Shown piece by piece: positions 1 through 64,000 of a stretch of DNA of 64,000 bases. The position numbers were made by a program, and so were the translations under genes. Location of the stretch: the NCBI GenBank assembly GCA_964016885.1, contig OZ024745.1, forward strand, positions 55,118,001-55,182,000. The letters are read 5' to 3'. This stretch comes from Eledone cirrhosa (lineage: Eukaryota). A model generated the notes under the pieces. That model worked only from the letters and a program-made list of their open reading frames with translations. It made no database searches and was not told where the DNA came from. Every line of letters begins with the position of its first letter. The stretch's first letter is position 1.

Positions 1-860
1 ATGTATTCTGTCATTAAACCCCTTGTCCTTACTGCTAGGAAATGGGAAGGACACATAATTAGCTCACGGGACGTGAGGAATATAAACCTAATTCATATCT
101 GTCTTGTGGAAGACGTGAAACTCTCCAGCAACCGCATTAAACGGAGGAAGAAAAACCGTAAGCTGAATGCAACGTTCTCGAAGTATATAGGAATGGAGTT
201 TGGTTAGGATAAATTTTCATATATCATTGTAAAGCTAAAAGTCAATCGAGCAGCATTATTATCAATGGTCTAATTTTTTCACGGATATCTGACGTAGACT
301 GATACAGATATCTAGGAATAGATGAGAATATATCCTATGATGGTATTTGTAACAAGAAACGCGTACCCAGGGAATATTACACCCGACCTACAGAAATAAA
401 ATTATCTGAAACATCTGTGCACTATAAAACAGTCACTCACGATGTGCTTCCTGTGCCTGTACTAACACAAACATTCGGAATACTCGATTCAACGATGGAT
501 GAAAATGAAACAGCACCGGAAATGTCCATAAAAACACTGATATATATACAGTATCTAAACTTAAACAGTGAGGCAAAGGTCTAAAATCAGTCCAGACAGC
601 ATTTGTGTCCCGCATCATATCCATCCAACACGTCTACGTACCACCAAGCGTAGGAGCCTATCCGTTGAACAAGACCTTCTACATCAGACAAATAATATCA
701 TGAGAGTTGGGAAAGAGCTCCGTGAGAAATACTCCCTGCATGGTAGTAAAAAAAGCACACTCCCAGATATTTCCAAACAATACCGATGTGAATCCATGGA
801 TGAAAAGCTGCATGCTTTTCTACAAATCGAAAAAAAAAACATGTTGCCCGGAGGCTTCTA
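1..860 (+). mobile_element. Decayed non-LTR retrotransposon RT/thumb fragment (R4/Dong-like RLE clade)
   Basis: Translates across stops to HICLVEDVKL...FSKYIGMEFG*DKF (cf. HLLYMDDLKL...FS.DIGMEFGLDKC), YRYLGIDE (~303-326), RLYVPP and KLHAF (cf. LHGQF). Confidence 0.65.
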
Positions 861-1176
861 ACTAAGAGTAATATATATATAAGCAAATTAGTCTATCTTG
901 GACGAACAGCCGCTATATTGGATCTTTCTTTAAAGGACAGGATTTTGCACTCAAAGAACAGGAAATCAAAACAAAATATCTAATTCACAAATGATATGGC
1001 GATACAGGCAAAACACGTAGATGTGACACGTATACATACACACACACATATGCAGACATAAATACATACTTACGGAGCTGACAATGTCGAAATTCCAATG
1101 AAAGAGACTTGTGTCTATGTTAGAAACCGTCTCTCTCTCTCTCTCGCTCTCTATTGGTAAACATAGTTAATGGAAT

Positions 1177-1385
1177 ATGATTTCTTATATAGGCGCTAGG
1201 CCAGCAATTTGGGGGGAGGAGAAAGTTGATTAAATAGACTCCAGTGCGTGACTGGTACTTTACTTTATCGACCCCATAATGATGAAATGCAAAGTTAACC
1301 TCGGCGGGATTTGAACTCAGATCATAAAGGGCCGTAACTCTATGCTGCAAAGCATGGCGTCCGACCCGCTACCGATACTGCCAAT
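1177..1385 (-). mobile_element. tRNA-derived SINE, family A (Octopus-type)
   Basis: Reverse strand has B-box-like GAGTTCAAATCC and central GCATTTCATCATTATGGGGTCGATAAAGTAAAGTACCAG; about ten further copies in the window. Confidence 0.85.
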
Positions 1386-1447
1386 ATAGTGTACAATATA
1401 ATGGAAGAATATACATACATATATGTGTGTGTGTGTGTGTGTGTGTG

Positions 1448-1780
1448 AAGACGCATGACTTAGTGGTTAGAGCATTGGGCTTCTAATCGGGAGGTTGTGA
1501 GTGTTATTCTCGGACCGGGTGTTATGTTTTGTCCTTGAGCAATACACTTTATTTCACGATGCTCCAGTTTACTCAGTTGTAGAAATAAGTTGCCGCATCA
1601 CTTATGGAATTCTCCTTTCCTTGGACAAGTGCCGTGGAAAGAGGAAGCTGGTATGGATTGACGACTGCTGATCTTCCACACACATCATTTCCCGGATGTG
1701 TGCCACGGAGGAGAACTATCTAGGCGCAAATCCCATGGTAATTTGTGGCCGAAGAGGGTCATTAACTTGCCTTTCCTATA
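1448..1780 (+). mobile_element. tRNA-derived SINE, family B (CORE-like central motif)
   Basis: A-box-like TGACTTAGTGGTTAG, then TGTCCTTGAGCAATACACTT; related copy on the minus strand at ~24335-24665. Confidence 0.7.
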
Positions 1781-1794
1781 TATCCTATATATAT

Positions 1795-2082
<288 letters not shown>

Positions 2083-3405
2083 TATATATATATATATATA
2101 TGAGAGGGGGGGGGGGTATGTTTACCTATTTACTTTGATGTCCCGACTGTTTCGCTGAGTAACATCAGTTTTACAGCACTACGAGACGTTTATATATATA
2201 GTTGCTAACTGCTAGATTGCTTATCCGTAACAGTTGTATTTGGTCGTCTCGTCGATAAACAAACGTAACTAAGTACAAAACTCTACGTGAAGCCTATATA
2301 TATAGTATTACGATTGCTATAAAAACGACGGTGTTTCTATATATGGATAACGTTAAAACAGATGTTATATAATTTTATATATTGAATATACTATTGTGTA
2401 ACATTTGTTTTGCCATTGTTCTTTCTATACAATATCAAACGTTAAAATAATTCATGTTATAATTGTAATACATTGTGTCACTTTTCAGCTCGAAATCTTG
2501 CTTACATAAGTATATGTTGCGTATGGTGTAAAATAGTTTTATTTATTCTGTTTGTTAAATCTATGACTATTTAATTTCCACGGGAGATCGATGTGTCGTG
2601 TTGGAATAGAATTTAATGTATACTATTTTTAAAGAGTGACTTTTATCTGTTTAATGTTTATTTATGATGTTAAATATACGGAATATACCATATATATTTA
2701 TGAGTTTAATTAAATCAATTTCCAATTTAAGTTGGTACTAAATTTTCAGGAGATTTCTAATTTGAAGCCTCTCCACCCCCATACATAAATATTTGTTTTC
2801 TTTGTCTTGTAGGTAGCCTGTGTAGCCTGTGTTTTCTATTTCACCCTTCTCATTCTGAAAGTTTTTCATTGACAAGATGTTAAAATTGAGGTTTTTAATC
2901 CTCAAGCCTACCCTCCAAGACATGTATAGTCATACATCACATAGCCCTATCCAATATGCATGATCAATCCAAACACAATATAGATCCCATGAGCTAAACG
3001 CATCCTTGCTGCAATACATATGAATATCTCATCAGAAATACATTAAAAATAAACCCAACACATTCCATTCTATGAGAATATGCTTATCACAATAAATTAT
3101 ACAATCTTGAAACCGGGCATTGTCTTCAACAAAAGACTCCACTGTGCTAGTAGCGGGTAAGTAAGTTTAACAGCCACATTTGATATGAGATTTCAAATGT
3201 ATACACTTCATAATTATATGGTTTACAATAAACATTTTAGTACCACACTAACTGGGATGTATGAACTACAACAATGAGTTTAAATACAATACAATACTCA
3301 TGTACATGACAGTCGTTTGCACATTTGTTATACCTAGAAAACACAACATTAATGATTAGTCATGTATTCACGAGAATAATTATTCATGAAATTAGTTATC
3401 TTTAA

Positions 3406-4903
3406 CTAGCAGAAGTGCCCGGCGTTGCTCGGAGTTTAATTGCTTTAAAGTACTTTTAATGATTCCACTCAATTATGAATATTGAGGCATTGAAAGTAAA
3501 TACGGGTAAGTTTGAAAATATACAACAATAGCATCTTCTCACCATATGTCAGACCGGCAAGACTGCAGTGGTGCTGAATAGAGGAGTCACAACACCTCTA
3601 TGTAGACCACATTATTTGTTCTGCCTTTGGGCGCAAGTATGAATAAGTTCTGCTTGCATCCCACTCTTGAGCATGCAACGTATAATTGGCCGTTTGGATG
3701 GCATGACCGTAGATTCAAAGAATGTGTTTGGTAGCGAAAATTTTCAAATGAACATTGAATTAGTTTAAAGTATGTACTATATTGTAGCAAGACCGAACAC
3801 GTAAATATTTATGCAGGTAATGGAGCATGAAAGGCGGAGTAGCCAACACTTTCAATTGAACGGTGAGTAAGTGGAAAGTGAGTACAAAGTAAGATCTATG
3901 AAGAATGCACGTCAAATAATAGGTCAAACCTGTAAGCCAAACCTATCTGAGTTATAGCACAAAAGAGCGTAAACAGGGGCGTTCTTTTGGAGCAGACTGG
4001 AAAATAAATCATCGAAATCGGACGTTCGTGAAAAAAGTTTTCTCATTAATTTTTTGTCTCATATTGAGAAAAACAAAGAAAGAAAATTACAAAAGGGACA
4101 ACAATAAAATATAATGTCTTTGTTGAAAATCATGTAAATAAAAGCTTAAACGTTGTTATTGTTACGTTTGTTGTTTTATAAATTCATCTGTTGCTTTTGA
4201 ATATTTGTTATTTAATGTAAAATGTAAGTGTGTAAAAATGTAACGTTGAGAGAGCAGTATGTATTTACTGCTATCGGCTTTTTAAATGTTGATATTTGAT
4301 GTATGACGAACGAAGAGGGGGGAATAGAGAAGTTTTGTCGTTGTTCTAAACTGTAATGGAGACGGAGGCAGTAACATTTTAAAGAGTGTTGCAGAGGAGA
4401 TTGAGGGTAATGAGAGGAATGAAGCGTGTAAGAGAGAGGGTTATCAAAGTTTGTGTCGCGTTCCTTCGGAACGGAGGCAGTAACCTTTTAAAAAGAGTTG
4501 CGGAGGAGATTGAGGGTAGTGAGAGGAATGAAGAGTGTAAGAGAGAGGGTTATCAAAGTTTGTGTCGCGTTCCTTCAAAAGAAGTTTTGTCGTTGTTCTA
4601 AACTGTAACGGTGATAGGTTAGTAGACGGAGGCAGTAACCTTTCAAAGAGAGTTGCCGAGGAGATTGAGGGTAGTGAGAGGAATGAAGCGTGTAAGAGAG
4701 AGGGTTACAGCATGTATTTAGTTTTATCGATTTTATTTCATAGAAGCAGGAAATATTTGGCAAAAATAATTACGCGTTGACCTGCCCCGGTAAATTTGGA
4801 GCACATTGGAAAAAACATCATCAAAATCGGTAGCGAAATGTGGAAATGCATAAAAATCATACACACACACAGACAGACATCTACCGTTTTATATATAGAG
4901 AGA
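3406..4903 (-). mobile_element. Non-autonomous Helitron retaining a PIF1 helicase C-terminal fragment
   Basis: Minus strand starts A|TCTCTCTATATATAAAA and ends CCGAGCAACGCCGGGCACTTCTGCTAG|T; ORF 3587-3790 ends GQLYVACSRVG...NLFILAPKGRTNNVVYIEVL (Helitron helicase motif VI/C-terminus). Confidence 0.9.
4330..4708. repeat. Minisatellite inside the Helitron (three copies of a ~75-bp core with variable spacers)
   Basis: GAGGAGATTGAGGGTA.TGAGAGGAATGAAG.GTGTAAGAGAGAGGGTTA recurs at ~4394, ~4503 and ~4658. Confidence 0.9.
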
Positions 4904-5254
4904 TTATTAATATACATTCTTACATTGTGTATTATTAATTTCATTGAATATTAATGAGAACATTTAGGAATAGATCGTATATACTAGTTACAAATTAATA
5001 GAATACTTTATAATACAAATCGTTCCTGATCGACTAAAATGACAAACCGTTTGATTACAAATGATTTGAAAGAGGCACATGAACATTACCGTAATGTATG
5101 TCTAAACGTATAAACTAACAGTAATCTTTAATACCATCCATGGACAAAAACGGACACAAATCACCGGTAAACATATAAATCTGCAGCGATCGATGTAGTA
5201 AAAGCAATGATCAAGAGCTCACCAAAATGTTATAGGTCATTAAACAATAAATGT

Positions 5255-5441
5255 AATAATTGTTTATACATTTGGCACAAGGACAGTAATTATCACAGTA
5301 TATTACTGGTACTTTATTTTATCGACCCCGTAAGGATGAAAGGCAAAGTTAACCTCGGCGAGATTTGAACTCAGACCATAAAGGGACGTAACTCTTTGCT
5401 GCAAAGCATGGCGTCCGACCCTCTACCAATACTTCCAATCC
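5255..5441 (-). mobile_element. SINE family A
   Basis: TACTGGTACTTTATTTTATCGACCCCGTAAGGATGAAAGGCAAAGTTAACCTCGGCG...GCATGGCGTCCGACCCTCTACC. Confidence 0.9.
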
Positions 5442-6949
5442 AAGGGCATATGTACTTTTAAACATATCTGGTGTGTGCAATAATAGCCTGCTTATATCAG
5501 ATAAATATTTAAGGATATTGGGACTACATACTTCTTCACATACACAATATATATCCAATTGTAAATATTGTTTCCATTGAATTCCCTAGCAAGCAGTTTA
5601 TATATAGACAGTTGAAATATGATAGCATACGTTTTAAACAATTCCATATAGTATTGTTTGCCAAAGTGATTCAAAAGTGTACAACCTAAAACTGAACGCT
5701 GTTTATGTATTCAATAAAATCGTAAATTTACCTCTCGATCAACATCGGTCACCAGCCAAAGGCAATATCAATATTTATAAGAGAATAAGTGAAGTTCGTG
5801 CCACGTAAAAAAAAAAATCCAAGTAGCAATAAAATCAAGTCACGGGCACGGAAACAAGGGTTCAGTTTTTGGCACCGCGTTTGACATTAATTCTTATGAG
5901 CTTCAGGCAATTGTACATTTCTATTCAATAAATGTTAACCTTAAATTATTAATTAATGCCATTGACTTCATTTCAGATATAATTTAGTTTTCGTTTCAAG
6001 CAGAATGAAACATTTAAGTGGGGTAAAAGAAGCTAATAATATGTTTTTATTATACTTACAAATTTATTGTTATTTACATTTTTTACATTCTTATTTATTA
6101 TATACGCTTTCCTTGTAATGTTTAGTTGTTAAAGTAACAGCCGATTGAAAACCAAATGTATGAAATCAAACAGACTTGCTTTATTTTAAGTTGTACATTA
6201 CATATATTATAAAGTTTGGCTATTATACAGAAATCCGCCTTTCTCACATATAGAGTGAGGAGGTAATTGTATAAAAGCAATGCAAACTTCAGAAGGAGTG
6301 GTAACTCAAAGGATGAGTTGGCATTATGTGAGATGGCTTCTAGCAAAAGGTTGTACACATTTAAATCTGGAATACAACTAATTAACAAACATATACATGC
6401 TTTGCCCATGTTTCACTTTAACTTTCCACCTGTCTCTTCCAGAGCCAAGTAGCCTGTGGGATATAGATGAAGAAATAGCATAGCATAATATATGTCTGTG
6501 TGTGTGAATGTGTGTGTGTATATATACATCTACATATGTATACAAACACACACACATCATATATATATATATATATACTTACTTAAAATTTAATGATATC
6601 TTTATATGCAAGCGAAATGTGAAATAAAATGATAACAATGTAGGAGGCTTTCGTCAGTGAGGAAGAGCGAGAGTAAGAAAAATGTTAATACATATATATA
6701 CGTATAATGTGTGTGTTTGTGTGTGTATTTGTGTGTTTGTGCGCGCGCGTATGTGCGCGTGCATGTGCGCCTAAATTTAGAAGTAGATAGATGTACAGAA
6801 ACGTTTATATGCATCACATCACATTCATAATTTTAACATTCGTGTATACAGTAAATAATTTTTTATACAGTTAAAAATGTATTATTTAGAAATAATATTT
6901 TGTTGCCATTCCTTTTTACAGGTATATAAATACATATATGTACGCCGGC

Positions 6950-9000
6950 CGTTTGCACCCCTTCTACACTCAGCTATTCCTAGACCGTCACAGAATGTAT
7001 CAAAGAAACTGTTTCACCCACGACCTCGGCTAACGCTACAGTATGAGGCGCTCCATGAAAATCTTCATGACACCTGAATATATCTGGTCTGCCCCAGTCC
7101 AGTCATAGGCACCACAAGTCTAAATGAACAACGTTCGCTTTTATGCACATCGAGGACTATAAACTTAAGGTCGATAAAGATCCTCAGTACTTCAAAATCC
7201 ATACCTTTCCTAAACAGTACTTTCAACGCTTCTCTCCTTCCAGAGAGAACATGAGTTTTTTAGATATTTATTTTGTTCAATATGGAGGCAAGTTCATGTG
7301 TGTCGGAAATCCTAATCTTGCTGACCGCGATCATATCTATAGCTAATGACCTGAACTTAGTTCGCAAGCAATCCAGGTTCCAGAACGAAGCAACGTATAA
7401 TCTTTCAACGTACTTTTAACATTGTAAGCTGGCTGGAAAGCGTTAAGATCAAAGCTAAGAAAAGAAAATGAATGAGGATTCCTTTAGGAACACATTTAAA
7501 CACTTAACGGTGGCTTATTTTATTAAGGGTTCACAAGACATAGAGCAAGTTCTCCCTAATAGTTTCATGTTTAGAGAGAACTGCACACCATCAGAAGTGT
7601 TTATAGTACCATACAATGTTGGTGCTAAAGATGTTCCCCGCGCCTTCAATATTTTCAGTTGATATATGACGCAGATCAGTTCGACATTGGCCCTTCACAC
7701 TAACATAAATTCTGGTATCTGTGTCGTTGATTGTTGTAGTTGCATATGTTTGTTCTTTTAGATAATTTGTAGTGTTGTTATTGTTGGGGTGGGTGGAGGA
7801 GCTGTTTGTGATGGTGAATATGATATAGGTAGCATTGATGTCTCTTGCCATAGGTGTGTCATTTGTGTTTTATGGAGTATGAGTGATCTAACACGATGTT
7901 TGGATTTCTTCATCATCGTTATACCTGATGAGTACATATTGTTGTCTGCAGGATCAGTCTTAGATATAGTTGGAAGTGTGTTCGTGTTTGTGTGTCGATG
8001 TGTGTGTGTGTGTTTGTTTGAAGGAGCGAAAGCGGTAAAGTCGGTTTGAGAGAACCCATTGTGGCCTCAATCATGTTCCCCCCTGCTGGCACTCCTTTCG
8101 TTGACGCTGGTGGTGTGATGGTGGGATGGTGTTCATAGTAGTTGTGGTGGTGGTGGTGTTAGTTGTGTTGCCTTTGGTGTTGTGGTTGAAGCCTAACGTT
8201 TTGACTTTAGTTTCGCTGCTGATGAAGGGATGGGGAGGCTTGTTTTTCTTTTTTACACGTTTGGTGGTCTTGTTGTGGCCCTTATGACTGCAGCAATGGG
8301 GTTTGTCCTTACATGCTCTCGTCTTTTGACGGTAAAACAACTCTCAGTTGGCCGCTATCACTACTCAGATTTTTGCCTTCTACAATGGCATTAGATTCAC
8401 ACCACTCAAAAGGTAAATTAGTTCGGCGGATCTCTCCCGCTCCTCCGATTTATGTAGAAATGTATCTCTAAACTGACATCAAACCAGCTTTCACTCCAGA
8501 ATGTGTTTATATCAAGGAGGTTTTCGCTAACCTTCTGACCAACGCAAGACAAGATATCCCAGATGTCAAACACTGTCGGGGTTCCTTAATGCGTACCTTA
8601 ACTAATTTTCCCAAATATCACAGTAACAATGTATATCGTTTGTATTACAACACTCCACATAAGGTTTTATTCTAAAGGCTTCATCGTTTAAGAGATCCGA
8701 AATGCTCCAAAACATTTTGACCCTTTTGGCATGGTTTTTTTCAGAGCCGTTTCCAAGCGGGTTTGTGTTCCTAGTTTGTTTTTTATTTTTTATTTTAGCA
8801 ATTTCTATAAGTTAGTTTCTACTGTGTAGTTGCCAACACGTCTTTCGGAACGCTAACATTGTCTCAGTCTTCTGTATTGTGTTCAATTTGGCTGCTTGCG
8901 TTAAATATGTGTCATTTTGATAAGTTCATTATTTTTGGCAGTCGGAGCTGAGAACATGTTTTTAAGCAAAAACAATGTTTCCAAATAATGTGAAACGAAA
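6950..9000 (-). mobile_element. Highly decayed LINE RT (CR1/L2/RTE-like), possibly interrupted at ~7660-8340
   Basis: Weak minus-strand motifs: RPxxS-like near 8350 and CVPKGILIHFLF (cf. GVPQGS.LSP.LF) near 7470-7495; many stops. Confidence 0.3.
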
Positions 9001-9499
9001 TCACAAACTTATGGAGCAAAATCTGGTTGCGAAGATGTTGTTGGTGTTGTGTTTGTTACTGTTCGTGTTTTTATTGCTGTCATTATTAACGTTTGTGTTG
9101 TCGTTGCTGCTCTTGCCATTGTTCTTTTAATGTTCTCTTATTTATGTTGTTCATGTGCTTGTAGTAGTAGTATTATCATTGCCACTTAATCCTATGCTCG
9201 GAAGTATTTTTCGTATACCTTCTTTGGCTCTCGCCCTATGCCGTTGTCGAAGGCGTGTCCTGTAAATGTTTGATTATTGCATTCTATGGACGTCCCACTG
9301 TTGCATTCTGCGGACGTCATCGGTTCATCCACCATATTTTTATTTTAAAAAGATCTGGTTGAAATCTAATTTAAACATTAAAGGATACAGAGAAAATAAA
9401 ACAGACCAATTAAAGTGTATCTCATTATAATTGGCAACAAAATAGTATAAGCTTTAACAAAAATATTGTTTCCAAATAATGTGAAACGAAATCACAAAT

Positions 9500-9800
9500 T
9501 TACGGGAGAAAAATCTGGTTGCAAAAAAATAGATGAGACATTATTAGAAGCAGTAGCACAGAAAGAGTGCCTATTAAAACAAAGAAAACTATAAAAGATA
9601 TGATGGAAAATGGAAAACAAGAAACATTCAGACGAAAGACGTTGCATGGCCAGTTTCAGTGAAGCTCTAAAAATATAAAATCGTGTGAGTTAGGGAAATG
9701 TTATGAAAAGAAAATGTGAAAAGAGAAAATAGAAGCTTACTGTTAGCATCTAATAAATAAACTCAAAATATCAACGCTTGATATGGAGTCCTAAGTAACC
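9500..9800 (+). mobile_element. R4/Dong-like LINE fragment
   Basis: Encodes KTLHGQF (~9637-9657), typical of the region after the RT thumb in RLE LINEs. Confidence 0.4.
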
Positions 9801-9829
9801 AGCGATAAGAATCCCATTTGATAATAAGG

Positions 9830-9985
9830 ATAATGGTTTCTGATTTAGGCACAAGACCAACAATTTTGTGGGAGGGAACATTCGATTAAATCAACCCAAG
9901 TGCATTACTAACACTTTATTTTATCGACCCCTTAATGATACAAGACAACGATAACCTCGACAGCATTTGATCACAGAACTATGAG
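9830..9985 (-). mobile_element. SINE family A, diverged (a further decayed copy at ~10110-10300)
   Basis: TTTATTTTATCGACCCC core and TTAGGCACAAG tail. Confidence 0.7.
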
Positions 9986-12429
9986 AGACAGGTATATGAC
10001 AAAACACTTGTAACATAAGCAATGTCTTGCTCATATTTCGAATATATTATTATGTTGTAAAGCATCTTTGAAAAGAGCTTATGAAAATGAAATGAAATGG
10101 AATAATGTAATAATTATTTCTGAACATTGGCAAAACATCAGTTATTTGTGTATCAGAGTAAGTCAATTTTATCGACACCACTACTTATCAGGTAATTTCG
10201 TGAATGAAGAATGACAATTTGACCATGGTGAGATTTGAAATCAGAAGGTACAAAATCATGAATCAATACAGCAAAGAATTACGTATGACATTCTGCCGAC
10301 ACTTGCAGAATATAATGTAAGACGTAAGATTAACTCTGACTAACATGTATGTAAGTAGGTAGGTATGATTGTGTGTATACACATATATCCACACAATCAT
10401 ATATATGTTACTTCACGGAACCGATAAGCGTGTTAATAGCACACGAGGTAGTGAAATAAATGTGCTATTCCGACATTGTCGGAAAAGATGACAAAACGAA
10501 AGATTCTGTATATTATAATAATAATTTTGATAAACGCGTAAGGGTTATAAGAATGCTAGCTCAGAGATCACCGTTACGTTAAATCCTACAAGGAGTCTTG
10601 CTTCTGAAGCTAACTTTTCAAATGTCCTTGAATGAAGTTAACTATGAAGTAATTTAAAGTCAAATGGCTGAAATCTGCATTGCAGGAAAAATAGAAAGAA
10701 CAATACCTATTTCGACAAACGTAAATGAAATGAATTATCCCTGTGTTTGCCTTCTTCCATTTCTTTCTACTGTTTATTTACATACTTACATAATAAGAAT
10801 ACACTGTATAAAACATATGAAACAAATACATACAGTTTATATTCAATTCCAATATTACTTACTAGCATATTTCTATCTCCTGTAAAAAGAAAATTACATT
10901 AGAATAACATATATTCATTAGCTTTCAAAACTTGATATAATCCATTTGAATTCCTTTCTGAAATATTGCAACTATTTCAGACATTTTAAGCATTGACATT
11001 ACGAATAGATAGCTAAGAATGTCAGAACTTGTTATTCAAACACAATCGATTTATCTGATCAGATACGACATGTGTGCATTTCATTGGAACATCAAAATGT
11101 AGCAGACTTTGCTAACCTTAGATAATGGTACGCGATACTTTTCTAGATATCATTTTGTAAGTTGTAGGAATGCTATCTAATAATTATGCCATTAAAAACA
11201 TTTAAAAGCAAAATTTGTTGAATGCAAAAGACATAGCATGATCATGTGTATATGCCAGACTTAAATAATTATAATTATAGTATTTGTCCAACTTCAAGAT
11301 GTTAAATATATTTCACTTAATACATATATGAACATTCTCTTAAAGTCGATTCTCTTTCCGTTGGAGAAGTTATTATAGATTGAAAAATTCATACCAGACG
11401 GAAGAACATGAAAAATAAAAAAAACAGCAGTGTAGTTATTAGACAATTGTCTTATGATTACGCTTTTAGAAGTACATTTTACTGACACCTATTAACATTT
11501 TTGAACCACACGGATATAACAAGCAAAATCAAAACAAGAATCGACTTTATAATAGTCATAAGAATAACAGACTTAGTGTCTGAAGAAAAATTAAATTGTC
11601 CAAAATAACAATGTTCTTGTGGTGACCACAACTTCTCTACTATTAGTGAAAACTACATGGTGCTTTTGACGTTTGATTGTAATGACCATAGTCAGCTGAG
11701 AAGCTCAGAAACAAGTTTAAAGTACTTCTGCGTCAAGGTGAAATGGTACTGGAATGAAAGTATATTGCATTTGTCAAGTTTTCTTACTCGTTTAACATCT
11801 CTGTGGGAAATAAATCGAATTAAATACGGAGATTACAAATTAGTTTTGTTCTTTATAATATGTCTCGTATAATCGCACCAATCTTTATCGAATATGCTGG
11901 AGATTGCAGCTATCGATCCATACGTATATACAATGTAGTTGAATATATAAAAGATGAAGATATATGGAAATTTATATGTGGAGATATGATTCGGTGAAAA
12001 ATTATATAGAATACTTTACAGTATATAAATCAATGAAATAAAAATAATGTACGTCGTCACTGCTAGAGGGTCTACCACAAAGCTATACTTTGAGGGATTG
12101 CCCTCTTCGGTTTGGTGGGCAGCAGATACTGAGTTGATAGCCGAACGTACCAATTTGCCACAACATGAGGCATCCGAAATGAAGAGCCTACCCCCACGGA
12201 ACGGAAGATTGTCATGACGTCTGGCCTTTTGCCGTCCCATCAGTCCAGCCCTACTTGCTCGAGCTGGGAAGAGAAGCCTGCACCGCCCAGGCCATGCTTT
12301 AGGATCTTACTGCGAGTTCTTCTTTTGACGGAGCCATTTAGTATTCCAACACATTCGTGAGAGCATCCAAGTTCCCCCAACGTGACCCACAATGCACTAT
12401 GATTAAGATATTTTGTTAGGTCCACTTAC

Positions 12430-13490
12430 TGCTGAACATAATTCTTCGTAAGCTGACGGAAAGTGATCATGTACTTAGTACCCCACCCAGCTCTAAATCC
12501 TCACATGATCTCGGAGAAGGCATTGTGGCAGATCTTTTTATTAGACGATTCAGCAAGACCTTGGATAAGACGTTTACTACCGATACAAACAGACTCCGCA
12601 TTCAGACTTGGAGCCCATGATCTTGTAAATTGAGAGCAAAATTACATCTACCCATCTTCCGGGACATGTTTCCCCTCTCATACAGATAAGGCTAGCTCAT
12701 GAATGACCATGGCCATAATGTCCACTCTAAAGAGGATTATACTTCAATTTTGCCATGTTAGAGGGAGGAGGACAAACCCTTGCCCTATTGTGCTCTATAA
12801 TTCCCTCAATAACTGCAATTATAAGCTCTCTTATAAGCTCTCTGCGTATCTGCGGAAAATTCAGACCATCGGTGATTCTTCAACCTTCGAGCAGTTTTCA
12901 CATTGCTTTTTGAAGGCCTTCTCACTGAACCCTCAGTAATGGGGCACTACGCATGGAAATTGTTCTTCTCTTCAATGGTTATAGAGATTGCAGCATTATT
13001 ATCACCAAACCAGTCTCTTTGTTTTGTTTCCTTAAGACATGGTACATCAAAACCAGCACTGTAAACCTGTGTTTTAAACTCTTCCCAACTTGCATCAAAA
13101 ACAAAGTTATCAAATGTATTTTGAAGAGGGTCTCGCACATCTAAATTATGCAGTTTGGAGACATCTATACGTTTCGGCACTAACCTTGCTGCCATCACTT
13201 CTCTTCTTATCTTCGCCTTCATATTGCCATGTACAGTTTTGTGGCCTGTACCACATTGTGCACCACGCATTACATTTGCAGAGAAGATATTCGGGACGTC
13301 TCTTTCCCTGGTGATCATATAATCCAAGATGTGCCCTTGTTAGAATCTCGGGTGTATCCATATAGCATTCTGGTTCTTCTTTTGCTGAAAAATGTATTGT
13401 ACACGGCCAGTTCAAACCCATTGCATAATTGCGAATTGAGAAGGTGGAGAAGGCCAGTTGCATTCATTTTGCTCATGCCGTGAGATTCTA
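12430..13490 (-). mobile_element. RTE-clade LINE fragment (end of APE endonuclease and linker)
   Basis: ORF 12947-13327: LDYMITRERDV...VMRGAQCGTGHKTV...WEEFK...KQRDWFGDNN (cf. RTE VMRGAECWTDHRLV, RKHQDWFDEN). Confidence 0.8.
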
Positions 13491-14839
13491 AACACCCGAG
13501 AAGTTGACAACCTTTAAATCTCGTAAATCTTGGTAAAAAGATTTGACTGACTATCCAGACTAGGAGTATACACCCAAATTCCAGTCATAAAACATCCCCG
13601 TAAGAGAGAAACTCTTAGATGCATCATGCAATCACAAATGCCTTGTGGTTGAACTAGTGAATTTGTGATCTCTGTCCAAACATGAGAGACCTATACCTTT
13701 CTTGGTTTTTCTTTACATTAGAATCTTTAGCCAACACCCTTCTCTCATAGACGACCAGGCAATGCAGCTATATCAATATTATACCTTCTAAATGCTCTGA
13801 AAACTATAGTAGTTCTGCATTGTAGATTTGTTTATCAATCCCTGTTAAGTAGTGTTCTAATATTCCATGCAACATCATTCAATGTAGTGTTCTTGAAAAT
13901 GTCTACACTTGTTGCATTTCATGCTGGTATGAACAGCCATTACATAAGCCATAAGCCGCCTGTGTGTATATTAACAACTATAAACCTTCATCCTTTGATG
14001 TCTGTATAACTTGAAACATCTCAATCGACGAAGGTCTTTGAAGAGCTATCTGCACAAGGAGAACAAAAAAGGATTTACTTGTGCTACATTCATGCAGCTC
14101 TCTAGGTGTCAACAGAGAGAGTGAAATGACTATTAAATGTGAAAGGATCAGAAGCTGTATCACCCACAGATATATAAATGTATCATTCTCACAGAAAAGA
14201 ACGCGATCTGTATCAGCCGTAATTTTTTTCAGATAAGTAATATATATGTTAAATAAATAAGTAAAATAAAATGATTAAAACAATCTTTTTAAGTTTTCTT
14301 AACATTTTACACATACATACATACATATATGCATGCATTGACACTCACATACAAATATACATACATGTAATCTATATATACGCACAGCCACACGTATGTA
14401 TGTATGTATATATGTATATATGTGTGTGTGTATGTATGTATAGTACATTAAGAGACAGGTGACAGCTGCAATCGTCAACATGAGCTAATGGTGCGCTCTC
14501 ATTAGAGCGATTTCAGTAAATCAATAACTTTTAGAAAAGAAGTAGGAATATAAATATATACACCATCGAGAATCTTGATATCTATAGAAGGCGCTTCTGA
14601 AAATTTCAAATAAGCCGACAGACTAGCAGTGTAAAGGGCACTTCCATTCCAATACCAAAGTTATATTGTTAGAGCAAAGGCTCGTACAAGAGGTAACGAG
14701 AGAACGATAGGTAATCTATAGGACTGAGTGGCAGGAATGTTAGAATTCTATCTTTCTTGGACCGAGAAAGATACTTTTCAATTTCAAGCATATTTGTCAG
14801 GCTTTCTATCAAGATTTTACAGAATTGTTCTTGTCAAGT

Positions 14840-16020
14840 TGTTGGACGGAAATGGTGGACAAGCGTAGTTCTGACGTCAGTAGTATCGCGTAACTTTCGG
14901 TAGAAAGATACGATGATTCAAATATTTGGCCAAGGTGATTCCAAAACGTTTAGCACTTCTTTTCAAAATTCTGCTTGGCTGAGGTGATGTTCTGATCAAC
15001 TAGAGCGCATCGTGACAACAGAACCACAAATTCGTGTTTTGCGGTCAGAGACGGGGCATGCTAATCGATTACAGGCAGCTGTGTGCGGATTGTCACCAGC
15101 ACTTTGCGAAATTGATCATTGGAAAGATAGCAAATATCGACGTGAGATGCGGAGGGATATAAAAACTGACAATAGCCTCCGAGATTCGGGAATACCTGGC
15201 CCACCGTATGGTCTCGCCTATGAGTTTCACGTAGATAAATCAGACACCCTATTCCATCTCATCGGAGTCGCTTACTGAAACTGTCAGCAGAACGGAATCA
15301 TTCTCAGTGAGTCGGGGTATAGTTAAGATGATGAGAACATATTAGAACAAGAGGGATGTCATCGGTTAGTTCCGGCCCGGAAATCTGCTAACTTCAGTGT
15401 TTACGATTTTAGCTAAAATGACAGCAACATTGATGGCGCCTGTTGCCATGAGCCTGGTGCAGAGAGCGCAGACCTGCGATTCCCTACTACGTCCGTACGC
15501 AATGACCTCAACCTCATGTGATTCATCTTAAATAATGTAAGGGATAATCTTGCTTGAGCAGGGCTCTGATAATTTTGGGTCAATGGAAAATGTTTGATAA
15601 TTTCCAGCACCCACACCTGGAGGCTGTCATCCAGACAGCCCGCTTCGGTCCCGCCTTCAGAGGCAGGAAGGCTGACATGTACAGTGGCATGTGCGAGGTT
15701 GTCAAAATCAAAGGCCACCTATCGGAAATGTTCCAGCTCAGACACTCGTTCCGTCACGTATGATCTCTCTCCTCAGTTATTTACTTATTAACGCTCGTTC
15801 TTTCATTGCGGATGCTGAAGTTGTTGTAATGCATCCTGCTCGAATAGGAACGTGGAAGTGCTATGTCGGCATATGCGATGGCGTCAACGTGATAGTGCCA
15901 GATAATGCTCAAACATGTAATAAGGGCACGGCATTTCACGGTATTCCTAAACGGGGAACAGTTGTGGTCACCGTTTGAGAGACAACTCTTTCCGCATCGT
16001 ATGTCTTTGACTCATCGTGG
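14840..16020 (+). mobile_element. L1/Tx1-clade LINE reverse transcriptase remnant
   Basis: Ordered motifs GIPGPPYGLAYEFH (PG.DGL.YEFY), RPGNLLTSVFTILAK (RPI.LLN.DYKILAK), LGQWKMFDNFQH...FGPAF...KGHLSEMF (LDQ.KAFD.V.H...GFGP.F...NG.LS..F), SAYA (YADD). Confidence 0.8.
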
Positions 16021-16129
16021 GTCAAACGAAAACGGAGACTGAGAAACTGACATCTGGAATTGTGACAAGCCTTCACTGCCCTCTAATGGTGGAACATTAC
16101 AGACAGTCGAAATTCCACCTTAGAAATAG

Positions 16130-16285
16130 AGTGATAAATCGACCCTAGTGCATTACTGGAATTTTCTTTTATCGACCCCGTTAAGGCAAAGCTAACCTCT
16201 GCAGAATTTGAACTCAGAACGTAAAGGGCCATAACTATGCCACAAAGCATGTGGTGCGACGCTCTGCCGTTACTGCCACTCCACC
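16130..16285 (-). mobile_element. SINE family A
   Basis: TTTATCGACCCCG...GGCAAAG...ATTTGAACTCAGAACGTAAAG. Confidence 0.8.
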
Positions 16286-17499
16286 ACTCTTATTATTATC
16301 ATTATTATAATTATTATAATTATTATAATTATTATTGGATTGAAAAATACATTAATATATCATCTTTTTATATATGTGAACTATATGCCCTTTCTATAGA
16401 AATCGTCAATGTAAATATTTTATTGACGTTCGGCACTTTTCTTTCATTTACCAACAGCATATGCGTTCTTACTGTTAGCTTGCTTTCCAACAGAGTTACT
16501 CCAGATGTTATTGATTTCCTTGTGAGGTTTTGTTTCTGCGGATATAATTGGTATGTGTGAGACATTCTTTTACGTTGAAAAGGCATTAAGCAACATAACT
16601 TTCAGTTATATACATACAAAGTGACGAATAATTTTATGTGTTCGGTTTCAAATATGTAATGTAGTATGCAGTGATCATTTAGTAAATTTCACGTATAAGT
16701 GTCTATGGCATTCAATTTTTGACACACTGCTGTCGAATGCAATTGAATCAAAGACAAATTTGAATTAATCCCGAAAACAATTAAGTGAAATGATTCGATG
16801 AGTTTTTAAACTTAATCCATTCACAATCCCAGATTTTCCTGAAACACTATTTCTAACATCTTGCCTGAAGCTGCATATTTAATTTTCTCCCACTTGGCCC
16901 CGATGAATTCCTTACACTTACACAGTTATCATTAAATAAATTAGAGAGCATTGAATCCCGCTCTATCCTATTAGCAATAAAATGGAATAATAAAAAAGAA
17001 TGTGAGGAAAATGTATTAGAAAGAGAATAGGAAGAAAAATCATAATAAAGAGAATATGAGATAAAAGAATAAAGAGATGAAAACGAAAAAGAAGAAAAGG
17101 GAGAAAGAGCAGAAAAAGATACAGAAAAAGGAGAAAGGGAAAAAGAAAAAAAAGAAGACAAGACGAAGAAAAACAAAAGAAAAATAATAAAGATTTCTAT
17201 ATTCACAGCACGGGCTTACGAAAGAACATCTTTTAAAAAACTCCTCTTCCTATTTTAAATGATGTTAATAGCTTGAAAAATGCAAAATAGAATACGCTCC
17301 AGTATCATGGTCTAGAACTACAATGATTGCTAGCTCTCGGATTGGAGTATGGAACTCGCCCTAGCTAAACAATTCGCAACACCTAAAACCTACCCTCACA
17401 ATAAAGCAATCAGTCGTGTCGGGTGGAGCAAGACAAACAACTCATCCGCAAATGCGATATCCTCGTGCTGCTATATGGCCATGGGCATATAGGAAATAT

Positions 17500-18900
17500 A
17501 ATTCTGTTCTTTCTTGAAAGATACTGAAATGATTGAAAACCCTGAAGCTAAATTGAGGGGTAATATTATCAAGATAAGGAAAAAACTGGTTTTCCGTTAT
17601 TGAAGATTATTCAGTAAATACGACATCCCATGGCTATACATCAGCTGTCGAGGCAAGTATCAAAAGGGGATGATCATTCCATTGACAACTCATGATAATT
17701 ATATTAATGTGGGACACATTGCATTACAAACATAGTTTTGCCATGAAAAAGCAAAAGAAAATATTACTATATGGAAGCTGGAGATGAAATGGATGAGGAG
17801 ATGGATAGAATTGTAGAAAAGCGTGATGAATTATCTGAGCAGGAAGAAAGTTTGGAACAAGTCAATCTTTGCTGGAAGGTGAAGCTTATGGGTCAACGGT
17901 TAATACTGAATTCCGGTTCTTTGAGGAGTCTGTTATATATGTTATTCAAAATTGGTGTGTGCAGCTGCATATATTTGTGGTAACAGATACGGATTGAAGA
18001 AGAAAAAACAGATTACACGTATGACAAAGCTATGCCAGGAATAGTTAGATGTAGATGTTCAAGGCCAAAATAAAACAAGAATAAATTGAATGACTGTAGG
18101 GAAAAAACAAGGCACAAGTCGAGAGGAGAGAGGGGATTATAACACCAAGGGAAAGGGTTAATTATTAAAGGTGTTCACGATTGTGAAAGAGGAGATAATA
18201 CAGCGTATAACTCCTAATAAAACCCAGGCTAAAAAGAAATATATTAACAACAAAATGTACAATATACACAGACGCAGTGAATTGGGTGTCAGATAGAGAG
18301 AACACATTACATAACAAAAACGTGGTTTTAATTCAAACTGTGGCTCAATAGGTAGCGGTACCAATTGATTAATATATTGAAACATTCAAAGAAGACAAGA
18401 ATTATTAAGAGTGAAATATTATGGTGTGATAATTTGATATATGAAATTGTCTGAGACTTTCCATTCCACAGGAACAATGTGATAAAATCTAATCTCATAT
18501 AGATTTGGTTGAATACAATTGAAATATAAGACAGCTATGAACATCTTTGTATTCTGATATAAATATAGACTCATTCGATCAAAACATTAATCACAAACTG
18601 TTAAACAATTTAATAATGAACAAATTATAAATAACATACGAAATCGAAAAGTTTTACGCATCCATTATTTTACACTCAGTAAAATTCCCACAGCGCTCAA
18701 AGTGTAGATGGCAATCAAAGCAGAGTAAAATGTTATATGACGAACAGAGAAAGACAAAAAAAAAAGCTGTCATATAACTAGAAGATAAACAAACTACACA
18801 TACTTTAACCACGATTATGATTATTCAATATAAACACAAAATTCACTCCACGGCTAGAGTCATAGGGAATCGTGTGGCTATAGAGTAAAAAACAAACATG
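17500..18900 (+). mobile_element. Highly decayed R4/Dong-like LINE 3' region
   Basis: Remnants resembling LNSGN, DVD(RLY) and WDF.I.T...I..NRPD motifs in the expected order; frames broken. Confidence 0.35.
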
Positions 18901-20517
18901 CAAGAAAAGCTTGAAAATACAAAAAAAAGGGGAATTTCGTTTTGGAATATGCTTTTAAAAAGAAACTATGGTTAATATGATTTACTACGTAGTTTTTTGC
19001 TAAGAATTTTAAGCATGCAAATTGATGTATGTATGATGAAACAAAAACCTGTGTTAAGCACACGAACCCACAAGCATAAACGTATTAATGTATGCATGTC
19101 AGGCGGTGTATACACGAACATTTCACATATACACACACACATGCATACTTACATATACAATTCAAAAATGTAGCAGCAATATGTAGTTTTGTATTCCTTC
19201 ATGTATATATACATATATGTGTTGTGTGTGTTTGTGTGTGTGTGTGTGTGTGTGCGTGTGTGTATGTGTCTTTGTGTGTGTGTGTGTGTTCATACATAAC
19301 GGCGTAGCTGCAATAACATAACCACAGCAGTATTTCTTAACCATAGAAAAATTGATAATTTTATGCATTATTTCCATGTTCATCCAATGAACCTAACCCT
19401 TCCAACCACTTTGCGGCAATCAATATGCACATTCTCCTTTCTATCAGCCATCGTTGTATCTGAGAATAGTAATAACATGATAAATGAATACATGCAACAA
19501 TAAATGAAAACTAAAATCAATCAAAGTAAAGGGCACTTTTGGAAGTTGTAAAGAGTGAAATAAGGCACTCAGCTATCTTACATTTCCAACTAAATATCTA
19601 TCACCAACAATCCACCATACAACTCGGAAACAATGAAAAATATTTTAACAACATCAATTTTATTAACAGCTTTTTACTAACTAAATATTCATCGTTACCT
19701 AAATAATAAAGAAGAGAAGCAAATCCTGGCATCAATAACAACACAATTAAGAAATTGTATAACGCTAGGTCATGTCAAAATCGGCTCCATAACTATGGAA
19801 TGAAGAATCGGAGTTGAGGAATGAAGGAAGAAAAGAGGTAGAGAAGAATGCAAGGGAGTAAAGAAGGGGCTTGTTTCTACTGGTACATTACAGTACATTC
19901 CCGCATGTTATATTGATCCTTGATGCAAGATCAATACTACGACACTGCATTAGCTTATCAGAATATATTGCCGCAGTGACCACTGTTTGGTATATCTCTA
20001 ATGGTTGGGAATGAACATTTTGATTCTTTGAAATATCTGCTTGCCTTTCCCCTTACAAAAACCAGTATCACAACCGCACCCAAAATTACAGCATTCATCT
20101 TTAAAAAGGCATTTACTTTACACTTTCGCAACGCATATTCATTTATGGATTTATTCTTATCGCATGAAAACCTCACATACACGGACGCATGTTTAGAAAC
20201 AGATCCTCATGTACGCAAACCTAGCGATATGCAACAGATTCCAAATGGGCTTGCATTTCTGTGGGATTGATCCTATAATTCCGATACGGAAGAAATGTGG
20301 TTAGTTTTTCATAACACTTCTGTCACCTAGTTAATGAAATCTTGTACATATGTGAATGTAAAATGTGTCATCCATGGACACGTAGAACAGAAAGTAAACA
20401 TTTAGAAAGTAGATGTCACGGTTTGAAATAAACACATTGTTGCATGCATATGAATCAGGAAGACTTAAGTCTGAAACGACTTCCACACATGCATGCGCAC
20501 TTGCACTTATTTACATG

Positions 20518-20590
<73 letters not shown>

Positions 20591-20595
<5 letters not shown>

Positions 20596-21090
20596 CTGCA
20601 TATCCACCGGCGTTGTGTATGCTCTCCGGTGTTCCCTTTGGGGGTCTTTATATGTCGGACAAGCGGGACGCCGTATGGCGGACCGTTTTGCTGAAAATTT
20701 GAGGGACATACAACTCGGTTTGGATACTCCTGTCGCCCGTCATTTCTGTTCTCCTGGTCATTCTTCCCTACATGTTTCAGTCCTGGGTGTCCTTTTACAT
20801 TATGGATCACAGGCCTCGCGCACCAGGACTGAACAAAGTCTGATTCACCGTCTTGGGTCCTATTCCCATCTTGGACTCAACTCACCTCCCCAATTTCTCT
20901 AATACCCCGTCCATTATCACACCCCTAGTTTCCTATCGCTTTCTCGTTGTTCATAGCTTCGAGTGTGTGTGCGCACACACTCTTTTACTCACATATATAC
21001 ACACATTTCTTCTTAGCTTCGTACGAACCTATAATAACACACACACACACACACTCATGCTTTATTTCTGTTTACCTTTTACATGTATAT
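20591..21090 (+). mobile_element. 5'-truncated Penelope-like element: GIY-YIG endonuclease end plus 3' tail
   Basis: CISTGVVYALRCSLWGSLYVGQAGRRMADRFAENLRDI...PVARHF...EQSLIHRLGS...GLN; homologous to 41450-41729; bounded by (TA)n on both sides. Confidence 0.9.
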
Positions 21091-21292
21091 ATATATATAT
21101 AGAAGAAGTTAGTATGCCCGTGGGTACTAAGTACCCCCGGAAGTACATAGGTTGTCTATGATTTAAGGTTGTTCTATGGTATCAATTTGACATACCAGAA
21201 CTATAATATTAATATAAGCAGAACAAGCAAAATTCAACCAATTTTTTAAAATAAATTAAAAAATATAATTTAAATATTTACCTATTCTTTTC

Positions 21293-21374
21293 GCCCTTAC
21301 CGATCGGTTTCGCCTTGTAAAACACTAGAAATCCAATGGATTTCTAATGGAAAATCAAGGCTCATCAGAGAAGC
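21293..21374 (-). ncRNA. Type I hammerhead ribozyme, long helix II insertion
   Basis: Minus: GCTTCT-CTGATGA-GCCTTG...CAAGGC-GAAA-CCGATCGG-TA-AGGGC; palindromic helix III; GUA site. Confidence 0.85.
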
Positions 21375-21774
21375 ATTTTCCTTTCCTAGGGCTAAAGACC
21401 CAGGAACGATAAAATATATTGTTATCTGCCAGCTAGCACAGATCCAAAAGGCCGAAAAATGACCTGTACGCGAACTACCCGAGGTGAAAGCGGGAAAAAC
21501 ATAGACGTGTTGTCTATCTCGTTACTAAAAATAGCAGCTAAATAGAAACAACAGATTTGTTCTCAACATAACGGAGTGTAATAGAAGAAGTTAGTATGCC
21601 CGTGGGTACTAAGTACCCCCGGAAATACATAGGTTGTCTATCATTTAAGGTTGTTCTATGGTATCAATTTGACATACCAGAACTATAATATTAATATAAG
21701 CAGAACAAGCAAAATTCAACCAATATTTTAAAATAAATTAAAAAATATAATTTAAATATTTACCTATTCTTTTC

Positions 21775-21856
21775 GCCCTTACCGATCGGTTTCGCCTTGT
21801 AAAACACTAGAAATCCAATGGATTTCTAATGGAAAATCAAGGCTCATCAGAGAAGC
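21775..21856 (-). ncRNA. Type I hammerhead ribozyme (second repeat unit)
   Basis: Same sequence as 21293-21374, shifted by 482 bp. Confidence 0.85.
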
Positions 21857-22137
21857 ATTTTCCTTTCCTAGGGCTAAAGACCCAGGAACGATAAAATATA
21901 TTGTTATCTGCCAGCTAGCACAGATCCAAAAGGCCGAAAAATAACCTGTACGTGAACTACCCGAGGTGAAAGTGGGAAAAACATAGACGTGTTGTCTATC
22001 TCGTTACTAAAAATAGCAGCGAAATAGAAACAACAGATTTGTTCTGAACATAACGGAGATAATAGAAGTTAGTATGCCCGTGGGTACTAAGTACCCCCGG
22101 AAATACATAGGTTGTCTATGATTTAAGGTTGTTCCAT

Positions 22138-22139
<2 letters not shown>

Positions 22140-22224
<85 letters not shown>
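22140..22224. repeat. (TA)n microsatellite (another at ~22435-22542)
   Basis: Direct reading. Confidence 0.97.
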
Positions 22225-22545
<321 letters not shown>

Positions 22546-22757
22546 ATCGTTTAAATTTGGTGGTTTACCACTGGATAGAAATGGTCATTCTGCAATGTTA
22601 ACCTTGACGTAAAATGAGTAAAGCACTCGACGTCATGCAACTTATCCATCTTCAATGTTGAATCATGTGGATGGTGTGGGAATCGGGTAAATGTATTATA
22701 AACTGAAATGACAGGAGGCCAAATATGGTGAATATTCTTAATTTTTTATTACTGTAA

Positions 22758-22814
22758 ACACTATGCACATTTCAGTCACCAGGTTGTGTAAGACCCGTTG
22801 ACCTCATCAGGTGT
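22758..22814 (-). ncRNA. Type I hammerhead ribozyme
   Basis: Minus: ACAC-CTGATGA-GGTCA...TGACT-GAAA-TGTGCA-TA-GTGT; near-palindromic helix III; AUA site. Confidence 0.75.
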
Positions 22815-23342
22815 AAATTGCGTAACAGGTGTATACCAACGAAAAATCAGAGAGAAAATGTCCGAGACGGACGTGGTAGCATGCTGCTACATTGCTCGCC
22901 CGCCCCTCTGAGTGAGGTTATTTAAAAAAAATCTTTCCTGCTAGTTTGCTAGCGCGTCGGGGGGGGGGGGGTACTTACCCCAAACAAACAGGGCCCAAAG
23001 GTTCACCGATCTTCCGAGTAATTACGGTTTACCGTAGAAAAAGGAAATTACAAAGCACTGAAGGGGGTAGACAGACCTAGTCGCCCCGAGTGCAGCTTGA
23101 AGGCTATCCATAGTCAGCCGGTGTCGTAACATGGTATGTATTCGTAGCCATTCATGCTAGTGAAGTTAGTGCTAAAGCCAAGAATTATCAAAATTGAAGC
23201 TACGTAGGATACAATGAGATAAGAAAAACTATACACGATCCCCTGCTATCCTAATAACAGCAATGGGGTAAGATTCCATAATATTGCCTTATACTTTATT
23301 TTATATATATATATATATAATAAAGTAAAAGGCAATACTATG

Positions 23343-23388
<46 letters not shown>

Positions 23389-23392
23389 ATAT

Positions 23393-23920
23393 TAACTACC
23401 AAAAAAAAGTTCTCGCTCTACATTGCTGAATACAATATATGTAATCTGAGTTTTTCGAATATTGATAATAATATTCGATTCGTTTGCAATTATGCAAACA
23501 CCCTCTTTTAAGCCATGTTAGTAGAATGAGCCCCTCATTCTTGCTCTTGTGATGGCATGATACAGTTTATTATTCTCCTGCCAACTGTCAGAGCTAGTAA
23601 AAAATAGATGATATTTTCTAAAATATACAGTGACTAATCAGCCCGATTAGCATATTAACAGACTCGCTGATCAGTCAGATCTGCATATTACCAGATGCAT
23701 TGATCACCCAGATTTGCATATTAGCAGATAGGCCAGTCTGTTTACATGCAAAAACAAGAGCAATAATGAGCGGCTCATTCTACTGAGATGGCCTAAAAGC
23801 GGATGTTTGTAAAATTGCAAACGTATCGAATATTATTATGAATATGCGAAAAACTCAGATTGCATTTATTGTATTCAGCCATGAAGAGCGATGGCTTTTT
23901 TTATTTTGTCGGGGTAGTTA
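23393..23920. mobile_element. MITE/foldback-like element with ~155-bp imperfect terminal inverted repeats
   Basis: 23393-23550 is the imperfect reverse complement of 23755-23920 (ends TAACTACC...GGTAGTTA); non-coding interior with short subrepeats. Confidence 0.8.
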
Positions 23921-23959
23921 TTTGAATATGGAAAAGCCGGCCATTAATCGCTCGTATAC

Positions 23960-24310
23960 ATTAGACTGCCTGGCCTATCTTCTGATATGCAAATCTGGTT
24001 GATCAGTGGATCTGTTAATACACAGATCTAACTGGTCAGCCAGTCTGCTAACATGCAAATCAGTCTGATCAGTCATGTATATTTTAGAAAATATCATATA
24101 TGTTCACAAGCTCTGACAGTTGGCAGGTGAACAGTGAGCTGTACTGATGAAGGCTGATACCCAGAAACATTATTGTCTGCAGTTCTGTTCGCATGCCAAC
24201 ACAAGAGCAAGAATGAGGGGCCCATTCTACTAACATGGCTTAAAAGAGGCTGTTTGCATGATTGAAAACGAATCGAATATTATTATCAATATTCGAAAAC
24301 CTCAGATTAT
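23960..24310. mobile_element. Second, inverted partial copy of the 23393-23920 element carrying a hammerhead
   Basis: Reverse complement of ~23440-23740 with an extra ~48-bp segment at 24144-24191. Confidence 0.8.
24129..24190 (+). ncRNA. Type I hammerhead ribozyme with long bulged helix I
   Basis: GAACA GT GAGCTGTA-CTGATGA-AGGCTGATACCCA-GAAA-CA TTAT TG-TC-TGCAGTTC TGTTC; 8+5 bp helix I, GUC site; helix II weak/atypical. Confidence 0.7.
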
Positions 24311-24334
24311 ATTTATATATATGTATATAAAGAG

Positions 24335-24665
24335 TAATGTGTCGTGATCCACTTCTGTCACGAATGAACAATGGATTGACAATTAGAATGTTTACCTCCG
24401 AGGCATAATTCAGAGCAAGCTTGATTGTAGAAATCCAGCAGTCGCCAATGCATAACATCTCCCCTTTTCACACAACCGATGCTGTCAAACGGAAACAATG
24501 GTCGATACAACATGACACCAGTGTCGCCACAACTCGTTTCTATAGCTAAGTAAACTGGAGTAACGCGAAATAAATTGTTTTGTTCAAGGACACAGCGCTT
24601 CACCCGGTTTGTGATTTGAACTTACCTCAGGACTGCAAGGCTTTCGTCGATCCACTCGACCACAT
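24335..24665 (-). mobile_element. SINE family B
   Basis: Minus: GTGGTCGAGTGG...GTTCAAATC...CTGTGTCCTTGAACAAAAC...CTCCAGTTTACTTAGCTATAGAAA, homologous to 1448-1600. Confidence 0.7.
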
Positions 24666-25574
24666 CTGAATCCAGTTCCTGGTCCCGATCCATCACTGTT
24701 TCTGTTGATGGGGGACGGAATTACGATTTGAATTTCCATGATCTGAACTGTTTTAATATTTAACTAACGCGAATGCTTGTTTCCAAGGTTGTTTTCTTAC
24801 TTGTAGAAAGAACAGCAAGCGAGTTGGAAATTCAATAAACGTATGTTATATCAACTACCAGAATATATTTTCTAGGGTCGAAGATATTAACAGATCCTTT
24901 ATCCCATTGCTTTATTTCAAATCAATGAAATCTGCAAATGAATCCACGTGTATGTTTCCTTGAAATTATATCAGAATTTATAATTAAACCAAAATATCAT
25001 AGATTGCAAATTTTAACCTATTCCATTTTCAAATGTGCTGACACTTAAAATCCAAACCTTTAAATCTATAATGTAAGATCCGATTGTCGTTACATGTATA
25101 AGATGCTGAGGCAATTCCCGAAATCTCGCATATATTGTTTAATCACATCTAAGCACCTAGCTTAGATTATTTGTGATAACACTAAGGCCATACATGCTTC
25201 TTAATTCCTATGGACTCAAACATGTTAACATTTCATTATGAATTGTTTAATTGAAGTTAAAGGCACTAATATCACGGGAATTCATGTAATTTCATATAAT
25301 TCTCCCGTATTCTAACGTATTCATAATTGATAATCTCTACTGTGATGACATGACATATATCCATCGTATGCCGTATCATTTATTATTCAATTATTAAGCA
25401 ATTATTGACTGGAAAACATATTTAATTATTTATTTCATTATGCCACTAGATAGTATATTACATTTAAATATATAGTAATTTAAATATATTACATCTACGA
25501 TATATCAGTTCTAAAAGTAATATTGGCAGATTAAAAAGTTGTAAGTTTCGTATTTGTATTCTTAAATCAACTCA

Positions 25575-25730
25575 AGGGCGGTAAATTGTTAGTGCCACTA
25601 CATCGTCGGACAAAATGTTTTGCGGTGGTTAGTTATGACTTTCTGCATTGCGTTCAAATCACACAGTGGTCAACTTTGCTATTCACTCTTTCGTGCTCGA
25701 TTAAATAAAGCACCACTTTATTACTGACAT
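25575..25730 (+). mobile_element. SINE family A, diverged
   Basis: GGGCGGT...GTTCAAATC...CAACTTTGCTATTCACTCTTTCG.GCTCGATTAAATAAAG. Confidence 0.6.
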
Positions 25731-26259
25731 GTTTGTCCTCGAATTTACTCTTCCCAAATTTGTTTGATTGTTGTTACTGTTAGAAAACACTCTCTTAACA
25801 TTAAGTACATCAGCGTATTTTGTTGTTAATCATGGTATCTATACTTGCGTAATAATTATTTTCATATACCTTTATGTTTTTAATTCGTAACATTCCATTA
25901 TCTCCTTTGAACCGCACAGCAAGTAGTTCATATGTTGATTTCATTATCTTAGACATACACCTGTCTATTTTGTATTCTGTCATACACAATTACTCACTAA
26001 GGAAGAAAGGAAGAATGTTTCTTAGGCAGAATCGCAGGATCACAAACACATATATGCATATGTAAACACGTGTGTTTGTGTGTGTGTATGCATGTATATG
26101 TGTATATTTGTGTGTTGGTATGACACTCTCTCTCTCTCTCACAATATATATATTGTATATATATATTGAGTACTCTGGCGTATTGAGTACTCTGGCGCGT
26201 TATGGTCCACCTGGTATCTTATCACACTCTCTTTATATTTATATATATATATATATATA

Positions 26260-26770
26260 TAGTAATAATAATAAATTTGACGACTAAAATCCAAAGAGGG
26301 CTCAATAAGGATAAATATATATCAAATATATAAGAACCGTAAAGCAAATATTTATTAAAATAACAGTTTAATCAAATAATCGCTGCTTTCACCCTTAAAG
26401 GGATCTTCTGAAACTAACAAAGTCAATCTGTAAACGCAGAAGTGGATATTTCAAAAAACGTTGCAACCGAAGGAAGACAGGAAGACGATACTTTGGTTCG
26501 TGGAAACGTTCCCTGGCAAAGAACGGGGAAAAACGAATATAATACGCCATTAATAGGAACGGTGAAAAACAATTACGCGCAAAGACAGAACCATGTTTAT
26601 GGTAAAAAAGAGGTCGTAGACTAATGTTCTCTTAGGTGGTTCATAGAGACGTTCACTGGCAATGAACGAAAAAAAACGAAGATAATACGTCATATGTGGA
26701 GCCTGGAGAACAATTGCACGCAAAGACAAAACCACGTAAATGGTATAGCAGAAGTCGTAGACTAAAACTC
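26260..26770. repeat. Dispersed repeat (family of 1901-2082) with an internal ~140-bp-period duplication
   Basis: ACAATT.C.CGCAAAGACA.AACCA.GT..ATGGTA...GTCGTAGACTAA at ~26570 and ~26710. Confidence 0.7.
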
Positions 26771-28299
26771 TAACTCGGACACCGAATGAATTTCCGCTTC
26801 AGAGTTAAGAACAAAGTAAATAAATACAATACAGAGGTTATAATAAATTGTTGCAGTTCAAGCTTGATGCATTCATTTGAAAAGGAAATACATTCGTCTT
26901 GTTTTACTTTCAGCGAAAATGTTAATAATTTTCTCTTTAACCCATGCAAATGCATTTAGTCATTCAGCATTCATAGTGCTCCTTAAAAAAGATTTTATTC
27001 CTACAGTGTTGAAAACCAGAATTGTCAAGAGGATTTGTATCTGTTTCATAAATTTACTTAAGAACACTATCTAGATTATTTTCCAAGATAAATTTCAGCA
27101 GCTTAATTAATTTACAATATCCATGCATATCGGATCGACTATGGAATAATTTTAGTTCAGTTTCAAGATTTTCTTTGTCAATCATGAGATATGATTCAGT
27201 GGTCAGTAATATCTCTTCTGTAGGCACTTCATTCTTAAAACCAGTGAAGCCTTTCCTGTTCAGAAAATTTAGAAGCTATGAAGTGTTTAGTGAAAGAATA
27301 TCTGTCAATTGTATCTTGTAGAGAATGGACGTGTAATGCTGACGTCCATATGCTTCTTGAGAATAAATACACGTTGTGGTGATCTAGAGAAGAATCTTGG
27401 AATAGGCAAAATGTTAGAGAAAAATATTCTTACGTTCAGGGTAATACTTGCTGCATTAAATATCACGGTCCTTTTTAACCTTCATGTTATGCTCATTTAT
27501 TGAAGGTCTGTATGCTTCACTACGCTTCTCCTTAATATTTACGTTTCATAAAATTGACAGTAAAACCACATATTCCACAAGCTAGTTTGACTTATCATGT
27601 TTTTCATGCTTTTCTTTGATTTTGTTTATATTTCTTAAACGGTCTTTTGTCCACATTTCATCACCCCCAAACAGCAAACACGGGAAGCAAATCAATGCAT
27701 TTTTATCTTCACAGCTGCAGGGATAACTTTTCGTTGGTACCATTCAGAATTGAGCTACGAATATATCTTTCGTTGTTGCTTATTCCTGGCTGAAATATTT
27801 GAATATTAGGTGTTGAACTACTAAATTATCAAATCTCTTTATATATATTAGGACAATACGACAAATTAAAATAAATCTGAAAATAAAATTGCAAAAAATA
27901 ATAGAAAATACACTCAGAGGTGATTTTTATTAGTTACATAGGACCCAATTTTGATGCTAACTATGGTCTAGATTGGGGCTACCACGTTAACAAATCGATA
28001 TGTTGCATAAATATAATTGGAGTTGAAAAGTTTCGCTTTTGCGCAAATGCTATTTTCTGACATATATATAGTATCTTGTGATACGTCAGGCTTGTCGCAT
28101 GTAGCTAAGGTTTACACAATCGTAAAACAAACAGAAAATATGAACAATCATATATCAATATATACATATATTATTTCCGCGAATATATATCGCGGATACT
28201 ACTGCAAGGCAGACATTTCATACAGAAAATGAAACATTGTAAATAAAGATTATTTCGAAACAAAGACATTTAAACTTTAAACGCCAAATACCACCATCT

Positions 28300-29110
28300 T
28301 AAAAAATACATCAAAACACCACAGCTGAAACACATACATATTCATCTATGTGAAATACTGAATAGATTATGTGCCAGATTCCGAAATTGGTCTATCCTTT
28401 TTGCAGAAGTGCACAGAGAATGGGAGAATATGGGAACACTTTCTAAACTATGTACGTCACCATTCAGGATGCAAAACAAAATACATGTCGGAAATAATTT
28501 ATCATAAATACCCGCCACCGATTTCCAAAAACGTTCATATACCTCATCCTCAATGATACCTCCATGATTTCCTGGAAAATAAACCCCTACAAAATACAGG
28601 CTGACAATAAATATAGGAAGCACAAAAAATAGTTATCAAGTGTGTGCTTGATCCCAACGAAAGGTCTCCACGTGATATAATGATTTGGAAAGTAAGAACA
28701 GATAATATTGGCCAAAATGAGTTTAATGGCTGAAAGAAATAGTGGTGGGACCGGAACAGAAAAGTAGTATCAAATTAAATTGTGTTGTTTAGGACCACAT
28801 ATTGAAATCATTCCATATCATAGAAGACAGCGGTCCAACGAATGTACTGCATAATTACAAGATAAATAGGATATCTACGGACCTGCAATGAGGTGCTGGG
28901 AAGGTCCATACATATGTTGGAGCTACAAGATATTTACCAGCATGTTTGACCTAATGTTTGATTGAAACTGAGCAACAAACGACCATGATAATTTTCAAGA
29001 TCTATTTCACATATGTTAACATTTAACCAACAGCTAGCTAAATGCGCAAGATGTGGCAACAATATTGTTTTGCAGCCTTGACACGAAGGAGGTCGGGTAC
29101 ATTACAGTAA
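28300..29110 (+). mobile_element. Decayed RLE-type LINE 3' end (zinc knuckle / restriction-like endonuclease)
   Basis: KC...HHSGC knuckle remnant in ORF 28371-28556 and RDIMIW (cf. RPDIVIW) near 28670; ends at (TA)n. Confidence 0.35.
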
Positions 29111-29202
29111 TATATATATATATATATATATATATACTCAGCAAATAACACACGAACGCATACATACGTACGCAAAGACACACACACACACGCACACACA
29201 CT

Positions 29203-29277
<75 letters not shown>

Positions 29278-29699
29278 TTATATACTATAAGAATAGGAAA
29301 CAGGGATTCAGTGTTGCGTCATAACATATATAATAACATATTGCATATGTTTCTCTATCGATCAGCTCGAGGCAAGATCTATTATAGATCGCACCTGACT
29401 CTGTAATCGAAACTTCGTCTGATATGCTTAGTATATGAGATCGTCTCCGATACAACTATATATATATAGGTATGTATATCTTGATAGTCATATTCATATA
29501 CATATATGTGAGTGTATGTGTAAGGGCATATGTGGCGTGTGCGCCTGCATTTGTAACAATAACGATTAACATATATGGGCGGATTTAACTCCGGCTTCTT
29601 CTCATTTGTCGACTGGCCCAAGTCACCTTATTTAGCTAAAATCTACACTCTATTTTCATTTGTCGATTTTCTTCAATAGGTTATCGACATTCACTTTAG

Positions 29700-30400
29700 T
29701 ATATCAAATGTTCTGAGATCAAATTCAAGTTCTTTGGCTTCTTATATTCTCTCCCTCTTGAAGCTTTGTTATATGTTCTGAGCTTTGGGTTCATCTGCCA
29801 ATGTCACACTGGAAATCTGCGCCGATGTCTTCGAACTGCAGTGTGGCGCAGCGAGTGTTTTGAATATTACGTTTAACCTTGTACTGCCAGGTCGAAATCT
29901 TCCTTATGTCGTTCAGCGGAAATCGATGAATCGCGCCATTCGTTTGATTGTAGCTGTTATTTTCGATATATCAGTCTCACGAGGAGCATATATTTATACC
30001 TTGATCGTGACATTATAGATTACACTTACACGGCATCTAACTCCCGATCCAGGTACCCATCTTTCTGTGGAGAAGTCCCTAACACCACCGTGTTTGATAA
30101 TTCGTGTCCTGGGGTCATTACCCCAAGATGGGAATGTCACTGGTTCATTGTAATATCTATTGGTCCCTCATAAGCAACGAGGCATTTACTTCCAGAAGTA
30201 GTGAAAGAAGAGATACTCCAATATGATTGACAAGCTGCACACTGTACGACGACCACGGGTTAAAATTATGCTGAGGTGATATATATACGGTTGTGTCTAG
30301 CGTGGGACAATTCAGACATGGATTTATCAGCCCATTTCGTAGTGAGATTGACTATACTAATCGGAACTTCTTTCGGTCTTTATAATATGTACGTATGTAC
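29700..30400 (-). mobile_element. Decayed RTE-like RT fragment
   Basis: Minus strand GVSLLSLLLEV (cf. RGISLLSLPGKV) near 30190-30220. Confidence 0.35.
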
Positions 30401-31844
30401 TAAACAATAACCAAGCCTTTTCATATCTTCACGACAGAAACAGATAGCATTGGTCTTCTTCTCTATGTCTGCTTATCCAATAGAACAAGGTATTGCGCTG
30501 TAGTTCTACAACGATCTATCATAACGTTTATCACACCCACTCTAAGTATGGTAACAATTTATTCATTTATTCAAATGTGATATATCTAGGATTGCATAAT
30601 CAATTGTGTTTGTCCATTTAACATAGTAGTATGTGATTTTGAAGAAAATATATTCGAATCTCTAGCAGGATCTTAACTATATGTTTTGGGAAAATATAAT
30701 TTACGGATGCATGTCGCACTGATTGTGTTCTCCATTCACTATCATCACGTACATGACTATGTTTATGCATACATAATATTTATCTAATCAATATCATGCA
30801 CATATACATTCGAGAAGTTTATATTTATGGATATATGTAATAAATTGCATGACAAAATGGTTTATCTGATTATATATATCACTAGGGCTATTTAGAAATG
30901 TGTAAGCCATTCAAAAGTGTGTAATGTCTAATATAGAGTAGGGCTCATACTGGAAATAAATTATTTAGTGAAGAACACGCATAGCATTCATATAGAAATA
31001 CTAATTCGATTATTTAGGCTGAATAACTCAACAACTATATAAGGTATTTGAAAAGAAATACCAAATATATATATTATTGTTTCTTTTATTATAATATTAT
31101 ATAGATTTCTGGAAACTGTTACAATACATACTTATATTAGATTTATGGTGAGTGTGAACATCACAGCAGATAGAAAGCGGAATATATTCATGCTGTAAGA
31201 GGGAATCACGGTATTTGTGCGCTGGTGAATAGTGTGTTATTGGCACCGATTCAAAACACTGGGTTACGATGACCCTGTCAAATTTAATCGAATTGAGTAA
31301 TGGCAAACGAAATTCTCGCCAATTGATCAGCGTTAAATAAATGAATTGTATTCTCGAGAGAATGAGAATTGAATCCTTCACAAGATCTGTAATTCAGTGA
31401 AATACCATAACTATCACATCTTGGATGTAATAAACACCTTTCAGTGGACACCGACTTGACAATAACTTTCCGCACATCAATGATTTACTCTCCAATCATG
31501 TCTCGTGAATTTTGAGTTTTGATTGGATGTTGATAAAAGATGTAAGCCGACATGGGAAAATAAGCGTTGCAGTAATGCAGTACACTAACCTCCTTAGTAC
31601 TTCTTCAAATAGAATATCTGAAGCACAATCGTGAATTTATTTAATTTGCGTTATTATCTTCATATTCTCTCAATATGTAATATCTTTTGTAATGAAGTTG
31701 GTTTTGATGTACGAAATATATAAAACCTATTTCTTGTGTGATGTATATTCTTGCACTTGATTTCCAGAATCCTATTCATTTGGATATTTTCTAAAATGGT
31801 ACTAGTATTTGCTCACACAAGACGCAAATATAATATGAGAAAAC

Positions 31845-32580
31845 ATACAAATATTTTCGTGCCAACCCTTACGTATGGTCTTCAATATTTGACAATGACA
31901 GAAAGCGTCTTTCGAGTAACGTATGCATATATGTAACATATGTATAATATTTCTCTTAATTTCGAGTAAATTTCTGACCGGCCAATTTCCTGTAAGGTTG
32001 TAAAAGAAAATAAATTGTCATCCCTTGAATCACAAGAATGTTTTGATAATTTTGAAGATGCCAGCTATCGCAGCCTTTTGTAGTCTATGAATTAGGTAGC
32101 TGCGTTCTTTGTCCACATGTCCAAGTTCAGGCATACTTTGGTCCAGACGGATTGGTATATAACCTGTCTCTCCAATAATAATGAGTATGATGCTGAAGGT
32201 ATATCTTGGATACTGAATCTAAAAACCCCTCATCAATGGTCCGTAAATGTCCTACTTCTCATGTATTTTTCTTACAACGTTGATATCAATTGGGCAGCTG
32301 ATCTCTACCACAGAGCACTTTTTTCAATGTGTAGCCCCAAAGAACAATATCGAGCAGGTTGTGCTTTCATTTGGTGGCAGCTTTTATTTGCAGGTTCCAC
32401 CAGTATTCCTAGTTAAAGTTTCTAGTAACACTAAGAAGCTTGCACGATCGAGAATACGAACAGCTGAAATGGGATTCCTCCGAGAGGTCTTTGGAGTAAC
32501 GTTACTCGATAGAGTGCCTAGCTCGGAAATCAGAAAGTCACTCATGGTAGACCTACTACCTCTCTGAATTCAGAGGATCA
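31845..32580 (+). mobile_element. RTE LINE C-terminal fragment in two pieces (31845-31920 and 32445-32580)
   Basis: IFVPTLTYGLQYLTMTE, then RSRIRTAEMGFLREVFGVTLLDRVPSSEIRKSLMV; these motifs are adjacent in RTE ORFs. Confidence 0.7.
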
Positions 32581-32584
32581 GAAC

Positions 32585-34700
32585 CTTTGTAATGGGTGGT
32601 GGATTCTCTAAATGAAGCATTGCCAAAACATGATTCTGCAAATAGCGAAGAGAGTTTGGAAGTGTCTGTGAATACCTCACCATTTTGGTCATATATCACT
32701 AGCTCTTGTTTCGTTTTGGTGGGTTTGGATTTGATCATTTAGTTGGATATGCTCCATATGTCACCCATAGGCTCTAGGTTAGCGTTGCTAGCCCAGAAAT
32801 CATTTTTGGCTTGTTTTCTTAGCCGTTTAAACATTTTCTTTATGTTCTCTATATTTTTCAAATTGGAATCTGTAGTGTGGTATTTCAATTTTTTAAATGA
32901 CTGAGTCATTTCATTTATTGGTTGTGTTAGTTCTTCACTCCACCATCCCTTATTGTAGTTGTTATCATTATTGCTGTTATTTTGATTTCGAACGGAATAC
33001 CTGAAAGGAACTTTCTCAGTAATTGTATCCTCTATTTTGTTGACAAATAATTGAAGGCTTTTTTTTTAGCTCTTCAGGTTATTGGTCATTGTAAAATCTG
33101 TTGTTGAGTGATAGTTCTGCTTTTAAGTAATTAGTAAACTTAATCCAGTCAGTTTTGAGAAATTGATATTTACTTAATCTAGGCTTTATTTGGTGCGTTT
33201 GACAATAGCTCAGATTTTCATTGGTTTTAGGAATTTCAATATTAAAACTCTTGGTGATATGATGCACATTGTGGCTTAATTCCTAGTTTTCTATAAAGGG
33301 AGAGGCTGGGAGAGAAGAGCACACATTGTCTATTGTTGATGTTCTGTTGTTAAAATGTCGGTGGGTAGGGGAGTCTGGTATTGTATGAATAATAACGTTG
33401 TGTTTATTCTTAACCTCTAAGAGATATTCTCCTTCTTATTTGATGTATTTCCTGATTTTAGTATTATTGAATGTCTGATGTGCATTGAAGCCCTGAAAGT
33501 AGCATTTTGCTTTGTGGATTAGATATATCTAGGAAGTTTTCCATTTTTATTATTGTCTCTGTGATGTTTTGGGGGTTATAAATATTTACTACCTGGTGTT
33601 CATAAACGCAATATATATGGGGTTACAGTCCATTTTTATTATGTGTAATTTACAGATTAGTTTTGATCTAATCAGTGAGGCAACCTGATGCCCCATGATA
33701 CCATGTATTAGATATAAAAATGAAATTCTGTTAAGTCATGTAGCAGGGGTTCCTGAAAGAAGAATATGTCAAATGTTGAGCCATAACATTTTAAATAGTT
33801 TTTTTATGTGAAGGAGCAATTTTCGCACTTGTGATTTAAAATGAAGGCTGCCACTCTGCTCCCTTTCCAATCTCCATTGAGATTAGTGTACCCATGATTG
33901 AGTAAAGAATATTGGAATTGCTTGTCCACCAGTTCAATGTTGATGCTGCCGTGGATTTATTGGCTGTTGATTTTATTTTTATTTATTAGGAATCTCAGTG
34001 ACTGGAATTTGTAACCTAAAATATTTGTGGATAGGGAGTATTCATCTATTGTGATCACAATTCGGTGTGAGGGTTGGATAAGAATTAATCCACAATCTAC
34101 AAAGATTTCCACAATTAGGTGCTTAAAACTTTCCTGTAGGTATTTAGTTATTGTTACTGTTAATCTTTCGAATCTGTTTTCTACTTTTATTAGCTGTATA
34201 TCGTCTATTAGTATTCTGGTTATGTGTTTCTCTGAGAGACACTTATTAATTGTGGAGTACCATTTGTCATTGTTTTGGAGAACAAGGTGCTGGATGAGAT
34301 TTAAATTTGAAAGATATGTAGCTGTCCAGTTTATGTTTATCCCTGGATAGGAGGTTCTGGTTGTGTTTTGTTTAATTCATAACAGTACTTCTCATGTTTG
34401 CTGTTGCTGTATATGGCTTGTTTTATTTCCATCAGATCTTTTGAGTATCTGATTGGTTGTTGTGTTTAATTAACTCCTTTAATGCTGCTATGTCTTTTTC
34501 AATTTCGTTTAAGTTGGCCATCACATTCATTTGGTCGGATAGTGTTATTGATGTTGTTGGTGGTTATTCAGTGCTTCTGCTAACTTTATTAATCTCACTG
34601 AGGCTTCTTGGCCGTTGTTCTGATTTGCATCAGAATACCCGCCATAAGATGGAAGGTCATATTTGGTGTATTCATTGTGGATTTGTTTTCTGAGGTTTTG
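32585..34700 (-). mobile_element. Decayed I/Jockey-like LINE 5' half (ORF1-like region plus APE endonuclease)
   Basis: Minus strand PDSPTHRHFNNRTSTIDNV (APE PT...S.ID motif, ~33325-33385), then KTDWIKF and a ...WWS linker. Confidence 0.55.
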
Positions 34701-36300
34701 ATTTTATCCGCTTAGTTTTTTTTTTTTATTTATTTGATGTTATGTGTTTACATTCAGGAGTAATATCCTGGGATAAACTTGTAAAAGATCGCACGTCTGA
34801 TATAGTATGTATAAATGTTTTAAACTTTAAAAAAATATAATGGAATATCCGAAACTAAACATGAGCAAATAAAAAACATGAACATATCATTTCTAATAAA
34901 CCAATGTCAGTATACAATAATGGAATGGCTGTAAGTAGAATACGTTTGAGAAAAGGTCTATTTCGGCAGGATTCAGTGTTAAAGAACAACCACACTAGCA
35001 AAATTATTCGTTTAATTACCTTTCCCGGGAAGAACAAAAAGTACATTTCTGCTGTATTTAGTATGAACACTTCAATCAAAAGCATTAACATCTGCTTCGA
35101 AACCAATAAAATCTGTAACAACTTTTTACATTTCTACTAATAATCACGAGTGTGTTGTGTGGGGTTGCTAATTATTTATGCAATTATCTCTAACATCTAC
35201 ATGTTCGAATATGAATGAAACTCTATTTAACATTAAACTGACTTTTCTGAAACTTTAATATTGATTTTAAAAGTACAATAAATATGGCTTCATTTCTTCG
35301 ATATAAATTGACCTACTTTTTCAAAGATTTGAGCGATTAAAAAAAGTTATATCTATAAATATATAGATTTATATTTATACATAAAATATTATAGATTCAT
35401 GAATTGAAATGAAGAAACAAAAATTAATAACACACAGCTATTGGCGAATTCAAATCAAACAAGTTTATTAAGTCCTGCAGGGAGCATGCTTCGCGAAAAC
35501 AAAGATTTCCGGGTTTTGTCTCCCAAATTAAAATATATGATTATAGCTCTAATTTCGTTAGAAAATATTAAAATAAACTGATATTTTTTTCATTGTATAT
35601 TTTCTTTTGTTTACTATGAAACATATTTTCTTTAATTCAAGATAAATATACTTACTCATATTGTACGTCTATTTTAAAGGCAGCTTTCTAAAATGTGGCT
35701 GTCATCTATAGTAAGCCAAGTAACACGTAAATGTTTCCTGGTTGGTTTTAATAATACAGCGTAATTAAAATATCGGGGACTCATATAAAAGTATACAAGA
35801 ACTATTAAAAAAAAATCATTACATACGATTATGATAATGTATTTTGAACACATCCAAGATTACTGTTTATCGATTAAAAAAGCAAAGACGCAATTCTCGT
35901 TTCTACTTAATTTTAGCAGACATCATATTAAAAATGAAGGTGCTTTTAACTTAGAAAATGGATTAAATGTCTAGTTTCTGAATATATCTTAGCTTCCATC
36001 TGTTTTTTTATGTACTCATAAATTCCTTTTCATTTTGACCAAAAGAAAGATTAAGCGAAAAAGTTATTTTTTGTTCTTACTTCAAGTTGATTGATTCAAG
36101 ATTAAATATTGTTGTTATTTATATTATAGCTTTCCTAATCAATCCCCCTCCCAAAGCATGTCTAAAAACAGTTATCTCAACTTCTGGGGGATTATTGAAT
36201 ACATTTATGTTTGAAACGTTTGAGAATTAGAGATATGGTTATTGACATTTCATTTTAAATAAAAATTGTCTTATGTATGTATGCATACATACATACATGC

Positions 36301-36409
<109 letters not shown>

Positions 36410-36850
36410 TGACAGGAAGAAAGAAGGGAGATGGATGTTTAAAATAACATTATACGGAAAAACATTAAATGAATGAGCACTCAATACATGGTAAGGAATA
36501 GTTGAATTTCATCTTGTGAGTAGAAATATTTCAGTGCATGTTATGGTAAGATTAAACTTGTTTAAATAGGTTTATGTAGAGATACCGAGTTGTAAAATTT
36601 GGGAGTGTTGGAGAATCTCATTGTGACGTGGTAAAACAATATGTGTTTACGTGCGAGTATATAACTTTTTCATAGTATATTGTATTTCACAAAGGTAGAC
36701 AGTCACACATTTATACTGAATTATACCAATATACTTACTGTTCATACAACTTACACGCAGGCACAGACTGAATATACCACTTGCCTGTACGAGCAAACAA
36801 CAATTCACAAGATGAGTTTCAGCCAAATATTCAAGCAATACTCAAGTTAG

Positions 36851-36983
<133 letters not shown>

Positions 36984-38045
36984 TTCATATATACAATATA
37001 TGCTATTTTCCTTGAATGATCTGACATTAGGCGAGGAATATTAGAACAACAATTTTAATTTTACAATCTCCTAACAAATGTTCAAATCCCATTTAAATGA
37101 CAGCATATTATGCTTCGGGGTCCTGGTCTATTACGATATAACGAAAATATATGAGGATGTCAAAATAAAGGTTCATATCTGTTGAAGAAATGAATATCAT
37201 TCTGGTCTGTGGATGGTTAAGGAGAAAACACAACACAACACAGGGGAAAATAATGCAAACGCTATTACTACATTTTAAGGTGTATATCAATAAATCAGCA
37301 AATAGAATTTCAGTTATATTTATGCTTGCATTGAAATATTAAGTAATTTCACAACGATATGTATATATTATTTACTAGTGCTTTTTCGAAATACGATAGA
37401 CTTCATATATTTTACTGAAGTGTTTTGTAGAGTTACATAGGCTGATCACGTAAAATGATCATTCTTATTATCACCTTTGAACCAGCAGCAATGTTTTAGT
37501 AGTTGTTGTCATCTCATTCCATTTCTGACATCAATTATATTAGAAATTGTCCTGGGAAAAGGCAGCATAGACAGTTTTCCATCAAGATATACGTAATATA
37601 ATAATCTGAACTGTTGGCTTTATACACTTATGCATGATTTGTATCGTACAGACACATACACAGCAAAATTATGGAACCTGGGCATTTTCTTCCCTTTATT
37701 AATTATGTCTAATGTTACTTCTACAGAATTACTTGCAATAGTGTAACACTGTTTCTTGAATTGATACATTTCTCATGTGAACATCTATGTAGGGATGAAT
37801 GTATGACCGTATGGATGCTTTCTGATTATTCTATGTATTGTTCAAAATTTTAAGTTCAATTTTCGCGACCGTATGTAGCTTATGAAATGAAGCGCTGCTT
37901 TCATTCTCCAGGGAACCACATTCATAATATTTTTACTATGCTGGGGTTATATATCCCGTAGCTCCAATTATAATATGTATGAAACTGAACCTGTATTTTG
38001 GATATTAGATATGTAAAATCAACATCAATTGTCCGTAGTTATAAT

Positions 38046-38222
38046 TGTTTCTACGTTAGGCACAAGGCCAACAATTATCCAGTGCATTACTGGTACTTTA
38101 TTTTATCGACCCCGTAAGGATGAAAAGCAAAGTTAACCTTGGCGGGATTTGAACACAGGGCCGTAACTCTATACGTCAAATCATGGCGTCCGACCCTCTA
38201 CCAATACTGCCAATCCAACCTT
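38046..38222 (-). mobile_element. Young SINE family A copy with 18-bp target site duplication
   Basis: ATTGTCCGTAGTTATAAT at 38028-38045 and 38223-38240. Confidence 0.93.
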
Positions 38223-38349
38223 ATTGTCCGTAGTTATAATGTTATTTTATTATTCTTACTACGTTGAGTGGATGGCTGAATCCTACAAACGCATCTTTTT
38301 TACTCTATGGTGGGGATTCCGACTATAACTAGCCAGTAATATCTTGCCA

Positions 38350-38500
38350 GGCGGCGAATTAGCAGAGTCGATATAACGTCGGATAGAACGCTTAGCAGTA
38401 TTCATTCCGGCTCTCCTGCTCACTCAGAACAAATCCTCCTGCGGTCAACCTTTCATCCATTCAAGGTGAATGAATGAAGTGCCAGTCTAGTAATGGGATT
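38350..38500 (+). mobile_element. SINE family A, old copy
   Basis: GGCGGCGAATTAGCAGAGTCG...CTTTCATCCATTC...AAGTGCCAG. Confidence 0.6.
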
Positions 38501-39694
38501 AATTCTATCTCTATATCTCTTTCCCAAATCCATTCTCTCTCTGTAGCCTTCTCTGGGAGAAATATTTGCTATTTAGACTTGGAGAGGAGATGAGCTCCAC
38601 AAGGTTTAAAAGTGTCCTAGAAATCCTGTATTTCAATACGTCACCCCCACGATTTCCCGAGACGTTATGGGATAGAATACATCCAATATCTGATCAGCTG
38701 TATTCGCTTTTGGTCCGTATTTGTAAGAGCTGTAACATTGCAGTTGCCATTTGTTTACGTTAGCTCTCTTCTTTTCTCAATCTGCAATATGCAACGATGT
38801 GATCCGTCCATATCATCCTAGGTCCAGTCATTTTGGCATTATATGGTGCACAACTTAAGTTTCGAACGGGCCCATATGCGTAAGATGCGAAATCGTCCAT
38901 TCATATACTATTCCGCGGACGATGTATTATGATTGGTTTTAATGAATCTGATTATACTACACGCTAGACAACAATTTTGTACTTTTCCCAGAGCTACCAA
39001 ATCTAGACTTATCTGAAGAGATTTCACTCGCTTTGTCTTAACTTCATGGATGGTATGTGAGTATTGCTGAGTGTCAACTATTTCTCCAATTCACACAATA
39101 TCCTACAGATGATTGGTCCGGGGTTTCAGATTCGTCGGTCAAGAGCCCACATATATTACATCAAAGATCATATCAGTTAGCCATATACACACGCTTTTAG
39201 CAAGGTAGCTCTGCCGAGAACACTGAACCCGTAAGTAGTCGCGAACATTCAACATAATACTATATTTAGGTGTTCAGAATATAACGACATTATAAATTAG
39301 CCACATACGCTCATGATGGTACATTCGATCTAAAAGACAATCAAGGATGTAATTAATTCGCAGAACAATGAACTCCCCTAATTATATATAGATTTAAGTG
39401 CAACCTCATACGTGACTGTCTGTTGTTTTGCGATTATACACATATATTCACCACCACGCGCGCGCACCCACACACACACCAACACACAGGTACAAGTGAA
39501 CAGAAACACATTCACACAAATACTAACACTAACACACACATACGTATGCACAGGCACATACGTGAACACAAATATATTTAAGTAAGTTTGTGGGTGATGC
39601 AGGTTTGTAAATGTGTGCGCGTGGATATTGATATGCGTTCAGTAAAGAAGCACCATGCATACATTAAATTTCAATTATCATGTATCACTCTCTC

Positions 39695-42600
39695 TTTCGC
39701 TGGCACATTTCGGCCGAACGCCACCGGCTCCGAACGCCGCAGACCCGTTTCTCGACCTGGGCCGACGACCATCTTCTTGGACGCCGGCCCCAGGGCAATT
39801 TAGCACCCTGGACGCCTTCGTCGACGCCAGCCGTAGCGCAGTAAATCGTTTCGACTTCCGCCACCGTTCCTAACGGTACAATATCTCACGGGGCGAACTC
39901 CTCGCTCTCCGCTCCCTCCTTAGCCGAGATGACATCGTCATCAAACCGGCGGACAAGGGAGGCGCCGTATGGTGTGGCGCACGGACCTCTACACGGCCGA
40001 AGCACTCAGGCATCTCTGTAACCCCCTCTTCTACCGCCCTCTACCCTCCGATCCCACCCCCCTCTACCAACAACAAGTCTCCTCCACCATCAAAGACCTT
40101 ATCGCCTCCTCCCTCCTCCCCCCACCACTTCCCACCTCATCGTCCGCACCCCCCGCACCCCCACCATCTACTTCCTCCCCAAACTCCACAAACCCGACAA
40201 CCCCGGCCGCCACATCGTCTCCGCTTGCAACTGCCCCACCGAACTCATCTACGCCTTTCTCGACTCCATCCTCGCCCCCCTTGTCACCAACCTCCCCTCC
40301 CACATCACGGACACCAACCACGCCCTGCGCCTTTTCGACTCCTTCACCTACCCACCCGGCCCACAGCCCTTCCTCTTCACCCTAGACATCAAGTCCCTCT
40401 ATACCGTCATCCCCCCACGCCGACGGCCTACGCGCCCTCAAACACTACCTCGACCTTCGCCCCTCCCCCATTCCCTCCACCCCCACCCTCCTTCGCCTCG
40501 CCGAGCTGGTCCTCACCCTCAATTGTTTCTCCTTCTCGGGTGAGTTTTACCAACAGGTCACGGGGGTAGCCATGGGTACAAGAATGGGCCCGAACTATGC
40601 CAACATTTTTGTTGGCCATGTTGAGGCCCAAATCTTTGCCCAGTACACCGGCCCCACGCCCGAACTGTACGGTCGTTACATTGACGACTGTATCGGAGCC
40701 ACGACCCTCACCCGAGAACAGCTCGACTCCTTTCTCTCCTTCTTCTGCTCCTTCCACCCCTCCCTCCACCTCACCCCCTCTATCTCCACCACCCACGTCC
40801 ACTTTTTAGACATCTCCGTCGCCTTCGACCCCTCCCACCACTCCCTCGTCACCTCCGCCTTCTTCAAACCCACCGACGCCCACTCTTACCTCGACTTCAC
40901 TTCTTCCCACCCCACCCACACTAAACTCTCCATTCCCTACTCCCAACTTCTCAGGATCCGCCGCCTCTGTAGCCGAGATGCTGACTTCGAGTCCCAGGCC
41001 CTTTCCCTAGTCAGCCATTTCATCCGCAGAGGTTACCCCCCCCCCCCCCCTCTCGTCCACACCGCTCTCACCCGCTCCCGTGATGTGTCCCGCTCCACCA
41101 CCCTCACCCCACGCCACCGCACACCCACCCACCGTATCCCCTTCCCCATCACCTACCACCCCTCCATCTTACCCCTCCACCGCACCATCCGCCGCCTCTT
41201 CCGACGCCTAGAGTCCGACCCCTCCACCTCCCACATCTTCGCAACCCCACCACTCCCCTCCTTCAAACGCGCACGCAATCTCCGCACCCTGCTCGTCCAC
41301 AGCTCCCTACCTCCCAACCCACGCGATGTCCCCCCCCCGGTTCCTTTCCCTGTTCTAGGCCCCGCTGCAACACCTGTCCCCACATCACCAACACCACCAC
41401 CTTTCAGGGCCCCAACGGACACTCTCTCTCTGTCCGGCATGCCTTCCGCTGCACCTCCTCCAACCTAGTCTACGACTTATGTCGGACAGACGGGACGTCG
41501 CCTGGCGGACCGATTCACTGACCACCTCCGGGATATTCGTCTCGGTGGTAGTTCCCCACTCGCCCGCCACTTTGGTGGCCCTGGACATTCCGCACGCCAT
41601 CTCACAGTCTGTGGCCTACTCCAATGCCACGGAACACCCGCCAATCGCCTTAGAGTCGAACAAAGAACTATCTTCATCTTACAGACCCACACTCCCCCCG
41701 GCCTGAACTCCCCACCCTTATTCCTTTAGCCTTCGACCGCCCCCCTCCCCCACACTTATCCCCCACTAACACCACTAACACACCCCTCCTTTTCACCGCC
41801 CACCCCACAACTAACAATACTAACACCTCCACTCCACCCCTCATCCGACCACCCTTCCCCAGCTAACATACTAACATACCTCCCTTCTTCTCCTCCTCCC
41901 CCTCCTTATCACACGCACACACCCACCGGCACATATATACACGCGCTCACACTAAACACACACCCTACTACCAACACTAACCCTCACCGCCACACCTCTC
42001 ACCCCCACATCTCCATCCCACCACCCCGCAACTAACCTGCTAACACCCCCTGACCCCAAACACACGAACACACGCACCCACTTCACCACCCACCCCACAC
42101 GCAACTAACATCACTAACACCCCAACCCCACACACACGTACCCATACACTCTCGTACACCACCAACTCTACACACCCTACCACCACTAACCCCCACTCAC
42201 ACCTGCATTCAACCCTTCCCCACCTCCCGTATACTAACACCCACTAACACCCCTTCATCAAACTACACACACACCAGTACACCACACTCCCTCCATAGAA
42301 CTACACACACCCTTCTCTCCCCGCTCCACCCACACCCTCGCTCCACACTCACTCATCCCACTAACATCTCTACTAATACACACACACACACCCTCCTCAC
42401 TCCAACGTTCACACCTACCCATCCTCGCCCCTTTACCATTCCACCGACTGCTGCTATGCCCTCTGTCCACCTCCCAGCACAAACAGACACACAGCACTCC
42501 CACTGCTTGACCACTTCCTGTTGCGCGCGCACCCCACATCTCTCCTCTTCCGACCATCTCTTCATGGAATACTCGTATGTGGAACTTGACCACCACAGAA

Positions 42601-43345
42601 TCCACTAAACCTCATAGGATTTTACCAACTTTTCAACCATCCTCTTACGGAATCACCTATATAACTCACCCACACACACACCCCAAAAACATTTTTTTCT
42701 CCACACGCCACCTACACCCACAACATGCTTAAACCCCACACACACGTGCTTTCCACCACATATTTACACCCTCAGCCTCCTGATTCCTCTCCCCCCCACC
42801 CCTCTATCCACACACGCACAGACACTCCGACCTACAACCCCTCCCACACACACCTCTTCCTGAACATGCAACCCCGTTCTTCCCCCAACCCTTACTTTCA
42901 TATACACACACACACACACGTACACCTACACACACACACCACCTTCAGCCCTCCCCGCTCGGACACCCCGTCTCCCTCTCCACACTCCACCCGCCACCAC
43001 CCCTACACACCCCACACCCTTCCACCACCAGTTTTACCCCCCTTTTAATTTCAGTTTATTTTGATCATGCTTTTATATTTAATTTTATTTCATTCCTTGT
43101 ATTTTGAACATGCTTTATTTTTATCTTTATTTTTTATTTTTTCATTCGCACCGTTTCCTTTCGCTATATGTCTCTCCACCACTCCCCTACACACCCTTTG
43201 AACTCTGTTCCCACACACTTCTCACCTGAGGAAGGGCTTATGCCCGAAACGTCGTTCCCCACCACCACCCCACTCTCCAGAGCGTGAAATTAATAAACAT
43301 TCGTTGTACTGCCTCTCTGTTTTGTTCCTGTTCAATTTTTTCCAT
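39695..43345 (+). mobile_element. Penelope-like element (Neptune-like), 5'-truncated, frameshifted RT + GIY-YIG, long C-rich 3' region ending in HHR and AATAAA
   Basis: DIVIKPADKGG; LDIKSLYT; GVAMGTRMGPNYANIFVG; YGRYIDDC; FLDI; IPYSQLLRIRRLCS; CxxxxCxxC linker (PCSRPRCNTC); NLVY/YVGQTGRRLADRF..H; coding ends TAG at 41729; ends at (TA)n. Confidence 0.95.
43222..43256 (+). ncRNA. Minimal hammerhead ribozyme in PLE terminal repeat
   Basis: AC-CTGAGGA-A-GGGC TTAT GCCC-GAAA-CG-TC-GT; palindromic ACGT helix III; helix I only ~2 bp. Confidence 0.7.
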
Positions 43346-43515
43346 TATATATATATATATATATTATTTACATAATACACAACATAAATAGCTCTGTACT
43401 ATCAGTAGGGCCCTCTTCTTTCCTTTACGGAAATACATAACACACAGACGACACAGACACACACACACACGCGCGCGCGCGCACACACACACACACGCGC
43501 ACGCACATACACACT

Positions 43516-43601
<86 letters not shown>

Positions 43602-43770
43602 CAGGGAATATATTTTAAAACAAGATTTTTAAAATGTATACTCCATTTCTTTTTGCTTATACCTTATATTCTGCGCTCAGCTCTCATTAAATATTAATCT
43701 CACTACATTGCATCTCATCGGCTATAGGCATCGAATATATTATATCACAGTTCTTTCTCTTCTAGCCTTA

Positions 43771-43805
<35 letters not shown>

Positions 43806-43828
43806 GTATATATATATATATATATATA

Positions 43829-43886
<58 letters not shown>

Positions 43887-43887
43887 T

Positions 43888-44228
43888 AGAAAGTGAGGTT
43901 TTTTCACAAAATGAAAAGAAACGAGGTCTCCTACACGACTGAAAGTATAAGGAAAAAAGATGAAATCGAAAATGCAATTGGTGTCTTTTTTTAAATGTAT
44001 TTATTTGGTTCCTTTAGCGGTTTCGCAGTTCTTGTGCTTTTCAAAAGTAGAATTGAGATGGAGGGTTTGTGGCTTTTCTCATATCTGGTGAGAGAAAAAC
44101 CACAAACCCTCCATCTCAATTCTACTTTTGAAAAGCACAAGAACTGCAAAGCCGGTAAAGGAATCAAATAAATACATTTTAAAAAAAAGACTCCAGTTGC
44201 ATTTTCAATTTCATCTTTTTTCCTTATA
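43888..44228. repeat. ~135-bp inverted repeat (43946-44080 / 44092-44228) of the 22225-22435 family, each arm with a mutated U3-A8 hammerhead
   Basis: Arms are imperfect reverse complements; TTGAAAA-GCAC...TGC-GAAA-CCGC-TA (minus) and TTGAAAA...TGCAAAGCCGGTA (plus, GAAA lost). Confidence 0.85.
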
Positions 44229-44279
44229 TATATATATATATATATACACTCACACACACACACATATATATATATAATT

Positions 44280-47200
44280 GGTTGTTTTGGACGCCTCAAC
44301 AATGCAGATGTGTAAATCTCCAGGTAACAGAATCAGGTGGTAATGAGAGAGATGTAAGAGGAAATGTAGAATGAGACGTATAGGGTGTAGTGGAACGTTG
44401 GAAAGAGTGTAAAAATAATAACACGAGATAGAGTTACCTAGGAAGTGATTTAATTTTACTTTATTTCGGATTTCGCATCCATCAACTGGGGATTTTCGGA
44501 GAGGAAAGCTTTTAGTCGGAGAGGGGTCACATGTGGCCTCTGTTGTCTATCGTGTGTGTACAACTGAAATACTTTGTAGGGCGCGCATGCGTCGGAATAG
44601 CTGCTGTCAGACAAATGTCGAGGCAGGTCTTCTATACTAGAGTAGTGGGATGGTATCGTGTCAGTGCGTACGCATCTTCGATGCCAATTTCTTTTATTCA
44701 GCCTTTGATACTGGCAGGTGTGGTGTAGGTATTGGTAGTCTGCCTGCTTGTTGTCTGTCGCTCGATAGATGGTGCATCCGATATACACACAATAACAATC
44801 GCTCGATTGCTACTGTGTATGTGTGTGTTGTTGTTTCATTTGTGTACACCAGCTATCTCGTCTCATTTCTCTCGGATCGATTATTTCTTTGTGGTCCGAG
44901 GCGTTTGATCCAAAGTGCTTCCTTGATTCTTAAAGTGCCGACGTTGCGTTCCGTCGCTAACACTGTGACAATAGGCCTTCCGTTTTTGTTTCAGCATTTG
45001 ATTATGTGTTTCGGGAAAGACGAGGCCCTGGTGTTGATGTGCCCCTTGATCCGGACATGTAGTGCCTGGATGGTGCTACCAATGTAGAAGTCGTTATAAT
45101 TGTCACATTCTAGCTTGTATACGACGTACGTGCGTAAGCAACAGGTATTTTGGTGCATCGCACAGTTGGTGAGAGAACACGCGTCAACCAAATTCTCGGG
45201 TTTCCTGGAGAGGAATCTCCGTAGGGAGGGGCCCGAGTGGGTCAAGTGGATGTCGAGGCCCTCCCTCCGTATGGCCCTGCGGTTAGCGTTGGTGGTTTTC
45301 TCGCTCAGGTCCGGGATTTTAAGGGAAGCACTAGCCTTGCGTATTTCTCTGCCTCTTGCATCTGGTGTCTCTTACTCTGCTTGTAAATGAGGCTGGGTAT
45401 TCGTTTGTCTCCAGCATCCTGTGGAACCGATTGTATGAGCGACACCACTCACGGGATCGCTGCATTTATTTTTAATCCACGTGTTCTCGTTCGTGATGTA
45501 CCCTCTTTTAGCACTGTTAGGTAGGGCAGATTTGTAGTGGATGAACAATCCCTGCAGGCTGCCTTGTGGTAGAAGTTGGCGTTGATCCCTCCTTGCTCCG
45601 TGATGTTGATTCGGACGTCGACGAGGGCAAGGGATCCGTCGTCGTTGGGGTGTTCAACACTGAAGTCAATATTCTCGTCCGTGTTGCTGAACGTCTCGTA
45701 AATCTCGTTCGCCATGGAAAGATGTGAAGATGAGGATGTCGTCCACGCATCTTGAGAAGAAAGCGACGGCGTTGGCGTTGCAGGTGTTGAGTGCCTTGCG
45801 TTTGAGGCTGTCCATGTGCGAGGTCGCTAGCACACTCGACAGGCTTGAGCCCATGGGTAGCCCTGAGGTCTGCCGGTATTTTTGGTCGAGAAAATTGAAA
45901 TATGTGTTGTCAACGTCGACGGATAGGACTTGGTGAATGTCAGTGGGGGTGAGCCCGAAGCAGTGTAGGTTGGTAGATTGAACACATTCCGTCAGTATAT
46001 CGACGGCCGGGAACGCCGTGACAGAGGTGTAAAGAGTGACCACATCAAGGCTGAAGGCATACCTGTTAGCCTTTCGTGTGTCGAGATCCATCTGATGTAG
46101 GCGCTCCAACAATTCCTCGAAGCTGTTGACGTCTCCCGGCAAGGTGTTCAGTGGAGTTTAAGTATTCTGGCTAGGAGCCATGACATTTTGTAGAGCGGTC
46201 CCTCCACGCTCGATACAATAGGCCTGATCTTCAGGTCGGGTCCATGTTTGTGTGTATTCACGAGGTGATAGAAGGCGGGTAGTCTGCTGTTCCTCTTGAG
46301 GAGGTTGTTTCTAAGATTCTTCGGGAGTTTCCGCCGGCCGCAGATGTTGGTCCAGGCGGCGTTGATGTGCTCCTCGATCTGCGCGGGAGTGATCGTATGA
46401 CTTTAGAGTAGAGGCTGTCATCGTCAAGGTATTGGAGGGCCAGGGTGTTGTAGGCCTCTCTGCTGATGATGCAGAATAAATTTCTCTTGTCGGTGTATGG
46501 GGGGGGGGGGGTAAATGAGGTTCCTCGATTTCAGGTTGGAGAGGGTGGAGAGTTGAGATTTAGTGAGGTTGTATGTTGTGCGTGTGTGTGTGTGTGTTTA
46601 TGTAGGATATTAGAGATAGAGTGTTTAAACTTGATGAGTTTAGTGTCGAGTTAGTGGTTGGTGGTTGGGGGGTGGAGTGGGTTGTCGAGGTGGTAAGTGG
46701 GGAACTTGGGGTGGGTTGTGTGGGTACTGTCATTTTCCGTAGTGCTGTTGATGGCGGTCACCCATTTAAATCGGTAAGCAGCTCGGCAGAAGTTGGCTTC
46801 GATGTCGAGTTTAAGTCTGTCGTCGAGCCGCTGTGAAAAGATGAACCTGGGTCCGAGGCGTAGGAATTCTAGCTTGTCGTTCGTGGGGGTCCGGTTAGGT
46901 CGGTGACCATGTGCGTCGCTTCGTTGAGGTATGGCTCGGTGTTGGTGGATGCGGCTGTGGCGGTTGTTATGTTGGTGTTTATTATGTGATCCTCGTCTGT
47001 CTGTTTGTTAGTGTCGATGTTTTCGTTGTGGAGTTTAAGCAAGGTCCACTCATATTTCCGCTTGAGCCGTTTTGTTTCATGTTGGACTCCGGAGTGGTAG
47101 CACTGGACGATTGCTTTTGTGGTTTTAAGGAGCAAGTCATTGGGTGTTAAGTGATGCGTCAGCTCTGAGAGTGTCCGTTTATGGATGTGTAATTGACGGT

Positions 47201-47400
47201 GGAGATGTCGCAGAATCTGTTTGATACACGAGCGATGTATGCGGTTAGCGGTGTTTTAAAAGGTTAGTGTACGTAGACATGCTTGTAAACGGGTGTTCCT
47301 TATGGTGACGGGGATACCATCGTTCTTTACGCAGCGTTTTAGGAAAATAATTTGACAGACAGCTTTGGCCCATTTCTCCGACAGTCTATTCGTGTCTGTT
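44280..47400 (-). mobile_element. Penelope-like element, near full-length, frameshifted (different family from 39695-43345)
   Basis: FLKRCVKNDGIP N-terminus; IRPIVS; FSLDVVTLYTSV; YRQTSGLPMGSSLS; SRCVDDI; FSVEHP...LALVDV; VVYKLECDNYNDFYIGSTIQALHVRIKGH (GIY-YIG). Confidence 0.93.
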
Positions 47401-48661
47401 CTCTCTCTCACCCCCTTTTATTTTATCCTAATAACTTATTTTAGTTATTGCTCGCCCTAACGCTAATGCGAAGACATATACCTATGATTGGTAGCAGACA
47501 ACTGGCGATGGATATTACCCTCTTTCGCCCGTAACTTTTATTTTCATTATATATATATATGTATATATGTATATATATACAATGATTGATAGAATTTGAA
47601 AAAGGGAGGGAGTTACAACATATTTAAATGTAGAACTATATATTTGAATATAAAGTATATGTAGCATATTATATATTGAATTTTATCCCATCTTTATTAT
47701 ATTATATATATCTATATACACGTACATAGATATACACTCGTAGAAACAACTACCTTTGATCATGTATGATATAGATTTGGCTGGTCGGATTCATGGAGCA
47801 ACCGAAAATGTAATATGTGTTAGAAAGAGAAGCCTGCAGTGGGAGAGAATAAATGAGTATATATGATGATTGATCCTTCTCTAGCAGTATAGTTTATTAT
47901 TATAACATACCAGTCCAAATAAGAAGCCTTTCGCCTTCTGGCCATAATGAGGTTACACATGGGAATTGGCCATGTGGATATATTAACTCAATATATTTTT
48001 GGTCCAATTCACCAATCGTTTCTTTAAGAAAAAAAAAAAAATGCTGTAGCCTGAAATGGAAGCGAGATACTACTAAATTGTTCCTCTTCCCAACACTTCT
48101 ATTCATCTGTATCCATTTTGGTATGTCTTAACGTACACTCCATCCATTCATCTTACGGCAAAGTGCTTCTGCATTCTTTTATAAGGTTTTATTTAATTCC
48201 TTCTTATATATATATATATACCACTATCCTTCACCTTATATCCCTTTCCCAATTACTCTCCTCTCCCACACTCCATATTATTGTCTGTGGGTTTATATGT
48301 TCATGAGTGTAAGTATGTGTATGAGTGTATTCGTGAATATAAGTTTGTATGTGAAGTTGTTTCTCGCGATCTCTTGCACCATTTTCCTCATTATTTCTCG
48401 CACGCTAAGACAAAACCACAGACATTTACGTTATAACTGAAATAATAATTCAATCATTAATTTCCGTCCATATATTTTCTTTCCTTCCTTTCTGCAATAC
48501 TACATTTCGCCGCGTTTCCTTTTAGCTTCCATGTTTTGTTTATAGATTCATGAGATTGTTTAGTTTAGTAGGTTTTGTTTGTATATATTCTTTATTGCAT
48601 CTTTTGATCGATCGTTTCGCCTCCCATTCGCTCTCTCATCTCTCTATATCTCTATATGCAT

Positions 48662-48761
<100 letters not shown>

Positions 48762-48982
48762 CTATATATCTATATATATCTATATATATATAGAGAGAGA
48801 GAGAGATATAGAAAGATAGATAAATAGTTAGATAAACATAGATATATGTGTGTGTGTATGTGTGCTCATGTGTGTGTGAGTGCGTGTGTATTCCTTTATA
48901 TTAAGGCTAAAAATTATGTGTTGTTAATCTGGAGCGTCGCCTGTTTACACTTAATATACATTATTAAATCTCTACATTAGTA

Positions 48983-49024
<42 letters not shown>

Positions 49025-49544
49025 GAGGGTGGGGGGTGTATATGTGTGTGGATCCGTGTGAATTTGTATCTGTACTTCCGCGTTTAGTTGTGAATATTTG
49101 CGCCTGTATATAGCTTTGTATATATGCACACCTAGAACGCTGTATAGATTCTTATGAGTATATATATGCATCAATCAGACAGACATACCAACACTCACAC
49201 ATGAACACTGAAAGTAACATATCTTCACTGTGTCTGTTCGTTCACTTTGCCATATCTTTCATTTGGTTTAGTTTTCTTTGCGCCTTGTTTTTATCGATTC
49301 CTCTTTACTCTTTATAGATCATCCATTCCCTGCTTTTTCCGGATGCATACATGCAAGCACATGCAGGTTTGCATATCATGAACGTTCAATAATGTTCTTA
49401 TGTCACTGCAACCTCTATGTTTTTCTACTTATTTTCAGTAGTGCTAACATAAAGAGATTTTATAGTAAGAAATATATCTTGAAATATCTATTTTAAAGTT
49501 ATTCTATGGCCCCGCACTCTCTATTTTCATTATTTGTGTGTCAC

Positions 49545-49754
49545 AAGGGCGGTGGATTGGCAGTAAAGGGCGGTGGATTGGCAGTATCGGTAGAGGGTCG
49601 GACGCCATGCTTTGACGTATAGAGTTACGGCCGTTGCCATTCTGAGTTCAAATACCGCCGAGGTTAACTTTGCCTTTCATCCTTACGGGGACGATAAAAT
49701 AAAGTACCAGTAATGCACTGGGTATTTGCTGGCCTTGTGCCAAACGTAGAAACA
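49545..49754 (+). mobile_element. Young SINE family A copy with 16-bp TSD and duplicated 5' end
   Basis: ATTATTTGTGTGTCAC at 49529-49544 and 49755-49770; AAGGGCGGTGGATTGGCAGTA twice at the head. Confidence 0.93.
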
Positions 49755-50037
49755 ATTATTTGTGTGTCACGCAATATGTATTTCTCTTTCCCTCTCTCTC
49801 TCTCTCTCTATCTTGTACACAAACACGCGTGCGAGAGACAGACTTCACTGGTGGTTAGTCTTCTTTATTAGTTCAAATATCTAATGAAGTATATTAATAT
49901 TACTTCTGCTATGTCCTCTTTGCTTCGGTGGAGAACCTTAACTATTTCATAACTTTCTAGGGAACTTTCTCGCATTTGGCGGCGTAAAACTGGTCTAATG
50001 CGCTATATATATATATCTATCTATATATATATATATT

Positions 50038-50228
50038 CAAGTTTGAGGTTCACCACTGGATAGAGCTGGTCAATTCCGCATGGTCAATCTTAATGTAATA
50101 GTATTAAGAGTACTCAACGTTCAACCGTCTTTGTTTTTGTAGTTGGTGGTGCTAGTACGGAGTTAAATATTATAATGAAATGACAGGAGGCTGGACTTGT
50201 GTAGCCTCCTGTCATTTCATTATAATAT

Positions 50229-50229
<1 letters not shown>
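50038..50229. repeat. Repeat tail homologous to 22545-22725 with terminal fold-back
   Basis: CACCACTGGATAGA...GAAATGACAGGAGG shared; AATATTATAATGAAATGACAGGAGGCT / AGCCTCCTGTCATTTCATTATAATATT hairpin; flanked by (TA)n. Confidence 0.75.
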
Positions 50230-50263
<34 letters not shown>

Positions 50264-50734
50264 GAGGAGGGGGTCTGAGAAGTGTAACAGCGTATGTAAA
50301 ATCAAAAGAGGACATAGGTTTTCTGATGATAGGATAGTGAAAACGAAATGAAAAACTTGATAGAGTGAGAATGATATGGGAGGTGTATTTTGTAATACTC
50401 AAATAGGGAATGATTTAAATGGGCATTGTTGAAAAAGCGATAAAATGTTGATGAGATGGGATGTATTTTATAAATGAATCGAAACTTTTATATTAGAAGT
50501 AAGAGGAAACAATTAATTGTTGGTGCCTTATTGTGGTGGTCACGTAGTGTTAAGTGAGACAAAGGACATTTGGTGAAGAAAATAGATAAAATCACTGAGA
50601 TAATTGTATTTATATACCATTGTTAAAAAAGCAGGAAAACGTTAGGTGATGTTGGTTGGGGGATAATATAGATTTATGTACAAATGACAAGTCAGTGTCA
50701 TGAGAAATTGGAATGATAGGTAAAAAAAATATAT

Positions 50735-50783
<49 letters not shown>

Positions 50784-50810
50784 CACAAATCATCTCCTTA
50801 GATTGATAAC

Positions 50811-51750
<940 letters not shown>

Positions 51751-51757
51751 GTGTGTA

Positions 51758-51950
51758 TAGGAAAAGAGTCAGAACCCCGACGGCTGAGCTCCGGCCGTTT
51801 CGACAGCTAGACCTGAACTAAGCCAGCCGTATTAATACGGCTGGCTTAGTTCCGTGGGGGTTCATGTCTCTTATCCTATTACCCACTATATTACCCTAAG
51901 TATGGAGTACTCTTGTGCGTTATAATCCACCTGGCATCATACCACACCTT
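51758..51950. repeat. Inverted junction fragment related to the 52470-53900 family, with half a hammerhead and a perfect 38-bp palindrome
   Basis: Minus GAAA-CGGCCGGAGCTCAGCCG-TC-GGGG without CUGANGA; GAACTAAGCCAGCCGTATTAATACGGCTGGCTTAGTTC at 51815-51852. Confidence 0.75.
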
Positions 51951-51985
51951 CTTTGTTTCATACATGTGTATATATATATATATAC

Positions 51986-52100
<115 letters not shown>

Positions 52101-52429
52101 GATAAATCTACCAAGAGTTTACGGTAGTGTCCAATCCGTATGAAGAACTCAATGTATTCCGGATATCATGGAAAGAAGAAATGTAATGAAAAATCACTTT
52201 CGGTGAAAGATAAACGGTATACAGAGTCAAGATAAAATATTAAACAAATAATGAATAAACAATTCCTTATATTAAACAAAAAAAGTTCATTATTTAACGA
52301 TCGTTTCTAGGATATATATGTGTTAGAGTTGGCATGCATATTCAACAGATCTATGTACAAAATTATACAAAATTATACAAACTATCAAGATTAAATATAC
52401 ATACCAACACATATATACGCCGTCTTCAG

Positions 52430-52460
<31 letters not shown>

Positions 52461-52552
52461 ACGAAGGAAATGTGGTAAGGAACCAGGTGGACCATAACGC
52501 ACCAAAGTACTCAATACTTGAGGTAGTAGAGTGGGTAATAGGAACCAGTAAG

Positions 52553-52646
52553 ACCCCGACAGCTGAGCTCAAGCCGTTTCGACGGCTAATTCTGGACTAA
52601 ATGAAAATTTATCCTGGTATTTAAATAGCCGATCTTCTCAAGGGGT
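52553..52646 (-). ncRNA. Hammerhead ribozyme, U3-A8 variant (left arm)
   Basis: Reverse complement of 53792-53885. Confidence 0.8.
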
Positions 52647-53791
52647 AATTCCATATATGGTCAAAGTGATTGTCAAAAATCAGTAGTAATTCTGTGGTTG
52701 CAAATTAGTAGGGGAGATGGTGGCTAAACCTGCCAGTAGGAGAAAGAGGGGAGGGGGTGGAGTAGACCCAATCAAGCGTTGGTAGTGCCAGCTACAGCTG
52801 GGCATGAGGTCAAAGAAGATACAGGGGAGGGGGAGGGGGAGGAAGTCGGAACGGTAGGTAGAACAATGGGGGGTAGAAATAGGAAAGAAAAAAAAAAAAA
52901 TACTGAGAGTGAAGAAAGGCAAATAAGTGTAAAGAAAAGTAAAGTAAAGTAAAGCTTAGACCCCGGATACTTTCCCCCTTTTTCCGACCGCTCCCACTAT
53001 TCTCTGTGCCCTCTATATTTCTTAGTGGCACATGCCTTATTTTTTCGTTTCAGTATTTCTTGCTTCGCTTTTCTTCTGGGCGGGGTGGATTCTGAATTTA
53101 TTTCTCCGTATTCTACCTTTATTTCGTACGAACTTTCATGTAGCTTGTTTTAGATCTTTTAGAGTTAGCATTAGTATATATTTTTCTCGGGACTCAGAAT
53201 TATTATCTCGTACAAGTTCACTTTGCTGCACTGGGTCGTTGCTGGCCCGGGATGGAAACCTTTATTGTTTATTTCGTGGTAGTCTCTTTAGTATTTTGGC
53301 CCCTTTTGTTGACCCGTCACCGTATCATTTACGTACTTATACCTCTTAAAAGGGTCCTTGCCTTAATCGTCCCACCTAGTTCTCTTACTTATTTCCTTAT
53401 TTATTCATTTATTTATTTTTTTACTTCTTTCTTTCTTTCTTTATTTTATTCTCGCCTAACAATAGCCTGACACCTAGGTCGTAGAATTTAATTTACTTTA
53501 CTTTTCTTTACACTTATTTGCCTTTCTTCACTCTCAGTATTTTTTTTTTTCTTTCCTATTTCTACCCCCCATTGTTCTACCTACCGTTCCGACTTCCTCC
53601 CCCTCCCCCTCCCCTGTATCTTCTTTGACCTCATGCCCAGCTGTAGCTGGCACTACCAACGCTTGATTGGGTCTACTCCACCCCCTCCCCTCTTTCTCCT
53701 ACTGGCAGGTTTAGCCACCATCTCCCCTACTAATTTGCAACCACAGAATTACTACTGATTTTTGACAATCACTTTGACCATATATGGAATT

Positions 53792-53885
53792 ACCCCTTGA
53801 GAAGATCGGCTATTTAAATACCAGGATAAATTTTCATTTAGTCCAGAATTAGCCGTCGAAACGGCTTGAGCTCAGCTGTCGGGGT
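53792..53885 (+). ncRNA. Hammerhead ribozyme, U3-A8 variant (right arm)
   Basis: ACCCC-TTGAGAA-GATCGGCTA...TAGCCGTC-GAAA-CGGCT TGAGCTC AGCTG-TC-GGGGT; GUC site after 53880. Confidence 0.8.
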
Positions 53886-53895
53886 CTTACTGGTT

Positions 53896-53933
<38 letters not shown>

Positions 53934-56225
53934 TATCTCCCTAATACTTAGACATATCAATGAAATGATGAGATATATTAGGAAATTAACTACTCGGAGA
54001 ATAAATTAAACTTATTAAACTAATCGAAATTGTGATTTTAGCTTACGTTAATATAATTATAGATTTCATGTTATGCATATCTGTGTATATCTTATGCACT
54101 CTACATGTTGAATTCTTCTTATAATCTACAAATATCTGTTCGATCACTCACTGATGGTTGCATGGGTATTCAATATTATAAGATTGAATGGCCCAATAAA
54201 ATCCTTCTTCAAATCCAAACATGTCTAATGATGTTTTAATCGATATGAAAAACAACATTTCCACAACATTATTTTCATTCCGTCTATCACAGCGAGAATG
54301 CAAGCATAATTATAGAATCTTAGTTACTGCTGAATCGTGTATTTATATGTCATTTTTATATCTAACAAATATTTAATCTTGCCGTATCATATTATCCTTC
54401 CTTTTTTCTCACTCTCTATCTATCTTTATCTCTCGTTTTCTATTTATTCACAAGCATGTAATTATGATGTAGAAGGGAGATAAATATAGATATATTCATT
54501 AGTAGATGCATATGTAGGATGAAAATATAACCTAGGTATTTTATATTGTTGAAGAACCTAGTATTGAGAGAGGAAATATTGAATTCTACTTTGAGATTGA
54601 TTATTAAATTACTTTGAGATTGATTATTAAATTAATTATTTAACTATTAAGCAAGAATTAATTTACATCCCACGGGTATCAGGAATTCTACTATGGCAAA
54701 ATTCAGGTAGAAGTTGAGTGCCTTTGTGTCCTGTAGCAATGAAGCCGACAAATGACAACTCTTCCATAACTCACCACTTGATGGCAATTAAATCCAGGTA
54801 GGAGAACAAGCCTGGTTGTGCAACAGTAACAGTTTGTTCAAGAAATGGCAAGAAATTATGAAGGCATAGTCGTAATTTTCAATAGTTAGCATGAGTTAGC
54901 AATAGTTGATATATTAAGGAAAATTAATTAATAGTGACTAACGTCTAAATTTCGAAAGAGGAAATTATAAGTATTGTAATTGAAATTTATTTTGAGATGA
55001 AGCTATCAGAAAAGACTCCCCAAAACATAGATTTAAATTTAAGTAAGATTAAATCCTATTTATTTCAATTGGGTATAATTTTAAACATATTGTGTTTAAA
55101 CATATTGTTCAGATAGATTGTCGTCTGATGGTCATAAAATACGTGTATGAAATAAAATTCTCATGTAACTTACAACGATAAAGTAATATCTATTTTTAAG
55201 TTATCAAATATCTCCGTAATTGTCGAATTCTATAGAAATATGATAAAGGACGATTTATTAAAGCCATTTACCTTTCGATCCCAGAATATATTTAAAAAAA
55301 TCCAAACTTTACATACTTAGTTTCAGCTTAGTGAGATGCTCGATCCTCTGGAAATAAAACAGTACTTTATTCCAGAAATCAATAAATAATATAATCTAAT
55401 GAACACGAGGTTAACTGGATGCAGATGTCGTATATTTCGGACTTTGATGATTTCTATCCTTTGTAAAGGATATTTGCAAAGTTACTAATATCGAATACAT
55501 CAAAGAATACATCGCCATGGAATTAATGGCGCTAGATCAAACTCGTGCGTGCACACACATGCACATACACATTCTTACTCGCATATCCCCCACCCCACCC
55601 TTCCTCTCTTCATATCAATCTTTCCCTGAGTCAACCTTCTTTGACTGTACTAGAACTGACCTAATTTCACCCCGAAGTCAATAATCTATTGGCTTTAGAC
55701 AATGATCCTAAGATCGCTGCCAAATGTGACGCAGCAAAGAGTTCACTGTTTCTTTGTATTATTGTATAGGTGAAATCTATTAAAAAACAAACAAAATAAT
55801 ATTCATATAGCGGCGTATATTCAATAAAGGAAAATATATTAAGGAGAATTATATTGAAATATATCAAATGAGCTTAATTTCCATTCTCCTCTGAACTTAT
55901 GATCTCACCAATTGAAATGACGCCAAGTCCCCTGGTTGCCTTGCAGAAGACATTCGTCGAAAATTTTGATTAATTGACGGACATGACTATAATAATAAAA
56001 AAGCATAATTCATTAAAAACGTAACGGTAATAAAATCGCTGGTCAACATGATTTACTTTAGTATCATTGGCTGGAAGTGTGTGACAGGTTTTCTCATTAT
56101 TAATATTGTATATTGTCCGTGGATAAGTTACTTAATTCTCTGAAAACTATCCTATACATTTAATATGACAAAACACAATATAATGCAGAGTAATTCGGAT
56201 TTGTGATGAATATATATATATATAC

Positions 56226-56300
<75 letters not shown>

Positions 56301-56518
56301 TTAAAATTTATAATTTAAATTTTTATATTATGCAAACAATAATTCGTAAAGAAGAAACGTTCAGAAACTGCCTATGAAATAGTTATGAATACTAGTAAGA
56401 GGATACATATGCATTTATTAATGGAATATATATATATATATTATTTTATGTGTATTTCCGTGGAAAATGTAAAGGAAAGAAGAGGGATATATGAATAGTA
56501 CAGGGCTATTTGATTATG

Positions 56519-56730
56519 TAATAAACGACACAATATAATTATTCAATTACCCAAGGCTTCACGAAGTTAGTCGATTCTAGCAGAGGCGTCTGAAGTCGTT
56601 CATGAGATAGAAATCTTTAATATCTATTAAAGATTTCTATCTGATGAACGATTTCAGACGCCTCTGTTAGAATGGTCTGTCTGATTTCGTGAAACCTTGG
56701 GTAATGGAATAATTATATTGTGTTGTTTAT

Positions 56731-56732
<2 letters not shown>
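56519..56732. repeat. ~105-bp-arm imperfect palindrome made of two opposed hammerhead-bearing tails
   Basis: Centre ATAGAAATCTTTAATA TC TATTAAAGATTTCTAT; adjoining 56440-56520 matches 43365-43440 in reverse. Confidence 0.85.
56635..56709 (+). ncRNA. Type I hammerhead ribozyme, extended helix II
   Basis: TTCTAT-CTGATGA-ACGA TT TCAGAC...GTCTGA TT TCGT-GAAA-CC TTG GG-TA-ATGGAA; mirror copy on minus strand has core mutated to CTCATGA. Confidence 0.8.
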
Positions 56733-56782
<50 letters not shown>

Positions 56783-57300
56783 AGTGCGTGTGTGTGTTAT
56801 GTGATTTGATATCGAATTCTTTAGAAATGGTTACGCGTTCATTTGCTTTTATTAATCACAGTGATTAATGGTTTCTTATATAGGCACTGGCCTTGTGCCT
56901 ATATAAGAAACCATTATTTACTCTCAGGGGGCGAGGGAAGTCGTAATGTAGCTGAACACGAATCTAAATAATACTTTGGTGAAAAGTATATTTTATGGAA
57001 AATCCAGAGGAGACGTTTGTTAAAGAATGAGACTTAAAGTTAGCCGTTTTTTTTAAATGGAAACCACTCACACGAAGAACATATTATTATAGATCTTTAC
57101 GTGCTGACTTTCACTGAATATAGTTTATTTTGTTACACATTAGCATTTATTTTTCGTAATTCACTTGTCTTCTTCTAGTCCCCTTCTTTCCATTAGCTAT
57201 CAGCGTATCTTCATTTCGATCTACGTGTAATCACCTTACATACACATACTTCACATTTTGGTTGCCATTTCTCACATTCCAAAGACAACCACGCATATAA

Positions 57301-57355
<55 letters not shown>

Positions 57356-58625
57356 TGTATTCATATATATTTATGTGTGTGTATGTCTGTTCACACCTGT
57401 ATTGATACTCACCCGCACATACGGTTATATAAATCTAGGTATACTTGTGCACGTGTATATGTGTGTGCGTGCTACGCACATTAATAAACATATATTCCTT
57501 TGATTTTCTAGCTTTATATACGTGGTCTTCCTTATATTCCACCGTCTCATTTGTTTTGATTTCTTCTTTCTTTATATCTCTGTAATAATATTTGCTTCTA
57601 TTTTGTAGTTTTTTTTTCCAGTTCTTTGCTATGCATCTTTTTATGTTTCTTTATTATTTTGCCATGATCTGCTGACACTCCTTTTCTCTCATTTTACATC
57701 CATCATAATCTCCATTGCTCACAGCAGCGAGAGAACCCCTTCTGCTTTCTAAACTAACCATCAACATTGATTTATAGAATATTCTCATGGCTTCTAGCCA
57801 TGGCATAAATACAACTTAGCTATGCAGTGGATTCGTCAGTGCGCTATGGACTCAGCAATAAATCAACTTGAATATCTGAAAAAGCATCTCTAAACATGGA
57901 TGCGAATCTTGACAGTCTCAGTTATATCCTTCTCTCACCCGCGCATTGTTCAGTTCTTTCCCACTGTACCTCTCTCAATCTACCAATCTTTCATTCACTC
58001 CTGCAGTCTCTTTTCCACTCTCCCATATTTATTGCTGTTATGATTGCCGGTTTTGATGTTGATGCTTTTATTTTTATAACATGCCGATTTAGTAATGTTT
58101 GTATTTAGTTATGGTTTATTTATTGTTCAGGGTATGAATGATTATTTTTAGATTTTCTTCAGGCTGTTCCTAAAGCGAATATACGGTTACCATTATTTTC
58201 TATTTTACTGACCATTTTCATTGCTTCTGTCTTTCTCTCTCTCCCCTCTATTCTCTCTTTCTCTCACCCATTTGTGTTTATTCATTTATTAATTAATTTA
58301 TTAGTTCTTCCATTCACAATTTCTTTACTTCGTTTATTACTTCATTTTTTCCGTCTATCATCATCACGTTATATAAAATAACACATTAGATAATGAAGGG
58401 AAGCGTTATAGAGTCATTGTTTTTGTTTTCCAATTGTAATTGTCCTCGTCATACTTATCTTCCTCTTCACCATCAACGTTATTTATATCCAACGAATTGG
58501 TATAATCAACAAAATTATGTCATTCTCCTCGACCCATCGAAATTAGTTTCATTTCAGAATTTGTTATTCTTTCAGTAAGGGATTTCATTTGGCAATCAGG
58601 TAGCTGGTAAAAAAAAAAGAAGTAG

Positions 58626-58700
58626 AAGATGATGATGATGATGATGATGACAACGATGATGATAACGACGATGATTTTGATAATGATGACGATGATGCTA
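58626..58700. repeat. (GAT/GAC)n trinucleotide repeat
   Basis: Direct reading. Confidence 0.9.
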
Positions 58701-59414
58701 AGGATAAGGAGGAGAAGGAAGCGGAACAAGTGAATGAAGTGGAACAGAAGACGGATGAGGTGCTTAATCAGAATTCTGGTGGTGTCGTTAATGATGATGA
58801 ATGTTACGTAAACAATAATATTTTTAATATTAGTAATACTATTTTTAAAAATCATTGACTAAATTCTCATCTGTATCTTCTTAATTCTACTTTATATATT
58901 TGCTCAAATACACACACACACACACCCACACCCACACACAGACAGACACACACACATACACAGACACACATACACATATGTATTTATGTAAACAAAGAAA
59001 GAGAGAGAGGGGAGAGAGACAGAGACAGGGTGGGGTAGTAATATATATAGAATACCTAGAAAAGAGGAGGCTCAATATGTTCACACGTAAATATGTCTGT
59101 AAAAAGAAAATGTATGGATAGGAGTCTGATCTACAATAGTGTCAGCTTGAATATATCATAGTTAATCCCATTTAACTGAAATAGCTGATTATACCAGGAA
59201 ATAAAAAATTTAAAATTTAGACACATGGCCGGTAATTTCGAGCAGTGATACATCGATTAAATCAACCTCTTTACTTGACAGCCACTTTATTTTATCGACC
59301 CCCAGAAGGCTGAAAGGCTAATATATACTTCGTAAAGAATGTAAATACATACGGTAAATATATTTCATCCTATGCTCTACCAATTCTCCTAATTCATCAC
59401 ATTTATTGGTGGAA

Positions 59415-59575
59415 ATAATTGTTTCTACTTTTGGCACAAGGCCAGCAATTACCCAGTACATTACTGGTACTTTATTTTATCGACCCCATAAGGATGAAAG
59501 GCAAAGTTAACCTCAGCAATGGCAAGGGCCGCAACTTTATGCTGGAAAGCATGGTGTCCGATACTGCCAATCCAA
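59415..59575 (-). mobile_element. SINE family A (older copy adjacent at ~59215-59400)
   Basis: GGCACAAGGCCAGCAA...TACTGGTACTTTATTTTATCGACCCCATAAGGATGAAAGGCAAAG. Confidence 0.88.
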
Positions 59576-60363
59576 TAATAAACGCTGCTTCACACAACAG
59601 AGATAAGTATGTTTAAGAAAGTGGTATGCTGGATACCAGAGGGATCATATGCTCTATCCCTTATTCTCAATGTTTACAAATCCGCCACCTATGCGGTTGA
59701 AACCATTATTTTGAGGCTGACCCAGGTTCGTGACATGCTTTGACTGTTCACTGGACAAGGTTACCTCCACCACCACCACCCTGTTTCAAGCCACCTTCCC
59801 TCGTTCCTGTGAAATCGATCGCATGACTGAATTCACTTCGGTGTGCACACGTGTGCCCATGTATGTATATGTATGTAAATGTGGGTGTTTTCGTACGAAT
59901 ATATGTAGGTGTGCCTATAGAATCCACCCACATCTGCATATACACGTACAAAAAAAAAACATTTCAGACATAGACGTGCTTATTCATATTGACACACACA
60001 CACACACAGACGCATACATACACACACACACAAACTTACGCGTACACTCATGCAGACAAAAAAAAAAGACAAAATAGTTTTCAGTCGCAAACGTGTATAC
60101 AGTGGCAGAGTGGGTCTAAAGATACTGGTTGCCAGGAGATGAAAGGGGACCACTTACATATAAAATGCTATCATTTAATTTTTGTAATGAATAAATAACA
60201 TTTTCCAAATAATCATAAGTGGAAACAAGACAGTGCAATCAAATTTTTGCGAAAAAATATCTTATCTTCTCCAATAAAAAAAATATTATGTATTTTGCGA
60301 AATTCAGAGACTTTCAATCATGACCTGTGGTCTTTCACTCTCACTCAATATATATATATATCA

Positions 60364-60901
60364 TCTATATATATAAAAGCGAGGAAGTGTGTGTGTCTGT
60401 GTACAACTTTGGACAGCTAAGGCTTTTACAATTCCCAACCGAATTGGACCAAATTTTCTGTGCACGTTGCAACTCTCCCTAAGACTTTTTCAAATCGACC
60501 CACGTTCAGCAATAACAAATCGATAGCAAAATTATATTTTCTAAAGTGCATGATGTAAGGTAAAAATCAATCAAAACAAAATCCTTATGGGACTTTCCAT
60601 TTAAACCGTCTGCTTTCATTACACCTTTTTGTACTTTAGCAAAACTGTCTGTTTTTTTTTACAGATTTGCAACGTATATTGTCTTTAATCATTTGTATAA
60701 CTACATCCTGTTCAGTGTTTTCCTTCATTATCAGCATAGTTTTACGTGTACAAAGATTGTACGAAATATTCGTTTGCATTAATTATTGAAGACTTCTGCT
60801 TATTTTGACAGGTTGGGGACAAATAATTTTCTTCTTTTGCTCCCTAGCTGTATATTCTTAGCATAATTTCAAACCCCGGGCAACGCCGGGTATATATGCT
60901 A

Positions 60902-60902
<1 letters not shown>
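60364..60902 (+). mobile_element. Non-autonomous Helitron
   Basis: A|TCTATATATATAAAAG start; CCCGGGCAACGCCGGG hairpin then TATATATGCTAG|T end; same terminal motif type as 3406-4903. Confidence 0.9.
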
Positions 60903-60937
<35 letters not shown>

Positions 60938-61057
60938 GACTGCGTGTATATGTGTGCATGTACATGTGTATATATAGATTTATATATGTATAGATAACAT
61001 GTTCTCAACTCGTACAAAAATCCGTAGGGATCTAATTGACATTGTATAAATATATAT

Positions 61058-61097
<40 letters not shown>

Positions 61098-61438
61098 TGT
61101 ATGTATGTGTACTGTTTATTCACAGTAAAGTGATCAGTGAAAAAAAACTTGGTACATCTACATATGTATACGTGTGTGTATTCATATACATACTAGTATT
61201 TCAGTATACATATATGGATGTACATCTTTGACTTAATTGTTTGAGCGTCAGTCATACAAAAGTGAGTTACAAACGAAACGAAATTTAATTTCGTTTCGTT
61301 ATTTGTTTTTATCGTCTCCGTTGAACCGGTACTTACTCACACTCTATGCAGGTTGGTCTGCCCACTACTAATTTTCATAGAAAAAGCATATAGCGATATG
61401 TGCTTTTACGATTCTCTAGAGAGGCCGGAAGATAGGTA

Positions 61439-61483
61439 AATATTGCTGATGAGTTGTAACAACAACGAAACTAGTTCAATATT
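61439..61483 (+). ncRNA. Minimal type I hammerhead ribozyme
   Basis: AATATTG-CTGATGA-GTTGT AACA ACAAC-GAAA-CTAG-TT-CAATATT; 7-bp helix I, palindromic ACTAGT helix III, GUU site. Confidence 0.88.
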
Positions 61484-61909
61484 CCTTGTCTGGCTTTCTG
61501 GAGAATAGAGGAAAGGTGTTTCCTCAAAAACCAGTATGACTCTAAAAACCGGTTTGTCTGTGTGTTTACATACAGAATAGCTGGCCACTCACAGTAAAGT
61601 GATCAGTGAAAAAAAAAACTTGGTACATCTACATATGTATACGTGTGTGTATTCATATACATACTAGTATTTCAGTATACATATATGGATGTACATCTTT
61701 GACTTAATTGTTTGAGCGTCAGTCATACAAAAGTGAGTTACAAACGAAACGAAATTTAATTTCGTTTCGTTATTTGTTTTTATCGTCTCCGTTGAACCGG
61801 TACTTACTCACACTCTATGCAGGTTGGTCTGCCCACTACTAATTTTCATAGAAAAAGCATATAGCGATATGTGCTTTTACGATTCTCTAGAGAGGCCGGA
61901 AGATAGGTA

Positions 61910-61954
61910 AATATTGCTGATGAGTTGTAACAACAACGAAACTAGTTCAATATT
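61910..61954 (+). ncRNA. Minimal type I hammerhead ribozyme (second unit)
   Basis: Identical to 61439-61483, shifted by 471 bp. Confidence 0.88.
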
Positions 61955-62243
61955 CCTTGTCTGGCTTTCTGGAGAATAGAGGAAAGGTGTTTCCTCAAAA
62001 ACCAGTATGACTCTAAAAACCGGTTTGTCTGTGTGTTTACATACAGAATAGCTGGCCACTCACAGTAAAGTGATCAGTGAAAAAAACTTGGTACATCTAC
62101 ATATGTATACGTGTGTGTATTCATATACATACTAGTATTTCAGTATACATATATGGATGTACATCTTTGACTTAATTGTTTGAGCGTCAGTCATACAAAA
62201 GTGAGTTACAAACGAAACGAAATTTAATTTCGTTTCGTTATTT

Positions 62244-62520
<277 letters not shown>

Positions 62521-64000
62521 TATGTGTTTATGAGAGTGTATACATATTACAAGTGAGATAGAGAAAGAGAAAGCTATTCTAAGAGGTATTGGAACTTATT
62601 TAAATCACATATTCTCTAATGCATCGTTATATATGCAATAATATATGTACATATAACAAAGACAAATAATCAGACCCTGGCGTGTTTATAAGATAATTTC
62701 GATAATCTTTTGAAGCAAGAATCATATATATTTTATCCCATTTTCATACTTTTACAAATTTATTGGCTTTTACCGAAATGTGAATTTAATATTTCATTGC
62801 GAATACAGCATATTAAATGTAACACTTAATGAAGCATGGTAGAACATACCTCATGCCTTCAATATCCTTAGGAACGAAAAGATCACATTCTTTTATCCCT
62901 ATAAAACGTTTGCGAATATGTAAGAAATCAATATTCATTATCTATGCATGCAAAATTTGTTTCCAATGGATGAATATGATTGTAATAATCGCACCATCGT
63001 AAATGGAATTAATGCTGATCAGAATTTGGATGTGCGTACGTTAGTTACTCTCTATGTTCAGAAGAAATTGTCGATGTTGAGAGAAATATTTAGAAATATG
63101 TGTACAATTACGATACTATATTCACGACGGAAATCTGAAACTAATAACCATGACTGCAGTTGTCAAAATGTCCAGAAATTGATACTCGTTTATATATGTA
63201 TAACTCAAGTGATTTCATTCTCTTCAAAATAATATAACGACCAACGGTGTCGTTGATGTGCGGCTGAATGCGGAGTCCCAGATTAATTACATTACTGTAT
63301 AGTGTATTTAGTTTCCTCTCTCTATCATCGCAGTTGAATTGGCATGACTGTTGAGCTTTCGTTTTCTCTTCTCTTCAGGTCGATATCATAAGAACAATAA
63401 TGTACTGGCATAAAAACAGTAATCTTTATTGCATCCTCATTCAAATCTGGCAAATTGCCTGCAGGAAAAAATGAATACAATAACGATTTTCAAAGTGGCT
63501 TTCTTGGCAAAATCTGTAGAGCGCCTTACTGAAAACCTATAATTCCTAGAAATTCACTTTTAAAATGTGTTTACACCCATAATGCCTTTCACAATACTTT
63601 TATCATTACTATACATATATATATATATTGATTCAACTGACTCCCTTTCTCTGGCACGATTCTTGACCGATGGCAGTGAATTAAAATTTATTTTCAGTAT
63701 TATATATCATGAGTATTTAATAACTTAGTAAAATTAAGATATGTGGAGCAGAAAATATTTTGCTGTGTTAAGTCCAAGTTTATTCGTGTTAAATTAAACA
63801 TGAATTTTGTCATGAGATATTTTAAACAAATTTCCTGAGCTGGTTTTTAAGATCGTTTACTGGAGGTATATATCAGTAAATATAACCATAGGGCTAGCGT
63901 TATCAGCAATTAATTTTAAGAATTACTAAAGCGATCCATTAGATATTGTAATTTACTTTTGTTTAGGAATTTTAAGTTTTAGTGTATACGATATCCATTA

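Follow-up and report, generated by a model that had tools for sequence, protein, structure and literature searches.

Known retrozymes and the 482-bp array

Retrozymes are a published and common class of element that is known from many animals. The metazoan non-LTR retrozymes (PMC7229834) are short non-coding tandem repeats of 150–450 bp units with a GC content below 50%, in which each unit carries one type I hammerhead and adopts a stable fold. They coexist with Penelope-like elements (PLEs), their palindromic helix III, of 1–2 bp with a small loop, is able to act as a dimer, and they were studied with RNA. A wider size range of 51–972 bp is given by Li, Clavereau and Pollet 2026 (10.64898/2026.07.22.740005), where families are tied to PLE terminal repeats by sequence similarity. 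The pseudo-LTRs of PLEs likewise contain a type I hammerhead with a palindromic helix III and an adjacent short intron, and form partial tandems (PMC4209133, PMC2377424). PLE and newt hammerheads are known to cleave as dimers via a palindromic helix III (PMC7229834, PMC4209133), and PLEs are described as having a bias towards (TA)n, partial tandems and 5′ introns that are retained (PMC2377424, PMC8557442). According to a 2020 review, no motif in animal retrozymes gives away which element mobilises them.

The window analysed here, a stretch of 64,000 nucleotides, contains an insertion at positions 21101–22142 (minus strand) that is built from 2.16 head-to-tail units of 482 bp, 478 bp and an 81-bp partial. 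In the sense of its hammerheads, the 5′ end of the insertion is 22142 and the 3′ end is 21101. TRF reported the repeat at 21099–22142 with a period of 482, 2.2 copies and 97% matches, and the spacing between units was 482 and 478 bp by self-BLAST. Units 1 and 2 differ by eight substitutions over 476 positions (21101–21576), none of them in the hammerhead, and by small indels at the junction. The unit is non-coding, with a longest stop-free stretch of 74 aa, and has 35% GC. TRF, self-BLAST and the unit alignment therefore all agree with the initial annotation, which had described about 2.15 near-identical non-coding units with a period of 482; its coordinates and hairpins are also correct, including the 7-bp hairpin GGGTACT-A-AGTACCC, which lies at 21122–21136 near the 3′ end of the insertion.

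Both flanks are TA repeats. At the 3′ end a (TA)8 run occupies 21086–21101, where letters of the unit merge with the run by microhomology, and at the 5′ end TRF and the sequence itself place a (TA)42 run at 22140–22224. Retrozymes that have a target-site duplication show one of more than 4 bp; because both flanks are (TA)n, a target-site duplication cannot be delimited. The predicted monomer between the two cleavage sites (21298–21779, minus strand) has 482 nt and 35% GC. Its predicted circular fold is branched, with 65% of the nucleotides paired and a z score of −3.7 (0 of 60 shuffles equally stable); the opposite strand gives the same fold z, so fold stability does not pick the strand.

The family to which the unit belongs was examined in public DNA runs, by comparing X1, X2, X6 and X9 with 20900–21590 at 80% likeness; seven of 11 runs contain part of the stretch. 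A repeat at 21028–21110 was skipped in this comparison, which puts the left junction outside its reach. Related copies were found in three organisms (A, B and C). In X1, 893 contigs match the unit and its 200-bp left flank, a contig count from which no copy number is derivable; the same holds for the summed X1 depths, which are about 1,200–2,500 over the hammerhead and 22,000–42,000 over 21140–21235, the shallowest of the listed X1 contigs having a depth of 5–9. Head-to-tail joints in X2 and X9 connect 21567, 21576, 21582 or 21590 to 21125, giving several junction variants in two organisms. Two of the 24 loose ends listed (161 more lie beyond these) are joined to (TA)n, at 21202 in X9 (60 reads) and at 21509 in X2 (one contig), and both differ from the ends of this copy. 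The unit belongs to a multi-copy, dispersed family. An absence of dispersed copies, which the initial annotation had held would speak against its reading, is contradicted by the 893 contigs and by the tandem joints and TA-joined ends elsewhere. A roughly ten-fold step in X1 depth near 21284 was considered as a sign of cDNAs stopping at the cleavage site and was set aside, since diverged relatives and AT-rich mis-mapping fit it equally and X2 shows no step.

One deep X1 contig (record 8) has one other letter over 21390–21545; at the four sites it spans where the units differ, it agrees three times with unit 1 and once with unit 2. Both units therefore bear private changes, as expected if they were identical at insertion. 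At 21143, nearly all relatives carry the base of unit 2.

The anatomy fits the published operational definition of a retrozyme. The two full units follow one another in tandem and each holds a complete type I hammerhead, the unit is a few hundred base pairs long, non-coding and below 50% GC, the predicted circle is stable and self-paired, the family is multi-copy and dispersed, and PLEs coexist with it as broken remnants. With every testable feature of the class present, we regard the array as a likely member of the metazoan non-LTR retrozymes, which are non-autonomous PLE derivatives of a known kind, and this supports the retrozyme reading of the initial annotation. The PLE context, the TA target, the candidate intron and the weakness of helix I, all described below, go beyond that annotation. 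Compared with the retrozymes of PMC7229834, the unit of 482 bp is larger, though within the range of Li, Clavereau and Pollet; helix III is a 10-nt palindrome, and helix II carries an extension of about 38 nt. The array also has a candidate intron and lies between (TA)n flanks, of which the cited parts of that description make no mention. The element is known from DNA alone, unlike those retrozymes. It differs from PLEs in its 482-bp period, in a hammerhead that is large rather than minimal and in the absence of an RT and GIY-YIG ORF within the repeat period, so that it does not qualify as an autonomous EN+ PLE. Two other assignments were rejected. A plant LTR retrozyme has type III hammerheads in LTRs around a separate interior, while the array is a pure tandem of type I topology. 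A viroid-like circular RNA with ribozymes in two polarities is at odds with a hammerhead on the minus strand only, other ribozyme classes having been checked by Rfam alone.

The hammerhead and its palindromic helix III

Each full unit carries one minus-strand hammerhead, in the order helix I 5′ strand, CUGAUGA, helix II with its extension, GAA, palindrome, GUA and helix I 3′ strand. The downstream copy (21292–21375) is predicted to be cleaved after 21298 and contains CUGAUGA at 21368–21362, a helix II formed by 21361–21356 and 21317–21312, and GAA at 21311–21309. The upstream copy (21774–21857), whose CUGAUGA begins at 21850, is identical, with predicted cleavage after 21780. The 6-bp helix II is capped by an internal loop and a hairpin, in place of a short loop; this 38-nt extension (21318–21355, minus strand) includes a 9-bp hairpin with arms at 21326–21334 and 21338–21346, and the fold has an energy of −21.7 kcal/mol. 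Helix III is a perfect 10-nt palindrome at 21299–21308, repeated at 21781–21790. The features of a type I hammerhead are all present, namely the CUGANGA and GAAA boxes, the A15.1-U16.1 pair, an NUH site, helices I–III and an open helix I. Helix I is weak in both hammerheads, with four contiguous pairs of which two are G-U. The motif search agrees with the initial annotation on the CUGAUGA/GAAA boxes, the 6-bp helix II with its hairpin, the 10-nt palindromic helix III and the GUA sites at 21298 and 21780.

A strict hammerhead descriptor (helix I at least 4, helix II at least 5, palindrome at least 6) gave six matches in the 64-kb window and none in each of 40 block shuffles. The Rfam hammerhead models gave no match at the gathering score or at E ≤ 10. 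Over 20900–22400, Rfam returned 12 matches at E ≤ 10, all under the gathering score and none to a hammerhead; the four alignments inspected rest on TA or AT-rich sequence. The long insert in helix II may explain the Rfam miss.

The natural variants of helix III form two symmetric pairs, and both preserve the palindrome. The changes 21301 C>T and 21306 G>A each account for 15.2 of a depth of 19.5 in X2, are carried by 22 of 53 and 21 of 50 reads, respectively, in X9, and also occur in X6. The changes 21303 A>T and 21304 T>A account for 3.82 of 19.5 in X2, all 32.2 of 32.2 in X6 and 7 of 50 reads in X9; in X2 and X6 this double change is represented by one contig each. These four are the helix III variants among the 40 listed of 168, none of them in X1, and asymmetric changes of the palindrome could lie among the other 128. 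In a monomer, the central pair 21303/21304 would fall in the loop of helix III; it is pairable only between two hammerheads. Such natural variation suggests that helix III is under selection as a dimer. Co-occurrence of the paired changes on one molecule is read from their equal contig depths, and each pair possibly goes back to one historical event; DNA strand-switching can also make palindromes perfect.

Elsewhere in the motif, the catalytic boxes show no variant among the 40 listed of 168. The variant at 21298 turns GUA into GUU, which is also a usable hammerhead cleavage triplet. With the variant at 21326, the minus strand has a U-G pair and the plus strand a mismatch, which at a terminal pair is weak evidence. 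Variants at 21289, 21290 and 21292, if on one molecule, would lengthen helix I in the relatives. A common variant at 21314 breaks the third pair of helix II unless its partner 21359 also changes, and 21359 is not among the 40 variants listed of 168.

Folding with ViennaRNA, whose energies omit the core and tertiary contacts so that the ranking alone is informative, gave −16.6 kcal/mol for the helix III duplex versus −0.9 kcal/mol for its hairpin. For a transcript of two units, the dimer-active fold is favoured by 4.5 kcal/mol over a pair of monomer folds. The active folds are disfavoured relative to the ensemble, lying 4.6 to 8.0 kcal/mol above it for the monomer and 14.6 kcal/mol above it for the two-unit dimer, and a local minimum is predicted in which the CUGAU box pairs with the 3′ half of the palindrome. 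The dimeric hammerhead proposed in the initial annotation gains support from the symmetric double changes and from these energies. Titles and selected passages of the literature describe neither TA-targeted retrozymes nor covariation of the helix III central pair.

A bolder and tentative reading is that the element has a built-in switch: the 10-nt palindrome might make cleavage dependent on dimers, so that multimeric transcripts would be cut, a monomeric circle might be locked by the predicted pairing of CUGAU with the 3′ half of the palindrome, and the mobiliser might be a Neptune-type PLE marked by TA targeting and the intron. If true, this would address how the circles of animal retrozymes avoid re-cleavage (an open question in PMC7229834) and which autonomous element moves animal retrozymes (an open question in the 2020 review). 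The more modest additions made by the locus are the support that natural variants lend to the dimer, and a TA targeting and candidate intron that point to a Neptune-type PLE as mobiliser.

Target site, candidate intron and origin of the array

The window is rich in microsatellites and contains several PLE remnants with RT and GIY-YIG pieces, all of those seen being broken. Such EN+ PLEs suggest that the host is probably an animal. A PLE-type GIY-YIG C-terminal piece at 20600–20902 (plus strand), a separate insertion next to the array, has 54% identity over 85 aa to the piece at 41469–41726. The latter lies within a broken PLE at 39874–43346 (plus strand), in which a DKG motif, RT, a CX4CxxC linker and GIY-YIG were recognised and which is called Neptune-like on these motifs. 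Its minimal hammerhead, at 43226, is followed after 92 nt by a TA run. The RT of the element matches Pfam RVT_1 with an E value of 0.0099, under the cut-off, and its Atlas look-alikes are eukaryotic RT-associated clusters. This is an element type that could supply the enzymes. A second broken PLE-type element, of a different family, is located at 44250–47255 (minus strand), with matches at 45–47 kb to RVT_1 (E 3e-07) and GIY-YIG (E 0.0023). BLAST found no similarity between the unit and the PLE ends in the 64-kb window, so a partner is not identified by sequence.

An independent array of the same form lies at 61120–62247 (plus strand), with a period of 471 and 2.4 copies that are 99% identical. 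At its 3′ end, 300 nt downstream of a hammerhead, it runs into (TA)n. That hammerhead is a compact type I, with a 7-bp helix I, a 5-bp helix II and a 6-nt palindromic helix III; its GUU sites are at 61476 and 61947, and the circular fold has a z score of −8.4. BLAST detected no homology between the 482- and 471-bp arrays. The 471-bp array appears younger and cleaner.

A TA run occurs within 310 nt downstream of seven of the eight hammerhead-like sites in the window, that of the PLE included, versus 17% of random positions; the cut-off was chosen post hoc, and one of the seven matches is a short internal run. A TA run upstream is found for two of the eight. Insertion bias towards (TA)n is known for PLEs such as Naiad and Hydra, and the CX2-5CxxC linker was proposed to mediate microsatellite bias in Neptune (Craig 2021, PMC8557442). 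The linker motif of the broken PLE at 39874–43346 is the one known from Neptune and Nematis. One window thus holds a Neptune-like PLE and two retrozyme arrays, unrelated to each other, with a common geometry in which the hammerhead is followed after 90–300 nt by (TA)n, and this ties retrozyme insertion to PLE target priming by mechanism, beyond co-occurrence.

The unit also has a candidate GT-AG intron of 81 nt at 21201–21281 (minus strand; second copy at 21683–21763), which starts 16 nt after the cleavage site. A donor-like AG/GTAAAT is followed by an AT-rich, AG-free stretch ending in TAG, the first AG being 81 nt on. Of 5000 shuffles of the unit, 173 contained a donor of the AG/GTAAAT type at any position. 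The two arrays share one 13-mer, which is this donor-like site, and 18 of 2000 shuffles reach at least 13. None of the solo hammerheads of the window, nor that of the PLE, has such a donor beside it; the candidate intron is therefore no general rule in the window, as donors adjoin the hammerheads of the two arrays only. In the 471-bp array, the donor-like site is just upstream of the hammerhead and would put the hammerhead inside an intron. In Drosophila virilis Penelope a 75-bp intron is retained in the promoter region, adjacent to the hammerhead (PMC4209133, PMC2377424); the end of that intron reaches into the 5′ side of helix I, whereas the candidate here starts after the cleavage site. Target, end geometry and candidate intron point to a PLE as mobiliser, and the link to PLEs rests on these three features, unlike that of Li 2026, which was drawn by sequence similarity.

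The reading that we favour, with a probability of about 0.7, is that the array is a non-autonomous PLE-type retroelement, inserted probably once into (TA)n by way of a dimeric hammerhead, a circle and PLE reverse transcription. A multimeric minus-strand transcript would be made and would be predicted to cleave itself through the dimeric hammerhead into 482-nt monomers, which a host ligase may circularise, by analogy with PMC7229834. The endonuclease of a PLE, presumably of the Neptune type, would nick a (TA)n tract, and the nicked TA repeat would prime reverse transcription. The ends and flanks suggest that this started at an internal AU-rich site and went through 2.16 turns. Neutral decay since insertion would account for the eight substitutions between the units.

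The DNA itself fits a linear multimer as template as well as it fits a circle. The last cleavage site is followed by a further 197 nt up to the 3′ end, and the insertion includes two intact sites, which makes the template a circle or an uncleaved multimer and not a cleaved linear monomer. The main rival, which we consider unlikely, accordingly has the same PLE derivative copied from a linear uncleaved multimer of a master array, with circles playing no part and a hammerhead of little or no activity. It accounts equally well for the internal ends and the 2.16 units, and helix I is weak in this copy. PLE hammerheads are slow in vitro (PMC4209133), and hammerhead-free non-autonomous elements of Chlamys are also multicopy head-to-tail insertions (PMC8557442). 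Cleavage was seen in only one of nine tested Xenopus dimer elements, the other eight giving none (10.64898/2026.07.22.740005), so that activity of the present copy is not to be assumed. Against an idle hammerhead, the intact catalytic boxes (among the 40 variants listed of 168) and the symmetric changes in helix III suggest selection on a working ribozyme, and circles were demonstrated for coral, mussel and axolotl retrozymes (PMC7229834).

That a solo fragment of a PLE terminal repeat was inserted once and then duplicated locally in DNA as a minisatellite, by slippage or unequal crossover, seems improbable. Amplification of PLE termini has been proposed as a route to tandems (10.64898/2026.07.22.740005), and solo hammerhead fragments that end in (TA)n are present in the same window; yet related copies in two organisms share the place of the tandem junction, in several sequence variants, the unrelated 471-bp array has the same TA-ended form of two units and a fraction, and the unit has no coding sequence next to it. 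In its size, its hammerhead and its stable fold the unit is also reminiscent of viroid-like or satellite circular RNAs, but an endogenised agent of this sort, replicating from RNA to RNA and captured by a host reverse transcriptase, is hardly credible given a hammerhead in one polarity only, a branched fold, a candidate spliceosomal intron and multiple copies in the DNA of three organisms. In a weak test, the exact degenerate hammerhead pattern had no match in viral or metagenome contigs. For the favoured PLE-mobilised retrozyme, the locus is a convenient test case.

Other repeats in the window

The solo type I hammerheads are found at 22543–22825 (minus strand), 50781–51150 (minus strand) and 56521–56730, each followed by (TA)n. 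They have an extended helix II and a helix III of 8–9 nt, which is a perfect palindrome in the first two; in the third it is imperfect, and this hammerhead lies within a 210-bp inverted repeat. Immediately beyond the (TA)42 flank of the 482-bp array, 22225–22436 (plus strand) belongs to a repeat family that ends in (TA)n and recurs as an inverted pair at 43886–44224, with 84% identity between the loci; the copy at 43950–44224 forms an inverted repeat. The hammerhead at 22225–22436 is a U3-A8 core variant, UUGAAAA at 22266, with its site at 22295. At 23402–24316 there is a complex repeat of about 350 bp, both tandem and inverted, and its hammerhead-like core at 24144 fails the descriptor.

The Neptune-like PLE at 39874–43346 shows an extreme strand bias towards C (GC skew of about −0.59 across 40–44 kb), and a 1.5-kb low-complexity 3′ region precedes its minimal hammerhead. 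Upstream of the 471-bp array, a short GC-rich hairpin at 60873–60903 is followed by CTAGT just before a TA run, which we take to resemble a Helitron 3′ end. No tRNA genes were found in the window, and a bacterial promoter scan, irrelevant to this DNA, gave chance level. A SINE-like dispersed repeat of about 150–190 bp is present in at least seven copies that are 71–92% identical (1231–1385, 5253–5443, 9896–9978, 16135–16291, 38038–38218, 49574–49761 and 59413–59575). An inverted pair of 413 bp, 99% identical, is formed by 52541–52953 and 53487–53897.

Follow-up and report, generated by a model that had tools for sequence, protein, structure and literature searches.

The question raised by this locus is what the tandem array at positions 61120-62251 of the window (i.e., the whole stretch of 64,000 nucleotides of Eledone cirrhosa DNA that was analyzed) represents, and how it came to lie among (TA)n repeats. 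Tandem Repeats Finder reported the array with a period of 471 and 2.4 copies (99%); the units showed no mismatches over the bases aligned (0/469 and 0/187), and the length of one A-run (A8/A10/A7) was the sole variation between them. An earlier note, made from the letters of the window, had described 2.4 essentially identical units of 471 bp. The number and the identity of the units are borne out by these alignments; a length of 471, on the other hand, applies to unit 2 and to the monomer between the two predicted cut sites (61477-61947) and not to every unit, as unit 1 has 469 bp. The same note had proposed a very recent insertion. The absence of substitutions between units is consistent with a recent insertion, although it has limited dating value because units copied from one template start out identical.

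Table 1. Positions of the array, its predicted parts, its junctions and other repeats and elements in the window
Feature	Position	Strand	Remark
Whole insert	61120..62247	+	2.4 units head-to-tail; RNA sense = + (hammerhead strand); 1128 nt
Unit 1	61120..61588	+	469 bp, A-run of 8; begins at an arbitrary point of 5' truncation, not at a cut site
Unit 2	61589..62059	+	471 bp, A-run of 10
Partial unit 3	62060..62247	+	188 bp, A-run of 7; readable to 62251 with one mismatch
Predicted cut-to-cut monomer, candidate circle	61477..61947	+	471 nt, GC 36%; two ends predicted to pair as helix I
Type I hammerhead A	61434..61486	+	Predicted cut after U61476 (GUU)
Hammerhead A, helix I	61439-45/61477-83	+	UA bulge, 3-bp extension
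Hammerhead A, core	61446-52	+	
Hammerhead A, helix II	61453-66	+	
Hammerhead A, GAAA	61467-70	+	
Hammerhead A, palindrome	61470-75	+	
Type I hammerhead B	61905..61957	+	Identical to A; predicted cut after U61947
Perfect 13-bp hairpin, UUA loop	62211..62239	+	Just before 3' junction; copies at 61272-61300, 61743-61771
Reverse-transcription start window (putative)	61303..61312	+	U-rich, ends in UAU; function inferred from (AT)n switch point
TGTTTAT, left copy of probable 7-bp target-site duplication	61113..61119	+	
TGTTTAT, right copy	62243..62249	+	Microhomology, as it overlaps TGTTT of the unit itself
(TA)n microsatellite abutting 3' end	62248..62499	.	Tandem Repeats Finder
(TA)n tract just left of insert	61045..61106	.	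Probably other half of target region
Penelope-like element, frameshifted, C-rich	~39700-43350	+	DKG motif, RT, C-x4-C-x2-C linker, long 3' region
Second Penelope-like element, frameshifted	~44900-47500	-	RT + C-terminal GIY-YIG
SINE-like repeat copies	1241-1385, 5253-5443, 9833-9979, 16135-16291, 38038-38218, 49566-49761, 59413-59575		

The unit is non-coding, the longest stop-free stretch on the circular 471 period being 60 aa, and the two unit frames tested had no Pfam match. An ORF with reverse transcriptase (RT) and GIY-YIG, by which an autonomous Penelope-like element (PLE) is recognized, is absent from the 471 period. Pfam comparison of 150 open frames (148 of the 150 longest, from a total of 288, plus the two longest unit frames) gave no sign of a host gene near the array; the matches were to RT and GIY-YIG, together with three sub-threshold chance matches. 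ARAGORN found 0 tRNA genes in the window.

Hammerhead cores (CUGAUGA) begin at 61446 and 61917, and position H17 is U at 61476 and 61947. Each motif combines a helix I of 7 bp, which resumes beyond a UA bulge for three further pairs, with a helix II of 5 bp (or of 4 bp with a 6-nt A-rich loop) and a helix III made of palindromic ACUAGU. The 7-bp helix I and the cut positions expected earlier (after 61476 and 61947) were located at both cores, where cleavage is predicted. ACUAGU had also been placed correctly in helix III; the palindrome itself is 8 nt long (AACUAGUU) and includes core A14 and the cleavage-site U17. A descriptor with the helix lengths of the array matched 2 sites in the window, as compared to 0 in 100 dinucleotide shuffles. 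Both motifs matched the full-length Rfam model Hammerhead_HH9 (RF02275) with 37.7 bits (E 1.3e-7), against a gathering score of 52 and with a helix III 5 nt shorter than that of the model; the match is one of fold, not of membership. The scan of the whole window at the gathering level gave 0 Rfam matches, and the exact hammerhead pattern had 0 matches in metagenome contigs and 0 in viral contigs. Rfam matches to miRNAs and sRNAs, which arise from AT-rich hairpins, were far under threshold and were discarded.

Here and below, comparisons with published work refer to the parts of each cited source that were available. The canonical metazoan hammerhead has a helix I of 6 bp, a helix II of 4 bp and a helix III of 1-2 bp with a palindromic loop, while the minimal hammerhead of PLEs has a helix II of 7-8 bp, a helix I of 4-5 bp and one additional base ahead of stem II (PMC4209133). 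The motif in the array (helix I of 7 bp, helix II of 4-5 bp, no extra base) lacks these marks of the minimal form. As its helix geometry fits the definition of PMC4209133, it is, judged by sequence, a canonical metazoan type I hammerhead, and the description of it as 'minimal' in the earlier note has to be dropped; a true minimal form occurs elsewhere in the window, at 43226. The cleavage triplet of the array is GUU; GUC and AUC are reported to be the best triplets, with GUU still cleaved (PMC9217987). By description, the array also resembles HHR_Amex1 of axolotl and newt, where one base pair is capped by a palindromic tetraloop, as an A-U pair closes CUAG in the array (PMC7229834). HHR_Amex1 performs poorly as a monomer and efficiently as a dimer (PMC7229834).

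The monomer showed a strongly stable predicted fold on the hammerhead strand (z = -8.15; 0/100 shuffles as stable), as compared to z = -5.37 on the opposite strand, and all four hairpins for which the unit had earlier been called hairpin-rich are present in this fold. Two isolated hammerheads were predicted to co-fold as a double hammerhead (-32.4 vs 2 x -14.5 kcal/mol) with U17 paired to A14. In the best model fold of the full array, on the other hand, the core is inactive, with CUG paired to the UAG of helix III. The cost above this best fold was +6.6 kcal/mol for the active double, +15.2 kcal/mol for two active singles and +7.6 kcal/mol for an active single in a circle, and the probability of an inter-unit helix III was ~0 in the nearest-neighbour model, which ignores tertiary contacts. 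The suggestion that helix III might pair between adjacent units is plausible in so far as the active double is predicted to be 8.6 kcal/mol better than two active singles, and weakened in that the best predicted fold is inactive. As the double is favored over singles yet the best fold is inactive, these models suggest that dependence on the dimer is plausible and that activity may be low.

Copies of the unit were sought in public sequencing runs; among 24 runs listed, 20 were indicated to contain part of the unit (representing 16 coded organisms and one wastewater metagenome), none of these 20 being an RNA run. The contigs of three runs (X1, X2 and X15) were compared with one monomer (61215-61685) at 85% likeness. 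Run X1 (organism A) contains 2 contigs, one of which (503 nt, depth 10, branch-free) closes on itself with a period of 471 and differs from the window by 1 substitution and 2 single-A insertions. Run X2 (organism B) contains 1005 contigs, with 495 at ≥99%, 306 at 95-99%, 165 at 90-95% and 39 at lower likeness, has the same closing joint as X1 and reaches a summed contig depth of ~2e4 to 7e5. Five near-fixed differences from the window in X2 indicate that organism B carries a related version of the unit. Run X15 (organism B; a small assembly of undefined kind) contains 25 contigs, one of which covers the hammerhead in unaltered form. Contigs of all three runs read across the junction 61588/61589, which shows that the duplication is not an invention of the assembler, and the unit family is multi-copy at least in organism B. 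Two of the circumstances that the earlier note had named as refuting its reading, an assembly artefact and a single-locus unit, are excluded by these contigs, the latter for the family in organism B. Units nearly identical to this one, if truly present in several of the coded organisms, might point to recent spread between species; the low-depth runs, including the depth-10 circle of X1, would likewise be explained by carry-over from a high-copy organism.

One contig of X15 has 83 nt of other sequence before 61249, of which 30 letters look coding-like by eye and resemble the stretch after RT motif 4 of PLEs. This loose end is possibly a link to a helper PLE, or an insertion into one.

Overall, these data support 61120-62247 as a real retrozyme insert, as had been proposed, i.e., a non-coding and highly structured sequence with a type I hammerhead in two consecutive units, belonging to a multi-copy family with a seamless junction elsewhere. 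We also compared the 27 substitutions listed among the copies with the predicted fold. Eleven fell on unpaired positions, 11 kept a pair and 5 broke one, as compared to 11.0 breaks expected (P = 0.0045), for sites that depend on one another and a fold derived from the window copy itself. The sole listed substitution within 61439-61483 turns a U-A pair of helix I into a U-G wobble. Two-sided pair changes, which would represent true covariation, were absent among the 27. Given this absence, the non-independent sites and the window-derived fold, the pattern is supportive of the fold and does not amount to covariation.

The placement of the insert ends relative to the hammerhead provides evidence on how the array was inserted. 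The 3' end lies 3-12 nt past the 13-bp hairpin and ~300 nt after the last predicted cut site, not at a cut site, and the 5' end falls arbitrarily, 357 nt ahead of the first predicted cut site. Projected onto unit 1, the end of the window copy corresponds to 61308-61312, and at least 12 contigs of X2, in a listing of 13 of the 45 loose ends, exit the unit behind 61312 into (AT)n. The chance of finding TGTTTAT at both ends was 0.002 (G-containing junction 7-mers) or 0.014 (any of 10), for this one locus, and the pair is probably a target duplication that arose when the pairing of a few bases primed the copying. Starting from the 3' site, a linear monomer already cut would yield only ~300 nt; for an insert of 1128 nt, the template would hence have to be either circular or a multimer left uncut. 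The earlier reading of the locus had missed its most informative features, namely the constancy of the 3' end in (TA)n, the link to PLEs and the duplication that probably marks the target site.

Remains of PLEs occur in the same window, with RT matches at 45669-46157 (E 3e-7) and, weakly, at 40386-41465 (E 0.0099) and a GIY-YIG match at 44994-45371 (E 0.0023). The element at ~39.7-43.35 kb, which contains the minimal (extra-base) hammerhead at 43226, has its 3' end in (TA)n and was assigned to eukaryotic HTH_animal/RVT_1 clusters (Atlas). The C-x4-C-x2-C linker is a Neptune/Nematis motif that is hypothesized to mediate microsatellite targeting (PMC8557442). No PLE in the window is intact, the ORFs of both being frameshifted. 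An autonomous partner similar to the 471 unit was not found in the window, and the unit showed no similarity to the PLE ends at E up to 1. A 3' fragment at 20600-21080 (+), (TA)n-flanked and without a Pfam match, resembles by eye the GIY-YIG end of a PLE.

A relaxed scan identified 7 hammerheads in 5 elements of the window (200 shuffles: mean 0.055, maximum 1). In all five elements, (TA)6 is reached no more than 300 nt from the last cut site, as compared to 0.17 for a random position. An unrelated hammerhead array at 21099-22142 (-) has 2.2 copies of a 482-bp unit with 8 mismatches in 478. Both of its ends lie in (TA)n, a UUA-loop hairpin precedes the 3' junction, the monomer has z = -4.33, and the hammerhead shows a long helix II, the palindrome ACCGAUCGGU and a GUA site; the 471 and 482 units had no similarity at E up to 1. 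An older element of 1.25 units at 50781-51603 (-), with a period of ~655 and 15 mismatches in 164, has one hammerhead at 51136 (GUA) and sits between (TA)n and (CA)n. Single hammerhead-like motifs at 56641-56731 (+) and 22810-22762 (-) each occur shortly before a (TA)n tract; the candidate at 56641 came from the first hammerhead scan only and is outside the relaxed-scan set.

The features tested place the array with the metazoan non-LTR retrozymes, none of them failing, with self-cleavage, the release of a 471-nt monomer suggested in the earlier note, and the circle as predictions. It shares with these elements the short non-coding tandem units, a GC content <50%, a type I hammerhead in consecutive units, a strongly self-paired monomer, a multi-copy, dispersed family (as seen in organism B), PLEs in the same genome (frameshifted ones in the window) and a probable target duplication >4 bp (7 bp in the array). 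It differs in its GUU site and in a unit of 469-473, slightly above the range of 150-450 bp (PMC7229834) and within that of 51-972 bp (bioRxiv 10.64898/2026.07.22.740005) given for metazoan retrozymes. Retrozymes have been proposed to be non-autonomous PLE derivatives that use circles (PMC7229834; bioRxiv 10.64898/2026.07.22.740005), and their repeats are described as having no conserved motif that points to an autonomous partner (PMC7761336). Likenesses to PLEs themselves include partial-tandem insertions, AT-rich or (TA)n targets, a hammerhead in the repeat and a 3' end defined by an internal start of reverse transcription near a stem-loop (the anole element PAc, PMC11167929; Neptune and Naiad, PMC8557442); unlike PLEs, the array has no ORF and a canonical rather than minimal hammerhead. 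Reverse transcription of PAc begins at an internal stem-loop, with AT-rich sequences as targets, and its priming in vitro needs no homology (PMC11167929), while the junctions of the array show short microhomology. Octopus retrozymes were not found in the literature listed, judged by title or the start of the abstract, and the available parts of the literature, supplements aside, yielded no description of a fixed 3' end in (TA)n, a priming site or an insertion site for animal retrozymes.

We consider it very probable that the array belongs to a PLE-mobilized retrozyme family and, given such a family, rather likely that the template was circular and not uncut and linear. The full explanation, i.e., that a non-LTR retrozyme was copied into (TA)n by a PLE from a predicted 471-nt RNA circle, with internal priming at a fixed site, seems to us somewhat better than an even prospect. 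Under this explanation, an array would be transcribed from its + strand, and neighboring hammerheads would pair via the ACUAGU palindrome and cut slowly after GUU, yielding a monomer of 471 nt for a host ligase to circularize. A lone hammerhead in the circle would lack a proper helix III and would leave it mostly uncut. As suggested by the junctions, the endonuclease of a TA-targeting PLE would then nick (TA)n-rich DNA, and the DNA end so freed may form a few base pairs with the U-rich stretch that immediately follows the 13-bp hairpin on its 3' side. Reverse transcription would start there, ~300 nt from the cut site, would pass two intact cut sites and would stop after 2.4 rounds, leaving identical units and the 7-bp duplication. 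The identical units fit a circle, but also a young homogeneous array.

The same type of non-autonomous PLE parasite could instead have used uncut linear multimers as template, with a slow or idle GUU hammerhead and no circle, a reading that we judge unlikely while granting it a sizeable chance. In its favor, two intact cut sites lie within the insert and none at either of its ends, and the predicted core fold is inactive. Moreover, in the anole PLE hammerhead cleavage is dispensable, uncut RNA is the main template and ribozyme-dead RNA inserts equally well (PMC11167929), and only 1/9 Xenopus retrozyme dimers was cleaved in vitro, with 8/9 remaining uncleaved (bioRxiv 10.64898/2026.07.22.740005). 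On the other hand, the core is intact in the window and unbroken by any listed variant in the three runs, and circles are abundant for retrozymes of coral, mussel and axolotl (PMC7229834). The 0 substitutions between units, as compared to 510/1005 contigs of organism B at <99%, would also be easier to obtain from one circle, with the caveat that organism B is not the genome of the window.

We regard it as improbable that the unit represents the terminal repeat (pLTR) of a PLE that is autonomous and has an ORF, the locus then being a 5'-truncated partial tandem of it. PLEs do carry hammerheads in their pLTRs, form partial tandems and target microsatellites (PMC8557442, PMC4209133), and 24/57 Xenopus retrozyme families match known TEs, nearly all of them PLE ends (bioRxiv 10.64898/2026.07.22.740005). 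The coding-like piece in X15 also speaks for a pLTR, and the 32/45 loose ends beyond those listed leave room for it. Against it stand the absence of an ORF from the 471 period, whose junction is seamless in three runs, the lack of the minimal-type marks of metazoan PLE hammerheads, and a supported ORF junction at none of the 13 listed loose ends (45 in total).

That an ordinary satellite grew through unequal crossing-over and carried the hammerhead along passively is very improbable. The very high summed depth in X2 could include long arrays, and local amplification of retrozyme arrays has been proposed (bioRxiv 10.64898/2026.07.22.740005); however, the 3' end into (AT)n shared by the X2 contigs and the window, the flanking 7-bp duplication and the short, dispersed 2.4-unit copy indicate insertion and not recombination. 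Doubling of a single unit by the assembler, for which units identical bar a homopolymer and TA repeats on both flanks might argue, is negligible in view of the end-to-start junction in contigs of three public runs.

Retrozymes are a known kind of element and the array itself is no surprise; the defined, putative priming site represents a useful new handle. The priming of animal retrozymes and the identity of the autonomous element behind their mobility are described as open questions (PMC7761336; bioRxiv 10.64898/2026.07.22.740005). The present locus and its copies represent a young family that targets (TA)n, ends at a defined 3' point, shows a probable duplication and is present in one organism in a very large set of copies, so that the priming site, the clade of the helper PLE and the choice between circle and uncut multimer as template become directly testable. 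The array moreover offers a natural GUU canonical hammerhead, predicted to be dimer-dependent, for assay. As a tentative and rather doubtful extension of the circle explanation, we hypothesize that the UUA-loop hairpin and the U-rich/UAU stretch may form the priming signal, on the RNA circle, for the reverse transcriptase of a TA-targeting (Neptune-type) PLE, that the dimer-dependent GUU hammerhead may be tuned to a low rate that lets the circle last through several rounds of copying, and that the unrelated 482-bp array may use the same signal. A UUA-loop hairpin was present in 2/6 of the 3' ends folded, which makes for a weak shared 3' hairpin signal. If this hypothesis is true, the family would expose the missing step of the animal retrozyme cycle.

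The window contains several other repeats. A SINE-like dispersed repeat of 150-190 bp has at least 7 copies (71-92% identity). A 416-bp inverted repeat (52538-52953 / 53487-53900; 99% identity) could represent either a fold-back element or an inverted end of PLE type. The two copies of a 325-bp repeat (22225-22542 / 43774-44085; 88%) are oriented oppositely and lie next to (TA)n, and inverted repeats form a nested cluster at 23402-24316. Between TA repeats upstream of the array, a non-coding segment at ~60364-60902 (+) starts with TC and ends with CTAG after a GC-rich hairpin, which we take to be Helitron-like ends.
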